Shown here: positions 1 to 32,000 of the stretch, in pieces
How positions within the stretch are numbered: the first letter of the stretch is position 1
How the letters are laid out: every line of letters begins with the position of its first letter
Assembly (NCBI RefSeq): GCF_000223395.1
Contig: NC_015931.1
Location: forward strand, 420,001-452,000
DNA: 32,000 nt
Source of the DNA: Pyrolobus fumarii 1A
GTDB lineage: Archaea; Thermoproteota; Thermoprotei_A; Sulfolobales; Pyrodictiaceae
Reading direction: 5' to 3'
Made by a program: the position numbers and the translations under genes
The notes under the pieces: model-generated
Database searches by the model: none
Seen by the model: the letters and a program-made list of their open reading frames with translations, nothing else
Told to the model about the DNA's origin: nothing

Positions 1-1
1 T

Positions 2-958
2 TTCTGGGTTGAAAGACTACGCCCAAGCAGCCTGAGCGACTTGATGATCAATGTAGAAGCGTGGGTGAAGACCGGTGTTGCGTTAAGTATCGAAGATAGG
101 GTTGTCATAGGCGCTAGGATGCGTACAAGAAACTTGGACGGCGGCCCCGGAGCCTATACCGTCCTCTACACGCCCCCTGAGATGCGAAAGGCTGATAACA
201 GGATGTGCATAGGAGTTTATGCTGAATTATTCTGTGAGGGTGATGAAAAACCTAAGAGGATTCTAGGTGTACTGGGTGGCGACCGCGGCATCGCTGAGGT
301 GGTAACATCCAAGCCTATCCTGTACGAAAGTCTCAAAGACGAGTGGAATAAGGTGCGACAGCTGACTAATGCGAGTGTAAGAAGCATACGTTGCAGCTTT
401 TATGCGCTACTTGCCTCGCCGTTACCCCTCACTGTGAAAGAGGCAGAGGAGCTAGTAAATAATGGCAAAGTCTTAGGCAACAACATGGAACAAAGGAATG
501 CAACCCTCGCGGCTACATCATCAAGACTCGCTTCGAGACTCGGAGTTAGCAGGATAGAGTTGAGCATAGAGACACCTAGTAGATGGGAGGTTAGAAAACT
601 CCTAGAAACCATACTAGAAGGTGAAGGGGCACTCAGAGAGAAACTCGAGAAGCTGTTACAGCCGCGGCTAACGGCAAGAGGCATAGGATATGACATTGCA
701 TATAATGCCCCAAGACCCTACCATGTGATGCTCGAACCTGGAGGGATAATAGCGATTGAGGTGAAGATACAAGACACTATAGGCTCTCAAGCGGATCTCC
801 CGGCTAGGCTCCTCGAGGCCATCTACGTCGAGGGTATAGCAGATGATAGCCTCGCTAAACTCGGCTGGGGTACGGTCATACCAACAACACTACCGAGATT
901 ACATCCGCTAGCAGCAACACAATACAAACCTAGGCCTATATGTGTACCCTATGTTTGA
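2..958 (+). CDS. cmr3: Cmr3-like type III-B RAMP subunit (Cas5 family), 5'-truncated by the window edge
   Basis: The frame is open from nt 2, with no stop before the listed ATG at 41, so the gene enters from upstream. The motifs appear in the order remembered for Cmr3: VLYTPPE, GVLGGDRGIAEV (LGGE-type), RGIGYDIAYNAPRPYHVMLEPGGIIAIEV (GWD..PKP..PxGSV-type), and a C-terminal KLGWGT glycine loop. This is motif recall, not a search. Confidence 0.6.
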   Translation, partial: FWVERLRPSSLSDLMINVEAWVKTGVALSIEDRVVIGARMRTRNLDGGPGAYTVLYTPPEMRKADNRMCIGVYAELFCEGDEKPKRILGVLGGDRGIAEVVTSKPILYESLKDEWNKVRQLTNASVRSIRCSFYALLASPLPLTVKEAEELVNNGKVLGNNMEQRNATLAATSSRLASRLGVSRIELSIETPSRWEVRKLLETILEGEGALREKLEKLLQPRLTARGIGYDIAYNAPRPYHVMLEPGGIIAIEVKIQDTIGSQADLPARLLEAIYVEGIADDSLAKLGWGTVIPTTLPRLHPLAATQYKPRPICVPYV

Positions 959-1775
959 AAACGGAGATTGTGCTGGGCGAGATGTCGACTGCAGGGATCA
1001 GAGTGGTTACGACAGACAACCCATGTTGCAAGGGTGCCAGGATAGTAGCAGAGACTCCATGCGCTCTTAGACAATTATTCTTTTCTTACCGTATTGAAAC
1101 TATGTACGAGTTAATACGATATTTATTTGAGCTATGCTTGGTTAGTTAACGTAAATGGTAAGCACTTATAGCATGAGCCTTGGTAATGCAAAGGGGGCAT
1201 GGTGAATACGGCAAAGAGCTACACTTAATCTCTTACAGTTGGTGGTGATTGTTTTCTTAAGCACTGTGCAGAGTGCTCTGAAGGCGTTAAGGTATCGCGG
1301 AACATCCTCTGGCGAAGTTCGTCTGGCCAGGAATTACTTTTTATCAAAAGTTAGTTACAGTTGAACGTTTTACACCGTGTTAAAGTTATGCAGCAAGTAC
1401 ATGTTTCGATTCATTTGTGTTACCTGCAGCTCTCTAGTGCTCTCTTGATCGCCCCCGGTAGGCTGGTATTTACCTAGTGTGACGTTCGCCCATGTACTAT
1501 CTCCTGGCTCGGTGATAAGGTGCCGTCGTGTATTAGGGGTGTGGCCTTGTATATCATGAGGTTGTGCTTGACTAGTGTCATGTAGGCTTCGAGTATCCTC
1601 GTGTTGGGGTTGTCGTGTGGCGTGTCTGGGGCTCCCGGCGGACCTTGTAACTTTCCCTCTATTAGGCTTCTTGCTCTCTGGCTCCCGAGGCCTGTACTAA
1701 CGGAGCGTATCGTTTGTTGATGTTGACTCGAGACGGTTGGATTTAGGATGATTCTCAAACCTTGTGGCATGATGT

Positions 1776-2060
1776 GTGACGTGTAAGGGGAAAGCTAATT
1801 GGTTTGGAGAGTATGGTGTGTTTGGAGGTGCGAGGTTGTCTAGGGTTATAAGGGTGAGGTACGAGGGGGGTGTGCTTAAGCCGTTGGAGCCGTTGGATTT
1901 GGAGGAGGGGGAGGAGGTTCAGGTCGTTATAGGGGTTAGGCGGGGCTCTGTTACTAAGAAGCTTTACGGGATTGCGAAGAGGCGTAGACCGGAGCTTACA
2001 AGGGACGAGTTTCTAGAGGTTATCGAGGAGGTAGAGAATGAGGATATTCGTGGATTCTAG
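1776..2060 (+). CDS. vapB: DUF104/AF2212-like VapB-type antitoxin
   Basis: It carries the hallmark VIRVRYEGGVLKPLEPLDLEEGEEVQVVI and overlaps the downstream PIN gene by 23 nt. The in-frame TTG at 1836, preceded by GGAGGTG, is a more likely start than the listed one. Confidence 0.75.
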   Translation: MTCKGKANWFGEYGVFGGARLSRVIRVRYEGGVLKPLEPLDLEEGEEVQVVIGVRRGSVTKKLYGIAKRRRPELTRDEFLEVIEEVENEDIRGF

Positions 2061-2472
2061 CATAATCTTAGCATTTCTTGCGGGTCAGGACGAAAGGGCT
2101 TATAGAATTGTTGAGGAGATAGAAAACCACGCAATCATCGGCTATATTAATGCTGTTGTAGTGGATGAAGTTGTCCACGGTTATCTAAGACTAGCAACTG
2201 GGCTTAGCTCAAAGAGGATAAGGCAATTGTTGGCGAAGAGAGACAGGAGGCTTGTCGAGTTGGTTAAAAGCGATGTGGAACCCTTACTGAAGCTGTTTAT
2301 AACCTTACCTATAGTGCTGGAGCCTCACGAGATAATCGAGGCTATGGAAGAGTATGGTCTCATGCCAGCGGACGCGGTAATCGCACTAACGTGCAAACAC
2401 TACGGCATATATACCATTGCAGCGCTCGACGACGATTTCAGGAGAATCCCGTGGCTCAAGGTAATCCCGTAA
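2038..2472 (+). CDS. vapC: PIN-domain toxin (VapC)
   Basis: The N-terminus reads MRIFVDSSIILAFL. A conserved acidic residue occurs at VVDEVVHGY, and the C-terminal ALDDDF matches the PIN T/xD..F motif. It is translationally coupled to the DUF104 gene. Confidence 0.8.
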   Translation: MRIFVDSSIILAFLAGQDERAYRIVEEIENHAIIGYINAVVVDEVVHGYLRLATGLSSKRIRQLLAKRDRRLVELVKSDVEPLLKLFITLPIVLEPHEIIEAMEEYGLMPADAVIALTCKHYGIYTIAALDDDFRRIPWLKVIP

Positions 2473-2619
2473 CCTAGGACACTAGGTTATCGCGTTTCCA
2501 ACGGTGTAGGCCTCTTATCAAGGATACATGCAATTCCTCTAGGAAGAGGGTTACACGAGGTTATGATTATGGCGGGGCCGCCGGGATTTGGACCCCGGAC
2601 CTCCGTCTCATCTACCGCA

Positions 2620-3125
2620 CCCTTGATGATTGCAGGTCTTCCCGGCCGTACCCGGTGCAGAGGTCCTCGGTGAGCGACTGGAGGTGCTTGATGCACCACT
2701 CGCCACCATCCAGGCCGATAATGCTGGCGATGTAATCCACGTTATGGCTACTCGTCTCCCCAGAGGAGTCCCCGGAGGAATCTTCTCCGCGAGACCCCGT
2801 ATATCCTAGCCTCTGGGCTCCGCCTCCCGGCGGGCATCGAGGCCTGCTCGGCTACAGCGCTGGCTTCAATACCCGCGCCCGGGACGATGGGTGTATGCTC
2901 GAGGCGCTCTCCTAGGGTCGTCGATGTACACGGTCACCATATCCCCGTTTGAGCCGTCGGAGGCTCGCGTGGTAGTCTTGTCTTCTTGTACGCCTCCGGC
3001 CCGTGAAGGAGCACCGGGAGGTGCGTGCCACGCTCGGCTAGGCTAGCCAGAGCCCTAAGCTCCTCCGCACGGCTGACGAGATGCGGCTGTGCCGCCAGCC
3101 CCCCTACCAACTCGGGCGCGAAACC
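2620..3125 (-). pseudogene. Decayed Arch_ATPase-like gene (multiple frameshifts, degenerate Walker A)
   Basis: My minus-strand translation of 3125-2934 gives ...PHLVSRAEELRALASLAERGTHLPVLLHGPEAYKKTRL... followed by a stop. Compare FVDRERGL...FPVVIYGPEGCGKTAFL in the intact ATPase at 12946. Further fragments, such as DYIASIIGLDGGEW, continue in other frames down to about 2620. Confidence 0.4.
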
Positions 3126-3158
3126 CTAGCATGCTGGTATTCGTCCGGGGATGGCTTT

Positions 3159-3581
3159 TCACGGGTCTATCCCTCGTTTGTGTGCCTCCTCGAGCAGCTT
3201 GGCTGCAAGCACTACGGGCTTGCTGTACTCCCTCTCCTCGACCAGCCTCCTCACGAGCCGCATATCGACAGTCGCGTACTCGTGTACGACGATGTTGCGG
3301 AAGCCTGCTATGCTCTTTAGGAGCCTCGCCTCGGCGTCGTTGATGACGCCTTCTCTCCTAAGCGCCTGGATGGCCTCACGCGTTGTGCTCGGGGTGTAGC
3401 CCAGCTCGGCTGCGAAACGCTTAGCCATGTCTATCAGCGCCTGGGCTTGCACCTGGAGGAGGTGGAGGGCGGCCAGCTCCTCGACCCACGTCCTCAGCCC
3501 CATCTCTCGGAGCCTGTCGAGCCTCTCCGCGGCCTCGACAACCGTGTTGTAGAGTCTCGCAAGGATGCCCGTGGCCCCCAC
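3159..3581 (-). CDS. hepT: DUF86/HepT HEPN-family toxin
   Basis: It carries the GFRNIVVHEY (R-x4-H HEPN) motif and lies downstream of and overlapping an MNT gene. The start is uncertain. An internal Met at about 3503 would reduce the 88-nt overlap. Confidence 0.75.
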   Translation of the reverse strand: MGATGILARLYNTVVEAAERLDRLREMGLRTWVEELAALHLLQVQAQALIDMAKRFAAELGYTPSTTREAIQALRREGVINDAEARLLKSIAGFRNIVVHEYATVDMRLVRRLVEEREYSKPVVLAAKLLEEAHKRGIDP

Positions 3582-4030
3582 CTGCGTAGAGCGGCCCGCA
3601 CCGCAGCCTCAATAACGTTGAGCTTGCGGCTGGATATCGCCTCGTCCTCGCAGACGCCGAGCCTCCTGAGCAGCTCGTCTATGAGCGCCCCCCGATCCAC
3701 CGTATAGAGGATCACATTGTGCCTCGCGGCCTCCTCTAGGAGGGGGCACGGAGCCTCATCGAGGCCGATCACGTCCACCTGGTCCGGGTCTATGCCCAGG
3801 GCGTCCGAGACCGTGAGCATAACCCTAAGCTTCTCCTCCATGTCGAGGTGTCTACCCCCGCAGGGCAGTACGAGCAGGTCTACGTCGCGGCCTACGCCCC
3901 TCCGCGCGAGAGACCCTACGAGCAGCACGTGGCAGACCCCAAGCTTACGCCACTCTAGCCTCCTCAACCTCTCCACGACATCGGCAGCATTGAGCAATAG
4001 CCTGCGCCGTGCCCGGAGAGCAAGAGCCAA
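3494..4030 (-). CDS. mntA: Minimal nucleotidyltransferase antitoxin (MntA-like)
   Basis: VLLVGSLARRGVGRDVDLLVL matches the GS-x(n)-DxD NTase signature. The C-terminal ~30 aa look non-native and overlap hepT, so a frameshift or a long overlap is possible. Confidence 0.7.
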   Translation of the reverse strand: MALALRARRRLLLNAADVVERLRRLEWRKLGVCHVLLVGSLARRGVGRDVDLLVLPCGGRHLDMEEKLRVMLTVSDALGIDPDQVDVIGLDEAPCPLLEEAARHNVILYTVDRGALIDELLRRLGVCEDEAISSRKLNVIEAAVRAALRRWGPRASLRDSTTRLSRPRRGSTGSERWG

Positions 4031-4145
4031 GCCTTAAACGCCTGGCGCGCCGATCAGCCAACGTCGCAGCTACAGCCCTTCGCCGTATGATCGTCGCTGG
4101 GCAGGAGCCGCGGCGAGATCCGCCCTCTACCGGCTGTGCCCAGGC

Positions 4146-4526
4146 TCACCCGCCCGGCACGCCGCTGCGCGGACACGGCAAGACGAGCAACAACAGTATC
4201 AGTGTGGCCTTTAGGGCCTCTACGGCCACGCCTATGAGGCTCTCCGTCGCCGCCCAGAGGGGTAGTGACGCGAGGATAGCCAGGTCGAGCGAGGCTGCCA
4301 CCACGCCCAGGAGCCGCCCGAGGCTGACGCCACGGTAGAGCAGGAAGCCCGCCACGATGTAAGACCAGCAGACGGCGAGGTACAGCGCCACAGTCTCACC
4401 GTACAACGCGTAGTGATCCGAGATGTGCAGCGGCCACCCTCCAAGAATTATGCCGAACAACCCGGTAACAATCATGAAGACCGCGGCTAGCCTCACAGGG
4501 TTATAGCTCGCCCCGTCTCTCTGCAA
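4146..4526 (-). CDS. Small polytopic membrane protein (about 4 TM helices), unknown function
   Basis: The sequence has hydrophobic segments AAVFMIVTGLFGIILGG, VALYLAVCWSYIVAGFLLY, LLGVVAASLDLAILASL and ATLILLLLVL. No family was recognised. Confidence 0.5.
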   Translation of the reverse strand: MQRDGASYNPVRLAAVFMIVTGLFGIILGGWPLHISDHYALYGETVALYLAVCWSYIVAGFLLYRGVSLGRLLGVVAASLDLAILASLPLWAATESLIGVAVEALKATLILLLLVLPCPRSGVPGG

Positions 4527-4886
4527 CGTAAACCCTACTACTACAGACGCGACGCACGAATATTAAAGGAGGAGTTTGGCCCACTTGCCCCTACCAGCGT
4601 GCATGGCGAGGCTTTGAGACCACCTCGAGGCCAGGAGCACCGGAGGGCATCACTATGCACGAGTAGCGGTAGGTGCGGCGTCCTCCGTCGAGCCCCTGGC
4701 GCTTGCCCCGGACCCGGGCCCGGCGGCGCAACGTCACTCGTCATCACGTGTGTCTCGGCGCGAGGCGGGCCGGATAACGACACCAGTGTTGCGAGCTATC
4801 GTCCCTCCGAGGCCGAGCCCCGATCCGCGCCGGGGAAGCGTTAAACTAGTTTCGCTTCTACCCTGAGTGCCCCCAGTGGTGCGGTT

Positions 4887-5327
4887 TTGCCGAGCATCGA
4901 GGAGTATAGGCTGCTGTTGCAGCGTAGCAGGATGTTCCTCGAGGAGGCTCGCGACGCGCTCGCCAAGCAGCGTTACGATCTGGCGGTTTTCCTCGCAGAG
5001 CAGGGACTACAGCTCTACCTCAGGGCTCAGCTTCTCCGCGTGCTGGGCGACTACCCTAGAACCCATAGCATCCGGCAGCTCCTCGCTATGCTCTCGAGGG
5101 CTCTCGGCGGCGAGGCCGAGAGGGAGATAGCCGAGTTCATGAGGCGCGAGAGGCCCCGCCTCTCCGAGCTCGAGGATGTGTATATAGCTTCTCGCTACAC
5201 TCTACGCGTCTACACGAGGGAGGACGCCGAGGACATACTATCCACCGTGGAGAGGGTGACAGCCCTTGTCGAGAAGCTACTCAGAGGTACTCCTCGAGAC
5301 GATGCTCGAGAGGAGACGCATGCTTAG
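4887..5327 (+). CDS. HEPN-domain protein (PF05168-type)
   Basis: YPRTHSIRQLL and IASRY motifs match the pattern PKTHSI...ARYP seen in the paralogue at 16392-16850. It is paired with the downstream NTase. Confidence 0.7.
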   Translation: MPSIEEYRLLLQRSRMFLEEARDALAKQRYDLAVFLAEQGLQLYLRAQLLRVLGDYPRTHSIRQLLAMLSRALGGEAEREIAEFMRRERPRLSELEDVYIASRYTLRVYTREDAEDILSTVERVTALVEKLLRGTPRDDAREETHA

Positions 5328-5625
5328 AAACTGGAAGCGGCTCGCGGAGGCAGTAGCCAGGGTCGTCAGGGAGGCCTACCCCGACGCCCGCGTCTACCTA
5401 ACCGGCAGCGTGGCTAGGGGAGAATGGACCGCAGCAAGCGACGTGGATATACTCGTAGCGCTCGACCATGAACCCTCTCCGCGAGAAGCGGCACAGGTGA
5501 TAGAATACATCTGGGAGAAGCTAGGCCTACCACCCAACCACCCCCTCGAGATACACGTGATCGGACCCCAAAGCCTCGAGAAGTACAGGAGACGCGCACC
5601 CCTCCAACCCCTAGACACCAAGTGA
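5266..5625 (+). CDS. Minimal nucleotidyltransferase (MNT, PF01909-type)
   Basis: It carries VYLTGSVARGEWTAASDVDILVAL. The likely true start is the ATG at 5320, which overlaps the HEPN stop (5325-5327) by 8 nt. Confidence 0.75.
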   Translation: MSRSYSEVLLETMLERRRMLRNWKRLAEAVARVVREAYPDARVYLTGSVARGEWTAASDVDILVALDHEPSPREAAQVIEYIWEKLGLPPNHPLEIHVIGPQSLEKYRRRAPLQPLDTK

Positions 5626-5697
5626 AGCCCCGAACAGGCACAGAGACAACCCCAACCCCATACGAACAGTCACATCCACCCAGGGGCTCCACACCCC

Positions 5698-8600
5698 TCT
5701 TCAATCCGTTCTTGGTTGTTTCTTCAAAGCTCCATATTTTGTCCTCCAAGGCGAGATACTACCGCTTTCTTTCAATTCATTCCTGGTTGTCTCTCCACCC
5801 TTAGACCTACGCCAAATGCCTTACTTTCATACTAACCAACTTTCAATTCATTCTTTGTTGTTTCGTCCTCGCGGCGCTAGTGCTACTTGTGCCTGCTCTG
5901 GCGGCTAGCATCTTTCAATTCATTCTTTGTTGTTTCCGGCAAATGCAGCACGTTGTAGTGCCATACCTATCTGCATGGCCTTTCAATTCATTCTTTGTTG
6001 TTTCCTACAGCCAGTGGCGACGATGGACGATGTGAAGACGCTCCACCTTTCAATTCATTCTTTGTTGTTTCTCGTATACCTGGCGGAGTGGCTCCGTGCT
6101 CATTATCGTGTCTAGCTTTCAATTCATTCTTTGTTGTTTCCCGCTACGCCGCACTCGTTGACCTTCCGCCCCATCCCAAGAGTATCTTTCAATTCATTCT
6201 TTGTTGTTTCCCGTGCGGGCTGGGGAGGGGCGGGCGGAGACACCGAGGCACAGCCTTTCAATTCATTCTTTGTTGTTTCGAGCCGCAGCAGAGACTCCTC
6301 CTGGCCCGGCACCGGGTCTTTCAATTCATTCTTTGTTGTTTCCACTACGACGACTACCAGCCAACAAGCTTCGACAACGACCTTTCAATTCATTCTTTGT
6401 TGTTTCCTCACAGCACGTCACCCCACTACCATGACAACCACCCTGCCACTTTCAATTCATTCTTTGTTGTTTCACATAGTGCCGCTTGAGCGCATTGACG
6501 ACCCGGAGCGGTTCCTTTCAATTCATTCTTTGTTGTTTCCCGCCCTGCTGTACGCTATCAAACAAAATCCGAACATACTGCGCCTTTCAATTCATTCTTT
6601 GTTGTTTCGTGCGCATGCTCGTGCTAGTCACCCGCGGATTGCACTACTTCCTTTCAATTCATTCTTTGTTGTTTCTTTGGTATCGGTATTCTGCTTGGTG
6701 CAATTGCTAACGCCACCAACTTTCAATTCATTCTTTGTTGTTTCCTTATGCCCTCTTTTGCCCACTTGCGGAATAGCTCTATCCACTGACTTTCAATTCA
6801 TTCTTTGTTGTTTCTACGAGGCGCCCGACTGGCACCCGGAGGGAGTCACGGTAACCGTGCTTTCAATTCATTCTTTGTTGTTTCTGGGCAGCCGCCAAAG
6901 CCCGTCTATGCCAGCGGCGGCTACCTTTCAATTCATTCTTTGTTGTTTCTAGGCCTGCTAACACCCTGGCTCATACTAGGAGCAATGGCGACGGGCTACG
7001 TCTTTCAATTCATTCTTTGTTGTTTCCTGGCCCTGCAGGTCGATCACTGGGGTTATCGTGGTGTTCTTTCAATTCATTCTTTGTTGTTTCAAAAGATTGC
7101 TAAATGGCTCGAAGAGGACTTGTCTGACGAACTTTCAATTCATTCTTTGTTGTTTCGGGTTCATAGCATGGGCGGTTGGTATAGACGCCGAGATGGCCAG
7201 GCTTTCAATTCATTCTTTGTTGTTTCTAAGGGCGAGGAGCGCGAGGTTGACATGTGGGTCGTGCTTTCAATTCATTCTTTGTTGTTTCCTCGTCGCTACC
7301 CTCGATGAGGTACGGTGGTAGCATGAGCGCTGTCTTTCAATTCATTCTTTGTTGTTTCGCTCAGGTCCTCCGGTGCGTTCTCCAGCGCGTAGTTAACCTT
7401 TCAATTCATTCTTTGTTGTTTCGGGCGGACAGTTCTTCCACTACACGGTGTTGTCGTGGCTAACGCTTTCAATTCATTCTTTGTTGTTTCTATGCCTCGC
7501 GCCTTGGCCCAAGAACCTATATCGCGTACTCGTGCTTTCAATTCATTCTTTGTTGTTTCCCAGGATGGCCGCCGCGGCGGCAAAGATGTCCGCCTCTACC
7601 AACTTTCAATTCATTCTTTGTTGTTTCTCGGCTCGGCTTCCGTTCCTAGAGCGGCGGTATCGCCTAGAACTTTCAATTCATTCTTTGTTGTTTCTATGTA
7701 ACGCCGCGTTTCAGTGGCATGACGATGAGATGGGTGCTTTCAATTCATTCTTTGTTGTTTCACGAGAGCGGCGGCACGATATGCGAGTGTGAAGCCGACG
7801 ATGTCCTTTCAATTCATTCTTTGTTGTTTCACAGGGCCTCTCTACTCGACGCCAGGAAGCTGGTAAGGGTACTTTCAATTCATTCTTTGTTGTTTCCACG
7901 TTCTCCAGCCACTTTAGGAGCCACTCTTTCTTCTCCCCTTTCAATTCATTCTTTGTTGTTTCCCATGCGGCGGCTGCCGCTTCTCCACCAGCCGTCTTCA
8001 TACTTTCAATTCATTCTTTGTTGTTTCCTCGACCTTATCGCATGGCATGCAGTGAGCATGAGGAATGTCCTTTCAATTCATTCTTTGTTGTTTCCGCATA
8101 CCCTCTATACGCGGTGCGGGGATCCGGAAATGGTGGCTTTCAATTCATTCTTTGTTGTTTCCAGGCTTGGGTCGTGTCCACGCCCGAAGTCCGGTATCTT
8201 GCCAGGCTTTCAATTCATTCTTTGTTGTTTCACGTAGCTTAGGGTCGAACATGCCAACCGCTGGCTCTGTGTGCTTTCAATTCATTCTTTGTTGTTTCGA
8301 GGCTCTGGCAGATGGCCAAGGGCAGTGCTGGCAAGAAGCGGCTTTCAATTCATTCTTTGTTGTTTCCGTCCTTCGCGGGTTTACGCGTGGGGGTGCGTGG
8401 GATGGAGGCCGCCTTTCAATTCATTCTTTGTTGTTTCACACGCGTTTTTTCAACTTGCGCGACCTCGCACATCACGATCTGCCTTTCAATTCATTCTTTG
8501 TTGTTTCTTACGCGGTAGGCCCACGCGGAGGTGGTCGCGGGTGAAGCTTTCAATTCATTCTTTGTTGTTTCTATCGCGACAAACGTGCGCAGTGATGGAC

Positions 8601-10417
8601 GAATATACCTCCTTTCAATTCATTCTTTGTTGTTTCACAGTGGAGGTGAGCAAGCCATCCGACTGGTCTAGGAACAGGGCTACTTTCAATTCATTCTTTG
8701 TTGTTTCATGGGCTGTGTCGCGAGAACTGCTACCACGCGTGTATCATGGCATTGCTTTCAATTCATTCTTTGTTGTTTCCCGTGTGTGGCAAAAGTCGAA
8801 GGCAGAGGCGGCTACAAACCAACTTTCAATTCATTCTTTGTTGTTTCCTTGATTCTCAGCGCCACGAACGACGCTCTAGTATCGTCAATGACCTTTCAAT
8901 TCATTCTTTGTTGTTTCAGGCTGAACAGCTAGCACGGGGGAGGACACGAGCCATGAACGACTTTCAATTCATTCTTTGTTGTTTCGTGACGGGGTACCTA
9001 GCCACGGTTGTCACCTCCTAGATGTTCATACTTTCAATTCATTCTTTGTTGTTTCTCGCGGTAATAGTCCCCAGCGTCCGGGTCCACTGGTATCTCGACT
9101 TTCAATTCATTCTTTGTTGTTTCACTGAGGCCAGGGAGGAGCGGGAGCAGAAGCCCAGCGAGGCTTGCTTTCAATTCATTCTTTGTTGTTTCCGCGCGAC
9201 GTTATGGTCGTTCCCGCCGCGTCCGCCTCATCTTTCAATTCATTCTTTGTTGTTTCCTCGCTTCGAGAGGATAGTGATAAGGTGCGAGCCTATGACGCTT
9301 TCAATTCATTCTTTGTTGTTTCGTTAAACTAGAAATGAAAGCGCAAGGTTGTGAAAACGGGTGCTTTCAATTCATTCTTTGTTGTTTCCCCAGAAATATC
9401 TCGAACCGGAAATATCGAGCCCCGATAGGGTCACATTCCTTTCAATTCATTCTTTGTTGTTTCCTCACCCACCCGACCAGCGACCCATCACTAGCATTGT
9501 AGAACTCCCTTTCAATTCATTCTTTGTTGTTTCGTATTTGCACCACCAGCCGCAAGGCAGTATATGCCGCTTTTTCACTTTCAATTCATTCTTTGTTGTT
9601 TCCGCCTGGAGGTCTTCTGCGAGTGCAAGGGGTGTAGAGCCACTTTCAATTCATTCTTTGTTGTTTCATGATCTCAAATCGCGTCTCTTTACCGCCGCGA
9701 TCCTCTCCAGGCTTTCAATTCATTCTTTGTTGTTTCCATCAACGCTGTATCGTTCTTCCGCGATACGCCAAACCACTTGCTTTCAATTCATTCTTTGTTG
9801 TTTCGGATGTTACAACCCCAATAGTACCCAGTGTTGCATGTTCTCTTTCAATTCATTCTTTGTTGTTTCCGCGAGTGGTGGTTCGTGAAGGCGCGTCGCA
9901 TAACCGTGCTTTCAATTCATTCTTTGTTGTTTCCGCAGTTCCTGGCCACTGCCCGCCAGGTGCTAGAGAAGCTCGACTTTCAATTCATTCTTTGTTGTTT
10001 CTTTGGCTTCTCTTCATCCTCTAGACAATCACCGAGAATCAAGTCCTTTCAATTCATTCTTTGTTGTTTCATACATGTATGGGGTGGAGGTAGGTGATGC
10101 GACCAGTCATAGGCCCTTTCAATTCATTCTTTGTTGTTTCGCGCAAATGCTCGATACGTCCGCGGGAATATCCGCCTGTAGGCCTCCAGCTTTCAATTCA
10201 TTCTTTGTTGTTTCAAGTCCGGAATCTCGCTGGAGATGCCGAGGCGCGGTTTCGACTTTCAATTCATTCTTTGTTGTTTCACGGCCGCTGGCATATCCTC
10301 GCTCAGTAGCGTAGCTCCGATCAACTTTCAATTCATTCTTTGTTGTTTCCTGAAGGTTATGCTGGTGGTGTATGATGGTGGAATGCCAGTTACTTTCAAT
10401 TCATTCTTTGTTGTTTC
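5698..10417 (-). CRISPR. CRISPR array 1: 70 repeat units, 69 spacers
   Basis: There are 68 identical 25-nt repeats, CTTTCAATTCATTCTTTGTTGTTTC on the + strand, from 5840-5864 to 10393-10417. Two degenerate units lie at 5698-5722 and 5769-5793. Spacers are 37-52 nt and all look distinct by eye. Three observations indicate minus-strand transcription: the decayed units are at the left end, a conserved leader is at the right end, and the reverse complement ends in ATTGAAAG. Confidence 0.97.
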
Positions 10418-10690
10418 TGCATTCTTGCCATGTAGCTATAGGCCCTTCCCAGTATTTATTCTTGTCTGTCTTGTCTCTGTTTATGTGCATTTCGAGAGAT
10501 AGTGTGCGCCATGGCTGCCTGTGGGGCACGGTCCAGCGGTAGTACCGGGGTTATAAGCAGGGTAAAGTCTAAATACTGGATTGCAACAGTTTGGAGTATG
10601 TCCCGACCGCTGATAGTACCATGGGTAATGGTCCGCGGGTAGTACCGGGAGTTTAAAGGGTTACGCTAGAGGGTAGAAAAGGGTTGTGTC
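10418..10690 (-). promoter_or_regulatory. Leader of CRISPR array 1 with TATA-like box
   Basis: It is homologous, in inverted orientation, to 17302-17564. It holds a TGCATTCTTGCC flank, AATAAATA (reverse complement of 10453-10460) 36-43 nt from the first repeat, and two 17-bp dyad motifs at 10530-10546 and 10630-10646. Confidence 0.8.
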
Positions 10691-11016
10691 TAGGATGTGG
10701 GAGTTGCTGATTGTGTTTCCGTGTTTTGTTGTGTGTAGCTGTTGTGGTTGCGAGTTGTAGGTGATGTCTCAGTGTGCGCCTATGTCCGGGTTGTGTAGTG
10801 AGTTTGTTGTTTTACTGTCTCGTGTTGTGCTTGTCGCTTGTGTTGTAGCTTCTCTGTGCTGCTCTCTGGGCGCCCATTGTGCCTCTAGGAGAGGGTTCTT
10901 GCCATGAGACCGTGGGGTATGGTCCCGCTTTTGCCTGGGTTTGGCCTGGTTAGATCGTGGGTGTTGAGCCCGTGGGCCGTGGTGGCCGTGCCTGCAGGGT
11001 ACTACCGTGTCTTGCT

Positions 11017-11991
11017 CTACCTCGTCTCTATCCTGGTTGTCCCGAATCCTGCTGCTCGGCTGGCTCCCATGCCCATTACCGCTGCGTGGCTGAGGAGGTG
11101 CTCGGTTGTCTCGGTGTCTTCTGGCGTCGCGTCCTCGACGTAGAGCTTGGTGTAGCCTACTAGTGCGGGTAGGAGCCTGCCGCTGTGTATGTAGTAGCGG
11201 AGTCTTGTTGTTCTCCAGGTGGCTGGTGAGGGTGAGAGTGTCCTCTCGGCGGCCTCCACCATCTCGAGGGCTCTCCTGTGATCGCCCTCTGCTAGCTCCA
11301 GGGCGTTGACGTAGAGGAGGTATGAGGGTGCTGGTAGTAGCCTCTTCCAGCGGGAGCCGGGGCGCCAGGGGTTAACCGGCAGCGTGGGCGCCATGAGGGT
11401 TATCTTGACGCTGGTGGCGTCGCGTAGCCTGATTATGGGCTTGCCGCCCGGATCGTAGGTGGCCACCCTCCTGGCGTCCACGAGCTCGACGCGCAGCGTG
11501 TGCATCGAGAAGTCTATGTTGACGCCCTTATCCAGGCACGAGACCACCTCGTCTATCACATCCTCGAGGCCCGGGCCGAGCCCCACGTGGAAGGCGAGGG
11601 TGGAGCCGCTCTCGACCACTGGGTACTCGGTGCTCCTGCCGTCCCAGGAGCCGGGGTAGACCGCCTCGACCCTGCCGCCCTCGACGCGGAGGAGGGGTGA
11701 GAGCGAGAGGGGCTTGGGAAGAGTCAGCCCATCGTGGTTCAGTATGAGGGCGGCTGTGCGGGAACACGTGGCCACCAAGCCCCTCACGAGCTTACCCGTG
11801 TAGTCCGTGACGAGGAGGGGGCCGTAGCCGAGCCGGAGCCACAGCCTCACCCGCAGCTCCCAACGCTGGAATATCGTCAACCAGCCGCCGGCCCCTGGCT
11901 CCAACCACACGAGAGGCGCGTATAGACATAGAGGCGGCAAAGAACCCAGGCAAACAGTCACCAGTGCACCAGTCTCTACCGCGCTCCACAC
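11017..11991 (-). CDS. cas6: Cas6 endoribonuclease paralogue A
   Basis: The C-terminus has a glycine-rich loop, HLLSHAAVMGMGASRAAGFG (Cas6 GhGxxxxxGhG-type). It is homologous along its length to the ORF at 14107-15078, sharing LPVNPWRPGSRWKRLLP among other segments. It lies adjacent to leader 1. The first ~40 aa are doubtful, so the true start is probably internal. Confidence 0.75.
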   Translation of the reverse strand: MWSAVETGALVTVCLGSLPPLCLYAPLVWLEPGAGGWLTIFQRWELRVRLWLRLGYGPLLVTDYTGKLVRGLVATCSRTAALILNHDGLTLPKPLSLSPLLRVEGGRVEAVYPGSWDGRSTEYPVVESGSTLAFHVGLGPGLEDVIDEVVSCLDKGVNIDFSMHTLRVELVDARRVATYDPGGKPIIRLRDATSVKITLMAPTLPVNPWRPGSRWKRLLPAPSYLLYVNALELAEGDHRRALEMVEAAERTLSPSPATWRTTRLRYYIHSGRLLPALVGYTKLYVEDATPEDTETTEHLLSHAAVMGMGASRAAGFGTTRIETR

Positions 11992-12275
11992 GGAGCCCCA
12001 AGGATACCCGGCATCATGCCCGTGTGTGACCGCGGCGGCATCGAGAGCAGCTAATGGAATCCAAGACTAGTACGAGAGCGTCGATCACGTTGGCCCTAGT
12101 TCACTAGGGGAAGGCGAGCAGAGGGTACACCGTGGTGCCTCCAACGGGCCAGGTTAGGCCCTACAAGTCGTCCCGGCGATAGACGGTGTAAAGGACTGCT
12201 GTTTGTTTGGGCTGAGAGATTGTGTGGTTAGTGAGGGGCTGGTAAGCCTGGGACGGGGTGCTGGGCTACTGGCCG

Positions 12276-12827
12276 TCAATGCTTGCGGCTGTGCTCTATC
12301 CTGGCCCGGATCTCCTCGACCAGCTTCTCTGCCTCGGCTAGTACGGCCTCTACGTCTCTGCGTGTACACCAGCCCTCGTAGAAGCAGGTGTGGAGGCTGT
12401 TGGCCTCGCGGAACACCCTCCCTATCCACTCTCCCAGCTCGCGAGCGACAACATCCTTGTACTCCCATAGCTCGCCGTGGCTAGCCAGCCTCCTCCCATC
12501 CCTCCAGGCCGCATACGCCTTCACGGCTAGCGCCACAGCGCCCCAAATCTTCTCAGCAGCCTGCCTATGGTCGCCCCTACCCAGCTCTCCCCTCGCCTGC
12601 CCAAGGAGCAGGCTAGCGGCCTCGATGTAGTCCAGAGCCCTCTCCCTCGGATCCGCCTCCCGCTCCACAAGCTCGATGATATACTCCTCGACCGTCACAC
12701 CTAGACGCTCAGCCTCCCTCTTAACCCTCTCACCAACCCTAGGGGGGAGCACGATAACCAGACCAGCCAAGACCCTACCATCCCCAGTCTTAGGGGTAGG
12801 CAGTACGCCCCACAAAACGTGTAACAC
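12276..12827 (-). CDS. PaREP1-family protein with N-terminal RHH-like segment
   Basis: AAEKIWGAVALAVKAYAAWRDGRRLASHGELWEY...ANSLHTCFYEGW matches the remembered PaREP1 pattern (EKxWGA..VK..A...SH..LW...A..LH..FYEG). The N-terminal VKREAERLGVTVEEYIIELV looks CopG/RHH-like. Confidence 0.7.
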   Translation of the reverse strand: MLHVLWGVLPTPKTGDGRVLAGLVIVLPPRVGERVKREAERLGVTVEEYIIELVEREADPRERALDYIEAASLLLGQARGELGRGDHRQAAEKIWGAVALAVKAYAAWRDGRRLASHGELWEYKDVVARELGEWIGRVFREANSLHTCFYEGWCTRRDVEAVLAEAEKLVEEIRARIEHSRKH

Positions 12828-12945
12828 ATGAACCTGAGGCGCTGCAACACCCCGGCTTGCCGAGCCGGTTCCCTGGGTCCGGGGGCGGTCCAGGGCTTTC
12901 GAATAGTGTCACTGTAGACTGTACCGCGACTCCCTTGCCCGGCTG

Positions 12946-14052
12946 GTGGTGCTGGCCAGCGGCGCCATGCGCTTTAATTTTATGCAGCGACGCTACTGTC
13001 TTCGTTGCTGGGAGTGTCTTGGCGTGGCTTCGTGGCGTAGGGTTAGGCTGGTCTTCGCCCCTGGTCTCACAGTAGAGTTTGTTGACCGCGAGCGTGGTTT
13101 GAGGCAGGTTGAGGGTCTCGCCGGGAGGGGTACGAGGTTCCCCGTGGTGATCTATGGGCCGGAGGGTTGCGGGAAGACCGCGTTTCTCCGCCAGGTTTTC
13201 GAGGTTTTGAAGAGCCTCGGGTATAGCGTCGTCTACGTGAATCCGCTCGGGAGGGAGGCTGGGGAGAGGCTGCTGACGACGGAGGATGTGAGGAGTCTCG
13301 TGGGCGCGTTGGCCGAGTTTGCTCTTGGCGGTGGGGCTGCGAGGCTCGTAGACGCGGCTTTGGGAGTCGCGTCTAGGCTGTTCGGGCGTAGCAGGAGGAT
13401 AGCGTTCATAGCGGATGACGTATTCCAGGCTATTGGTGTCGAGGAGGCCGAGTTGTACGTCAAGAGGCTGTTGAACCTCATCGAGTATCCTCCGGGCGAG
13501 TATGAGAGGATTGTTGTCCTGGTGGCGTCTAGCGAGGGCGTCACGAGGGGGAGGATCTCTAGGCACAACTGGGCGAAGCTCATGATGATGTGGAACATGC
13601 CGAGGAGCGCCCTGGAGGAGCTCTACGAGCAGATACCGGGCGCTAAGCCGGGCTTCGACGAGGTGTGGGCCTGGACCGGCGGAAACCCGAGGTACCTGAG
13701 CCGACTCTACGAGGCCGGGTGGCGGGTGGACCGCGTGATAGAGGAGATCGTCGCTGAGAGGAGGGTGTTGCGGGCGCTCGCCCGGAGGTGGAGAAGAGAG
13801 CTGGAGGAGACTGTCAACGACCCGGACTACCTCATGGAGGAGTATGAGAGGGTGGAGGGGCTTGCACGGAAACTGATAGAACTCAACATGGTGGTGGAGG
13901 TCGTCGAGTACCGCAGCGAGGATCTCTGGATAGACACGCCTCCGCCCGAGAGGGACCCGGAGCTGGGCATAGGAAGGTTCTACGCATGGGCGACCCCGCT
14001 TCACAGGGAGGCTGTCAGGAGGATACTCTCCGAGTATTCTCTGAGCGGGTGA
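12946..14052 (+). CDS. Archaeal AAA+ ATPase (Arch_ATPase/PF01637-like)
   Basis: FVDRERGLRQVEGL is followed by a Walker A motif, VVIYGPEGCGKTAFL. Walker B reads IAFIADDVFQ, and TGGNPRYL is also present. The start is uncertain: a TTTAATTTTA box at 12971-12980 suggests a downstream start such as the GTG at 13024. Confidence 0.75.
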   Translation: MVLASGAMRFNFMQRRYCLRCWECLGVASWRRVRLVFAPGLTVEFVDRERGLRQVEGLAGRGTRFPVVIYGPEGCGKTAFLRQVFEVLKSLGYSVVYVNPLGREAGERLLTTEDVRSLVGALAEFALGGGAARLVDAALGVASRLFGRSRRIAFIADDVFQAIGVEEAELYVKRLLNLIEYPPGEYERIVVLVASSEGVTRGRISRHNWAKLMMMWNMPRSALEELYEQIPGAKPGFDEVWAWTGGNPRYLSRLYEAGWRVDRVIEEIVAERRVLRALARRWRRELEETVNDPDYLMEEYERVEGLARKLIELNMVVEVVEYRSEDLWIDTPPPERDPELGIGRFYAWATPLHREAVRRILSEYSLSG

Positions 14053-14106
14053 CGCTAGCGTAGAGTAGCCGCGGCTAGTGGTGCGCGTCGGGCGCCCGTG
14101 GGGCTC

Positions 14107-15078
14107 CTAGCCCTCGAGCCTATCGGTGGACGGCATGGCCTCTATGCTTACCGCGCCGAAGCCAGCCGCCCTCCCGGAACCCACCCCCATGACCACAGCG
14201 TGGCTGAGGAGGTGCTCCACGGTCTCTACCTCCCCCTTGCCCACCCCCTCTGTCTCGACGTGGAGCTTCACATAGCCTATCATCGCTGGGAGCCTGCTCC
14301 CGTCGTACAGGTACCAGTATACCCTCGCGGTGTCGAGGGCCGCGTGGCTGGGGGATAGTATCCTCTCGGCGGCGATCAGCGCCCTCTCGACGAGAGCCGT
14401 GTCGGGGTCGAACATGTCGTGGGCGTTCACGGCCAGCAGGTATGAGGGTGTGGGCAGCAGCCTCTTCCAGCGGGAGCCGGGGCGCCAGGGGTTAACCGGC
14501 AGCGTGGGCGACCTAAACACGATCTTGACCGCCTCTACGCCGTCGAGCCTGACTATAGGGTCGCTGTGCGTGTCGTACTCCGCTATCATCCGGGCCTCTA
14601 CGGGCTCCACGGTGATAGCCGCTCCGCAGAACCTCACCGAGACGCCCCGCGAGAGGCACTCGAGCAAACGTGGCATCTCGTTAATCAAGTCGCCACCAGC
14701 ACCAACCTCGAAGAAGACCACCTCGCCGTCTTCGAGCACCGGGGCCCGTATCTTGTCGCGTTGCGGGCCGCCCGGGTACACCGCCTCGACCCTACCGGGG
14801 CCGGTCACGCGGAACAAGGGCGTCACGGAGAGCCTCTTGGCCACGCTCTTCTCCGAGGAGGAGAGTATGGACGCGAACCTCTCCGAGCACACCGCTAGGA
14901 GGCTCTTCACGAGCTTCCCGGTGTAGTTGCACACGCGTAGAGAGCCGAAGCCATACACCCTAACCGTGAAGGACCATCGCTCGAACCTAGCCACTCTATA
15001 GCCCCCGTGCACAGAGGAGCAGGGATTCAAGAAGGGTTTTCGAGCAGGATTTGCGGGAGACGCGCCCTGGTGCAACAC
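14107..15078 (-). CDS. cas6: Cas6 endoribonuclease paralogue B
   Basis: It has the glycine loop HLLSHAVVMGVGSGRAAGFG and the N-terminal pattern WSFTVRVYGFGSLRVCNYTGKLVKSLL. It is a paralogue of 11017-11991 and lies 29 nt downstream of an MNT gene on the same strand. Confidence 0.75.
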   Translation of the reverse strand: MLHQGASPANPARKPFLNPCSSVHGGYRVARFERWSFTVRVYGFGSLRVCNYTGKLVKSLLAVCSERFASILSSSEKSVAKRLSVTPLFRVTGPGRVEAVYPGGPQRDKIRAPVLEDGEVVFFEVGAGGDLINEMPRLLECLSRGVSVRFCGAAITVEPVEARMIAEYDTHSDPIVRLDGVEAVKIVFRSPTLPVNPWRPGSRWKRLLPTPSYLLAVNAHDMFDPDTALVERALIAAERILSPSHAALDTARVYWYLYDGSRLPAMIGYVKLHVETEGVGKGEVETVEHLLSHAVVMGVGSGRAAGFGAVSIEAMPSTDRLEG

Positions 15079-15107
15079 CGGGGCGGGTGTGCAGCCCAGC
15101 GACCTCT

Positions 15108-15452
15108 CTACCCGTCAACCCCAGGGTCTACCCGCACATGCCTATACCTGGCTAGCATCTCTCTACACTCCTCATCACTATGCACGTGCAGCTCTACGGG
15201 GTAGTCTATCGGGAGGCCGTGCTTATCGAAAGCCTCCTTTAGCACCGCGTGCTTCACCAGCCTCGGGTCGGCGTCCTCCTCGAGGCACAGGAGCACATCC
15301 ACATCGCTGAGGACTGTTAGCCTGCCCTCCGCGGCGCCACCGATGACATACACTCTGGCCCTCAACCCGAGGCTCTCGACAGCCCTGGCTATGGCCTCGG
15401 CAGCCTCCCTCCACCTCCTCAGGTACTCTACGTGGTGCCTAGCCCAGAGCAC
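15108..15452 (-). CDS. Minimal nucleotidyltransferase (MNT)
   Basis: It carries VYVIGGAAEGRLTVLSDVDVLLCL and overlaps the upstream HEPN gene by 14 nt. Confidence 0.75.
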   Translation of the reverse strand: MLWARHHVEYLRRWREAAEAIARAVESLGLRARVYVIGGAAEGRLTVLSDVDVLLCLEEDADPRLVKHAVLKEAFDKHGLPIDYPVELHVHSDEECREMLARYRHVRVDPGVDG

Positions 15453-15939
15453 GCCTCTCGACCTCCTCTAGCAGCTCGAATAGTCTCTTCGCGGCCAGTA
15501 TCACATCCGCGACCTCCCGAGCCCCCAGCGTAAAGACCCCATAACGGGCCGATGTATAGGCGTCCTCAGCGTCTATAAGCTGGTCGCGGTACTCCCTCGT
15601 GTACCTCCTGACCTCACCTGCGAGGCTCCGGCACCCCAGCTCCTCCAGCACACGCGCCAGTATCCCGAGCAGCTCGCGGAGACCGTGTATCCTCGGCATT
15701 TCGCCGGAGAGGCGGAGCAGAGACGCTTTTACGCGCAGCTGCATAGCCTGCTCGGCGCAGAAAGCGGCGATGTCATACCGCCCTCTCTCCAGCAGCTCGC
15801 GAGCCAGGGATAGGAAGAAGCGTGCACGATCCTTCAACAGCTCTACACGCTCACCACTACCCATCACGCACCCCGAAGAACCGAGAAACACGAGAACATT
15901 ATACACCATGACGCCGCCATACAGCTGGTACACCGACAA
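15439..15939 (-). CDS. HEPN-domain protein
   Basis: It carries MPRIHGLRELL and YTSARYG motifs. The likely start is the internal Met at about 15864 (MGSGERVELL...). Confidence 0.7.
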   Translation of the reverse strand: MSVYQLYGGVMVYNVLVFLGSSGCVMGSGERVELLKDRARFFLSLARELLERGRYDIAAFCAEQAMQLRVKASLLRLSGEMPRIHGLRELLGILARVLEELGCRSLAGEVRRYTREYRDQLIDAEDAYTSARYGVFTLGAREVADVILAAKRLFELLEEVERRALG

Positions 15940-16102
15940 GACACTATGGCCGCGCGCATAACCGCGGGGGAGGACGCCGCTGCTCGAGACGAGCGTCCCG
16001 CTAGACCCGTCAAACCGAGACGAGGTTGGATAGCCGAGAGGAAGAGCACGGTGACCCCCAAGACGCGGCGAGGCGCTACACGCGGCCTCGTAGAACTATG
16101 GG

Positions 16103-16546
16103 CTACACTATGCGCATCCAGTACCTAGACGCGTCTCTCAACACCACGCTCTTCTCGAGCCTGTCGCGAAGCTCCTCGGGCGTGAGGGGTATGAGGGTCG
16201 CGTCCCTCTCCCACCTCCAGAGCCGGTATAGCATAGAGAGCCTCTCCTCCATAGTGTAGCGCCCCCAGTCCCTAGATACTATCACGAGGTCGACATCGCT
16301 CTCGGCGGTGTAGTCCCCCCGCGCTATACTGCCGAAGAGGTAGACCGCCTCTACCCTCACGCCGCGCCCCCTGAGCTCTACAGTCAGCTCCTCAACCCAC
16401 CTGCGTATCTCCTCGAGAAGCCTCCTCCACTGCTCTCTCCGCCGCCTCAACAACTCTCCTAGCGGCAGCCACTGCTCTCTCCGCGGTTCTCCCGCTGATA
16501 ACTTCATCCGGGAGGCCCTCCACGACATCCGGGTACCTCGCGACAT
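16103..16546 (-). CDS. Minimal nucleotidyltransferase (MNT)
   Basis: It carries VYLFGSIARGDYTAESDVDLVIV. The listed start overlaps the HEPN gene by 155 nt, and an in-frame TTG near 16450 after GGAG is a more plausible start. Confidence 0.7.
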   Translation of the reverse strand: MSRGTRMSWRASRMKLSAGEPRREQWLPLGELLRRRREQWRRLLEEIRRWVEELTVELRGRGVRVEAVYLFGSIARGDYTAESDVDLVIVSRDWGRYTMEERLSMLYRLWRWERDATLIPLTPEELRDRLEKSVVLRDASRYWMRIV

Positions 16547-16850
16547 AGTAGTATTGTGTCAGCTCGTATGCGTCCTCCAGTTCCTCCCTGCCTAGCCCCA
16601 GGTTGGAGCCTAGCTCCTCGAAAAGCCTCCGGATGCTATGCGTCTTCGGGAAATAGCCTTTAAGAGCGAGCAAGACAGCTTTAAGCGCCTTCTCGGCAGC
16701 CTGCTGCGCCCAGAACACGGCGGCCGCACGATCACCCTCCCTAAGGCTACGCTCGGCACGCTCAAGATCCCTCCTTGCGAGCCTCAACCACCATAAAACC
16801 TGCTCCCTAACCACCCTCCACACCCTTACAGCCGCGCCACTACACAGCAT
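16392..16850 (-). CDS. HEPN-domain protein
   Basis: It carries YFPKTHSIRRLFEEL and YYVARYPD, the classical PF05168-type HEPN motifs. Confidence 0.75.
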   Translation of the reverse strand: MLCSGAAVRVWRVVREQVLWWLRLARRDLERAERSLREGDRAAAVFWAQQAAEKALKAVLLALKGYFPKTHSIRRLFEELGSNLGLGREELEDAYELTQYYYVARYPDVVEGLPDEVISGRTAERAVAAARRVVEAAERAVEEASRGDTQVG

Positions 16851-16974
16851 CTATACACTACATGACAGCCAGGCAGCTACCGCGCAATGGGCCCTTTGTA
16901 GCACCGACGCCAACCCTACTCATACACCACCCCCACAAAAACACCACCGGAAAACCAAGAACAACCAATGAACG

Positions 16975-17241
16975 TTAGGACCTCGACTCACACCATACCA
17001 ACGGATCACCGCCCAAGCTCCCTTTGACGCCAGGCATCCCACCAACAATACTCACCTCGAAGAACAGAACCTCACCATATCCAGCCATATCCGCAGCACC
17101 CTCCCGCGTAACAAGCCGCCCCTTACACAGCCTCAACCCTGCCAGGCCAACCACACGGAACAACAGGAGGGTAACAGACAGCCTCTTGGCCACACCCCTC
17201 TGCGACAGGGGAAGGGACACCAACAAACCTCTCCAAAACAT
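16975..17241 (-). pseudogene. cas6: Truncated, decayed cas6 fragment abutting leader 2
   Basis: GVAKRLSVTLLLFRVVG...GEVLFFEVSIVGG aligns with SVAKRLSVTPLFRVTG...GEVVFFEVGAGG of Cas6 B (about aa 85-140). The N-terminal ~55 aa and the C-terminal half, including the glycine loop, are absent. Confidence 0.6.
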
Positions 17242-17289
17242 ATAACCAATAAATTTCCCACAGACTCATCACAAGCTTAAAAACAAATA

Positions 17290-17564
17290 CACTAGCAATC
17301 CTTATCTACCCTCTACAACAATATTTTTAACCCCTGGTACTACCGGTGGACCGTCGCTCACGGTCCCATGGGTGGATGTGAGGTACTCCCGACCGCTGTA
17401 ATCCGGTATTTAACCCTTGCCCGGCTTATAAACTCGGTACTACCCGCGGACCATACCCCACGGCCATCTGTGCCCGGCACGACTACACTCAAATCACAGA
17501 AACAAAGACAACAGAGAAAAGAATAAATAGAAGAGAGACCCTATAACCACACGGCAAGAATGCA
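17290..17564 (+). promoter_or_regulatory. Leader of CRISPR array 2 with TATA-like box
   Basis: It is the inverted homologue of 10418-10690. AATAAATA lies at 17522-17529, 36-43 nt upstream of the first repeat. Dyad motifs lie at 17336-17352 and 17436-17452, and GGCAAGAATGCA directly abuts the first repeat. Confidence 0.8.
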
Positions 17565-18822
17565 GAAACAACCAAGAATGAATTGAAAGCTTCAGCGCGT
17601 AGTAGTGGCGCTCGAGACTCCTTGGCGAGTAGGAAACAACCAAGAATGAATTGAAAGTTCATCACGGTCGGTATGAGTGGGAGCGGCGGGTTTGGGAAAC
17701 AACCAAGAATGAATTGAAAGTCCAGGTGCTCGATGGCCCATAGTGGCGCCTCTACAAGCGCGAATGGAAACAACCAAGAATGAATTGAAAGAAGGATGCG
17801 TTCGAGAACTGATATCGCGTTGTCAATTTCCCTCCGGGGAAACAACCAAGAATGAATTGAAAGGAGAGGAAGGCTGCCCCGGACCTCGTCCGCTCTATCG
17901 TCGATGGAAACAACCAAGAATGAATTGAAAGGCTATCATCGCCTCCAGTTTGGCAATGATTTGGTCAGCCTGTGAAACAACCAAGAATGAATTGAAAGAA
18001 GCTTCTTGTACGTCTCAACGTCGGCCTCAACGCGTATTACTTTCGAAACAACCAAGAATGAATTGAAAGGCGACGTACGCGATGTGTGGCGACTCGTTGA
18101 ACTGTGTGTTCTGCCGAAACAACCAAGAATGAATTGAAAGTACAAACTCGTAGTTCTCTCCGCCACGGTTTATAACGATGAGAAACAACCAAGAATGAAT
18201 TGAAAGTGCCTCGAACCTCGCGGCGGCCCTGTTATGGTTCGTGGCGGTGTGAAACAACCAAGAATGAATTGAAAGAACTATGCTCTGTAGTAGCCTGGGA
18301 AGCTCCGCGCTCATCCCGCGAAACAACCAAGAATGAATTGAAAGTAGTACACGCAATACGGCATTGCACACCCACCACGCGTACACTCTAGAAACAACCA
18401 AGAATGAATTGAAAGTAGTGTGGCACGACAGTGGCTATGACTTAGTGCCGGGCTATAGCCAGAAACAACCAAGAATGAATTGAAAGGTGACACTATACAA
18501 CATCACGGACGTCGTGAAGAGGAGCGTGAAACAACCAAGAATGAATTGAAAGTTAACCCGGCCGCGCGCCGCGACGATCTCGAGATCGCGCCGGCGGAAA
18601 CAACCAAGAATGAATTGAAAGGTGATAAAGTACGGCGCGCAATACGGCACCGGGTTCTGGATTGAAACAACCAAGAATGAATTGAAAGTGATCTCCTGTG
18701 GGTTCGGTTTCTCCACCCTGATCTCGACATCAGAAACAACCAAGAATGAATTGAAAGGTAGCTGAGACCATAGCGTAGCCGGTAGAGTTGTGCCACGGGA
18801 AACAACCAAGAATGAATTGAAG
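17565..18822 (+). CRISPR. CRISPR array 2: 19 repeat units, 18 spacers
   Basis: The repeat is GAAACAACCAAGAATGAATTGAAAG, first at 17565-17589. The terminal unit at 18799-18822 lacks one A (...ATTGAAG). Spacers are 38-47 nt. The leader is on the left, and the ATTGAAAG 3' end is typical of Cas6-processed archaeal repeats. Confidence 0.97.
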
Positions 18823-18894
18823 ATGTTTAGGGTGGCTGGCTTGGTTGGTCTGGTTGCGTCCGCGTGTTTTGCCGGGTGGGTTTCTGCGTTGCGG

Positions 18895-19563
18895 TCATCC
18901 TCTGTAGGGTGTGCACATTCTTGGTACGGGGCTTTCTTGGGGGTCGCCGTCGTAGGTTATTCTCCCGTCTTGGAGTATGATTACGCGTTGGAAGTCTAGC
19001 CCTGGGTCTATATGCGAGGCTATTATCGTTAGCGTGTATCTCTCCTCTGCCTGCTCGGTTATGAACTCGCGTATCGCCCATATGGAGTCGTAGTCTATGC
19101 CGTTGAACGGCTCGTCTATGAGGGCGACGCGGGGTCGCCGCGCGTAGGCGAGTGCTAGTTTCACTCTCTTCCTGTACCCGGTGGAGAGTGTGGCGTACCT
19201 CTCGGCTAGTACCTTCCGGAGCCCCAGGCCCTCGATTACGTCGCTACAGTCGTTGAGGCACGTCATGTCGAGTAGTTGTTCGACTGTGGCGTCTGGCGGC
19301 TCTACACTGTCGAGTAGGAAGCCTAGCCGGAGCTTGGACCATGCCTCCTCGACGCTCAGCCGTTCGCCGCCCACGTTGTATTCTATGCGGCCGCGGTTGG
19401 GTCGCAGCACGCCGGCCATCAGGGAGAGTAGTGTGGACTTCCCGCTGCCGTTCGGCCCCGCGACAAGGACTAGCCTCTCCCCGATCCTCAGCCTGTCGAT
19501 GCGGAGTGTGAAGCGCCCCCTCCTCTTCACGATGTTCTCGAGGAGGATCTCGACGTTGGCCAC
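18895..19563 (-). CDS. ABC transporter ATP-binding protein
   Basis: Walker A reads LVAGPNGSGKSTLL, the signature motif reads LSTGYRKR, and Walker B reads VALIDEPFNGID. Confidence 0.9.
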   Translation of the reverse strand: MANVEILLENIVKRRGRFTLRIDRLRIGERLVLVAGPNGSGKSTLLSLMAGVLRPNRGRIEYNVGGERLSVEEAWSKLRLGFLLDSVEPPDATVEQLLDMTCLNDCSDVIEGLGLRKVLAERYATLSTGYRKRVKLALAYARRPRVALIDEPFNGIDYDSIWAIREFITEQAEERYTLTIIASHIDPGLDFQRVIILQDGRITYDGDPQESPVPRMCTPYRG

Positions 19564-19564
19564 G

Positions 19565-19921
19565 CTACCACCCCGTCCTCGAGACTATAAGCTCGCCTAC
19601 GTGCGCCGTGTAGGGCGGGACACGCGCATGGACTATGATGATCGTCGGCGAGTGTGTGTAGGCGCTCGTGACGCACCCCAAGCCGGATAGGACTTTGACG
19701 CTGGTGTTCGCGTGGGCTTGTGGGCCGCCAGCCCAGACTAGGGTTATGTTCGCGCCGCTAACGCCGTGGAAGCATACGGTGTACCTACCGGCGCCGAGCC
19801 ACGCGCGGTACACGTACACCGCGTCGACGCTATAGGGCAGCAGGAGCTGCTCGACCGCGACCCTCGCCTCTAGCGGCGCGCACACCACAGCGACGCTGGC
19901 CGCCAGGGCCGCGAGCACCAC
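19565..19921 (-). CDS. Small exported protein, unknown function
   Basis: It has a hydrophobic N-terminus, VLAALAASVAVVCAPL. It is 1 nt from the ATPase gene and on the same strand, as part of the operon. Confidence 0.45.
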   Translation of the reverse strand: MVLAALAASVAVVCAPLEARVAVEQLLLPYSVDAVYVYRAWLGAGRYTVCFHGVSGANITLVWAGGPQAHANTSVKVLSGLGCVTSAYTHSPTIIIVHARVPPYTAHVGELIVSRTGW

Positions 19922-19958
19922 CAGGTACTGGGCCAGGAGTATCCTCGCGTAGCGCCTC

Positions 19959-20717
19959 CTAACCGCGCGCCTTGAGCCTCACCACCCCCGCCACACAGAG
20001 GAGCACGAGGATGCCCGCGAGTAGGGGGTAGGCTAGGGGGCTGGTCTCGCTGGGAAGCGAGAAGAGGGCCGTGAAGAAACGCTCGTTTGCAGCAAACCCC
20101 GCGAGGCTGTCGAGCACGATGAGGAGCACTGTGAGCGCCATCAGCGAGAGGATGGCTAGACCCCTATCACCCACGTGGAGCGCCAGGGCCGTACCGGCGA
20201 GCAGCCCGGCGATACCGGCTCTCAACGCGCCCCAGAAGGCGGCAGCCACGTCACCAACCACGCCGAGATACACGCGCAGAACGAGTAGCAGCGCGAGACC
20301 GCTGGCGGCCGACGCTGGCACCAGGACGCCAGCCACGTATAGCATTATGCGGGCTAGGCCCCGGAGCCTACCCCCAGCAGCAACCATATCGAGGAACACA
20401 TAGCCCCTCTCGACTCCACCCCCGAGGGCGAACACCACGTAGAAACCAGCCGCCAGGAACACCAGCAGAAGCACCAGGTCGACATAGCTCCTGGCTAGTG
20501 GGGACTCAAGCGTCAACGGCCTCTCCAGGAGAGTCTCCAACACGAGCTGCGGAGCGGCCCCCGTGCCGGTAGCGTTGAAGAGCATCCTAACCCCCATGTA
20601 CCCGCGGAGAGTATAGAGGAACACCAGGAGAGGCGCCGCCACCATCAACGCGAGGAGACCGGTGCAAACCCTGCACCTCCCCAGCGAGACGAGCACATAC
20701 GCCACGCCCATACTCAC
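19959..20717 (-). CDS. Polytopic membrane protein, probable ABC permease component
   Basis: It has at least 6 hydrophobic helices throughout and overlaps the upstream gene by 4 nt. Confidence 0.6.
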   Translation of the reverse strand: MSMGVAYVLVSLGRCRVCTGLLALMVAAPLLVFLYTLRGYMGVRMLFNATGTGAAPQLVLETLLERPLTLESPLARSYVDLVLLLVFLAAGFYVVFALGGGVERGYVFLDMVAAGGRLRGLARIMLYVAGVLVPASAASGLALLLVLRVYLGVVGDVAAAFWGALRAGIAGLLAGTALALHVGDRGLAILSLMALTVLLIVLDSLAGFAANERFFTALFSLPSETSPLAYPLLAGILVLLCVAGVVRLKARG

Positions 20718-21514
20718 CCCCTAGCCCTCCTCAACACGAGGAAGGCCGCGACCGGTATAGCAGCTAGACCGAGGAGCTTGACCAGCCCACCCCAGTCTAT
20801 GTAGTGTACCGGCTCGCACACGCCACCAACTCTGCTCGCGTTAATCCCCACCATATCCAGCTCAATATCAATCACGTGAACACCATCCGGCATCACAATC
20901 TTCGCGCGAACACTGATCGGATAGACATCCGAGCCATACGCAGCAGACAATAAGTCGTTAGCCTCAACAAGCCAGATGTTGATGACAGTATCATTATCTA
21001 GGATGAGATCATTACATGTGATGCTAACTCTCTTACCCTGATAAACAAGCCCCATATCGTTAATGGTGTAGTTCAGCACTAATGTGGTGTAAATTGGTGT
21101 GAAGCCTACGAAGATAGGCTCCAGTAGAGCTGTGTTGTTGAAGACCGTTAGCCATGCATAGTTAAACCTCTTGTACACCATGAGTGAGACGAGCTTCGCC
21201 GATACGTTGTTAGCGGGCGATAGCCACACCTCAAGATGCGTCCCGTTAACCTCCCTAACATTCACTCTGCACAAACTCTCGTAGCTCCATAGCACGTCGT
21301 ACACATTACCTGCCTCTACCCTAACAATATTATCATTGACGGAGGGAACCATATAATCTATCCAACACCAGTATAACTTACCATAATGCATTATGCGTAT
21401 GTCGGATACGCCTATTGCTGGATGTGAATGTGGCAACAGCAAAGCAGTAATGAAAAACAAAATGTTAATTGGCAGAGTTGCGTAGTGCACCCTCAGACAC
21501 GGCATAGCATACAC
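20714..21514 (-). CDS. Exported protein with N-terminal signal/TM and C-terminal TM anchor, many N-x-S/T sequons
   Basis: The N-terminal hydrophobic segment is INILFFITALLL. The C-terminal anchor is LLGLAAIPVAAFLVLRRARG. Sequons present include NVS, NNT, NYT, NDT and NAS. The gene is AT-rich relative to its downstream partners. Confidence 0.55.
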   Translation of the reverse strand: MYAMPCLRVHYATLPINILFFITALLLPHSHPAIGVSDIRIMHYGKLYWCWIDYMVPSVNDNIVRVEAGNVYDVLWSYESLCRVNVREVNGTHLEVWLSPANNVSAKLVSLMVYKRFNYAWLTVFNNTALLEPIFVGFTPIYTTLVLNYTINDMGLVYQGKRVSITCNDLILDNDTVINIWLVEANDLLSAAYGSDVYPISVRAKIVMPDGVHVIDIELDMVGINASRVGGVCEPVHYIDWGGLVKLLGLAAIPVAAFLVLRRARG

Positions 21515-21516
21515 CT

Positions 21517-22176
21517 CTAGACTCTCGACTTGGGTACATAGGCAATAGCCTTCAGAGAGTGCGGGAACGTCTCTTTATCGTCGCATGATATCCACCAAGT
21601 GCAATGTGTCACCTTATACTTGGCCTTGCCCTTTGCAACGAACTTATACCAATCACCATCTTTGTACTTTCTTAGATCAAAGCTGGTCTCCAATACTGTT
21701 ATGTCGTACTTCTCGAAGCATGTAAGGGAGCACCAGGATTTTGTTCGGTAGCCTAGGCCTCCCGAGATGTATATGAACTTGCCTCGAGACTCGTCGTAGT
21801 CGCCGTAGATGGCTATGGCAGTGGCTGCGTACGCATTGCCCTTCGGGATGTGCACCTTTACAGTTACACCCTTCCTTATCGTTACGGTGATCGTCACTGG
21901 GTCCTCGACATAGCTGGTCTGTGCTTTGCTCTCGGCCAGCTTCTTGACGCTATAGACAGCTGGACCAGCAGCACCAAGTGTCGCAACCGCAAGGATGGAC
22001 GTGAACACGAGTATTGTCAAGACGAATCCCGGTATAATCGGGCGACGCGCGTACATGGCTTCTGTACCATTTGCGCCCTCCGGGAAGGGCGTGTATGTAT
22101 ATATCTGAACGGCTCTGTGTAGGCGAGCGCCGTTTTCAGCATGGAGCGCCCCTATACGGCGAGTATCTCTGCACAC
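21517..22176 (-). CDS. Membrane-anchored exported protein, unknown function
   Basis: The likely start is the Met at about 22056 (MYARRPIIPGFVLTILVFTSILAV), with a minus-sense ATATATACATA box about 40-50 nt upstream. It is the first gene of the operon. Confidence 0.5.
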   Translation of the reverse strand: MCRDTRRIGALHAENGARLHRAVQIYTYTPFPEGANGTEAMYARRPIIPGFVLTILVFTSILAVATLGAAGPAVYSVKKLAESKAQTSYVEDPVTITVTIRKGVTVKVHIPKGNAYAATAIAIYGDYDESRGKFIYISGGLGYRTKSWCSLTCFEKYDITVLETSFDLRKYKDGDWYKFVAKGKAKYKVTHCTWWISCDDKETFPHSLKAIAYVPKSRV

Positions 22177-22527
22177 GTGTAAAGGAGGATCGTGGCATTA
22201 TGCGTACTGTCATCCTCCGCCACGTATATGGCTGGGTCTTTGGGGCATAGCAGGGTGTGTATATCGTATAATTATCAATTATGCTATATCGTATAGCATT
22301 CTATTTGAGTGTGCGGGCTATGAGTCGAGTATTGTTTCGTACGTCTTTTCCTTGTAGGCGTTCATCGCGGGATAAGCATGTTGCAGGCTGCTGTAAACAA
22401 TGCTATACACCTTCGCGGGGCCAACCCCGAGTATAGTGTTTGTATCGTAAAGCCGCTGACGGTAGTCTAGAGCGGGTGGGATGCATGGCATCATCTCTGT
22501 CGCTAGCTGCGAGGGCGTCGCACGCCG

Positions 22528-24252
22528 TCACTGTGTGGTGTAGGGTAGCCTGGTTGTTAGTTTCTCGATTTTCACTGTTCTCTCGTCACCCTCAATTATT
22601 AGGGAGGCGTTGGAATCTTTCAATATCGTTGCTAGTATCGCGATGAGTTGAGCCGCGCCCGCTAATATGCGCAGGGCTTCTGTGATATCGCTTGTGTCGG
22701 CTTGGATCACTGTCTTTCCGGCGTTTGGTGTTAATAGTATGGCGCAGCCAGTGTCAGCCTCGCGCCAGGCGTTGAACGCTCCTTTATCGTTAGTCGCTAG
22801 TATGGTCTTTCCCCGGGCGCTTACCAGCATGTTTGCCTCGCATGTGCCGTGGCCCTCGACCCCCTGCTCTAGGAGCGCTTCGGCGGCCATGGAGGCTATG
22901 CCGGAGAGCACAGCCTTGATATCGCTTGTAGAGCGTTTAGCCGCCTCCATGTAGTTGGACAGCGCCTCTCGGTATGCGCACGCCGGGAACCGTAGCACGT
23001 TGGGCTCTCCCCTCCTCCCGCTTAGGGCCATTCTCCACGCTAGCTCGTAGATGTCGTTGTGTGCGCCGAGATAGGCTAGGTTGGTATCCCCCCACACGCG
23101 GTACCCTTTCCCGAGACTAGACTCGAGTATATCAACGAGGCTGGCGTGCTTCTTCACGAACTCCGGACAATTGGCATGCTCGCTCACCACTAGCCTCCAT
23201 AGCCCCGCGGCGACCGGCAGCTCCCGGAGCAACCCGAGCCACTTCCGGAAGCCATCGTCTTCGCAGGTGTTTCTCCCTCCATGCCCAGCGATAGGGTACG
23301 ACGCGCTGTAGAGTGTGCAAGCCGCGTCCTCGCTCTTAAAGAGCGTGTGCAGCTCCACACTGACAGTCTCCGGCTCGAAACCAAGCCCCTTCACTGTCAA
23401 CACGTGGATGCGTTGCACACCACTGCTCCTCTCACCCACCTCGATGTAGACTCTAGCCTCGTCTCTTGCTACCGAGTTCAGCAGCTGGTGCACAAGCCCC
23501 ACAGCTGTGTTGAGCGGTTGGAAGCCCCGGCCTCTCCTATACGAGAGTGACTCGAGGCGCTTGGGTACACGTATGCGCGTGGGGCTGGGGCTGGCTGCTT
23601 GACGCGATCCACTCACGATATCGAAGATGACTGGTTTTGCGAGGAGCCTTGGCACTCTCGGGTAGAAGCCCGTCTCGTCACTCACTGCCCACCAACCGAC
23701 CAGCCTATCAACGCCGTGCGACGAGGTGTACGTCAGTAACAGTTGGTGGCTACTAGCCGCCCTCACAGATATGGAGGCCGCTGTAGAGGCTATCGAGGAC
23801 ATCAGCTTAGTCCCGCCGGTGACATCGACTATAACGTCGTGCCCATTTTGCAGCTCTCGTTTCAATGTGCCCTGGAGCTCCTGGACAACCCCTCCGGGGT
23901 CACGCACAGCATGCGTCATCAGCTCGTCGATCACCACATTAGGCCCGCCCTCTATGAGCGCATCTAGCCTCCTCCTAGCATCCTCGGCGTACCTCCGCGA
24001 CACGTTAGTGGCCAGCAGCACCGCCCTATCATACCCTAGGACCTCGTAGGCAGCCGCTAATACTGATGTTATGGCGGCGGCGTTCGTGCCCACGGTGGCA
24101 TACAGGACTCGGCCCACGCGTATAGCCCCAGCCTTAACGCTACACACCCGCATATAACCATACTTAGGCTCTCCGCACAAGCGCCAAACCAGCATATACG
24201 CGTTGAGAGCTACCCGCCGCCTGGCCTCAGCACACGGGCCTGTTGTGCACAC
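22528..24252 (-). CDS. CARF-domain protein with C-terminal PIN-like nuclease domain
   Basis: CARF-like signatures are VLYATVGTNAAAI and DVIVDVTGGTKLMSSIA, at about aa 48-157. PIN-like motifs VWGDTN (D389), YREAL (E429), CEANMLVSA (E472) and ILATNDKGAF (D489) occur in canonical order. The probable start is the internal Met at nt 24153. Confidence 0.6.
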   Translation of the reverse strand: MCTTGPCAEARRRVALNAYMLVWRLCGEPKYGYMRVCSVKAGAIRVGRVLYATVGTNAAAITSVLAAAYEVLGYDRAVLLATNVSRRYAEDARRRLDALIEGGPNVVIDELMTHAVRDPGGVVQELQGTLKRELQNGHDVIVDVTGGTKLMSSIASTAASISVRAASSHQLLLTYTSSHGVDRLVGWWAVSDETGFYPRVPRLLAKPVIFDIVSGSRQAASPSPTRIRVPKRLESLSYRRGRGFQPLNTAVGLVHQLLNSVARDEARVYIEVGERSSGVQRIHVLTVKGLGFEPETVSVELHTLFKSEDAACTLYSASYPIAGHGGRNTCEDDGFRKWLGLLRELPVAAGLWRLVVSEHANCPEFVKKHASLVDILESSLGKGYRVWGDTNLAYLGAHNDIYELAWRMALSGRRGEPNVLRFPACAYREALSNYMEAAKRSTSDIKAVLSGIASMAAEALLEQGVEGHGTCEANMLVSARGKTILATNDKGAFNAWREADTGCAILLTPNAGKTVIQADTSDITEALRILAGAAQLIAILATILKDSNASLIIEGDERTVKIEKLTTRLPYTTQ

Positions 24253-24265
24253 AGGCCTGCGGGGT

Positions 24266-24706
24266 CTAGAGCTCCTCGGGCGTCGTGATGTGCTCCTCTG
24301 GGAGCTTGTGTCTACGGATGAACTCCACTAGGCTGTCGTCTATGGTTAGTAGTGTCAGGTTGTTCGCCAGGGCTATCGAGTATAGGAGGTTGTCCACCAT
24401 ATCCCGGTGTCCCATCATGTACATGCGTATGGCTTGCTCCACAGCCTCGGCCGTCATGGGGGCGTGCGACATGCTATCCCGGATAGCCTGGACGCCCTCA
24501 ACAACCCTCTGGATGTCCCCCGCCGGTCTACCCCTCAAGACCTTCACTATCTTCCAGAGGGCTTCCAGCAGGCTAATCTCACTATAGTACAGCTCGTGGC
24601 CGGCCAGCCTCGGAAGCGCCCTCATGACCCTCTGTGAGGTTTCGAAGCCCAGCACCGGTAGGAGGAAAGAAGTGTCAAGTAGTAGACGCAAGCCTCTCCT
24701 GCTCAC
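24266..24706 (-). CDS. vapC: PIN-domain toxin (VapC)
   Basis: The N-terminus reads LRLLLDTSFLLPVLG and the C-terminus reads LLTIDDSLVEF. It overlaps the upstream AbrB-type gene. Confidence 0.8.
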   Translation of the reverse strand: MSRRGLRLLLDTSFLLPVLGFETSQRVMRALPRLAGHELYYSEISLLEALWKIVKVLRGRPAGDIQRVVEGVQAIRDSMSHAPMTAEAVEQAIRMYMMGHRDMVDNLLYSIALANNLTLLTIDDSLVEFIRRHKLPEEHITTPEEL

Positions 24707-24935
24707 GGAGGCTCTCCTCCTCCACGTCCTCCGCCGGTATGTAGCCTATCCTCCTCCCATGCAGAGCGAGCCAGAGCGCGTCGCGAACCGGCTCGATGAT
24801 TATCCGGCCGTCCTCAGCCCGGATCCTAACCCGCTGCCCCTCAACCAACCCCACCGCCTCCGCAACAGCCTTGGGTATCACAACCACCCTCTTCCTCCCA
24901 ACCCGCGTCTCGACAACAACGCCCACCACAATCAC
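24675..24935 (-). CDS. vapB: AbrB/SpoVT-type antitoxin (VapB)
   Basis: RVVVIPKAVAEAVGLVEGQRVRIRAEDGRIIIEPV is a typical swapped-hairpin AbrB/MazE motif. Confidence 0.8.
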   Translation of the reverse strand: MIVVGVVVETRVGRKRVVVIPKAVAEAVGLVEGQRVRIRAEDGRIIIEPVRDALWLALHGRRIGYIPAEDVEEESLREQERLASTT

Positions 24936-24989
24936 CCAACAGAAAGACGACAGTCAAACCGCCAAATAAGAGTCCAACCCGCCTAGGAG

Positions 24990-25388
24990 GGCAGAACACC
25001 ACAATCATGACACCCTGTGGACGCATCCTCGGGGCAACGTGGTAACCCGCCAGCCCCACCGTTAGCAGATAGGCGCCCCGTGCAGCCAGGCTATGAGGTA
25101 CGCATCGATAGCCCTGCACCCTATTGCCGACGCTACCCTGAAGCCTCCTCGTCGACACTCCTACAGGGGCCCAGCACCCCGCGATTCCGGCCACCAGTCT
25201 CTCGGTAACGTCCCTCGGGTCGCAACACACTAGCAGCCCCGCGATCCCCGCCTTGGAGAGTAGGGGCTCGCACATGGCGAGGCCATCCACCCTCATGAAG
25301 AGTGTCTCGGCGAGCTTCGACCCGCGCCCGCCCCAACGTTGAACAAGTCGAACCCTAGAGGAGCGTCTATGACGACCGACCGGGTCAT
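24990..25388 (-). pseudogene. vapC: Frameshifted PIN (vapC) remnant
   Basis: The ATG at 25388-25386 overlaps the DUF104 stop as ATGA. It opens MTRSVVIDAPLGFDLFNVGAGAG and then stops at 25293. The sequence continues plausibly in another frame (GSKLAETLFMRVDGLAMCEPLLSKAGIAGLLV...). The 3' limit is uncertain. Confidence 0.45.
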
Positions 25389-25609
25389 CTCCTCTCGCTC
25401 ACAAACTCCTCTATAGCCTCCGGCGGCAGCCTCACACCAAACCTCCCCCTATAACACCACACAGGCTCAACGATACCCTCCTCAACCCTCCTGATCCCCA
25501 CCAGCACCTCTCTCCTCCCGCAACTCGGCTTCCCAAGCGGCTTCAACACGCCACCCTCAAACCGAGCCCTCACGACCCTAGCCACACTCCCCTCGCGTAA
25601 TCTACGCAA
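25385..25609 (-). CDS. vapB: DUF104/AF2212-like VapB-type antitoxin
   Basis: It carries the VVRARFEGGVLKPLGKP hallmark and is coupled by ATGA to the PIN remnant. Confidence 0.7.
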   Translation of the reverse strand: MRRLREGSVARVVRARFEGGVLKPLGKPSCGRREVLVGIRRVEEGIVEPVWCYRGRFGVRLPPEAIEEFVSERR

Positions 25610-25780
25610 TCATAATAGAAGTCTATCAGGTTATGCTCCCATGCAAACTCCTCTTGCACAAGGAGCTTATCGCGCCCTCTGTCGTCATGCGGGGCGTGTT
25701 AACCGGTATAAGCATCGATATAGTGTCGTGCCCTGTCTTCCATCTACAACTCGGCTGGCGCTTCTAGGAGGCGTTTAGGA

Positions 25781-26800
25781 TTGACACCGTGGAGGGATTG
25801 CGGGTGGAGGACCGGGCTGGGTACCTGCTTCTACAACCGGAGGGTTGAGACCGAGCGCCTTTCTAGTCTCCTGGATGGTTTCAGCCTCGTTGTTCTCGTG
25901 GGGCCGCGGAATGCTGGTAAGAGCGAGCTTGCAAGATATACGCTCCTCCGCGTGAAGCGCGTCAAGCCGATGATAGTTGATGCTAGGAGGGTGGTCGCGA
26001 GGGCCGGGCTGGGCGGGCGACTAGAGCCTCTCGGCGAGCGTGTGGTCGGCACAGTGGCGAGGTTTGTTGAGGAGAAGGCTGGGCTAGGTGCGCTACTCGA
26101 CCTGGTCTCCAGTGTCTATCGGGAACTTGCTCTCGACGAGTATGTCGTGATAGACGAGGTTCACCTGGTTGCGCGCGACACTCTCCGCGAGCTTGAGGCT
26201 CTCGCTAAGCTGCTCCGCTTCTACCCGGAGTATAAGAAGTGGAAGATGGTAGTCACTTGTAGCGAGGGCTTCCTGCTGGCGCAGGGTCTGGCCGATAGGC
26301 TGGACGGGTACGGCGCCCGTGTTCTCCTCCTCGAGCCTCTAGGCGAGGAGGATGCGCGTGCACTCTACGAGGAGTACGTGGAGAGGAGAGGGTGCAGGCT
26401 AGGCTGGAGCCTCTACTGGGGGCTTATCGGCGGACTACCCGGCTACCTCCCAGACTACTGCGCGATGAACCCGGACGAGCTCAGACGATGGGTGCACGAG
26501 AGGCTCTCTAGCCTCGTATCCGCGCTCCTGGAGGCCGCCAGGGAGGCCAGGGTAGACCCCGCAGAGGTACTCCGCGCCGCACACGAGCTGCTAGTGGAAG
26601 GGCAACAGGTGCTAACGCCGCTGCACCTGACCCTAAGCAGGGTACTCGTACACACAAACATAGCGTACCAAGCCGGGCTCCAGCTAAAACCACAGCTCAG
26701 GGTATACACCGTCGCACTAGCACTATGGGCGTCACGCGGCTACAACGAACCACCCAACCCCCAAGACGTGATCAAAGCAGCCAAAGAAGACACGGTGTGA
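25781..26800 (+). CDS. Archaeal AAA+ ATPase (Arch_ATPase-like)
   Basis: FYNRRVETERLSSLL is followed by Walker A VVLVGPRNAGKSELA. Walker B reads YVVIDEVHLV, and IGGLPGYL is comparable to TGGNPRYL in the paralogue. Confidence 0.75.
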   Translation: MTPWRDCGWRTGLGTCFYNRRVETERLSSLLDGFSLVVLVGPRNAGKSELARYTLLRVKRVKPMIVDARRVVARAGLGGRLEPLGERVVGTVARFVEEKAGLGALLDLVSSVYRELALDEYVVIDEVHLVARDTLRELEALAKLLRFYPEYKKWKMVVTCSEGFLLAQGLADRLDGYGARVLLLEPLGEEDARALYEEYVERRGCRLGWSLYWGLIGGLPGYLPDYCAMNPDELRRWVHERLSSLVSALLEAAREARVDPAEVLRAAHELLVEGQQVLTPLHLTLSRVLVHTNIAYQAGLQLKPQLRVYTVALALWASRGYNEPPNPQDVIKAAKEDTV

Positions 26801-26991
26801 CACCCTCACAACCCACTACACATGCTACATCCCCTGGACAACCACGCCGAGCCTAGCACCGCGCCAACGGCACTCCTATACCGTCTAGACGCTTACGCCC
26901 TCACCCGGCAACCCACACATCACAACGTTAGAGAACGGCACCGATAGAGTACCCTTCCCCAGGCTCTAGGCTCGCACAACGGGCGACTCTA

Positions 26992-27609
26992 CTACGCTCT
27001 CTGTTTACCTCCGAAGCACCTGGTGTATACCGGTTTGCGCCCCGCTTCTATCTCTTCGAGCAGCTGGTGTGCCTCCATCACTACCGTATCTGCTAGTCGG
27101 AGTATCCTCTCCCACCTTATCCTTTCAAGCGCGTCTAGAAACGCTTGTGTGTCCAATATGTTCTCCTCGCGGGCGAGAAGAAGGAGGCCCACAGTTCCGG
27201 TAACAGCTGTGTTCCTCTTAGGGAGCAGCTTCGCCGCCTTTGTCCTCGCTCTCTTATCGTCAAGTACTAGGCAGATGCGTGTGCGACCCCTCCTGGAATA
27301 GTATAGTGCAATTGCGATTGCGTGCTTCTCTCCCTCGCCTAAACCTACAGCTGACTGCTCCACCACCTCTAGGTACTCCAATTGAGCATCAACAATGTAT
27401 GCCGCATACTCGTTAGGGTTGCATTCGAAATTCGGATGTTGTATCTCTTTGTAAACGCTGCGCGGTATGACAATAGTATAACCCTTCTCTGTTAGCTTAT
27501 GCACCAGGTTAACCATGCCTAGTTTGCAGAGGGTAACTAGCGTGCTCGTATCCAGTATTATGATGCGGTTAGCCGCTCTACTCCTCGAATAGCTTATCGC
27601 TCGTGACAA
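26992..27609 (-). CDS. PIN-like protein of the COG2405/DUF3368 type
   Basis: It carries IIILDTSTLVTLCKLGMVNLV and LVLDDKRARTKAAKL...VTGTVGLLLLAREENIL, matching the remembered pattern D..aRr.A...GTlGvLl.Ak. Confidence 0.7.
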   Translation of the reverse strand: MSRAISYSRSRAANRIIILDTSTLVTLCKLGMVNLVHKLTEKGYTIVIPRSVYKEIQHPNFECNPNEYAAYIVDAQLEYLEVVEQSAVGLGEGEKHAIAIALYYSRRGRTRICLVLDDKRARTKAAKLLPKRNTAVTGTVGLLLLAREENILDTQAFLDALERIRWERILRLADTVVMEAHQLLEEIEAGRKPVYTRCFGGKQRA

Positions 27610-28219
27610 GGCCTCCTAGCTTCCTCCGCGCGATATCAACAAACTCTAAAACGTTCATGCCAGCCACCCTTGCGGCCAGAGTAACTGAGATTAAGCCGCG
27701 CTCGTATAGCTTGAGGGCTGTCTCTAGACGCAGACGTTTATCCAGGAGTATATGCTTCTTCTCCGACTCCTCATAGCCACCATACACGCTATATACGAAG
27801 GCTAGTAGCTCCCTATCGTCCAGCTCATTGAATATCTCGAGAGTCTCCCTTAGCAAGGATGCGAGGTTGCCCCGCTTTTCTACAGCTTGCCACGCCCTCT
27901 CCCCCTCGTTAATGTCACGCAGCCTCACACCCTCCCTGCTGCTCTCCGTTACACCCTTCTTCTCCAACATCTCCAGCTCGTGCTCCACATCCTCACTCCA
28001 CGCGCCAAAACGGTATGGTATGAACTCTACATCTTGTACAGCTCGCGGCGCGTGACTCGAGACTATGTAGAGGAGTTTCATGAGACGCAACCTTGAGAGT
28101 TTGCCACCAGCGGTGTACAACGCCGCAAGTATGAGGTCACGTAGCGTGACCCTCTCGCCAGATCCACGTGCAACACGGCGAAGAGCGTCTCTGCTCAGCC
28201 TTGCCACGCTACTCGCCAA
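27578..28219 (-). CDS. UPF0175-type antitoxin domain fused to an N-terminal Panacea/DUF4065-like domain
   Basis: The C-terminal ALKLYERGLISVTLAARVAGMNVLEFVDIARRK is UPF0175-like. The N-terminal LRLMKLLYIVSS...FIPYRFGAWSEDVEHELEML resembles the SocA/Panacea pattern (KLLY...W.yGP). It overlaps the PIN gene by 32 nt. Confidence 0.55.
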   Translation of the reverse strand: MASSVARLSRDALRRVARGSGERVTLRDLILAALYTAGGKLSRLRLMKLLYIVSSHAPRAVQDVEFIPYRFGAWSEDVEHELEMLEKKGVTESSREGVRLRDINEGERAWQAVEKRGNLASLLRETLEIFNELDDRELLAFVYSVYGGYEESEKKHILLDKRLRLETALKLYERGLISVTLAARVAGMNVLEFVDIARRKLGGLVTSDKLFEE

Positions 28220-28265
28220 GTACCATTAGGACTGCATTTACTTAAAAACGACTACCGTACGTACG

Positions 28266-28562
28266 GTGGGCCGTGATAGCTGGTTAATACTCCATAGGGT
28301 TACACAAGTCCAATCTGATCATATCTGTATAGTATTGGCGCAGGTGGTGATTAACAGGATGGAGTTTAGCGATATCCATGTTGGTTCTAGGTTGCTAAGG
28401 TCTCCCGGCGTCCTTGTCGATCACAGGGTGTATGAGAGGTTCTGCGTGGATCCGGGTGACAAAAGATATCGAGAAGTATTGCAACAAACTCCTTATCAAT
28501 ACATACTAGATTCGAAGTATATACGAGTCTGGCGTCGTTTACGAGCCTGGAGAAGGCTGTAA
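28266..28562 (+). CDS. Hypothetical protein, possibly the 5' part of a frameshifted gene
   Basis: The ORF ends in an unnatural W/R-rich tail (VWRRLRAWRRL). The frame of the next ORF is already open from 28460. Confidence 0.3.
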   Translation: MGRDSWLILHRVTQVQSDHICIVLAQVVINRMEFSDIHVGSRLLRSPGVLVDHRVYERFCVDPGDKRYREVLQQTPYQYILDSKYIRVWRRLRAWRRL

Positions 28563-28588
28563 AGCGACTTGAGAAGGTAGTTGAGCGG

Positions 28589-29059
28589 ATGGACGAAGGC
28601 TCTTTGCCCGAGAAGCCAGTAGTGTGGATCTTGCACTTTGATAGCTTGAATGATGTTAGTGCGAGTAGTGTAGCTAAGCTTGTAACTGATGTCCTAGCGT
28701 CATATGATAACATTGGTATCGCGCCTGGTTTCGGTGTAAAAGTGGCCCCCGAGGAAGGAGCAGAGATCGTAACGATGCTCCTCGAGAGTGACGCCTCGCA
28801 CAGAGTATTCATGCCTATGCCTATCGTGTTCTTTCGTGATAACGTAGCGAAGGAAAGGTATCTGAACTCTCTCACCGATATGCTCTCCAGCGACATCGAT
28901 GTGGCCGGTATGTGCTTTGACGCCGAGGGAGCTTACTTCGGCTCATCTCGCGTTACACGAATTGCAGCTGAGCTTCTAGGGATGCGCATCCAGGCCAATG
29001 GTGCAATGCCGCTAGTAGCTGTGAACATGAGAACGTCGAGAAAGGCTAGAATCGCGTGA
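28589..29059 (+). CDS. Hypothetical protein
   Basis: The composition is protein-like and the opposing 169-aa ORF is an S/T-rich shadow. No family was recognised. Confidence 0.45.
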   Translation: MDEGSLPEKPVVWILHFDSLNDVSASSVAKLVTDVLASYDNIGIAPGFGVKVAPEEGAEIVTMLLESDASHRVFMPMPIVFFRDNVAKERYLNSLTDMLSSDIDVAGMCFDAEGAYFGSSRVTRIAAELLGMRIQANGAMPLVAVNMRTSRKARIA

Positions 29060-29282
29060 ATAGCATTAGCACCCCTCTTCCGCATCGACGCTGTTGGGTT
29101 GAGTCACGCAAAGGCACCTTGGGCGAAGAGGCAACCACCCAATCCCACGGTCATAGATGTGGTTGTAACGCTTCATGTGTGATGCGCCGCGTCCGGTGCA
29201 CCCTGGGGTGGAGGAGGTACTAGCTGCAGCAGTGCCTAGAGGCTGCATGTCGGGCTAGTGGTGGCCCGAGAGGCGGGGTTAC

Positions 29283-29852
29283 ATGGTACTTTTCCCTGCG
29301 TGCCGCTATGTTACAAGGCGAGGGTCCTGTGGCATGATGGCGCTCACAGTGGATGATGGGAGTGTGGGGCGGCGTAGCGGTGTGAGGGAGGTGGAGCGTC
29401 ACCGTGGTAACTTGTTATGGGCGTTGGAGCTGGCTGAAAGGGAGTTGGGTACCACGCCGAGGCAGGCGTTCAACAAGGTGTTTCTAGCGTGGCGCGAGGC
29501 TATAGCCTATATAGCGGCGCGGTTGCTCGCCGATCTCCGTCTCTCCAAGGTTGTGCGGGACCAGCTCTCCCGCCTACCCACTCCAGCCTACGAGGATGGA
29601 GAGGTGAGGGTCACCACGAGCAACGCGGTGAAGACTCTGAAGACCCTGCTTAGGGTGTGTAGCGAGGCTGGTTGCGGGCGGCGCGTGGTCGAGGCTCTCA
29701 GGTTGCTGTGGGAGGTGCGAGACACCGCCTTTAAGCTCCACACGGCGTTTTACGAGGGGCCGGAGCACGCTGGCTTCGAGGATGAGATGGAGGCTGTAGA
29801 GGCGACAGGGAGGCTCCTGGAGAAGATCCGTCGCTTGGTGGAGACGCTCTAG
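29283..29852 (+). CDS. Divergent PaREP1-like protein
   Basis: It carries FNKVFLAWREAIAYIAARL and AFKLHTAFYEGPEHAGF, with a C-terminal helix EATGRLLEKIRRLV. The start is probably internal. Confidence 0.5.
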   Translation: MVLFPACRYVTRRGSCGMMALTVDDGSVGRRSGVREVERHRGNLLWALELAERELGTTPRQAFNKVFLAWREAIAYIAARLLADLRLSKVVRDQLSRLPTPAYEDGEVRVTTSNAVKTLKTLLRVCSEAGCGRRVVEALRLLWEVRDTAFKLHTAFYEGPEHAGFEDEMEAVEATGRLLEKIRRLVETL

Positions 29853-30165
29853 TGGCAGGCCAGGCCCGGGTTGGCCCGCCCCTCCAGCACCAAGTCTAGA
29901 AGATTCAACATGTTATAGTGTAAGGCAGGGATGGGAACGTCAGGCTTAACGCTCAACCCGATCATCATGGAGCTTTCCCGGCGCCGCCCTACACCACGCA
30001 ATAAGGCTGGAAAACATGATAGCCAAAACGCAACCGAATAGAGGCAGGGATAGCGACACAACTAGCCGGGGCATAGCAGTGGACTATAAGGTAACGCCCC
30101 GGCCGCCACCCTCTAGGTGCATAGGTTAATGTTGGGGTGCAAATGCACCACAAATATATACTTGT

Positions 30166-30926
30166 GTGTTGACTGCCCTTAACACGGTGTCAACTCCCTT
30201 GGAGGATCTTTGTAGGGTTATAGTCGAGGGTTCTAGGCGCTACCGGGCTAGTATGGAGGGGCTAGTCTGGGATCGTATACTCGAGGCTACACCCATACTA
30301 CAGTCGTATATACTTCGGGGCTCGGGTCCACGAGGTTACGATGATAACGCCGCCGCGAAGCTACTCTGGGCTAGCCTTGCAGTCTGGGGTAACGTGAGGA
30401 GCCTACACGCGTACCAGGAGGATCTCCGCGACTGTGCGCTTGGCCCATGGGTGAGCAGGTACGGTCGCGACCTCATAGCCGAGCTGCGTGGGGGTACCGT
30501 TCCGTCGTAGAGAGGCTTGCTGGGCTACCCGAGACGCTCCGACCAGGGGATATCGAGAGTGTCCAGGTAGACCTGGAGAAGCTCTACCAGGCGTTGCTCG
30601 GCGTGAGGTGTATAGGGACGACGGCAGCATCGAAGATAATAGCGTTGCTCACGCTCTTTCACATTCCCCCGGTAGACGGCGTGATAGCCGAGTGCGTGAT
30701 CGGGAAGAGGGAGCCTAGCAAGCCTAGCGAGTATGTTACCGTTGTAAAGAAGCTAGCCGAGATTCTGGCAGAGTGCATGGAGAGCAGAGAGTTCCTGGTG
30801 TATCTTGCAGAGAGGAGGGCGGAGGCGCGCAGCGTCATAGCGGCAAAGCCGTTCAAGATACTCGACGAGGGCCTCTGGTTCACACTGGTCTATGAGAAGA
30901 AGCGTGTAGGGGTGTGTAGAGAGTAG
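30166..30926 (+). pseudogene. Frameshifted gene for a helix-hairpin-helix (AGOG/OGG-fold-like?) protein
   Basis: Two ORFs (30166-30510 and 30447-30926) join into one reading through a single-base shift at the G5 run 30490-30494 (...IAELRG/GYRSVVERL...). LLGVRCIGTTAASKIIALL...IPPVDGVIAECV resembles an HhH motif plus the IPIPVDxRVA element I recall from archaeal GO-glycosylases. The family call is tentative. Confidence 0.4.
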
Positions 30927-31002
30927 TAAGGGGCATGCTGAGGCTCTTGCCTAACTCTGGGCCCTTGGTCGTCGCTAGGGGGCGCGCTGAGGGTGTGCTC
31001 GC

Positions 31003-31488
31003 CTAGAGTGTGATTGGTTTTGGTGGTGTTCTTGTCGTCTTGTCGCATAGGGTCTCCGCCCTGTTTATCCTCTGCTGCTCTTCGTGCGGGATTGGCGTGT
31101 ATATCGTCGTGTATCCTCTCCTAACCGAGTACATGGCTGCTATTATGGAGGCTAGTTTGCGGCCCCCGGTGACGTCTATTATGGCGTGTTTGGCGCCTCT
31201 CGTTGCCTCCTCTAGCTTCTCGAGGAGCTCGTTTATGCCCTCCTCGTCCGTGACGTCGTCAACCCTCAGCGCGTGCACGTGTATCGTGGTGCTTGGCGCT
31301 AGTGGTGGTTTGTCCGTGCCGGGGCATGGGCAGGTCCTGGCTATCTCTATCGCCTCGTGTACTGGTGCCCGCCTAGTCGCCACGATGTGAACCTCTGTGG
31401 GTGTAGCTGCGTTGGCACGTAGCGCGCAGAGCACCGTGTGGAGGACTCCCGGAGACATCCCGAGTAGCACGACGAGCCTTGTGCCCAC
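31003..31488 (-). CDS. Minimal stand-alone CARF-domain protein (Cas_NE0113-like)
   Basis: The N-terminus reads LVVLLGMSPGVLHTVLCAL and IIDVTGGRKLASIIAAMYS follows. Both are signatures of the NE0113-type CARF Rossmann fold. At 161 aa there is no room for an effector domain. Confidence 0.6.
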   Translation of the reverse strand: MGTRLVVLLGMSPGVLHTVLCALRANAATPTEVHIVATRRAPVHEAIEIARTCPCPGTDKPPLAPSTTIHVHALRVDDVTDEEGINELLEKLEEATRGAKHAIIDVTGGRKLASIIAAMYSVRRGYTTIYTPIPHEEQQRINRAETLCDKTTRTPPKPITL

Positions 31489-31614
31489 GGCGCCGCGCCC
31501 CCGTGGTAGCCTTTAGCGCGTCTCGCGCTTGTTGTGCCCTCTGCCGTGGCGTAGTCGCGCTCTAGATTAGTGTGGGTGTCTTTCCCCTCCTGCTCGAGGC
31601 GGGGCTCTGGCTGC

Positions 31615-32000
31615 ATGGAGGGTCATGAGCCTCTCCTGCCTCTCTATGCTGGTGTTGGCGTCGCGGCTGTGAGGGTGTTCGGGTGGAGTGTTGGGGCGGA
31701 TGGCGTCCCGGTCTCTTGGGACCCGTTGGAGTGGATGGCTTGGCTCCGTTGGCCCCGCGAGGCTGTGGAGGCGTTCTCGACGCTCTATGGCCGCGTGTCA
31801 AGCGGGTGCGAGCGTGTCTCCCTGGTCTACCTGGACGCGGGGTCTCGCTCGTCGCCAGAGGCCCGCCGGAGCGTCTTCGCCGTGAAGCTCGCGGTGGTGC
31901 ACCGGGTGTCGGTGGGTGGCGTTGTTGAGGAGCGTGTTGTGCACCCGTTGTTGAGGGGTGAGGGTGGGGCGGGGCTCCCTCTGCTCGTGGGCCGCGGGGG
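31615..32000 (+). CDS. Open reading frame running off the right edge, unknown product
   Basis: My translation from the ATG at 31615 (alternative GTGs at 31570 and 31576) has no stop through nt 32000: MEGHEPLLPLYAGVGVAAVRVFGWSV...VVHPLLRGEGGAGLPLLVGRG. It is absent from the ORF track because it lacks a stop. It is divergent from the CARF gene. Confidence 0.4.
   Translation, partial: MEGHEPLLPLYAGVGVAAVRVFGWSVGADGVPVSWDPLEWMAWLRWPREAVEAFSTLYGRVSSGCERVSLVYLDAGSRSSPEARRSVFAVKLAVVHRVSVGGVVEERVVHPLLRGEGGAGLPLLVGRG

Follow-up and report, generated by a model that had tools for sequence, protein, structure and literature searches.

Two divergent CRISPR arrays and two cas6 paralogs in Pyrolobus fumarii 1A: the probable crRNA-producing core of a type III-B (Cmr) CRISPR-Cas locus

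Introduction

The region of the Pyrolobus fumarii 1A genome described here raises the question whether two CRISPR arrays which point away from each other and have cas6 genes between them form a crRNA-production unit standing on its own, or are part of a larger CRISPR-Cas locus. The region was analyzed as a window of 32,000 nt, by which we mean the whole stretch from position 420,001 to 452,000 on the forward strand of contig NC_015931.1 (assembly GCF_000223395.1; GTDB lineage Archaea; Thermoproteota; Thermoprotei_A; Sulfolobales; Pyrodictiaceae), and positions below refer to this window unless stated otherwise. A preliminary description of the window favored the unit standing on its own, apart from both the adaptation and the effector genes.

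Both arrays were already tabulated, at 425698-430417 and 437565-438823 of NC_015931.1, in a genome which holds seven arrays of the same repeat within ~115 kb (PMC12195208 Table S1), and P. fumarii has been classed as I-A plus III-B, with two I-A gene clusters (PMC12195208). It is known that cas6 is found separately or with any cassette, that toxin-antitoxin pairs are common at archaeal CRISPR loci, that HerA/NurA are accessory and that CRISPR loci directly adjoin 55% of the type III cassettes of archaea (PMC3973734). The locus is an ordinary, already catalogued CRISPR locus, and its modular layout is known in archaea and normal for hyperthermophilic ones. We consider it quite probable that a type III-B (Cmr) CRISPR-Cas locus has its crRNA-producing core here, with the origin and the mode of action discussed below.

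Sequences and searches

Over their overlap of 5863 nt the flanking contigs and the window show 0 mismatches. Both arrays in the window were recovered by a k-mer periodicity scan and missed by Tandem Repeats Finder. The exact repeat had no match in viral, genome and metagenome collections, evidently without the P. fumarii genome, a Cmr1 query had none in the genome contigs, and a Cas6-profile scan of metagenomes gave a single 1.1-kb contig. Rfam gave no match at the gathering threshold.

Results

The arrays and their leaders

The arrays and leaders are as follows:

5698-10417, minus strand, CRISPR array 1 (70 repeats, 69 spacers of 37-52 nt)
10418-10686, minus strand, leader 1 (269 nt, two 100-bp tandem units)
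17296-17564, plus strand, leader 2 (269 nt, inverted homolog of leader 1, also two units)
17565-18823, plus strand, CRISPR array 2 (19 repeats of GAAACAACCAAGAATGAATTGAAAG, 18 spacers)

Both are CRISPR arrays by their regular 25-nt direct repeats (70 and 19), by unique spacers of similar length (37-52 nt), and by a leader on one side with repeat decay confined to the opposite end. The array 1 repeat is CTTTCAATTCATTCTTTGTTGTTTC on the plus strand and GAAACAACAAAGAATGAATTGAAAG in the crRNA sense. Perfect copies make up 68 of its 70 repeats; the remaining two, degenerate with 5 and 3 mismatches, are the oldest, at 5698-5722 and 5769-5793 on the left end, where they carry C at position 9, which is the array-2 variant. 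Array 2 has 18 perfect repeats of 19 and its degenerate repeat is the last one, far from the leader, with the ending ...TTGAAGA; the terminal repeat of array 1 has the same derived ending. Outward transcription of the arrays, leftward from the leader at 10418 for array 1 and rightward for array 2, is supported by the position of the degenerate repeats away from the leaders, by the ATTGAAAG at the 3' end of the repeat in the proposed sense and by the AT-richer leaders with their AAGAATAAATA box, and it accords with the polarity proposed in the preliminary description.

When one leader is inverted, 189 of 269 positions (70%) are identical without a single gap, compared to a maximum of 97/269 in 10,000 shuffles, and past -269 identity drops to 29%, which is random, so the boundary is sharp. 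The leader arms are spaced 6609 nt apart. Each leader unit carries a TATA-like box and a 17-nt motif, GGTACTACC-N3-GGACC, and the units are exactly 100 bp apart. The proximal TATA-like AAGAATAAATA box is conserved in both leaders ~35-45 nt ahead of the first repeat, and GC content over the last 100 nt is 0.43-0.45. A hairpin at the leader motif was dropped as a candidate, and since it is not conserved among the four units the motif was treated as a signal at the level of DNA.

A comparison of all 87 spacers revealed no duplicates within the arrays and none common to both. Protospacers for these spacers were found neither in the window and the retrieved loci nor among INPHARED phages and PLSDB plasmids, and activity of the arrays against real targets is therefore putative. 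The trailers past the two terminal repeats show no convincing homology.

Genes between the leaders

The 6.6 kb between the leaders contain two cas6 genes, a cas6 relic, two HEPN-MNT pairs, an ATPase and PaREP1, all of which had been named in the preliminary description and were re-found with Pfam and tblastn:

11017-11991, minus strand, cas6-1 (Pyrfu_0458; annotated product 287 aa, probable start near 11880)
12276-12827, minus strand, PaREP1 family gene (Pfam E 1.6e-23)
12946-14052, plus strand, archaeal ATPase (PF01637 ATPase_2; Pfam E 1.1e-62)
14107-15078, minus strand, cas6-2 (Pyrfu_0461; annotated product 295 aa, start 14994)
15108-15939, minus strand, pair of MNT (15108-15452) and HEPN (15439-15939) (Pfam E 8.7e-7, 6.6e-25)
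16103-16850, minus strand, pair of MNT (16103-16546) and HEPN (16392-16850) (Pfam E 2e-10, 4.4e-32; MntA E 6.9e-8)
17035-17214, minus strand, third-copy cas6 relic truncated on both sides (tblastn vs Cas6-2 residues 72-131, 41% identity, E 0.002)

The relic is also visible as DNA repeats and in ORF translation. Cas6-1 and Cas6-2 are 48% identical (E 1e-87). Cas6-2 passes the PF10040 cut-off (26.8 bits, cut-off 25) and Cas6-1 falls under it (17.8 bits, E 0.0055), so that the assignment of the latter goes through its identity to Cas6-2. All ten aligned members of the lineage match PF10040 and share the C-terminal G-rich loop GxGSGRAAGFG and the invariant motif PxLPVNPW..S..KRL.P.P. The lineage is small, with 93 cluster representatives among 1.84 billion in an exhaustive profile search, and nine of ten remote relatives sampled from these 93 match Cas6 Pfam domains. 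In the AF2 model of Cas6-2 (pLDDT 79, pTM 0.79) two RAMP/ferredoxin-like domains match solved Cas6 structures. Foldseek places S. solfataricus Cas6 first (4ILM/4ILL, E 2.1e-11, TM 0.58-0.66), and Cas6 proteins or Cas6 domains account for all of the top 18 PDB matches and for 29 of the top 31.

S. solfataricus Cas6 (SSO2004/SSO1437; 4ILL, 4ILM, 3ZFV; E 2e-11 to 2e-9, TM 0.5-0.66 against the model) acts on non-structured repeats and has several paralogs per genome, as in P. fumarii, while sequence identity is merely 10-12% and the P. fumarii lineage has its own invariant motif. The 25-nt repeats of the two arrays are predicted to be unstructured (MFE 0), which agrees with this best structural match, solved on a non-structured repeat (4ILL/4ILM). 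The closest orthologs elsewhere are 60% (Cas6-1, ortholog P0006) and 65% (Cas6-2) identical, that is, closer than the paralogs are to each other (48%), and this indicates from sequence comparison that both paralogs are maintained. In relatives the tandem cas6 pair is surrounded by housekeeping genes and lacks an array within 10 kb, therefore the linkage of cas6 and arrays is not conserved in them; the k-mer periodicity scan of the retrieved loci (L001-L013) found zero arrays.

Origin of the array pair

The preliminary description proposed that one array arose from the leader end of the other by inversion-duplication. A common origin is supported by the repeats: because the terminal repeats end alike in ...TTGAAGA and position 9 of the two oldest array 1 repeats is C, as in array 2, both arrays appear to descend from one ancestral leader-plus-repeat unit, after which array 1 would have fixed A at this position and continued growing. 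A simple local event is weakened, since the cas6 genes do not form a mirror image and the arrays have no spacer in common. The two arrays may instead be members of the seven-array family whose leaders are alike through older descent and through shared selection by one adaptation machinery, with no local inversion-duplication, and we regard this as quite possibly, though not probably, the right account of the pair. In its favor, the leaders are merely 70% identical and random past -269, there are zero spacers in common, and the flanks are unmirrored in that the minus strand carries cas6-1 and cas6-2 as well as the relic; ~230 bp of leader conservation is normal within an array family (PMC4390879), and 22 kb rightward there is another tabulated pair of minus/plus arrays, at 461,092-466,549 and 473,827-475,977 of NC_015931.1, separated by 7.28 kb (PMC12195208 Table S1). 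A further array of the genome is at 388,807-391,251. The derived terminal ending and the array-2 variant in the oldest repeats of array 1 speak against it. These repeats show common descent of the arrays themselves and do not indicate the site of duplication.

A Cmr module adjoins the arrays

Left of array 1 the following genes were found:

window -3602 to -357 (L011 5202-8447), cas10/cmr2 (TIGR02577 137.4 bits, cut-off 79.4)
41-958, plus strand, 3' part of cmr3, 305 of 434 codons, directly after cas10/cmr2 (PADLOC Cmr3 E 8.2e-11)
1776-2472, plus strand, pair of AF2212-like antitoxin and PIN toxin (Pfam E 1.1e-19, 2.7e-16)
3159-4030, minus strand, pair of HepT-like HEPN RNase and nucleotidyltransferase (Pfam HepT-like E 4.1e-20; Polbeta E 1.3e-4)
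4887-5625, plus strand, HEPN + MNT (NTP_transf_2) pair, ending 73 nt from the last repeat of array 1 (Pfam E 2e-25, 2.2e-12)

The gene cmr3, which the preliminary description had taken for a fragment, is an intact 434-aa gene whose start lies outside the window, 346 nt to its left, and which is split by the window edge. It is also preceded, left of the window, by a divergent cmr4-cmr5?-cmr6-cmr1 operon, with Cmr4 (139.7 bits, cut-off 87) and Cmr6 (56 bits, cut-off 51.1) matched by NCBIfam and Cmr1 by PADLOC (E 1.4e-8). The gene in the cmr5 position, 225 aa, has no family match and is a candidate Cmr5 by position alone. Cas10 carries an HD motif (LLHDV) and a GGDD motif (YAGGDD) in its translation, and together with Cmr1, Cmr3, Cmr4 and Cmr6 by profile and Cmr5 by position this places the module in type III-B. 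A full Cmr1-6 set thus adjoins the left edge of the window, and the physical separation from an effector module that had been claimed does not hold. Since the Cmr set ends at 958, 4.7 kb from the trailer end (not the leader end) of array 1, and three toxin-antitoxin pairs lie between, its link to the arrays is one of proximity and not of an operon.

Adaptation genes are another matter. The absence of cas1, cas2 and cas4 noted in the preliminary description extends beyond the window, for 8.8 kb on its left side and ~8.7 kb on its right: in the scanned ORFs and precomputed Pfam calls the Cas1, Cas2 and Cas4 families had zero matches from -8.8 kb to ~+40.7 kb, and hence none between or beside the paired arrays. 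The proposal of a separate crRNA-production module is therefore borne out with respect to adaptation genes, whereas the adjoining Cmr genes contradict it.

Type III accessory genes right of array 2

The statement that the window has no interference genes apart from the cmr3 fragment is correct for core effectors within the window, and missed two genes on its right side:

22528-24252, minus strand, CARF-domain protein (true length ~529 aa; PADLOC CARF best E 7.1e-9, residues 49-173)
31003-31488, minus strand, Crn1-like ring nuclease with a minimal CARF domain (Pyrfu_0485; homolog of SSO2081)

The CARF protein, with the motif VDVTGGTKLMSS, has three homologs, one of them 5 kb from a RAMP gene cluster in a relative, and it is a candidate cyclic-oligoadenylate-responsive accessory protein. 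Its C-terminal region of ~350 aa had no PDB or Pfam match and the AF2 model is unusable (pLDDT 34); a PIN domain reading of the motifs WGDTN and TNDKGAF was unsupported (hhalign probability 0.07%). Pyrfu_0485 is by its homology to SSO2081 (PDB sequence search E 1.9e-10, residues 4-143) and its minimal CARF domain (PADLOC CARF_m13 E 1.2e-44) a putative Crn1 ring nuclease, and Pyrfu_0517 is a Crn1 paralog (PMC3973734). A HerA gene lies just right of the window.

Discussion

The anatomy of the locus, its homologies, its motifs and the adjacency of its parts are shown by the sequence. Judging from what is known of Cas6 and Cmr biology, the locus would work as follows. The two arrays of one family would be transcribed outward from their homologous 269-nt leaders, and one or both Cas6 paralogs would cleave the unstructured 25-nt repeat at a point 8 nt from the 3' end, a position suggested by the repeat ending ATTGAAAG together with published Cas6 biochemistry (PMC4041471), to give crRNAs with a 5' AUUGAAAG handle. 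These would be loaded into the Cmr1-6 complex encoded just to the left, as suggested by genomic proximity (4.7 kb), the one support for this step, and probably also into the type I-A complex, whose genes lie in another part of the genome. Binding of target RNA should activate the GGDD cyclase of Cas10, whose signal the CARF protein and the Crn1-type ring nuclease would read and erase, and the insertion of new spacers would have to take place in trans, by Cas1/Cas2/Cas4 from genes outside this neighborhood.

It is unlikely that the arrays functionally serve the type I-A system encoded elsewhere, with Cmr adjacency an incidental clustering in a defence island. The 25-nt repeat ending ATTGAAAG is of the type usually served by crenarchaeal I-A adaptation modules, P. 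fumarii has two I-A clusters along with the seven arrays in ~115 kb, and the seven toxin-antitoxin-like pairs in the window are what one expects of a defence island. However, arrays and Cas6 common to I-A and III-B are the documented norm in Sulfolobales (PMC4390879; PMC3973734), which makes exclusive use by I-A unlikely, and the arrays lie between Cmr genes on one side and CARF genes on the other. A self-standing module of arrays and cas6, apart from both adaptation and effector modules, is very unlikely: the content of the 6.6 kb between the leaders, with cas6, toxin-antitoxin pairs, ATPase and PaREP1, and the missing adaptation genes from 8.8 kb left of the window to ~40.7 kb fit it, but its effector half is refuted by the flank, where the complete cmr1-6 runs to 958 and the cmr3 "fragment" proves an edge artefact, and the type III accessory genes (CARF, Crn1, HerA) lie right of array 2. 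That the arrays are decaying, disused orphans, as the distance from adaptation genes and the zero protospacer matches might suggest, is hardly tenable in view of perfect repeats (68/70 and 18/19), 67 spacers gained by array 1 after its repeat variant arose, leaders gapless over 269 nt and intact cas6 and cmr genes.

The main value of placing the arrays in a type III-B locus is a correction, in that the crRNA module seemed isolated from effectors owing to the placement of the window's left edge. Small follow-up studies could start from the small, divergent Cas6 lineage, in which both paralogs were kept for long, from the twin motif conserved in the leaders, from the putative effector domain of the CARF protein and from the derived terminal repeats which record the common origin of the arrays, though none of these would change current understanding. 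One could also speculate, and we consider it rather unlikely, that the gapless 269-nt leader, with its two units of TATA-like box and 17-nt motif, serves for the docking of a leader-binding factor specific to the lineage, which lets a distant Cas1-Cas2 integrase feed the arrays without nearby adaptation genes, and that the two anciently split Cas6 paralogs divide crRNA supply between Cmr and type I-A complexes.

The paired arrays of Sulfolobales type I-A systems (S. solfataricus C/D; S. islandicus REY15A 1/2), with leaders of 200-400 bp, resemble the P. fumarii pair in having one repeat family and homologous leaders conserved over ~230-270 bp (PMC4390879; PMC4041471), as well as 24-25-nt unstructured repeats, an 8-nt 5' handle (predicted in P. 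fumarii) and separate cassettes. In Sulfolobales it is usually the adaptation cassette which accompanies the arrays, with type III modules often far away (PMC4390879), whereas P. fumarii shows the reverse, with cas6 and toxin-antitoxin genes between the arrays, Cmr adjacent and adaptation genes absent nearby. The P. fumarii locus is also similar to III-B loci which are contiguous with an array and lack their own cas1/cas2: these share Cmr1-6, Cas10 with HD and GGDD motifs, and cas6, CARF accessories, a ring nuclease and HerA nearby. It differs from them in having two divergent arrays instead of one, two old cas6 paralogs plus a relic, and three toxin-antitoxin pairs between the cmr genes and the array.

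Relation to the effector and adaptation genes

Within a type III-B locus, this region is the core that produces crRNA, and it lies inside a defence island. It had been described from the window as a crRNA module apart from both adaptation and effector genes. The first part holds across the region read, since no Cas1, Cas2 or Cas4 family match was found over the stretch that begins 8.8 kb outside the left window edge and runs to ~40.7 kb, while the second part is refuted by a Cmr (type III-B effector) gene set adjoining on the left. Public sequencing runs of P. fumarii yielded contigs that show 0 mismatches to the window over 5863 and 10,998 nt and reach past both its edges. The ORF at 41-958, taken in the preliminary description for a cmr3 fragment and the only interference gene present, makes up the final 305 codons of a 434-aa gene that is intact (PADLOC Cmr3, E 8.2e-11) but split by the window edge, with the rest of the Cmr set directly to its left. 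Upstream of cmr3 is cas10/cmr2 (1081 aa; TIGR02577, 137 bits vs cut-off 79), whose product carries an HD motif (LLHDV) and a cyclase motif (YAGGDD), and past it a divergent operon contains cmr4 (140 bits vs cut-off 87), a 225-aa gene at the cmr5 position, cmr6 (56 bits vs cut-off 51) and cmr1 (637 aa; PADLOC E 1.4e-8). From the end of this module to array 1 there are 4.7 kb, occupied only by three toxin-antitoxin pairs and one 126-aa ORF with no family match. The apparent separation from the effector module therefore arose because the window edge cut the Cmr locus.

It is known that archaeal adaptation, processing and interference genes form separate, exchangeable cassettes with cas6 alone or alongside any of them, that about half of type III cassettes adjoin arrays, with toxin-antitoxin pairs and HerA/NurA as frequent companions, and that arrays and Cas6 are common to I-A and III-B complexes (PMC3973734, PMC4390879, PMC4041471). 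P. fumarii is recorded with both I-A and III-B systems (PMC12195208). The window locus is consistent with this established modularity; it is of a known kind, the genome is published, and the two arrays had been tabulated before. The remaining curiosities are the twin motif of the leaders, a small divergent Cas6 lineage, the C-terminal domain of a CARF protein and the zero-repeat count in the 2011 genome paper.

Arrays and leaders

Array 1 (5698-10417) contains 70 repeats of 25 nt, CTTTCAATTCATTCTTTGTTGTTTC (+ strand), and 69 spacers of 37-52 nt, all unique, while array 2 (17565-18823) contains 19 repeats, GAAACAACCAAGAATGAATTGAAAG, and 18 spacers. Compared in the same sense, the repeats are one base apart (position 9, A in array 1 vs C in array 2) and represent a single repeat family; both variants are predicted to be unstructured. 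Perfect repeats number 68 of 70 and 18 of 19, the imperfect ones being the two leftmost in array 1 and the rightmost in array 2, and no additional decayed repeats were found past either end of either array. Tandem Repeats Finder is unusable as a CRISPR detector here, because neither array was in its output. Both arrays are in Table S1 of PMC12195208 (NC_015931.1 425,698-430,417, 70 repeats; 437,565-438,823, 19 repeats). These coordinates put the window at 420,001-452,000 of the genome. The paper that announced the P. fumarii 1A genome in 2011 gives "CRISPR repeats 0" (PMC3156397), as against 89 within this window alone.

Leader 1 (10418-10686) and leader 2 (17296-17564), which adjoin the perfect array ends, are homologous in reverse complement: they align without gaps and agree in 189 of 269 nt, where 10,000 shuffles gave at most 97/269, and directly past -269 their identity falls to 29%. 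The final 12 nt ahead of repeat 1, GGCAAGAATGCA, are the same in both, and in each a TATA-like AAGAATAAATA precedes repeat 1 by ~35-45 nt. Both leaders consist of two tandem 100-bp units, each with a TATA-like box at its start followed by GGTACTACC-N3-GGACC, whose copies are exactly 100 bp apart:

Copies of GGTACTACC-N3-GGACC
10530-10546 and 10630-10646, minus strand, leader 1
17336-17352 and 17436-17452, plus strand, leader 2

These four exact copies compare with 0.24 expected by chance in the window, and none occurs elsewhere in the window or in any other fetched locus. The motif is a possible protein-binding site. The proposed directions, array 1 being read leftward and array 2 rightward, are supported jointly by decay of the repeats farthest from the leaders, by ATTGAAAG at the 3' end of the repeat, by the higher AT content of the leaders and by the promoter-like box.

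Origin of the array pair

The repeats are evidence for common descent of the two arrays, because the two oldest array 1 repeats carry the array 2 base, C, at position 9, and the terminal repeats of both arrays (23/25 identical) share the derived ending ...TTGAAGA in place of ...TTGAAAG. It follows that the A variant appeared in array 1 once the two arrays had separated, and that 67 later acquisitions propagated it. In Table S1 of PMC12195208, and by that table only, every minus-strand array is assigned the A variant and every plus-strand array the C variant.

Common descent is also what survives of the suggestion that one array arose from the other by inversion-duplication; the evidence is against a simple recent local event. 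Leader identity is only 70%, with homology ending abruptly at -269, and ~230 bp of leader conservation is normal inside one array family. The arrays have no spacers in common, and the three cas6 copies are co-oriented and not mirrored. Moreover, seven arrays of this repeat are tabulated at NC_015931.1 388-502 kb, including (by table only) a second minus/plus pair 22 kb rightward, 461,092-466,549 and 473,827-475,977, with a 7.28-kb gap (PMC12195208, Table S1). This gap is similar to the 7.15 kb between arrays 1 and 2.

Genes between the leaders

The leaders are 6609 nt apart, and all genes reported between them (cas6 copies, HEPN-MNT pairs, Arch_ATPase, PaREP1) were found:

Genes between the leaders
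11017-11991, minus, cas6-1 (Pyrfu_0458 of P. fumarii 1A)
12276-12827, minus, PaREP1
12946-14052, plus, ATPase_2 gene
14107-15078, minus, cas6-2 (Pyrfu_0461 of P. fumarii 1A)
15108-15939, minus, MNT/HEPN pair
16103-16850, minus, MNT/HEPN pair
17214-17035, minus, third cas6, a fragment (41% identity to Cas6-2 residues 72-131, E 0.002)

Cas6-2 reaches 26.8 bits and Cas6-1 17.8 against the Pfam Cas6 cut-off of 25, which is weak evidence taken alone, so the assignment was tested by structure, motif and profile search. The AlphaFold model of Cas6-2 (pLDDT 79) best matches S. solfataricus Cas6 in the PDB (4ILM/4ILL, E 2e-11, TM 0.58-0.66), an enzyme solved on a non-structured repeat. Cas6 proteins or domains account for all of the top 18 matches and for 29 of the first 31. 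The G-rich loop GxGSGRAAGFG is kept across aligned members of the lineage, for which an exhaustive profile search of 1.84 billion proteins gave only 93 cluster representatives; nine of ten sampled match Cas6 Pfam domains. Cas6-1 and Cas6-2 are 48% identical, and each is nearer to an ortholog in another organism (60% and 65%), which makes the duplication an old one, with both copies retained. Two related metagenome-assembled genomes have a tandem cas6 homolog pair amid housekeeping genes, and the 10 kb around it contain no array; the remaining homologs lie at contig ends, where arrays may be lost in assembly. In such related Pyrodictiaceae-like genomes, at L001 10001-11721 and L003 10001-11722, the tandem homologs (~297 and 275 aa) are flanked by MFS transporter and phosphodiesterase genes.

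The right flank

First to the right of array 2 is an ABC-ATPase/membrane gene cluster, possibly an unrelated transporter. It occupies 18895-22176 (minus), begins 72 nt past the last repeat and comprises an ABC-type ATPase gene and four ORFs without family match, some hydrophobic. Two CARF proteins are encoded farther on:

CARF proteins right of array 2
22528-24252, minus, CARF-domain protein of ~529 aa (PADLOC CARF models, best E 7e-9)
31003-31488, minus, Pyrfu_0485, a 161-aa minimal CARF protein and Crn1-type ring nuclease homolog (SSO2081, E 1.9e-10)

The C-terminal ~350 aa of the larger protein have no match in Pfam, NCBIfam or PDB, and its AF2 model was unusable (pLDDT 34); a PIN domain was tested and is unsupported. 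Only three homologs were found among 5.8 billion proteins, and in a relative (L010) a RAMP gene cluster is found 5 kb from the homolog, whose surroundings are syntenic. Additional toxin-antitoxin pairs follow its gene on the right. The Crn1 homology of Pyrfu_0485, together with the GGDD motif of Cas10, would imply cyclic-oligoadenylate signalling at this locus.

Just right of the window, on P. fumarii contig L007 (3619-7292; window ~31615-35288, plus), a 545-aa gene without family match precedes that of a 677-aa HerA ATPase, which matches PADLOC HerA models including one labelled "Type III coevolved"; the two are probably a NurA/HerA-type CRISPR accessory pair. The 32-kb window holds seven toxin-antitoxin-like pairs (AF2212/PIN, HepT/MNT, three HEPN/MNT, MazE/PIN and UPF0175/DUF3368-PIN). 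A second PaREP1-like and a second ATPase_2-like gene lie at 29283-29852 and 25781-26800, respectively.

Follow-up and report, generated by a model that had tools for sequence, protein, structure and literature searches.

The two CRISPR leaders of Pyrolobus fumarii 1A each carry a duplicated module of about 44 nt that is under sequence constraint. The module consists of an A/T-rich, TATA-like box, a short C-rich linker, and a GC-rich unit of 28 nt; its two copies lie 100 bp apart in each leader. We regard these modules with moderate confidence as operator-like sites of a DNA-binding protein, which would control leader transcription and/or spacer integration. This role as protein sites is plausible and partly supported, and we infer the binding of a protein and the functional output from the sequence of the locus.

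The window, that is the whole 32-kb stretch of DNA that was analysed, belongs to P. fumarii 1A, which is among the most thermophilic organisms known. It features two CRISPR arrays that point apart, each headed by a leader. The repeats have the form GAAACAAC...ATTGAAAG and differ between array 1 and array 2 at one of 25 positions. The genes between the arrays comprise two cas6, a PaREP1 gene, a probable P-loop gene, and two HEPN/MNT pairs. The ORF at 11017-11991 (-) is 100% identical to Pyrfu_0458; the stop of this cas6 is at 11017. To the right, there are genes for a Crn1-like ring nuclease and a CARF protein. In Logan contigs extending the window, a type III-B Cmr module was found directly to its left, and the right-hand flank contains HerA-like and ATPase genes. 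In a survey, subtypes I-A and III-B are attributed to P. fumarii (PMC12195208). The arrays, leaders, and cas6 genes are arranged as follows:

5769..10417, minus strand (crRNA sense on minus): CRISPR array 1, 69 repeats GAAACAACAAAGAATGAATTGAAAG
10418 to about 11016, read on the minus strand: leader 1
11017..11991, minus strand: cas6 Pyrfu_0458, annotated product 287 aa, reading into leader 1
14107..15078, minus strand: second cas6 paralogue, Pyrfu_0461
about 16975 to 17564, plus strand: leader 2
17565..18823, plus strand: CRISPR array 2, 19 repeats GAAACAACCAAGAATGAATTGAAAG

Part of the unit had been described in an earlier note on this DNA as a 17-bp motif, GGTACTACCNNNGGACC (GGTACTACC-N3-GGACC). 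The coordinates and strings of that note are all correct, including the two motif copies 100 bp apart in each leader. The motif occurs exactly four times in the window, twice per leader and always in crRNA sense (10530-10546(-), 10630-10646(-), 17336-17352(+), and 17436-17452(+)). Allowing up to two mismatches adds no match, with 0.24 expected and none of 100 shuffles reaching four; at three mismatches the sole extra match within a leader is 10604-10620, and four others in the window are at chance level. No other promoter in the window carries the motif, even with three mismatches allowed, the additional matches being at chance level.

The motif is real, but the true conserved unit is longer, namely 28 nt, and 44 nt if the A/T box is counted in. 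All four copies of the unit fit GGTACTACC-NNN-GGACCRT-NNCYC-AYRG and lie, counted from the first repeat, at -229..-202 (distal) and -129..-102 (proximal); the 100 bp between copies amount to about 9.5 helical turns, with no obvious phasing. A repeat search independently gives a direct repeat of 28-35 nt at a spacing of 100 in each leader, and when all 28-nt windows of each 300-nt leader are compared without prior choice, the best-matching pair is the same one, with 22 of 28 positions matching. This score is reached by 0 of 200 dinucleotide shuffles in one leader and by 1 of 200 in the other. The features of the two leaders are:

10418..10687, minus strand: leader 1 conserved core, 270 nt, aligned without gaps with the leader 2 core
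10453..10460, minus strand: AATAAATA of leader 1, -43..-36, with a purine-rich stretch before it
10519..10546, minus strand: leader 1 proximal unit (-129..-102), GGTACTACC GCT GGACCGT GCCCC ACAG
10551..10556, minus strand: TTATAA, TATA-like, 4 nt upstream of the leader 1 proximal unit
10604..10620, minus strand: degenerate copy GGTACTATCAGCGGTCG, three mismatches, without conservation in leader 2
10619..10646, minus strand: leader 1 distal unit (-229..-202), GGTACTACC CGC GGACCAT TACCC ATGG
10652..10657, minus strand: TTTAAA, TATA-like, 5 nt upstream of the leader 1 distal unit
10896..10925, minus strand: apparent relic, a box B copy GGACCATACCCCACGG (10910-10925) with an 11-nt leader-terminus copy CATGGCAAGAA (10896-10906)
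10998..11006, no strand assigned: lone box A palindrome, -589..-581, GGTACTACC on plus and GGTAGTACC in crRNA sense
17295..17564, plus strand: leader 2 conserved core, 270 nt, aligned without gaps with the leader 1 core
17320..17330, plus strand: A/T box AATATTTTTAA, 5 nt upstream of the leader 2 distal unit
17336..17363, plus strand: leader 2 distal unit, GGTACTACC GGT GGACCGT CGCTC ACGG
17426..17432, plus strand: TTATAAA, TATA-like, 3 nt upstream of the leader 2 proximal unit
17436..17463, plus strand: leader 2 proximal unit, GGTACTACC CGC GGACCAT ACCCC ACGG
17522..17529, plus strand: AATAAATA of leader 2, -43..-36

The unit features two internal symmetries. Box A (GGTASTACC) is a 4-1-4 palindrome, GGTA-S-TACC, and box B is a 7-5-7 dyad, GGACCRT-N5-AYGGTCC. 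Both are clearer than the imperfect dyad of GGTAC and GGACC proposed earlier, which is the weakest symmetry present. In the leader 2 distal unit, box B runs on into a perfect 7-5-7 dyad (GGACCGT..ACGGTCC), and its right arm is increasingly decayed in the other copies. Box A occurs five times in the window, always within the leaders, and both boxes are absent from the further P. fumarii flank of approximately 8 kb on each side (loci L041-L044).

The leaders align without any gap over their last 270 nt, and farther upstream their in-register identity is at background: per 30 nt, 4-12 positions are identical beyond the core, rising to 16-25 at -270. The landmarks reported earlier are present in both leaders, namely the flank TGCATTCTTGCC at the junction, AATAAATA at -43..-36, and TCTACCCTCTA at -260..-250. 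The spacing and the distances to the array are identical in the two leaders as had been claimed; however, they are one inherited fact and count as a single observation, because the leaders are paralogues free of indels. The lack of any indel over 270 nt at such divergence suggests that the spacing itself is constrained.

Sequence constraint on the module becomes apparent from the comparison of its four copies, the phylogenetic footprint consisting of the two paralogous leaders of one genome. Outside the units, leader 1 and leader 2 are 68% identical (146/214), whereas the core positions of the units are identical at 28 of 28, and this around N3 spacers that vary (CGC, GCT, GGT, and CGC). The chance of 28/28 at the 68% background is 0.68^28, or about 2e-5, for positions that were picked after viewing the data. 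Distal and proximal copies, within and across leaders, share 26-32 of the 44 nt of the module (59-73%), and the remaining 56 nt of the 100-nt interval share 13-17 (23-30%, with a random expectation of 0.265). Across leaders, the distal–proximal similarity (32/44) is about the same as that at orthologous positions (31/44). Since the likeness of the four sites is confined to the module and the core is identical, selection on a shared consensus is indicated rather than simple descent.

This bears on the possibility that the modules reflect history without function, that is a tandem duplication of approximately 100 bp in an ancestral leader, followed by duplication of leader and array, with the similarity left over. 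The leaders are indeed clear paralogues, gap-free over 270 nt and with nearly identical repeats, and the relics farther up leader 1, a copy of the leader terminus among them, testify to rearrangement of leader DNA. Neutral decay is, however, incompatible with an invariant core in a 68% background and around a variable N3, and with random-level identity in the rest of the 100-bp unit directly beside the conserved module. We consider history alone to be quite unlikely as an explanation.

The A/T boxes are conserved as well. The 270-nt core contains only four A/T runs of at least 6 nt (-240, -158, -139, and -43), all conserved in position, and two of them (-240 and -139) adjoin the two units. Every unit is preceded by such a run at a distance of 3-5 nt, TTTAAA or AATATTTTTAA at the distal and TTATAA(A) at the proximal one. 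In the local GC-rich DNA of the window, A/T runs also lie 25-45 nt upstream of start codons, where they look like the local promoter or TATA signature. In both leaders, AATAAATA at -43..-36 is probably the TATA box of the pre-crRNA promoter.

The modules could be tandem upstream core promoters, the A/T hexamer being the TATA box and the GC-rich element comprising a promoter-proximal or initiator element and the 5' end of a leader transcript. They would give rise either to leader RNAs of their own or to long pre-crRNAs extended at the 5' end. The TATA-like hexamer is conserved 3-5 nt upstream of both units, and such hexamers are rare in the GC-rich DNA of this locus and mark gene promoters locally. 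The centre of an archaeal TATA box usually lies about 26 nt from the start site; on this geometry alone, starts are predicted on a conserved C-R step just after GGACC, at approximately -212 and -112. Yet the flanks upstream of the hexamers are pyrimidine-rich, unlike a BRE—C-rich in three of the four cases (CCC, CCCTGC, and CCCGGC) and A/T-rich, not purine-rich, at the leader 2 distal box—whereas the -43 box alone has a purine-rich flank, ACAAG or AAAAG. In addition, a GC-rich stretch of 28 nt with dyads far exceeds the needs of an archaeal initiator, and neither a terminator nor a stable RNA structure is found downstream. Promoters by themselves are a serious if partial alternative, which we rate as possible but unlikely. 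Archaeal repressors classically act from an operator that overlaps the start site, and the lack of a purine-rich BRE together with the long GC-rich segment argues that, even if the module is a promoter, an operator overlaps its start site. Tandem promoters and operators are compatible and not mutually exclusive.

In the reading that we favour, the modules are operator-like protein sites, and one sequence-specific DNA-binding protein would occupy both of them in each leader. The internal dyads GGTA-S-TACC and GGACCRT-N5-AYGGTCC may accommodate a dimer or a pair of dimers. The bound protein would modulate leader transcription by activating the main promoter at -43; alternatively, it may repress the TATA-like boxes, which would otherwise start RNA inside the element. 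It may also mark or shape the leader for integration by Cas1-Cas2, as Csa3a does at the S. islandicus leader. The earlier proposal of binding sites for a dimeric leader factor agrees with this insofar as the conservation fits a selectively kept protein site; the word dimeric derives from partial dyads only.

The dyads could also act as nucleic-acid structure, forming a hairpin or cruciform in leader RNA or in single-stranded leader DNA, for instance GGACCGU-CGCUC-ACGGUCC, that Cas1 or another protein would read, comparable to the stem-loop at the leader-proximal end in S. islandicus. The leader 2 distal box B forms a perfect stem of 7 bp with a loop of 5 nt, and the leader 1 distal unit retains six of seven pairs with one A-T to G-C exchange. 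Such a structure would also suit the preference of S. islandicus Cas1 for stem-loop DNA in vitro (PMC9456107). However, the right arm has decayed in the two proximal copies and in the relic. Shuffles fold about equally well, with z = -0.64 and -1.36 for the 156-nt region over both units, and the predicted folds differ between the leaders. No Rfam covariance model matches in the window at the gathering score, and the 4-5 copies are too few for covariation. We judge a structural element to be very unlikely. A coding or small-ORF explanation was rejected, since all six frames contain stops and the mismatches lack codon periodicity (31/30/20).

The protein-site reading can be compared with Csa3a of Sulfolobus, to our knowledge the only leader-binding regulator so far tied to a defined leader motif. 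The P. fumarii leaders are similar to its target in several respects: They are crenarchaeal leaders with two related imperfect-dyad motifs of approximately 25-28 bp upstream of the crRNA TATA box, the genome carries two arrays with matching leaders (identical ones in S. islandicus), and I-A and III-B systems as well as cOA-signalling genes are present. Csa3a of S. islandicus occupies a leader motif of 28 bp at -130..-103 and activates crRNA transcription; a second motif lies at -79..-53 (PMC5587795). Both motifs are related to an imperfect palindrome of approximately 24 bp defined at the csa1 promoter; the distal one clearly binds Csa3a, and the EMSA of the full leader hints at cooperative binding of both (PMC5587795). 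When the Csa3a motif is mutated, the array next to it acquires fewer spacers (PMC9456107). The proximal unit of P. fumarii, at -129..-102, has almost the same coordinates as the Csa3a site at -130..-103.

The differences are equally clear. By inspection, the P. fumarii units bear no resemblance to the Csa3a consensus TTCNTAACTAAANANGGNNNGAAA (PMC4333418). The copies are spaced by 100 bp instead of approximately 51 bp, and each copy in P. fumarii adjoins its own TATA-like box. Moreover, neither a csa3 gene—that is, a csa3-like gene for a CARF-wHTH protein—nor the motif at a cas promoter was found in the window and approximately 8 kb of flank on each side. The nearby CARF protein was set aside as an obvious candidate for the binder; its predicted fold resembles cA4-binding SiRe_0806, and no HTH is evident in the model. 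An adaptation module (cas1/csa1) is likewise absent from the window and the same flanks, and a homologue search with the Cas1 of a related MAG did not return a P. fumarii gene among its matches. As judged from sequence comparison, the units agree with the Csa3a-site family in position and not in sequence.

Further leaders can be compared with those of P. fumarii. Integration by the type I-A system of S. solfataricus requires a leader of at least 400 bp including each internal 100-bp block, as well as ATP and unidentified host factors (PMC5815122). In Sulfolobales, the 230 bp or so next to repeat 1 form a conserved, motif-bearing part of the leader (PMC4390879). Like these I-A leaders, the P. 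fumarii leader is long (about 600 bp) and has a motif-bearing core of 230-270 bp that fades upstream; it differs from them in belonging to another order (Pyrodictiaceae) and in its unrelated motif sequences. As a cis-element of the leader, the module also resembles the IHF site with the upstream anchoring sequence in I-E and I-F systems and the leader motifs of I-D and II-A (PMC5224486, PMC6607411, PMC5382924). These bacterial elements are read by a host or accessory factor and direct Cas1-Cas2 to the leader–repeat junction (PMC5224486, PMC6607411, PMC5382924). They lie within about 60 bp of the repeat, whereas the P. fumarii units lie 100-230 bp upstream.

A more specific version of the protein-site reading would have the rigid pair of TATA and dyad modules, 100 bp apart, serve as docking sites of a Pyrodictiaceae-specific factor other than Csa3. 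This factor would be an archaeal counterpart of IHF and the very host factor on which type I-A integration depends besides a long leader; on the indel-free core of 270 bp it would build a phased nucleoprotein scaffold coupling crRNA transcription to site-specific spacer insertion. We hold this to be quite improbable. IHF itself is, as far as we know, absent from archaea.

Taken as a class, the P. fumarii module is a lineage-specific case of a known kind of leader motif and not a new kind of system. What is specific to this lineage is the sequence and the TATA-coupled layout duplicated at 100 bp; we know of no internal module duplication at exactly 100 bp described for Sulfolobales leaders. The specificity of type I-A integration in archaea has yet to be traced to particular host factors and leader signals (PMC5815122). 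The duplicated element of 28-44 bp is a ready bait for capture of the factor, and mutagenesis in vitro could be aimed at it precisely. Should the factor be new, leader recognition would be extended beyond Sulfolobales; if it is a Csa3 homologue, the -130 geometry would be conserved across orders despite complete turnover of the site sequence.

Relatives of these leaders were searched for by motif, repeat, and Cas6. A scan of one genome per species with the extended motif gave no matches, and this zero is not counted against a genome-wide scatter of the motif because P. fumarii was missing even from the matches to its own repeat in that collection. In metagenomes, neither the motif nor the exact repeat gave a match, P. 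fumarii again not being returned. Six single matches to the motif in viral contigs were judged to be at chance level and uninformative. Only seven Cas6 homologues were found (42-60% identity), and the contigs that carry them (L001-L003 and L045) contain neither the motif nor a similar leader. A look-alike at the end of L045, GGTACCGCCGGTGGCCG, agrees at 10 of 14 core positions and was judged a chance match in GC-rich, probably coding DNA. L001 bears a remnant array of 2.5 repeats with unrelated flanks.

Arrays in MAGs of Desulfurococcaceae, Desulfurococcales, and Sulfolobales have repeats identical at 23 of 25 positions, and their leaders are unrelated to those of P. fumarii and lack the motif. 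The leaders of the Desulfurococcaceae and Desulfurococcales MAGs share a core of their own of approximately 140 nt, in which other dyads, ATGAATC-N3-GATTCAT and, twice, CCACGCGTGG, lie upstream of a strong TATA box. The leader of the Sulfolobales MAG (L026) can be aligned with theirs at the CACGCGTGG element and its surroundings only. Set against the P. fumarii leaders, the MAG leaders show a common design principle with complete turnover of the sequence.

Leader 1 carries a few additional pieces, two of which had been listed before as decayed extra copies. The degenerate copy at 10604..10620 begins 9 nt downstream of the distal 17-nt core and so shares its first 2 nt with the end of the 28-nt unit. 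The others, at 10896-10925 and 10998-11006, are present in leader 1 only and lie beyond the conserved core. The segment 10910-10925 is the reverse complement of 17448-17463, as had been stated. The string GGTACTACCGTG at 10998-11009 does lie just before the cas6 stop; its supposedly flipped orientation, in contrast, merely reflects the palindromic box A with a changed centre base, which reads GGTAGTACC in the same orientation. Next to the box B copy, the leader-terminus copy TTCTTGCCATG at 10896-10906 matches 10422-10432. The sequences reported earlier thus exist, and the pieces at 10896-10925 and 10998-11006 look like relics of an earlier leader rearrangement rather than working sites.

The leader cores of the two divergent arrays (10418-10687 and 17295-17564) are approximately 70% identical and align across 270 nt with zero indels. 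Given this lack of indels at such identity, the sequences suggest that the spacing of the entire leader core is constrained, beyond the distance separating the two 28-nt units of each leader. Further blocks are perfectly conserved between the leaders, with positions counted from the first repeat:

10565-10579 and 17400-17416 (about -166 to -152), leader block AATCCRGTATTTA
10668-10678 and 17305-17315 (-260 to -250), leader block TCTACCCTCTA

The former includes a third TATA-like run, and the latter forms the upstream boundary of the conserved core. The MAG arrays with the repeat GTATCAACAAAGAATGAATTGAAAG (L005, L009, L011, L017, L021, and L031) share a common conserved leader of ~140 nt that is distinct from that of P. 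fumarii. This leader features the dyads ATGAATC-N3-GATTCAT and CCACGCGTGG—both upstream of TTATTTAWAAA—and CCACGCGTGG occurs in two copies, the second of which is decayed in some leaders. The two-site design is analogous to that of the P. fumarii leaders, and the sequence is unrelated. In the metagenomic relative L001, the Cas6 is 60% identical to P. fumarii Cas6, and its gene is directly followed by an array remnant:

L001 10921-11092, remnant array of 2.5 repeats of GAAATAACAATCAATGAGTTGAAAC

The orientation of this remnant toward cas6 is opposite to that in P. fumarii, and the sequences flanking it bear no relation to either P. fumarii leader.

The surroundings of the arrays carry type III-B Cmr genes and candidate cOA-signalling genes:

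31003-31488 (-), gene for a CRISPR ring nuclease resembling Crn1 or a CARF protein resembling Csx14
41-958 (+), cmr3, cut by the left edge of the window, which begins within the gene
L041 1-9112, full type III-B Cmr module, immediately left of the window
22528-24252 (-) (L043 3246-4898), CARF-domain protein, annotated 550 aa

The product of 31003-31488 matches NCBIfam model NF040581 with E = 1e-12, a score under the curated cut-off. The Cmr module lies past the trailer end of array 1 and comprises Cas10/Cmr2 (1081 aa) and RAMP proteins. Together, the Crn1-like/Csx14-like gene and this module point to cOA signalling at the P. fumarii CRISPR locus. The CARF protein of 22528-24252 is rare, with only five homologues in a database of 5.8 billion proteins. 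The closest structural match of its AF2 model (pLDDT 69) is the cA4-binding SiRe_0806 of S. islandicus (9jxx/9jxw, E about 5e-6), and a Pfam search of its C-terminal ~400 residues returned zero domains. The protein is probably an uncharacterised cOA-responsive effector.

Two ORFs overlap between the two cas6 genes:

12790-14004 (-), 404-aa ORF, Pro-, Arg-, and His-rich
12946-14052 (+), ORF with weak P-loop/RecD-like matches

Because of its composition and a homologue search that found none, the minus-strand ORF looks like a shadow ORF; the plus-strand ORF is more likely the real gene of the pair. Toxin–antitoxin-type pairs are unusually dense on the flanks of both arrays (four HEPN/MNT, HepT/MNT, PIN, and PIN-DUF3368/UPF0175):

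2038-5625, 15108-16850, 24266-24706, and 26992-28219, toxin–antitoxin-type pairs

What the first reader, a model, noticed from the sequence alone, without database searches (positions are those of the whole stretch)
11318..11390. 52-nt tract of perfect nucleotide identity inside otherwise diverged cas6 paralogues
**Seen in sequence**
- 11339-11390 and 14459-14510 are identical: AGCCTCTTCCAGCGGGAGCCGGGGCGCCAGGGGTTAACCGGCAGCGTGGGCG.
- The 13-mer AGGTATGAGGGTG just upstream is also identical (11318-11330 and 14438-14450).
- Flanking codons differ freely, and the proteins are only moderately similar overall.
- The tract encodes PTLPVNPWRPGSRWKRLL. Every wobble position is conserved.

**Inference**
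- One possibility is a recent short gene-conversion patch between paralogues 3.1 kb apart.
- The other is a nucleotide-level constraint, such as an embedded RNA or DNA element or a regulatory target.
Basis: seen in the sequence. Interest (0 to 1): 0.55.

Follow-up and report, generated by a model that had tools for sequence, protein, structure and literature searches.

The report
Short gene-conversion patch between cas6 paralogues
Two old, diverged copies of a CRISPR RNA-processing gene (cas6) in the archaeon Pyrolobus fumarii share 52 identical bases, most likely because one copy recently overwrote the other there; this is ordinary gene conversion, not a hidden DNA or RNA signal.

Summary
Window 11339-11390 and 14459-14510 are 52/52 identical, inside two minus-strand genes (Pyrolobus fumarii Pyrfu_0458 and Pyrfu_0461) that are otherwise 48% identical in protein and 59% in DNA. 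Both are real but very divergent Cas6 proteins: the AlphaFold model matches Sulfolobus Cas6 structures.

The tract encodes the family's most conserved block, SP[TA]LPVNPW[RK]PGSRWKRLLP, an inter-domain loop. Protein selection therefore explains the amino-acid identity. It does not explain the wobble identity:
- In six orthologues and in five other within-genome paralogue pairs, three of them tandem, the same motif uses freely varying codons (about 50% the same).
- The P. fumarii pair is 14/14 the same. pS is 0.00 in the tract and 0.54 outside it.
- Outside the tract each copy groups with its own orthologue (bootstrap 300/300 and 280/300; the two copies together 0/300). Inside it they are identical.
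- No other pair of similar divergence has an identical run longer than 25 nt.

I found no Rfam hit, no unusual RNA fold, no spacer match in the window, no shared overlapping ORF, and no copy in viral or metagenome collections.

Verdict: a recent short gene-conversion patch, as expected from the short-patch recombination described in hyperthermophilic Crenarchaeota. Low interest.

The parts
11339..11390 (-). Copy 1 of the 52-nt identical tract, in cas6 paralogue A (Pyrfu_0458). It encodes (A)PTLPVNPWRPGSRWKR(L).
   Evidence: Exact identity. Codon alignment. pS = 0.
14459..14510 (-). Copy 2 of the 52-nt identical tract, in cas6 paralogue B (Pyrfu_0461). It encodes (S)PTLPVNPWRPGSRWKR(L).
11318..11330 (-). 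13-nt identical block (CCC TCA TAC CT, P-S-Y-L), separated from the tract by 8 nt that carry 4 mismatches. It may be a second, discontinuous patch of the same event, or chance.
   Evidence: The TCA Ser codon is shared only by the two P. fumarii copies. Not significant alone.
14438..14450 (-). Partner of the 13-nt block, in paralogue B.
11017..11880 (-). cas6-like paralogue A (Pyrfu_0458, 287 aa; the open frame extends to 11991).
   Evidence: Pfam Cas6 at 17.8 bits, below the cut-off. Orthologue of P0006.
14107..14994 (-). cas6-like paralogue B (Pyrfu_0461, 295 aa; the open frame extends to 15078).
   Evidence: Pfam Cas6 at 26.8 bits. AF2 model and Foldseek hits to S. solfataricus Cas6. Orthologue of P0002.
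5769..10417 (-). CRISPR array 1: 69 repeats of 25 nt. On the minus strand the repeat reads GAAACAACAAAGAATGAATTGAAAG. The degenerate terminal repeat is at 5769.
17565..18823 (+). CRISPR array 2: 19 repeats of GAAACAACCAAGAATGAATTGAAAG, one base different from array 1. The degenerate terminal repeat is at 18799.
10418..10686 (-). Leader-like region of array 1, homologous to the leader of array 2.
   Evidence: Inverted repeat I1, 72%. Alignment.
17296..17564 (+). Leader-like region of array 2.
17032..17205 (-). Degenerate remnant of a third cas6-like gene (N-terminal part only; it lacks the tract region).
   Evidence: tblastn gives 40% identity over 63 aa, E = 0.003. Direct repeats D11 and D15.

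Best explanation
The tract is the footprint of a recent, short, non-reciprocal homologous recombination event (gene conversion) between two anciently duplicated cas6 paralogues. They lie 3,120 bp apart, in the same orientation, between two CRISPR arrays of Pyrolobus fumarii.

Shown: the duplication is older than the split between P. fumarii and the organisms that carry P0002 and P0006. The tract encodes the most conserved block of the protein family, a basic and aromatic loop between the two RRM-like domains.

Inferred: because this block is so conserved, it was already the most similar stretch of DNA between the two copies (about 75-85% identical, judging from cross-paralogue comparisons in relatives). 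It was therefore the likeliest place for strand pairing. Heteroduplex formation followed by short-patch excision and resynthesis then copied one paralogue's sequence onto the other. That erased roughly 7-12 differences, mostly synonymous, over at most 52 nt, or up to 73 nt if the neighbouring 13-mer is a second patch.

The donor was more probably the B lineage (weak evidence). In that case the loop of the recipient A may have changed at 2-3 residues: K to R, R to G, K to R, relative to its orthologue.

The nucleotide identity needs no function of its own. It is simply too young to have accumulated substitutions.
For: 1. Exact 52-nt identity within genes that are 59% identical in nucleotides. 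The next longest run is 20 nt, and 0 of 5000 permutations reached 52.
2. Synonymous divergence is pS 0.00 over 12.7 synonymous sites in the tract, against 0.54 (dS about 0.96) in the rest of the gene.
3. Codon usage is weakly biased. The chance that 16 codons are identical under independent draws is about 10^-7.7, and both copies share minority codons (GTT, CGC twice, TCC).
4. Family-wide constraint is excluded. All 27 other pairs among the eight genes use the same codon at only 3/13 to 9/15 of identical residues in the tract (pS 0.30-0.84), including a pair that is 84% identical overall.
5. Five other within-genome paralogue pairs, three of them tandem, are 36-40/48 identical in the tract.
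6. Other equally conserved motifs, such as the G-rich loop RAAGFG, differ freely at wobble between A and B.
7. The phylogenies disagree. Without the tract, A groups with P0006 in 300/300 bootstraps, B with P0002 in 280/300, and A with B in 0/300. In the tract A equals B and sits next to P0002.
8. Mechanistic plausibility. Short-patch, discontinuous gene-conversion tracts are the documented mode of homologous recombination in the hyperthermophilic crenarchaeon Sulfolobus acidocaldarius (PMC3367456). Hyperthermophilic archaea lack MutS and MutL, whose anti-recombination function normally aborts exchange between diverged sequences (PMC4471258).
Against: - The strictest test, which looks only at synonymous codons of residues identical in A and B, gives p = 0.009 rather than something overwhelming.
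- No closer relative or second P. fumarii strain is available, so the event cannot be dated, donor and recipient cannot be fixed, and the pre-conversion state cannot be seen.
- The flanks are only about 70% identical, which is low for classical homologous recombination. The argument that this suffices rests on Sulfolobus data, not on Pyrolobus.
- The rest of the P. fumarii genome, including its other CRISPR arrays, could not be searched. The genome-contig scan did not return P. fumarii itself. A P. fumarii-specific partner sequence is therefore not excluded.
Confidence: 0.85

Rival explanations
1. Selected homogenisation. The patch arose by conversion but was fixed because it made the RNA-binding inter-domain loop of the two Cas6 paralogues identical in protein sequence. 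That would keep both enzymes matched to the nearly identical repeats of the two flanking arrays.
For: - Both P. fumarii copies have WRPGSRWKR, whereas the A-orthologue P0006 has WKPRSKWKR and the B-orthologue P0002 has WRPRSRWKR. The recipient therefore probably changed 1-3 residues.
- The loop is the family's most conserved block and is modelled as a low-confidence (flexible) basic and aromatic loop between the domains.
- The two arrays' repeats differ by one base.
Against: - The substitutions are conservative (K/R), and position G/R varies across the family, so a functional effect is not evident.
- Other genomes with two or more paralogues show no homogenisation.
- Neutral fixation explains the data equally well.
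- The RNA contacts of the loop were not tested.
Confidence: 0.1
2. Nucleotide-level functional element specific to P. fumarii. Both copies would be held identical because the DNA or mRNA stretch is itself a target or signal: a crRNA or small-RNA target for co-regulation of both cas6 genes, a protein-binding site, or a structured RNA.
For: - Perfect identity including all wobble sites.
- The tract contains a GGTTAACC palindrome, created by the unusual GTT codon, that the orthologues lack.
- The rest of the genome could not be searched.
Against: - The congeneric Pyrolobus sp. orthologue is only 36/48 identical in the tract.
- No Rfam match at E <= 1.
- Folding z-scores range from -1.06 to +0.56 on both strands.
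- The best match to any of the 86 spacers in the window is 10 nt.
- No shared alternative-frame ORF.
- The central 22-mer and the degenerate in-frame pattern are absent from the viral and JGI metagenome collections.
- Placing the same element in both genes would still need a conversion event.
Confidence: 0.04
3. Chance coincidence from protein constraint plus codon bias, with no recombination.
For: The tract is the most conserved protein motif of the family. GC3 is high, at 0.80-0.84 in the rest of the genes.
Against: - The same motif in the other 27 pairs among the eight genes and in five further within-genome paralogue pairs shows about 50% codon identity.
- The codon-usage expectation is 10^-7.7.
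- Permutation tests.
- The longest run in comparable pairs is at most 25 nt.
Confidence: 0.01

Closest known systems
Short-patch gene conversion during homologous recombination in Sulfolobus acidocaldarius (Mao & Grogan 2012, PMC3367456; review by Grogan 2015, PMC4471258)
   Same: - A hyperthermophilic crenarchaeon.
- Non-reciprocal transfer of short, sometimes discontinuous tracts (tens of bp) between moderately diverged sequences.
- Consistent with the absence of MutS/MutL anti-recombination.
- A 52-nt patch with a possible separate 13-nt patch fits this pattern.
   Different: - The Sulfolobus data come from transformation or conjugation with exogenous DNA into one locus, observed experimentally.
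- Here the event is inferred from sequence, is between chromosomal paralogues 3.1 kb apart, and is in a different order (Desulfurococcales, from my own knowledge of taxonomy).
- The partners are much more diverged.
Concerted evolution of archaeal paralogues by gene conversion, for example duplicated mtrA in methanogens (PMC4632066; title and abstract seen)
   Same: Ancient duplicates in one genome are partly homogenised by gene conversion, which produces incongruent phylogenies.
   Different: That case is described as long-lasting conversion shaping whole genes. Here there is a single tiny patch in genes that are otherwise saturated at synonymous sites. I did not read that paper beyond its abstract.
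Cas6 of Sulfolobus (Saccharolobus) solfataricus (PDB 4ILL/4ILM, 3ZFV)
   Same: - The best structural matches to the modelled Pyrfu_0461 (Foldseek E about 4e-11, TM about 0.6).
- A two-domain fold, modelled with two beta-alpha-beta halves.
- A C-terminal glycine-rich loop.
- The genes sit next to arrays whose repeats end in ATTGAAAG.
   Different: - Only about 10% sequence identity.
- No sequence hit to any PDB chain at E <= 1 and no NCBIfam hit.
- The conserved LPVNPWRPGSRWKRLLP loop characterises this small family (8 clusters in 5.8 billion proteins).
- Catalytic activity is untested.

Membership tests
Gene-conversion tract between paralogues | A run of identity significantly longer than the overall divergence predicts | tested here: met
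   The run is 52 nt against a next-longest of 20. 0 of 5000 permutations reached 52. Comparable pairs have runs of at most 25 nt.
Gene-conversion tract between paralogues | Synonymous divergence collapses inside the tract but not in the flanks | tested here: met
   pS is 0.00 in the tract (12.7 synonymous sites) against 0.54 outside. The sliding window shows the only zero at the tract.
Gene-conversion tract between paralogues | Phylogenetic incongruence: paralogues group together in the tract and with their own orthologues elsewhere | tested here: met
   NJ bootstrap without the tract gives A+P0006 300/300, B+P0002 280/300 and A+B 0/300. In the tract A equals B.
Gene-conversion tract between paralogues | Identity is not explained by a conserved nucleotide-level constraint (orthologues vary at silent sites) | tested here: met
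   Six orthologues and five other within-genome paralogue pairs vary at wobble sites.
Gene-conversion tract between paralogues | Identified donor and recipient, or a pre-conversion allele seen in a close relative | not testable with these tools
   No second P. fumarii strain or close sister is in any collection. The tract is slightly closer to the B-type orthologue (41/48 against 36/48).
Cas6 endoribonuclease | Two-domain Cas6 (RAMP) fold | tested here: met
   The AF2 model has pLDDT 83 and pTM 0.84. The top 30 Foldseek hits are all Cas6 proteins or Cas6-containing CRISPR complexes, best E 3.8e-11.
Cas6 endoribonuclease | C-terminal glycine-rich loop | tested here: met
   MG[VMI]G[SA][SG]RA[AT]GFG is conserved in all 8 members.
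Cas6 endoribonuclease | Passes the curated family profile (Pfam PF10040 or NCBIfam) | tested here: inconclusive
   B scores 26.8 bits against a cut-off of 25. A scores 17.8 bits, below it. No NCBIfam hit. No PDB sequence hit.
Cas6 endoribonuclease | Genomic association with a CRISPR array | tested here: met
   Both genes lie between two arrays in the window. This is not seen in the MAG contigs of relatives, possibly because assemblies break at arrays.
Cas6 endoribonuclease | Cleaves the CRISPR repeat RNA | not testable with these tools
   Needs biochemistry.
Embedded structured RNA or regulatory nucleotide element | Nucleotide conservation across orthologues | tested here: not met
   Tract identity to orthologues is 67-85%, with free wobble variation.
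Embedded structured RNA or regulatory nucleotide element | Stable or known structure | tested here: not met
   Fold z-scores are -1.06 to +0.56. No Rfam match in the tract.
CRISPR self-target (protospacer) | A spacer complementary to the tract | tested here: not met
   The best match among the 86 spacers in the window is 10 nt.

The most novel reading that the evidence does not exclude
The patch is not a neutral accident. It is either selected concerted evolution of the RNA-recognition loop, keeping two Cas6 paralogues tuned to the near-identical repeats of the two flanking arrays, or a P. fumarii-specific nucleotide target (a crRNA, small-RNA or protein site) that co-regulates both cas6 genes.
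Probability: 0.12. Interest if true: 0.45.

Novelty: new member of a known kind. Interest (0 to 1): 0.15.

Why it matters
The main value is as a cleared flag. A perfect 52-nt repeat inside coding sequence next to CRISPR arrays could be mistaken for a protospacer, a regulatory RNA or a mobile-element scar, and it is none of these.

It is also a clean natural example of very short-tract conversion between highly diverged chromosomal paralogues (59% identical) in a hyperthermophilic crenarchaeon. That fits the laboratory picture from Sulfolobus: short-patch conversion with no MutSL anti-recombination barrier.

One practical consequence follows by inference. The two tracts are direct, in-frame repeats 3,120 bp apart (a multiple of 3). 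A crossover within them would delete the intervening PaREP1 gene and the 404-aa ORF and create an in-frame chimeric cas6.

Tried and rejected
- **Embedded RNA.** Rfam at E <= 1 over 10300-17700 found only CRISPR repeats. Folding of the 52-nt and 109-nt regions on both strands gave z-scores from -1.06 to +0.56.
- **Self-targeting spacer.** All 86 spacers of both arrays were run with blastn-short against the window. The best hit in the tract was 10 nt.
- **Promoter or terminator in the tract.** None was found. The scan is sigma-70 based and so of little value for an archaeon.
- **Overlapping or antisense gene.** No alternative frame is open across the tract in both copies.
- **Copies elsewhere.** I searched a degenerate in-frame 47-nt pattern, which also matches the exact tract. 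It found 1 hit in genome contigs (the Pyrolobus sp. MAG orthologue) and 0 in the metagenome and viral collections. The central 22-mer found 0 in the metagenome and viral collections. The genome scan did not return P. fumarii itself, so the rest of its genome remains unchecked.
- **Codon bias as the explanation.** Rejected.
- **A second conversion patch at EHLLSHA** (20-nt run). Rejected as specific evidence, because P0002 and P0006 carry nearly the same codons there.
- **Sequence-level placement of the family.** The PDB sequence search and NCBIfam gave nothing. Only fold comparison identified Cas6.

Full report
**1. Observation**

Window 11339-11390 and 14459-14510 are identical over 52 nt. 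The 13-mers at 11318-11330 and 14438-14450 are identical too. With up to three mismatches allowed, the 52-mer occurs only at these two places, and never in 100 shuffles of the window. The repeat finder reports the wider block, 11301-11409 against 14421-14529, as 84% identical. The identical run is bounded by mismatches at 11338/14458 and 11391/14511.

**2. The genes**

Both copies lie in minus-strand ORFs, 11017-11991 and 14107-15078. A protein search identifies them as Pyrolobus fumarii 1A Pyrfu_0458 (287 aa, window 11017-11880) and Pyrfu_0461 (295 aa, window 14107-14994). They are 48% identical in protein and 59% in aligned nucleotides.

Sequence evidence for Cas6 is thin:
- Pfam PF10040 scores 26.8 bits for B (cut-off 25) and 17.8 bits for A.
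- NCBIfam gives nothing.
- A profile of the family hits no PDB chain at E <= 1.

The fold evidence is clear. An AlphaFold2 model of Pyrfu_0461 (pLDDT 83, pTM 0.84) matches Cas6 structures in Foldseek. The best hits are Sulfolobus solfataricus Cas6 4ILM/4ILL and 3ZFV, with E about 4e-11 and TM about 0.6. The label 'cas6 paralogues' is therefore right, for a very divergent and rare family: 8 clusters among 5.8 billion proteins.

**3. What the tract encodes**

The family alignment shows that SP[TA]LPVNPW[RK]PGSRWKRLLPxPSYLLAVNA is by far the most conserved block. In the model it is a low-confidence loop (residues 166-181) between the last strand of the N-terminal domain and the first helix of the C-terminal domain. 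The only other low-confidence internal segment is the glycine-rich loop. I infer that it is a flexible, basic and aromatic RNA-binding loop. Protein-level selection therefore accounts for the amino-acid identity of the tract. What remains to explain is the identity at silent sites.

**4. Silent sites in relatives**

I fetched the DNA of all six other family members and built a codon alignment. In the 16 codons of the tract, the P. fumarii pair uses the same codon at 14 of 14 degenerate identical residues. The other 27 pairs do so at 3/13 to 9/15, the same roughly 50% seen in the rest of the genes. This includes P0004/P0005, which are 84% identical overall but 9/15 in the tract.

Nei-Gojobori pS for A against B is 0.00 in the tract (12.7 synonymous sites) and 0.54 elsewhere (dS about 0.96). 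For all other pairs the tract pS is 0.30-0.84.

The genes immediately downstream of P0003, P0004 and P0005 turned out to be further family members (hhalign E = 8.6e-49). That gives three tandem paralogue pairs, and the MAG GCA_053988995.1 (which holds P0003, P0005 and their downstream genes) supplies two more pairs between genes on different contigs. All five pairs keep the motif, yet they are only 36-40/48 identical in nucleotides. Between A and B themselves, other strongly conserved motifs such as RAAGFG differ freely at wobble positions.

**5. Statistics**

- The longest identical run for A against B is 52 nt, and the next is 20.
- Permuting codon columns never gave 52 or more in 5000 trials (maximum 36).
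- The run of 25 consecutive matched sites among family-polymorphic sites, a GENECONV-like statistic, was never reached (maximum 19).
- The most conservative test, the run of identical codons among identical degenerate residues, gives p = 0.009.
- Codon usage in the window is weakly biased. The probability that all 16 codons coincide by independent choice is about 10^-7.7, and both copies share minority codons (GTT, CGC twice, TCC).
- Among the 26 other pairs with 49-64% identity, the longest identical run is 8-25 nt.

**6. Phylogeny**

With the tract removed, neighbour-joining trees put A with P0006 in 300/300 bootstraps. P0006 is from a Pyrolobus sp. MAG, the same gene as L008. B groups with P0002 in 280/300 bootstraps on protein and 196/300 on nucleotides. 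A and B never group together (0/300). In the tract, A and B are identical and sit next to P0002.

The duplication is thus older than these speciation events, and the tract has a different, much younger history. This is the classical signature of gene conversion. The tract is closer to the B-type orthologue (41/48) than to the A-type (36/48), which hints weakly that B was the donor. If so, the loop of A changed from something like WKPRSKWKR to WRPGSRWKR.

**7. Tests of the alternative: an embedded element**

- Rfam at E <= 1 finds only CRISPR repeats in 10300-17700.
- The tract and its 109-nt context fold no better than shuffles on either strand.
- None of the 86 spacers of the two arrays matches the tract beyond 10 nt.
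- No alternative reading frame is open across the tract in both copies.
- The exact tract, its central 22-mer and a degenerate in-frame version are absent from IMG/VR and the JGI metagenome collection.
- In GTDB representative genomes the degenerate pattern finds only the Pyrolobus sp. orthologue.

One caveat applies. That scan did not return P. fumarii itself, so I could not examine the rest of its genome or its other CRISPR arrays.

**8. Mechanism and context**

Transformation studies in Sulfolobus acidocaldarius show that homologous recombination in this hyperthermophilic crenarchaeon proceeds by short-patch, often discontinuous, non-reciprocal conversion of heteroduplex (PMC3367456). Hyperthermophilic archaea lack MutS and MutL, whose anti-recombination activity otherwise aborts exchange between diverged sequences (PMC4471258).

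A 52-nt patch is what that mechanism predicts. So is the possible second 13-nt patch, separated from the first by four retained mismatches. The most conserved protein motif is also the most similar DNA, and so the place where pairing between 59%-identical genes is most feasible. These steps are inferred, not shown.

**9. Verdict**

The best explanation, at about 0.85, is a recent short gene-conversion tract between ancient cas6 paralogues. This is a known kind of event, and the identical nucleotides have no demonstrated function of their own. The residual alternatives are selected homogenisation of the RNA-binding loop (about 0.10) and a P. fumarii-specific nucleotide target (about 0.04). Interest is low.

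Noticed in passing
window 5769-10417 and 17565-18823; leaders 10418-10686 and 17296-17564: There are two CRISPR arrays, with 69 and 19 repeats. They appear to be transcribed divergently from homologous leaders of about 270 nt (72% identical as an inverted repeat), which bracket the 6.9-kb cas6 region. The degenerate terminal repeats lie at the outer ends. The two arrays' 25-nt repeats differ by a single base (GAAACAACAAAG... against GAAACAACCAAG...).
   Followed up: partly
window 17032-17205 (-): This is a remnant of a third cas6-like gene (40% identity over 63 aa to residues 47-108 of Pyrfu_0461, E = 0.003). It abuts the leader of array 2, is truncated before the tract region, and is followed by a HEPN gene.
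   Followed up: partly
window 10522-10556 and 10622-10656 (and the equivalent positions in leader 2): Each leader contains an internally duplicated motif of about 35 nt (GGTCC...GGTAGTACCGGG..TT.TAA), 100 nt apart and conserved between the two leaders. It may be a protein-binding element of the leader.
   Followed up: no
window 15108-16850, 2038-5327, 24266-24706, 26992-28219: The neighbourhood is dense with toxin-antitoxin-like genes. Two nucleotidyltransferase/HEPN pairs lie between cas6 B and array 2. Elsewhere there are a HepT/Polbeta pair, another HEPN gene, three PIN-domain genes and a UPF0175 gene.
   Followed up: partly
window 12790-14004 (-) and 12276-12827 (-): The two genes between the cas6 paralogues are a 404-aa ORF with no Pfam or NCBIfam hit and a PaREP1-family protein. 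Neither is duplicated along with cas6.
   Followed up: no
L003 6864-7430, L004 10894-11721, L006 10892-11722: In three MAG contigs the cas6-like gene is followed directly by a second, 35%-identical member of the same family that the protein search had missed. In L004 and L006 this tandem pair sits among housekeeping genes (dCTP deaminase, MFS and ABC transporters) with no CRISPR array called within 10 kb.
   Followed up: partly
L001 780-1652 against L002 10001-10864: P0002 (B-type) and P0006 (A-type) share a 25-nt identical run just downstream of the tract (SYLLAVNA). They also have the lowest tract pS of any non-P. fumarii pair (0.30). If they come from the same or sister organisms, this could be an older conversion in that lineage. 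They come from different samples, so this is undetermined.
   Followed up: no
window 11366-11373 and 14486-14493: The tract contains the palindrome GGTTAACC (an HpaI-type GTTAAC site), created by the minority Val codon GTT. None of the orthologues has it (GTC or GTG). I did not test whether it is relevant, for example as a nuclease site that initiates recombination.
   Followed up: no
window 22528-24252 (-) and 31003-31488 (-): There are weak, sub-threshold CARF-type hits: TIGR02710 at 17.5 bits, Cas_NE0113 at 22.9 bits and Card1 CARF at 19.3 bits. These may be CRISPR ancillary genes. No core cas effector genes were recognised in the window.
   Followed up: no
Genome-contig scan: The degenerate tract pattern, which matches the window's own sequence, did not return Pyrolobus fumarii 1A from the GTDB representative collection. 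The source genome is either masked or absent there. All 'no other copy' statements therefore exclude the rest of this genome.
   Followed up: no
L002 8857-9171 (= L008 5185-5499): Twelve tandem 21-nt units (a heptad-like period) lie inside a 262-aa gene with coiled-coil and PDDEXK_10 hits, next to the Pyrolobus sp. cas6 orthologue.
   Followed up: no

Follow-up and report, generated by a model that had tools for sequence, protein, structure and literature searches.

What kind of protein lies behind the NCBI entry 'hypothetical protein Pyrfu_0473' (AEM38344.1) of the archaeon Pyrolobus fumarii 1A, and does it belong to CRISPR defence? We analysed a window of 32,000 nucleotides, the whole stretch of DNA from position 420,001 to 452,000 of contig NC_015931.1, and all coordinates given here count from its first letter. 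The first-pass annotation read the open reading frame at 22528–24252 as a CARF sensor fused to a PIN-like nuclease, and hence as a candidate effector gated by cyclic oligoadenylate (cOA). The CARF plus PIN architecture is borne out by profile matching, and the sequence evidence largely supports the view that Pyrfu_0473 is a divergent member of the archaeal CARF+PIN family CARF_m3 (Crf10/11).

The mechanically called frame (22528–24252, reverse strand, 574 aa) is present in the window, although its start is over-extended by 45 codons. Translation probably begins at the GTG at 24117, giving a gene of 529 codons plus stop (22528–24117, reverse strand), because the three closest relatives all begin there; all three have a start codon at the position of residue 46 in the 574-aa numbering, and the GTG aligns with the ATG of two of them (P0002 and P0003). 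A protein-database entry (P0001) of 529 aa is identical to the trimmed protein, and the NCBI version has 550 aa. No relative carries the 5′ over-extension (24118–24252, reverse strand), which is probably non-coding, and a TATA-like TTATAT box at 24152–24157, ~37 nt upstream of the GTG, may be the promoter. Residues are numbered here in the 529-aa form, and those of the first-pass annotation are higher by 45. The CARF-type signatures that it quoted (VLYATVGTNAAAI and DVIVDVTGGTKLMSSIA) and its four nuclease stretches (GDTN, YREAL, CEANMLVSA and ILATNDKGAF) are all found in the translation. Purifying selection acts on the gene (dN/dS 0.23–0.25). A pseudogene was considered and rejected, since the frame is intact, the motifs are in place and dN/dS is 0.23.

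The PADLOC profile CARF_m3--CARF_PIN (PDLC01984) matches the trimmed protein at E 2.2e-8, with residues 12–453 aligned to profile positions 13–365 of 433. Three relatives match it as well: P0004 at E 2.5e-16 (residues 5–503 on positions 5–421 of 433), P0005 at E 3.8e-15 and P0008 at E 4.8e-10. An AlphaFold model of Pyrfu_0473 has a pLDDT of 89.4 and a pTM of 0.92; a model built from the three closest sequences alone had a pLDDT of 34 and was unusable. A Foldseek search with the model gave matches for the CARF part and for the whole length, the latter to a single PDB protein, SiRe_0806 of Sulfolobus islandicus (2025; PDB 9JXW, apo, and 9JXX, with cA4), at E 7e-8 and a TM of 0.52–0.57 normalised to the target. 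SiRe_0806 is crenarchaeal and superposes over the whole length; however, it is only 10–11% identical to Pyrfu_0473, with an RMSD of 7.6–9 Å, and is ~110 residues shorter. HMMER profiles of the Pyrfu_0473 family did not detect it, and a literature search found no publication describing it. The multi-domain effectors Cad1, Can2, Csm6 and Can1 reach a TM of only 0.14–0.31, and small CARF-only proteins reach ~0.5 with the CARF domain alone as the matched region. A Foldseek search of viral structures (BFVD) gave no match at E ≤0.001.

Other CARF families were tried and rejected. CARF_m1 (Crf6), which is also CARF+PIN but usually without CRISPR linkage, is matched at profile positions 3–115 of 465 only, the CARF part (PDLC01973, E 8e-6). 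CARF+HEPN profiles likewise cover the CARF part only (for example, 3–111 of 357), as do profiles of the PD-(D/E)xK kind, and Pfam gives no HEPN match. The name CARF_m3 comes from Makarova 2020, for archaea-specific CARF+PIN sensor-effectors; the 2025 CRISPR-Cas classification lists Crf10/Crf11 as CARF_m3, CARF+PIN, sensor/effector, and still labels the Crf PIN 'a predicted RNase' (PMC12669027 and its supplement). Pyrfu_0473 shares with these proteins the order CARF, middle, PIN and tail, an archaeal host and loci that tend towards CRISPR neighbourhoods. Unlike them, it shows only remote similarity to the profile (32–58 bits over 433 positions), and it has ~90 extra residues between CARF and PIN. 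The low scores suggest a distant branch of the family. Canonical CARF_m3 members were not retrieved by an exhaustive profile search with the Pyrfu_0473 family, and NCBIfam has no model for it. As CARF_m3 (Crf10/11) is already a named family, the novelty of the protein is lower than the first-pass annotation implied.

The N-terminus of Pyrfu_0473 (residues 1–135; 23713–24117, reverse strand) is a CARF domain, as had been proposed. Its best PADLOC match is a Csx1/Csm6 CARF at E 4e-9, more than 25 further PADLOC CARF profiles match, and Foldseek places the modelled domain with the CARF domains of Cad1, Can2, Csm6, Cam1 and Csa3 at a probability of 1.00, among matches that include many cOA-bound CARF domains. 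Pfam CARF matches all fall under the gathering score. In a PDB search the family profile matched two cA4-specific ring nucleases, Sis0455 and Sso2081 (E 0.005–0.01, both motifs aligned), along with Csm6 and Card1. In CARF domains the cOA pocket is lined by motif I, which follows strand 1, and motif II, which follows strand 4. Motif I is G10-T11-N12 and motif II is G102-T103-K104, both checked in the translation; motif I and the longer D98-x-T-G-G-T-K104 are kept in nine of ten full-length members. Csm6/Csx1 (CARF-HEPN), Can1/Can2/Card1 (CARF-PD-D/ExK) and Cami1 (CARF-RelE) follow a common logic, a cOA-sensing CARF fused to a nuclease, and their CARF domains superpose on that of Pyrfu_0473. The effector part differs, being PIN-like here as against HEPN, PD-(D/E)xK or RelE, and the profiles of those effectors match the CARF only.

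The middle domain (residues 136–335; 23113–23712, reverse strand) was delimited from the family alignment and the span of the CARF_m3--CARF_PIN profile, and holds invariant W142-W143, Y152-P153, P156-R157, P185 and N214. It had been described as unrecognised, which is true of Pfam and PDB sequence searches, including a PDB search with a profile of the middle domain, but the PADLOC profile does cover it. Because of that coverage, and because the whole protein superposes on SiRe_0806 with cA4, the segment is not an orphan, although the searches tied it to no named fold. AlphaFold confidence is high across it except at residues 278–282. The C-terminal tail (residues 476–529; 22531–22692, reverse strand), seen in the family alignment and the model, is a long helix followed by three short strands bearing an EGDxR motif; A486 and Q490 of the helix are invariant and L495 is nearly so.

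Pfam, PDB profiles, conservation and the AlphaFold model together place a PIN-like nuclease domain at residues 336–475 (22693–23112, reverse strand). Its four acidic residues, with codons checked on the reverse strand, are D344 (23086–23088), E384 (22966–22968), E427 (22837–22839) and D444 (22786–22788), which had been numbered D389, E429, E472 and D489. They are invariant across the four closest sequences. In the 12-sequence family alignment, with conservation counted over the 11 relatives, D444 is invariant, at least 90% of rows keep D344, and 10 of 11 rows have an acidic residue at E384 and at E427, with a single degenerate paralog lacking both. The canonical order read at first pass holds, each position being kept in at least 10 of 11 aligned relatives: the PIN order D...E...D/E...D is present with D344-T-N and T442-x-D444 motifs, and the spacing of 40, 43 and 17 residues is VapC-like. 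T345, N346 and T442 are kept in Pyrfu_0473 and 10 of 11 relatives, and G351-x-H353-N354, C380 and C426 are specific to the family.

Profile searches point to a PIN assignment through relatives and consensus sequences, but not through Pyrfu_0473 itself, for which Pfam gave no PIN match up to E 10. P0009 reaches 23.3 bits with PF01850 (cut-off 23.6; positions 1–116 of 120), the consensus of its subfamily passes the cut-off at 23.9 bits, and the family-wide consensus matches Pfam PIN_12 at E 4e-5. In a PDB profile search the best match was the PIN structure 1o4w (E 0.001); the PIN-type 7e8k and 3ix7 matched too, with the alignments resting on the 'CD...ilvTxD' motifs. PIN families are the sole consistent Pfam matches for the C-terminal domain. 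In DSSP of the AlphaFold model each of the four acidic residues falls where a strand ends or a helix begins, and the order of strands and helices would fit a PIN fold. With hhalign the PIN region aligned to two VapC alignments at a probability of 1–3%, over single motifs only; one alignment was made from the PIN genes of the window and loci and the other from 13 relatives of the P. fumarii PIN 2038–2472 plus the window VapC, and we take the result as uninformative because these profiles are narrow.

Upstream of Pyrfu_0473 on the same strand is a vapBC-like pair (24266–24935), made up of a vapC-like PIN toxin (24266–24706, Pfam PIN E 1.8e-10) and a MazE/AbrB-type antitoxin (24675–24935, Pfam MazE_antitoxin E 9e-13). 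The pair is present at one related locus (L001), and at another (L002) no vapBC gene was called and only a remnant of the vapC 3′ end is readable; it is probably independent of Pyrfu_0473. The three closest loci also have in common a neighbouring archaeal AAA ATPase, here divergently oriented and 339 aa long (25781–26800, forward strand; Pfam AAA_14 and ATPase_2); its identity is 97% with the L001 copy and 90% with that of L002. Many toxin-antitoxin modules surround the gene. Further off lie two CRISPR arrays in opposite orientation, one of 69 repeats of 25 nt (5769–10417, reverse strand; crRNA strand GAAACAACAAAGAATGAATTGAAAG) and one of 19 repeats of a one-mismatch variant (17565–18823, forward strand). 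Between them are two cas6 genes (11017–11991 and 14107–15078, reverse strand; PADLOC Cas6 E 1e-25, Pfam CRISPR_Cas6). The cmr3 gene that had been read at the left edge of the window is supported weakly, as a possible Cmr3-like type III subunit (41–958, forward strand): PADLOC Cmr3 matches at E 1.3e-5 over the C-terminal part of the profile only, Pfam gives no match, and the frame is ~21.5 kb from Pyrfu_0473, past both arrays and both cas6 genes. No Cas10 was found within the window, and Rfam, tRNA and tandem-repeat scans of it returned nothing relevant to Pyrfu_0473.

The lineage is very rare, with 11 matches among 1.84 billion representatives, all from one small lineage. A word-indexed homolog search repeated with the 12-sequence alignment returned the same three proteins, a scan of genome contigs re-found L002 alone, and scans of metagenome and viral contigs gave no full-length relatives. 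Hosts are archaeal: Pyrolobus fumarii 1A and, for one relative, an uncultured Desulfurococcales MAG. Four of ten family loci adjoin type III or CARF genes, namely the window, L001 and L002 (both next to RAMP genes) and L006, where the relative and a Cas_APE2256 CARF gene seem to form an operon and csx1 is nearby. The other six have no visible CRISPR gene and only housekeeping neighbours, on contigs that are mostly short.

The Pyrfu_0473 allele has diverged deeply (dS about 1.3), within flanks that are 96–100% identical to those of a relative. Fast positive selection was rejected as the source of the 60% identity, because dS is likewise raised, 6–30-fold over that of the flanks.

The kinship of the CARF domain bears on what it would do with its ligand. 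The Crn1 ring nucleases Sso2081 and Sis0455, the family profile's best PDB sequence matches, have the closest CARF by sequence; a PDB search with a profile of the second subfamily returned Crn1 only, and three members weakly match NCBIfam cas_Crn1. In the common GT(S/N) and GG(R/T)K motifs, GT(N/S) pairs with Sso2081 G9-T10-S11 and GGTK with G104-R105-K106, with the motif I Gly-Thr and K104 (Sso2081 K106) conserved. Pyrfu_0473 might then be a ring nuclease or self-limiting effector whose CARF degrades cA4, mainly or additionally turning the signal off. We think this unlikely: the motif I serine (S11), important for catalysis, is Asn in eight of ten members (N12 here), and R105, on which cA4 binding by Sso2081 depends most, is Thr (T103). 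Crn1 membership itself was rejected on these two substitutions, the lysine being kept. Crn1 enzymes are stand-alone proteins of ~180 aa without a PIN domain, whereas the conserved PIN active site speaks for an effector role here, and in the 2025 classification Crf10/11 is listed under sensors and effectors, not under ring nucleases (PMC12669027). At the other end of the protein, the lack of a significant Pfam PIN match, the negative hhalign result and the paralog P0007, in which the CARF motifs and two of the four acidic residues are gone, would suit a C-terminal domain that is catalytically dead or not PIN at all, and that only binds or scaffolds in a sensor or regulator. With all four acidic residues and T345, N346 and T442 kept in Pyrfu_0473 and 10 of 11 relatives, no family other than PIN matching consistently, and the PADLOC CARF_PIN profile matched by Pyrfu_0473 itself, such a domain seems highly improbable.

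A different signal is also conceivable, as the CARF domain of RtcR is an example that senses another nucleotide or RNA-derived ligand. Pyrfu_0473 could in the same way be a CARF-PIN nuclease outside type III signalling, a stand-alone stress or toxin module; its place among toxin-antitoxin modules and the six loci with housekeeping neighbours only would fit, as would the poor response of ST0035 to cA4 (PMC6546367). We consider this doubtful in view of the four loci that adjoin type III or CARF genes, the crystallisation of the closest structure, SiRe_0806, with cA4, and the retained CARF motifs I and II. A type III, cOA setting is the most plausible one for Pyrfu_0473. ST0035 (S. tokodaii) and Msed_1167 belong to cluster 104 of Shah et al. 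2018. Both are crenarchaeal accessory genes linked to type III systems, and they are likened to Pyrfu_0473 by their 'CARF+PIN' label, not by sequence comparison. ST0035 showed weak cA4 cross-linking and no induced RNase (PMC6546367). The earlier statement that CARF-PIN architectures are known from computational censuses only agrees with the literature found, apart from this one test.

On balance, we regard it as reasonably likely that Pyrfu_0473 serves CRISPR defence as an ancillary effector of the CARF_m3 (Crf10/11) kind, with three parts that work from cOA to PIN. The N-terminal CARF, probably in a homodimer, would bind a cyclic oligoadenylate, most likely the cA4 that a type III Cas10 complex produces on detecting foreign RNA. 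The conserved middle domain, with its WW...YPxxPR motif, would relay the signal to the C-terminal PIN, where D344, E384, E427 and D444 would hold a divalent metal and cut RNA, so that RNA would be degraded collaterally and the infected cell would stop growing. We infer for Pyrfu_0473 the cOA gating and RNase activity, as well as dimerisation, ligand identity, allosteric activation, RNA substrate and physiological outcome. A bolder proposal is that the Pyrolobus/Desulfurococcales MAG lineage represents a cA4-gated PIN RNase with a mechanism of its own, in which the enlarged middle domain and a C-terminal helix-hairpin form a gate, the GxHN motif and the invariant cysteines C380 and C426 near the active site add redox or metal control, and diverged alleles persist in near-identical genomes because viruses target Pyrfu_0473-type proteins with inhibitors. 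That all of this should hold together is improbable.

For some classes of type III signalling protein, the CARF+PIN effectors Crf6, Crf10 and Crf11 included, activity is still a prediction, and we found no biochemical characterisation of the family beyond the negative test of ST0035 (PMC6546367). Pyrfu_0473 has a confident model and clearly conserved candidate catalytic and ligand residues, and would be a sensible choice if the class is to be described biochemically for the first time. Its annotation moves from 'hypothetical protein' to CRISPR ancillary gene, and its pattern of allele replacement would make it one more defence gene that evolves by exchange and not by point mutation. Pyrolobus fumarii grows at about 106 °C, and the protein may offer a route to cOA signalling at extreme temperature.

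In the NCBI annotation the CARF-PIN gene of the window is Pyrfu_0473, a 550-aa "hypothetical protein" from Pyrolobus fumarii 1A; another of the window's genes encodes a product with 100% identity to a protein from this strain. The first-pass annotation had proposed a 574-aa ORF at 22528..24252 (-). That ORF is present, and every motif quoted from it is found in its translation, but its start at 24252 was not kept. The three closest relatives (P0001, identical, 529 aa; P0002, 61% identity; P0003, 60%) all start at residue 46 of the longer ORF, a GTG at 24117-24115 aligns exactly with the ATG of two related loci, L001 and L002, and a TTATAT box lies ~37 nt upstream of this GTG, within the supposed N-terminal extension. 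The gene is therefore most likely 22528..24117, encoding the 529 aa used for numbering here (adding 45 gives positions in the longer ORF).

The 529-aa protein matches the PADLOC profile PDLC01984, "CARF_m3--CARF_PIN", over residues 12-453 (profile 13-365 of 433, E 2.2e-8), and three relatives score better on this profile: P0004 (residues 5-503, profile 5-421, E 2.5e-16), P0005 (E 3.8e-15), and P0008 (E 4.8e-10, middle and PIN parts only). As the match spans the middle segment, which had been described as unrecognised, this segment belongs to a known family architecture. In contrast, CARF_m1--CARF_PIN and CARF-HEPN profiles match the CARF part only. Relative to the CARF_m3 profile the middle segment has ~90 extra residues; it has invariant positions at W142-W143, Y152-P153, P156-R157, P185, and N214, and finds no match in Pfam and PDB sequence searches. 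Membership of Pyrfu_0473 in CARF_m3 (Crf10/11 in the 2025 CRISPR-Cas classification), as a distant member, is supported. With the 574-aa ORF as query, the CARF_m3--CARF_PIN profile was not among the 25 matches listed, and it appeared once the 45 false codons were trimmed; an over-long ORF call can thus conceal the informative profile match.

Relatives are few. Word-indexed searching through 5.8 billion proteins returned P0001, P0002, and P0003 only. When 1.84 billion cluster representatives were searched exhaustively by HMMER with a profile built on the region outside the CARF domain (residues 131-529), 11 proteins passed E <= 1e-3, all having the same three-part architecture or being fragments of it. 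Scans of genome, metagenome, and viral contigs added no new full-length relatives, and no NCBIfam model covers the family.

The N-terminal domain (residues 1-135) is matched by PADLOC CARF profiles (best E 4e-9), as had been predicted, and by Pfam CARF families at sub-threshold scores only. Among solved structures, the family profile matches best to Sis0455 and Sso2081, two ring nucleases for cA4 (E 0.005-0.01). In this alignment G10-T11-N12 corresponds to Sso2081 G9-T10-S11, and G102-T103-K104 to G104-R105-K106 (residue roles from PMC10018336). The pocket-lining motifs and the lysine (K106/K104) are thus shared, whereas Ser11 and Arg105 of Sso2081 are replaced by Asn and Thr.

The PIN domain (residues 336-475) is matched more readily at the family level than in the window protein, which by itself has no match to Pfam PIN; HMM consensus sequences do better. 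P0009, another relative, matches PF01850 at positions 1-116 of 120 with 23.3 bits (cut-off 23.6) and also matches PIN_12, its subfamily consensus reaches 23.9 bits on PF01850, and the family-wide PIN-region consensus matches PIN_12 (E 4e-5) and the full PF01850 profile (E 1e-3). Other members give weak Pfam matches to PIN, PIN_12, Fcf1, Mut7-C, and DUF5615. A PDB sequence search with the PIN-region profile has 1o4w, a PIN domain, as its top match (E 0.001) and also matches 7e8k (PIN-type RNase P) and 3ix7 (PIN protein), with acidic motifs three and four aligned in all of them; the other matches are noise, mostly prion proteins. D444 is invariant across the 12-sequence alignment, D344, G351, H353, N354, C380, C426, and T442 are conserved in 90% or more of its rows, and E384 and E/D427 are acidic in 10/11 rows. 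These acidic residues are spaced 40, 43, and 17 apart, in D-T-N and T-x-D contexts, and VapC-type PIN domains have the same spacing and contexts. Comparison by hhalign with two VapC alignments, both narrow, was not significant. C380 lies four residues before E384 (window 22966-22980), C426 immediately before E427 (22837-22842), and the first Asp is followed by a G351-x-H353-N354 motif; a disulfide, or a further ligand for metal, is conceivable here.

Structure prediction and Foldseek comparison had been suggested in the first-pass annotation. AlphaFold with the 12-sequence alignment gave pLDDT 89.4 and pTM 0.92 (pLDDT 34 with three sequences only), with a strand/helix order across residues 340-464 compatible with a PIN fold, followed by a long helix and three short strands. 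The top four PDB matches are apo and cA4-bound structures of the S. islandicus protein SiRe_0806 (9JXW, 9JXX; E 7e-8 to 2e-7), on which our literature search found no paper. Their TM of 0.52-0.57, normalised to the ~410-residue target, means that the superposition must extend past the CARF domain. In contrast, the larger effectors Cad1, Can2, Csm6, and Can1 reach just 0.14-0.31, and Sis0455, Cam1, Csa3, and Cdn1 match ~120-200 columns of the CARF part only. The proposed architecture of CARF plus PIN-like domains is well supported and very probably correct.

The window carries several CRISPR features. The cmr3 reported at the left edge corresponds to a Cmr3-like gene at 41-958, although the match is weak. 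Arrays of 69 repeats (5769-10417) and 19 repeats (17565-18823), with 25-nt repeats one base apart and mutually inverted, flank two cas6 genes (11017-11991 and 14107-15078). The outer end of each array carries a degenerate terminal repeat, which places both leaders on the side of the cas6 genes. A stand-alone gene at 31003-31488 (-) encodes 161 aa matching PADLOC CARF_m13 at E 1e-44, which the 2025 scheme places in the Crf5 group; its product is probably another cOA sensor of the same island, or perhaps a ring nuclease. Several HEPN/nucleotidyltransferase, PIN, and UPF0175 toxin-antitoxin-like genes are scattered over the window. The pair at 26992-28219 (-), which matches the PADLOC candidates PDC-S70 (PIN_4/DUF3368-like) and PDC-M19A/UPF0175 and is kept at ~99% DNA identity in L001, looks like a toxin-antitoxin pair. 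CRISPR linkage is seen at 4/10 family loci: the window, L001 and L002 (CARF-PIN gene 1.7-5.5 kb from RAMP genes), and L006 (21 bp past a Cas_APE2256 CARF gene, with csx1 nearby). No CRISPR gene was seen on six other family contigs of 2.5-15 kb.

Directly upstream of the CARF-PIN gene in the window are a vapBC-like pair (24266-24935) and, beyond it, a divergent AAA ATPase. L001 has the same pair at 9183-9843 (VapC 96% identical); at L002 2560-2610 no vapBC was called and only the vapC 3' end is still readable, which suggests that the cassette has decayed or been deleted. Across 24300-29100, DNA identity with L001 is 96-100% in most 150-bp windows and 88-95% in a few; over the CARF-PIN gene and the spacer 5' of it, identity drops abruptly to 52-78%. 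In L002 both flanks are 88-91% identical and the gene 68%. In the comparison of window 21555-24300 with L001 and L002, the CARF-PIN proteins share 60-62% amino-acid identity with the window's, the middle domain diverging most (53-55%) and the CARF domain least (70-73%). Accelerated evolution of the gene might be proposed, but its dN/dS (0.23-0.25, Nei-Gojobori) equals that of the flanking genes (0.22-0.29; ~0.23), while its dS is far higher (1.2-1.4 versus 0.04-0.45), and we reject it. The gene is maintained under purifying selection, and high dS with unchanged dN/dS points to an old allele set into a young background by recombination, as in allele replacement at a defence locus. Adjoining it, ~1 kb (21555-22530) has no counterpart in L002 and is possibly an insertion; it holds a 219-aa ORF (21517-22176, -) of lower GC (0.52) with an N-terminal hydrophobic segment and no family match. 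P0007 (L012 10001-11491, same MAG as L002) is a degenerate paralog that has lost its CARF motifs (GLD, DTGDTYG) together with two PIN acidic residues (E384->R, E427->L). Its neighbourhood is housekeeping, and it adjoins a metallo-beta-lactamase-fold gene with a faint Anti-Pycsar Apyc1 match.

A CARF+PIN cluster (Msed_1167) was among those listed by Shah et al. 2018 (PMC6546367), and ST0035 was reported to cross-link weakly to cA4, with no RNase activity induced (PMC6546367). The best explanation of Pyrfu_0473, which we favour with some reserve, is that it would be a cOA-gated RNase, probably gated by cA4. It is a divergent addition to a known, computationally defined kind rather than a new kind of system, and its interest is moderate, coming from an effector class without any biochemical description and from an extreme host.

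What the first reader, a model, noticed from the sequence alone, without database searches (positions are those of the whole stretch)
31003..31488. Effector-less 161-aa CARF protein: candidate ring nuclease or cOA sponge
**Seen in sequence**
- The ORF carries NE0113-type CARF motifs: GMSPGVLHTVL and IIDVTGGRKLAS.
- It has only about 40 aa after the CARF core.
- It is divergently arranged with an unlisted ORF that leaves the window.

**Established knowledge**
- Stand-alone CARF proteins such as Crn1 in Sulfolobus degrade cA4 to reset type III signalling.

**Inference**
- Together with the CARF-PIN gene 7 kb away and cmr3 at the left edge, this could be the off-switch of a cOA pathway.
- Its small size is unusual.
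Basis: partly seen in the sequence, partly recalled or inferred. Interest (0 to 1): 0.55.

Follow-up and report, generated by a model that had tools for sequence, protein, structure and literature searches.

The report
Short-lid Crn1-like ring nuclease, HerA-linked
This small archaeal gene very probably encodes an enzyme that destroys the cyclic-tetra-adenylate alarm signal of a type III CRISPR system, and its subfamily is almost always encoded beside a HerA-type motor ATPase and an uncharacterised partner protein, a link that appears unreported.

Summary
The ORF is real: window 31003-31488, minus strand, 161 aa, identical to Pyrolobus fumarii Pyrfu_0485. It is a stand-alone CARF protein of the minor clade CARF_m13, the clade of the Crn1 ring nucleases Sso2081 and Sis0455 (PADLOC profile E 1.2e-44). 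The AlphaFold model (pLDDT 94.9) matches those two structures best.

The residues needed for cA4 binding and cleavage are conserved: S12, T38, D78 and G109-R110-K111. About 21 residues of the Sulfolobus "lid" are deleted, including helix alpha6. This deletion is the norm for a small subfamily of 154-170 aa, so the small size is not an oddity.

A Cmr module with an intact Cas10 GGDD cyclase motif, two CRISPR arrays and a CARF-domain effector candidate lie in or next to the window.

The new point is context. In 9 of 10 informative loci the gene sits beside a HerA-like ATPase and a roughly 530-aa protein of no known family. Three gene orders occur, two with start/stop overlap, and some loci are far from cas genes. 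The Sulfolobales Crn1 locus lacks this pair. The protein may therefore be the cA4-handling component of a three-gene module. No activity was tested.

The parts
31003..31488 (-). Gene for the 161-aa stand-alone CARF protein (Pyrfu_0485): CARF_m13 clade, Crn1-like, short-lid subfamily.
   Evidence: ORF. Identity to Pyrfu_0485. CARF_m13 E 1.2e-44. cas_Crn1 E 1.1e-12. AF2 pLDDT 94.9. Foldseek top hits Sis0455/Sso2081.
31447..31461 (-). Motif I, G10-M11-S12-P13-G14, equivalent to Sso2081 G9-T10-S11. It positions the ribose 2'-OH and the scissile phosphate.
   Evidence: Mapping. S12 is present in 19 of 21 family sequences, and G10, P13 and G14 in 21 of 21. Role taken from PMC10018336.
31156..31176 (-). 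Motif II, D105-V-T-G-G109-R110-K111, equivalent to Sso2081 G104-R105-K106. R binds cA4 and K stabilises the transition state.
   Evidence: T107, G108, G109, R110 and K111 are invariant in 23 of 23 sequences. Roles taken from PMC10018336 and PMC9638899.
31255..31257 (-). Codon of D78, equivalent to D75 of Sso2081/Sis0455, which positions the motif II arginine.
   Evidence: Invariant in 23 of 23 sequences. Mapping. D75 mutants lose cA4 binding (PMC9638899, PMC10018336).
31015..31089 (-). Shortened insertion between strands beta5 and beta6 (residues 134-158). It keeps helix alpha5 (135-143) and a short turn with C148. It lacks about 21 residues present in Sis0455 (end of alpha5, eta1, alpha6, C155).
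   Evidence: AF2 secondary structure. Alignment with the Sis0455-type P0032. Lid description in PMC9638899 and PMC10018336.
31489..31614 (.). 126-nt divergent intergenic region shared by the CARF gene and the partner gene.
   Evidence: The equivalent spacers in L007, L009 and L019 are only 15-28 nt.
31615..32000 (+). 5' part of the 545-aa 'partner' gene, which runs off the window. In the genome it is followed by a 677-aa HerA-like ATPase gene.
   Evidence: Orthologues sit next to CARF_m13 genes in other loci, E 1e-36 to 5e-52.
2..958 (+). 3' two-thirds of cmr3. The type III-B Cmr module, with Cas10/Cmr2 and RAMP genes, lies just left of the window.
   Evidence: L005. PADLOC Cmr3 E 8e-11. Cas10 GGDD at residue 783 and HD at residue 25.
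5769..10417 (+). CRISPR array 1: 69 repeats of CTTTCAATTCATTCTTTGTTGTTTC.
   Evidence: 0 matches expected by chance..
17565..18823 (-). CRISPR array 2: 19 repeats in the opposite orientation, with a one-base repeat variant (T to G).
22528..24252 (-). 574-aa protein (550 aa by the public gene call) with an N-terminal CARF domain and an unassigned C-terminal half. It is a candidate cOA-activated effector.
   Evidence: PADLOC Csx1/Csm6 CARF E 7e-9 over residues 49-173. Full-length homologue directly upstream of the CARF_m13 gene in P. delaneyi, E 1e-17. No PIN profile hit.

Best explanation
Pyrfu_0485 is a stand-alone CARF protein of the CARF_m13 clade. It is a short-lid relative of the Crn1 ring nucleases Sso2081 and Sis0455.

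**Most likely mechanism (by homology, not shown here).**
- It forms a homodimer whose two CARF domains make one symmetric pocket for cyclic tetra-adenylate (cA4).
- R110, held in place by D78, together with K111 on top of helix alpha4, binds the phosphodiester ring.
- Motif I (G10-M11-S12) positions a ribose 2'-OH for in-line attack.
- K111 stabilises the pentavalent intermediate.
- cA4 is cut without metal, in two steps, to two A2>P molecules.
- This removes the signal made by the neighbouring Cmr complex, whose Cas10 has an intact GGDD motif. CARF effectors such as the 574-aa protein 7 kb away are thereby shut off.

**What differs from Sso2081.** The lid keeps helix alpha5 but has lost alpha6. 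That could change how tightly cA4 is enclosed and how fast it is cut.

**Link to the HerA module (inferred, less certain, about 0.5).** This subfamily is co-inherited, and in several genomes co-transcribed, with a HerA-like ATPase and a roughly 530-aa partner protein. It therefore probably serves that module specifically, as its cA4 off-switch or timer.

The stated confidence of 0.6 refers to the cA4-binding ring-nuclease identity and role.
For: **Family and fold.**
- PADLOC CARF_m13: E 1.2e-44, nearly full length.
- NCBIfam cas_Crn1 is the best hit.
- Sequence hits to the PDB structures 7yhl, 7ygh and 7z55 at about 1e-10.
- The AF2 model has pLDDT 94.9 and pTM 0.90, with a six-stranded Rossmann-like core.
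- The top 11 Foldseek hits are all Sis0455 or Sso2081, TM 0.67-0.77. Other CARFs score at least four orders of magnitude worse in E-value.

**Residues.**
- T38, D78, G109, R110 and K111 are invariant in 23 of 23 relatives.
- S12 is present in 19 of 21.
- Tyr is present at the Y133 position in 18 of 23.
- These are the residues whose mutation abolishes or reduces cA4 binding or cleavage in Sso2081 and Sis0455 (PMC10018336, PMC9638899).

**Signalling context.**
- A Cmr module with Cas10 GGDD and HD motifs, two CRISPR arrays and a CARF effector candidate.
- Relatives lie directly beside type III modules in L012 and L018.

**HerA link.**
- The partner, with HerA wherever the contig extends far enough, is adjacent in 9 of 10 informative loci, in three gene orders.
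- GTGA start/stop overlaps occur in L013 and L020.
- L024 was not used to build the models and still shows the trio.
- Divergences are congruent across loci: Mantel r 0.75-0.80, p about 6e-4.
Against: - No activity, ligand binding or dimerisation was tested. Everything mechanistic is by homology at 23-29% identity to the characterised enzymes.
- The NCBIfam Crn1 equivalog cut-off is not reached (48 vs 125 bits).
- T10, E17 and, in P. fumarii, Y133 of Sso2081 are replaced by M11, by H17 or T18 depending on the alignment, and by Q138.
- Half the lid is missing. Lid closure contributes to catalysis in Sis0455 (E41G/R134G mutant, PMC9638899).
- The gene is about 30 kb from the Cmr genes.
- The congruent divergence with HerA and the partner is also what shared vertical descent alone would give.
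- The partner has no recognisable fold or cOA sensor domain. How cA4 would act on the HerA module is therefore unknown.
Confidence: 0.6

Rival explanations
1. **Split effector.** The CARF dimer is the cA4 sensor subunit of a three-protein machine. cA4-induced jaw closure, as seen in Sis0455, would switch on the HerA-like ATPase and its partner, a putative nuclease. Slow cleavage of cA4 by the CARF would act as a built-in timer. In this reading the protein is primarily an activator, not a general off-switch.
For: - Linkage is tight and survives rearrangement in 9 of 10 loci, with translational-coupling-type GTGA overlaps (HerA to CARF) in L013 and L020 and a 3-nt spacer (CARF to partner) in L024.
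- The trio occurs with no cas gene seen within about 7-8 kb in L013, L017 and L024. It therefore behaves as a unit.
- Neither HerA nor the partner shows any CARF or SAVED hit. The stand-alone CARF is thus the only candidate sensor.
- The Sulfolobales Crn1 locus has no such neighbours.
- HerA/NurA pairs are known type III-linked accessory genes of unknown role (PMC6546367).
Against: - I know of no precedent for a free-standing CARF protein activating a separate enzyme.
- All ring-nuclease residues are retained, which a pure sensor would not need.
- No interaction was tested.
- The partner's fold is unknown.
- L018 has the CARF gene beside a Cmr operon, with no HerA in the sequence available.
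- In P. delaneyi two other genes separate the CARF gene from the pair.
Confidence: 0.25
2. **General housekeeping ring nuclease.** The HerA/partner neighbourhood would be incidental: shared residence in a defence island, inherited together within one archaeal lineage.
For: - All loci come from one narrow group (Pyrodictiaceae, Desulfurococcales and related Thermoprotei MAGs).
- Congruent divergence is what simple vertical descent would give.
- The window is a dense island of toxin-antitoxin and CRISPR genes.
Against: - Three different gene orders with immediate adjacency, including overlapping stop and start codons, are hard to maintain without selection.
- The flanking genes differ completely between loci: IleRS, OsmC/peptidase, Cas4/radical SAM, Csx1.
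Confidence: 0.2
3. **cOA sponge or buffer.** The protein binds cA4, or another cyclic oligoadenylate, tightly but does not turn it over. It would set a threshold for signalling by sequestration.
For: - The shortened lid and the replacement of T10, E17 and Y133 could impair catalysis while R110, K111 and D78 keep binding.
- Sis0455 and Sso2081 bind cA4 with nM affinity and are slow enzymes (PMC9638899, PMC10018336).
Against: - S12 and K111 are conserved across the family.
- Single mutants at the T10 or Y133 positions, and T10 or E17 substitutions, had little effect on activity in Sso2081 or Sis0455 (PMC10018336, PMC9638899).
- No CARF-fold sponge is known to me.
Confidence: 0.07

Closest known systems
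Crn1 short stand-alone ring nucleases Sso2081 (S. solfataricus) and Sis0455 (S. islandicus), CARF_m13 clade; PDB 7YGH, 7YHL, 7Z55
   Same: - Same clade profile and same fold.
- Same stand-alone CARF architecture, with an insertion between beta5 and beta6.
- Same motif I Ser, T37, D75 and motif II G-R-K.
- Conserved Cys pair equivalent to C56-C164.
- Found in a crenarchaeal type III context.
   Different: - Only 23-29% identity, below the NCBIfam equivalog cut-off.
- About 21 residues of the lid are deleted (alpha6, C155).
- A new conserved C21.
- T10 becomes M, E17 becomes H or T, and Y133 becomes Q in P. fumarii.
- Encoded beside a HerA-like ATPase plus partner, which the Sulfolobales-type locus L021 lacks.
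Crn1 long stand-alone ring nucleases Sso1393 and Sis0811 (CARF7 plus wHTH)
   Same: CARF ring nucleases with the conserved Ser and Lys. A CARF7 protein is encoded two genes from the CARF_m13 gene in P. delaneyi.
   Different: A different CARF clade. They carry a C-terminal wHTH domain, have no beta5-beta6 insertion and no motif II Arg (PMC9638899).
Csx14, Csx15, Csx16 and Csx20 small ring-nuclease candidates (Hoikkala et al. 2025, PMC12409355)
   Same: Small (<250 aa) CARF-like type III accessory proteins. Csx14 is considered part of the Crn1 family. One relative here (P0022) is labelled Csx14 by JGI.
   Different: TIGR03642 Csx14 scores only 28.5 bits against a cut-off of 90. Csx16 and Csx20 have a derived fold and are mostly bacterial.
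Type III 'co-evolved' HerA/NurA accessory pair (Shah et al. 2019, clusters 57 and 58; PMC6546367)
   Same: A HerA-family ATPase plus a second large protein, encoded with crenarchaeal type III systems. PADLOC 'HerA Type III coevolved' hits the P. fumarii HerA-like protein at E 1e-20.
   Different: - The better HerA hits are other defence-type HerA models (E 7e-42).
- The partner is not recognised as NurA by Pfam, NCBIfam, PADLOC or a PDB profile search.
- A fixed link to a CARF_m13 gene is not mentioned in the papers I could read.
Two-gene HerA defence systems (Sir2-HerA, DUF4297-HerA; PMC11291478)
   Same: A HerA hexameric ATPase paired with an effector enzyme in one operon. Defence-type HerA profiles are the best matches.
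   Different: Those are bacterial systems with no cyclic-nucleotide sensor. Here a CARF protein is a third, conserved component.

Membership tests
CARF_m13 minor clade of the CARF superfamily (Makarova et al. 2020; clade of Sso2081 and Sis0455) | Significant, near full-length match to the clade profile | tested here: met
   PADLOC PDLC01980 'CARF_m13--CARF': E 1.2e-44, 150.2 bits, residues 3-149 against profile 2-142/168. The next best CARF model scores E 7.6e-10.
CARF_m13 minor clade of the CARF superfamily (Makarova et al. 2020; clade of Sso2081 and Sis0455) | CARF (six-stranded Rossmann-like) fold, closest to the solved CARF_m13 structures | tested here: met
   AF2 pLDDT 94.9, pTM 0.90, strands b1-b6. 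Foldseek ranks 1-11 are all Sis0455 or Sso2081, E 2e-9 to 9e-8, TMq 0.67-0.77.
Crn1 ring nuclease, short type (SSRN: Sso2081, Sis0455) | Score above the curated equivalog cut-off of NCBIfam NF040581 cas_Crn1 | tested here: not met
   48.0 bits against a cut-off of 125, although it is the best-scoring family at E 1.1e-12. I therefore file the protein as Crn1-like within CARF_m13, not as an equivalog of Sso2081.
Crn1 ring nuclease, short type (SSRN: Sso2081, Sis0455) | Motif I G-T-S, with the Ser hydroxyl at the scissile phosphate | tested here: met
   G10-M11-S12. Ser is present in 19 of 21 relatives. The Thr position is variable (M, L, A, T, R). T10A and T10G have no effect on cleavage in Sso2081 and Sis0455 (PMC10018336, PMC9638899).
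Crn1 ring nuclease, short type (SSRN: Sso2081, Sis0455) | Motif II G-R-K, with the Arg specific to the short type, plus the Asp (D75) that positions the Arg | tested here: met
   G109-R110-K111 and D78 are invariant in 23 of 23 sequences.
Crn1 ring nuclease, short type (SSRN: Sso2081, Sis0455) | Two-helix C-terminal insertion (alpha5, eta1, alpha6, eta2) between beta5 and beta6, forming the lid and tied to the core by two disulfides (C55-C155, C56-C164) | tested here: not met
   An insertion is present but only half-size. It has alpha5 (135-143) and a short turn. About 21 residues are absent, including alpha6 and C155. C55/C148 correspond to C56/C164. C53 loses its partner, and a new invariant C21 appears. 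This is a subfamily-wide trait.
Crn1 ring nuclease, short type (SSRN: Sso2081, Sis0455) | Homodimer with a composite cA4 pocket on the two-fold axis | not testable with these tools
   Only monomer prediction was available. The alpha4 helix (K111-G125), which forms the dimer core in Sis0455, is conserved in sequence character.
Crn1 ring nuclease, short type (SSRN: Sso2081, Sis0455) | Metal-independent cleavage of cA4 to A2>P | not testable with these tools
   Needs biochemistry.
Crn1 ring nuclease, short type (SSRN: Sso2081, Sis0455) | Encoded with a cOA-producing type III CRISPR-Cas system | tested here: met
   A Cmr module with Cas10 GGDD lies about 30 kb away in the same CRISPR region. Relatives lie directly beside Cas10/Csm or Cmr operons in L012 and L018. 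Three loci show no cas gene within 7-8 kb.
   22.9 bits against 23.0, covering only profile positions 1-116 of 208. TIGR02584 cas_NE0113 scores 14.8 bits against 80.65.
Csx14 (TIGR03642) | Score at or above the curated cut-off | tested here: not met
   28.5 bits against 90.35.
HerA/NurA type III accessory pair (for the neighbouring genes) | HerA-family ATPase with Walker A and B motifs | tested here: met
   PADLOC HerA models up to E 6.9e-42. NCBIfam HerA models at E about 1e-34, far below the equivalog cut-offs, so this is not the housekeeping HerA. Walker A is GQTGSGKT and Walker B is LVVVEEAH.
HerA/NurA type III accessory pair (for the neighbouring genes) | Partner protein is a NurA-family nuclease | tested here: not met
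   No NurA hit, or any other meaningful hit, in Pfam (8 members, E up to 10), NCBIfam, PADLOC or a PDB profile search. The single-sequence AF2 model was unusable at pLDDT 37.8. The motifs VYLDAGSR, KHGPL and GVTEDxxGSR look NurA-like to me, but that is an untested impression.

The most novel reading that the evidence does not exclude
The short-lid CARF_m13 protein is the detachable cA4 sensor and timer of a three-component effector made of a CARF dimer, a HerA-like hexameric ATPase and a roughly 530-aa putative nuclease. In this cOA-activated machine the sensor domain is a separate polypeptide instead of being fused to the effector. That would give the long-known but unexplained type III-associated HerA-type gene pairs a signalling input. 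It would also make them a mobile module that can plug into any cA4-producing system in trans.
Probability: 0.25. Interest if true: 0.8.

Novelty: new variant of a known kind. Interest (0 to 1): 0.55.

Why it matters
A further crenarchaeal Crn1 homologue would by itself be routine. Two things add value.

First, this is a natural "half-lid" version of the Sso2081/Sis0455 enzyme. It is conserved as a subfamily and appears to have a compensating cysteine change. That makes it a ready-made test of what the lid contributes to cA4 enclosure and turnover rate.

Second, the subfamily is almost always encoded with a HerA-like ATPase and an uncharacterised partner. HerA-type pairs have been listed as type III accessory genes since 2012-2019 without any known connection to cOA signalling. 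A dedicated cA4-binding and cleaving protein in the same operon offers a concrete, testable link. Either the HerA module is cA4-controlled, or it needs local protection from cA4-activated nucleases.

Tried and rejected
- **Homologue search for the 545-aa partner**. Low-complexity words swamped the candidate list and only the protein's own fragment (P0006) was returned.
- **Partner family profile against PDB sequences.** No hit at E up to 10.
- **Pfam, NCBIfam and PADLOC on the partner.** Nothing was found, including all 8 members at E up to 10. The NurA idea could not be supported.
- **Structure prediction of the partner.** The single-sequence run on P0006 gave pLDDT 37.8, which is unusable, so I ran no fold search on it.
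- **Metagenome scans.** The 8-sequence partner alignment had no usable pattern. The 4-sequence alignment found no relatives. The CARF scan added one new locus, L024.
- **Genome-collection scan.** It found only two loci and did not return P. fumarii itself.
- **Literature.**
  - No paper mentions Pyrfu_0485 or P. fumarii together with CARF.
  - Makarova et al. 2020 is not held.
  - The supplements of the two census papers are not held.
  - I therefore cannot exclude that the HerA link is noted there.
- **Truncated pseudogene.** I considered and rejected this. The short C-terminus is shared by 23 relatives, with a conserved terminal beta-strand and C148.
- **'CARF-PIN fusion' as stated.** I did not accept this. 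The only PIN detected by profile is a separate VapC gene.
- **ORFs inside the CRISPR arrays.** The ORFs listed at 5995-9888 and 17489-18809 are artefacts of the repeats.
Full report
**1. The observation**

The ORF at window 31003-31488 (minus strand, GTG start, 161 aa) is present as described. Its product is identical over its full length to Pyrfu_0485 of Pyrolobus fumarii 1A. NCBI calls it a hypothetical protein and UniRef calls it a CRISPR-associated protein. Both quoted motifs are there: GMSPGVLHTVL at residues 10-20 and IIDVTGGRKLAS at residues 103-114. The start codon fits the family, because relatives begin 0-6 residues before the first beta-strand, RLVVLLG.

**2. What the protein is**

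Profile and sequence searches:
- Pfam places it just under the Cas_NE0113 threshold (22.9 vs 23 bits).
- NCBIfam's best family is the Crn1 ring-nuclease equivalog (E 1.1e-12). At 48 bits it is far below the 125-bit cut-off.
- The decisive profile is PADLOC's model of the CARF_m13 minor clade: E 1.2e-44, 150 bits, near full length. The next CARF model scores 35 orders of magnitude worse.
- CARF_m13 is the clade of the short stand-alone ring nucleases Sso2081 and Sis0455 (PMC9638899, introduction; PMC12409355, methods).
- phmmer against PDB sequences finds exactly those proteins at about 1e-10, aligned over residues 4-143.

Structure:
- An AlphaFold2 model built on a 23-sequence alignment is very confident, with mean pLDDT 94.9 and pTM 0.90. 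It shows a six-stranded Rossmann-like core.
- Its first 11 Foldseek matches in the PDB are all Sis0455 or Sso2081 chains, with E 2e-9 to 9e-8 and TM 0.67-0.77.
- Other CARF domains (Cdn1, Can2, Csm6, Cam1, Card1, Cad1) follow at E above 5e-5.
- The refutation condition 'no CARF fold' is therefore not met.

**3. Active-site anatomy**

Structure-function work on Sso2081 and Sis0455 defines the key features (PMC10018336, PMC9638899):
- motif I, G9-T10-S11;
- T37 and E17, which contact the bases;
- D75, which positions R105;
- motif II, G104-R105-K106;
- Y133 on the lid;
- an insertion between beta5 and beta6 (alpha5, eta1, alpha6, eta2) that closes over cA4 and is tied to the core by disulfides C55-C155 and C56-C164.

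Aligning the window protein with a Sis0455-type sequence (P0032) and intermediates gives the following mapping.

| Sso2081/Sis0455 | Pyrfu_0485 | Conservation in relatives |
|---|---|---|
| G9-T10-S11 | G10-M11-S12 | S12 in 19 of 21 |
| T37 | T38 | invariant, 23 of 23 |
| D75 | D78 | invariant, 23 of 23 |
| G104-R105-K106 | G109-R110-K111 | invariant, 23 of 23 |
| Y133 | Q138 | Tyr in 18 of 23; Gln in the P. fumarii clade |
| E17 | H17 or T18, depending on the alignment | H17 in 19 of 21 |
| C56-C164 | C55-C148 | C55 in 23 of 23, C148 in 22 of 23 |
| C55-C155 | C53; C155 deleted | C53 in 23 of 23 |

The substitutions at T10, E17 and Y133 are those that, singly or as the E17/T37 pair, had little effect on activity in the Sulfolobus enzymes. 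The residues whose loss abolishes binding or cleavage (D75, R105, K106) are all kept.

The main structural difference is a deletion of about 21 residues, covering the end of alpha5, eta1 and alpha6 and including C155. The lid is therefore reduced to one helix (135-143) plus a short turn that carries C148. C53 has lost its disulfide partner. A cysteine found only in the short forms, C21, appears and is present in 22 of 22 sequences that cover the position. This may be a compensating pair, but I could not measure distances.

This deletion is not a truncation artefact. All 23 relatives share it, and their lengths cluster at 154-170 aa. An exhaustive phmmer search of 1.84 billion representative proteins finds only 12 clusters, so the family is small.

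**4. Signalling context in P. fumarii**

- The ORF at the left edge of the window is the 3' part of cmr3 (PADLOC Cmr3 E 8e-11). It follows a 1081-aa Cas10/Cmr2 that has an intact GGDD cyclase motif (residue 783) and an HD motif (residue 25). RAMP genes lie divergent from them.
- The window carries two CRISPR arrays, at 5769-10417 (69 repeats) and 17565-18823 (19 repeats, opposite orientation), with none expected by chance.
- Two Cas6-like genes lie between the arrays.
- The '7 kb away' gene (22528-24252) has a clear N-terminal CARF domain (E 7e-9) and an unassigned C-terminal half. No profile finds a PIN domain in it. DTN and T(N/S)D motifs in its C-terminus look PIN-like to me, but that is only an impression. 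The PIN gene detected next to it is a separate VapC.

A cA4-type pathway with something to switch off is therefore plausible in this genome.

**5.

The divergent ORF that leaves the window starts at 31615 and encodes a 545-aa protein. A 677-aa HerA-like ATPase gene follows it. I fetched loci for relatives of the CARF protein down to 33% identity and scanned all loci with HMMs built here.

| Locus | Arrangement |
|---|---|
| P. fumarii | HerA and partner divergent from CARF |
| L011/L019 | HerA and partner divergent from CARF |
| L007 | partner divergent from CARF; contig ends |
| L009 | partner divergent from CARF; contig ends |
| L013 | partner, HerA, CARF co-directional; GTGA stop/start overlap |
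| L017 | partner, HerA, CARF co-directional |
| L020 | partner, HerA, CARF co-directional; GTGA overlap |
| L024 | CARF, partner, HerA co-directional; 3-nt spacer |
| P. delaneyi | pair about 3 kb away, beside Csx1, a CARF7 protein, a homologue of the window's 574-aa protein, and Csa1-Cas1-Cas2-Cas4 |
| L018 (exception) | CARF precedes a Cmr operon; only 1.5 kb of upstream sequence available |

- That is 9 of 10 informative loci, in three gene orders. L024 was not used to build the models.
- The outer flanks are unrelated from locus to locus: IleRS, OsmC/peptidase, Cas4/radical SAM, Csx1.
- L013, L017 and L024 show no cas genes within 7-8 kb.
- The Sulfolobales-type Crn1 locus (L021) has Csx1 and RAMP genes nearby but no HerA or partner.
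- Pairwise divergences of CARF, partner and HerA are congruent across seven loci, with Mantel r 0.75-0.93 and permutation p about 6e-4. This shows co-inheritance. It does not by itself prove a functional link, because shared species phylogeny gives the same pattern.

The HerA-like proteins keep Walker A and B motifs. They match defence-type HerA profiles best (E 7e-42) and the 'type III coevolved' HerA profile partially (E 1e-20). They score far below the housekeeping HerA equivalogs.

The partner family has invariant D74, R133, E141, H159-G-P-L, N210, E239, S244 and R245. It has no hit in Pfam, NCBIfam, PADLOC or PDB sequence profiles. The only structure prediction I was allowed to run, on a single sequence, failed with pLDDT 37.8. 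Its fold is unresolved, and a NurA-like nuclease is my untested guess.

**6. Mechanism**

- *Shown:* membership of CARF_m13, the CARF fold, conservation of the ring-nuclease residues, a cyclase-competent type III system nearby, and tight conserved linkage to a HerA-like ATPase and its partner.
- *Inferred by homology:* a homodimer binds cA4 on its two-fold axis through R110, K111 and D78 and cleaves it without metal to A2>P, terminating signalling.
- *Inferred from context, with less confidence:* the enzyme works specifically with the HerA module, as its off-switch or timer.

The main rival is that it is primarily the module's cA4 sensor, making a split effector. Weaker rivals are an unrelated housekeeping ring nuclease or a non-catalytic sponge.

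**7. Comparison with what is known, and novelty**

The protein works like Crn1 and belongs to the same clade. It is not an equivalog of Sso2081: it falls below the curated cut-off and has half a lid.

HerA/NurA pairs are already listed as type III 'co-evolved' accessory genes in crenarchaea (PMC6546367). In the papers I could search and read, I found no mention of a fixed association between such a pair and a CARF_m13 ring nuclease. The key classification paper (Makarova et al. 2020) and the relevant supplements were not available, so prior notice cannot be excluded.

I rate the finding a new variant of a known kind. As another Crn1 it is ordinary. As a natural lid-deletion variant embedded in a conserved three-gene module it is moderately interesting.

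Noticed in passing
window 5769-10417 (+) and 17565-18823 (-): There are two CRISPR arrays, of 69 and 19 repeats, in opposite orientation. Their 25-nt repeats differ by one base (CTTTCAATTCATTCTT[T/G]GTTGTTTC). Many ORFs listed at 5995-9888 and 17489-18809 are artefacts of these arrays.
   Followed up: partly
window 11017-11991 (-) and 14107-15078 (-): Two paralogous Cas6-like genes of about 323 aa lie between the arrays. Pfam CRISPR_Cas6 scores E 5.5e-3 and 8.6e-6.
   Followed up: no
window 22528-24252 (-); L015 6268-7971: The 574-aa protein has an N-terminal CARF domain and an unassigned C-terminal half of about 400 aa. A full-length homologue (26% identity, E 1e-17) sits immediately upstream of the CARF_m13 gene in Pyrodictium delaneyi. 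The DTN and T(N/S)D motifs look PIN-like, but no profile supports that.
   Followed up: partly
window 1800-5700, 12276-16850, 24266-29852: The window is a dense run of toxin-antitoxin-type genes. It includes VapC/AF2212-like, HepT/MntA, two HEPN/nucleotidyltransferase pairs, PaREP1 copies, MazE/VapC and UPF0175/DUF3368-PIN. The CRISPR region doubles as a defence and addiction island.
   Followed up: no
P0011 (237 aa, JGI metagenome protein): This CARF_m13 relative carries a C-terminal extension with a hydrophobic, probably transmembrane, segment. It lacks the motif I Ser (Gln instead) and C148. It may be a membrane-associated sensor or effector, not a ring nuclease.
   Followed up: no
L015 5269-6243 (P. 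delaneyi): A 324-aa CARF7 protein (PADLOC CARF7 E 4.5e-138) belongs to the clade of the long Crn1 ring nucleases. It is encoded two genes upstream of the CARF_m13 gene, so this locus has both Crn1-type clades plus Csx1.
   Followed up: no
L002 5414-9088: In one older read-set assembly of P. fumarii, the HerA-like and partner genes are each split in two. This is most likely a set of sequencing frameshifts, because three other assemblies have them intact.
   Followed up: no
L011/L019, genes downstream of the CARF gene: A Cas4-like nuclease, a radical-SAM protein with viperin-like PADLOC hits (E 5.6e-20) and a TmcA-like acetyltransferase/helicase follow the CARF gene in a Desulfurococcales MAG.
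   Followed up: no
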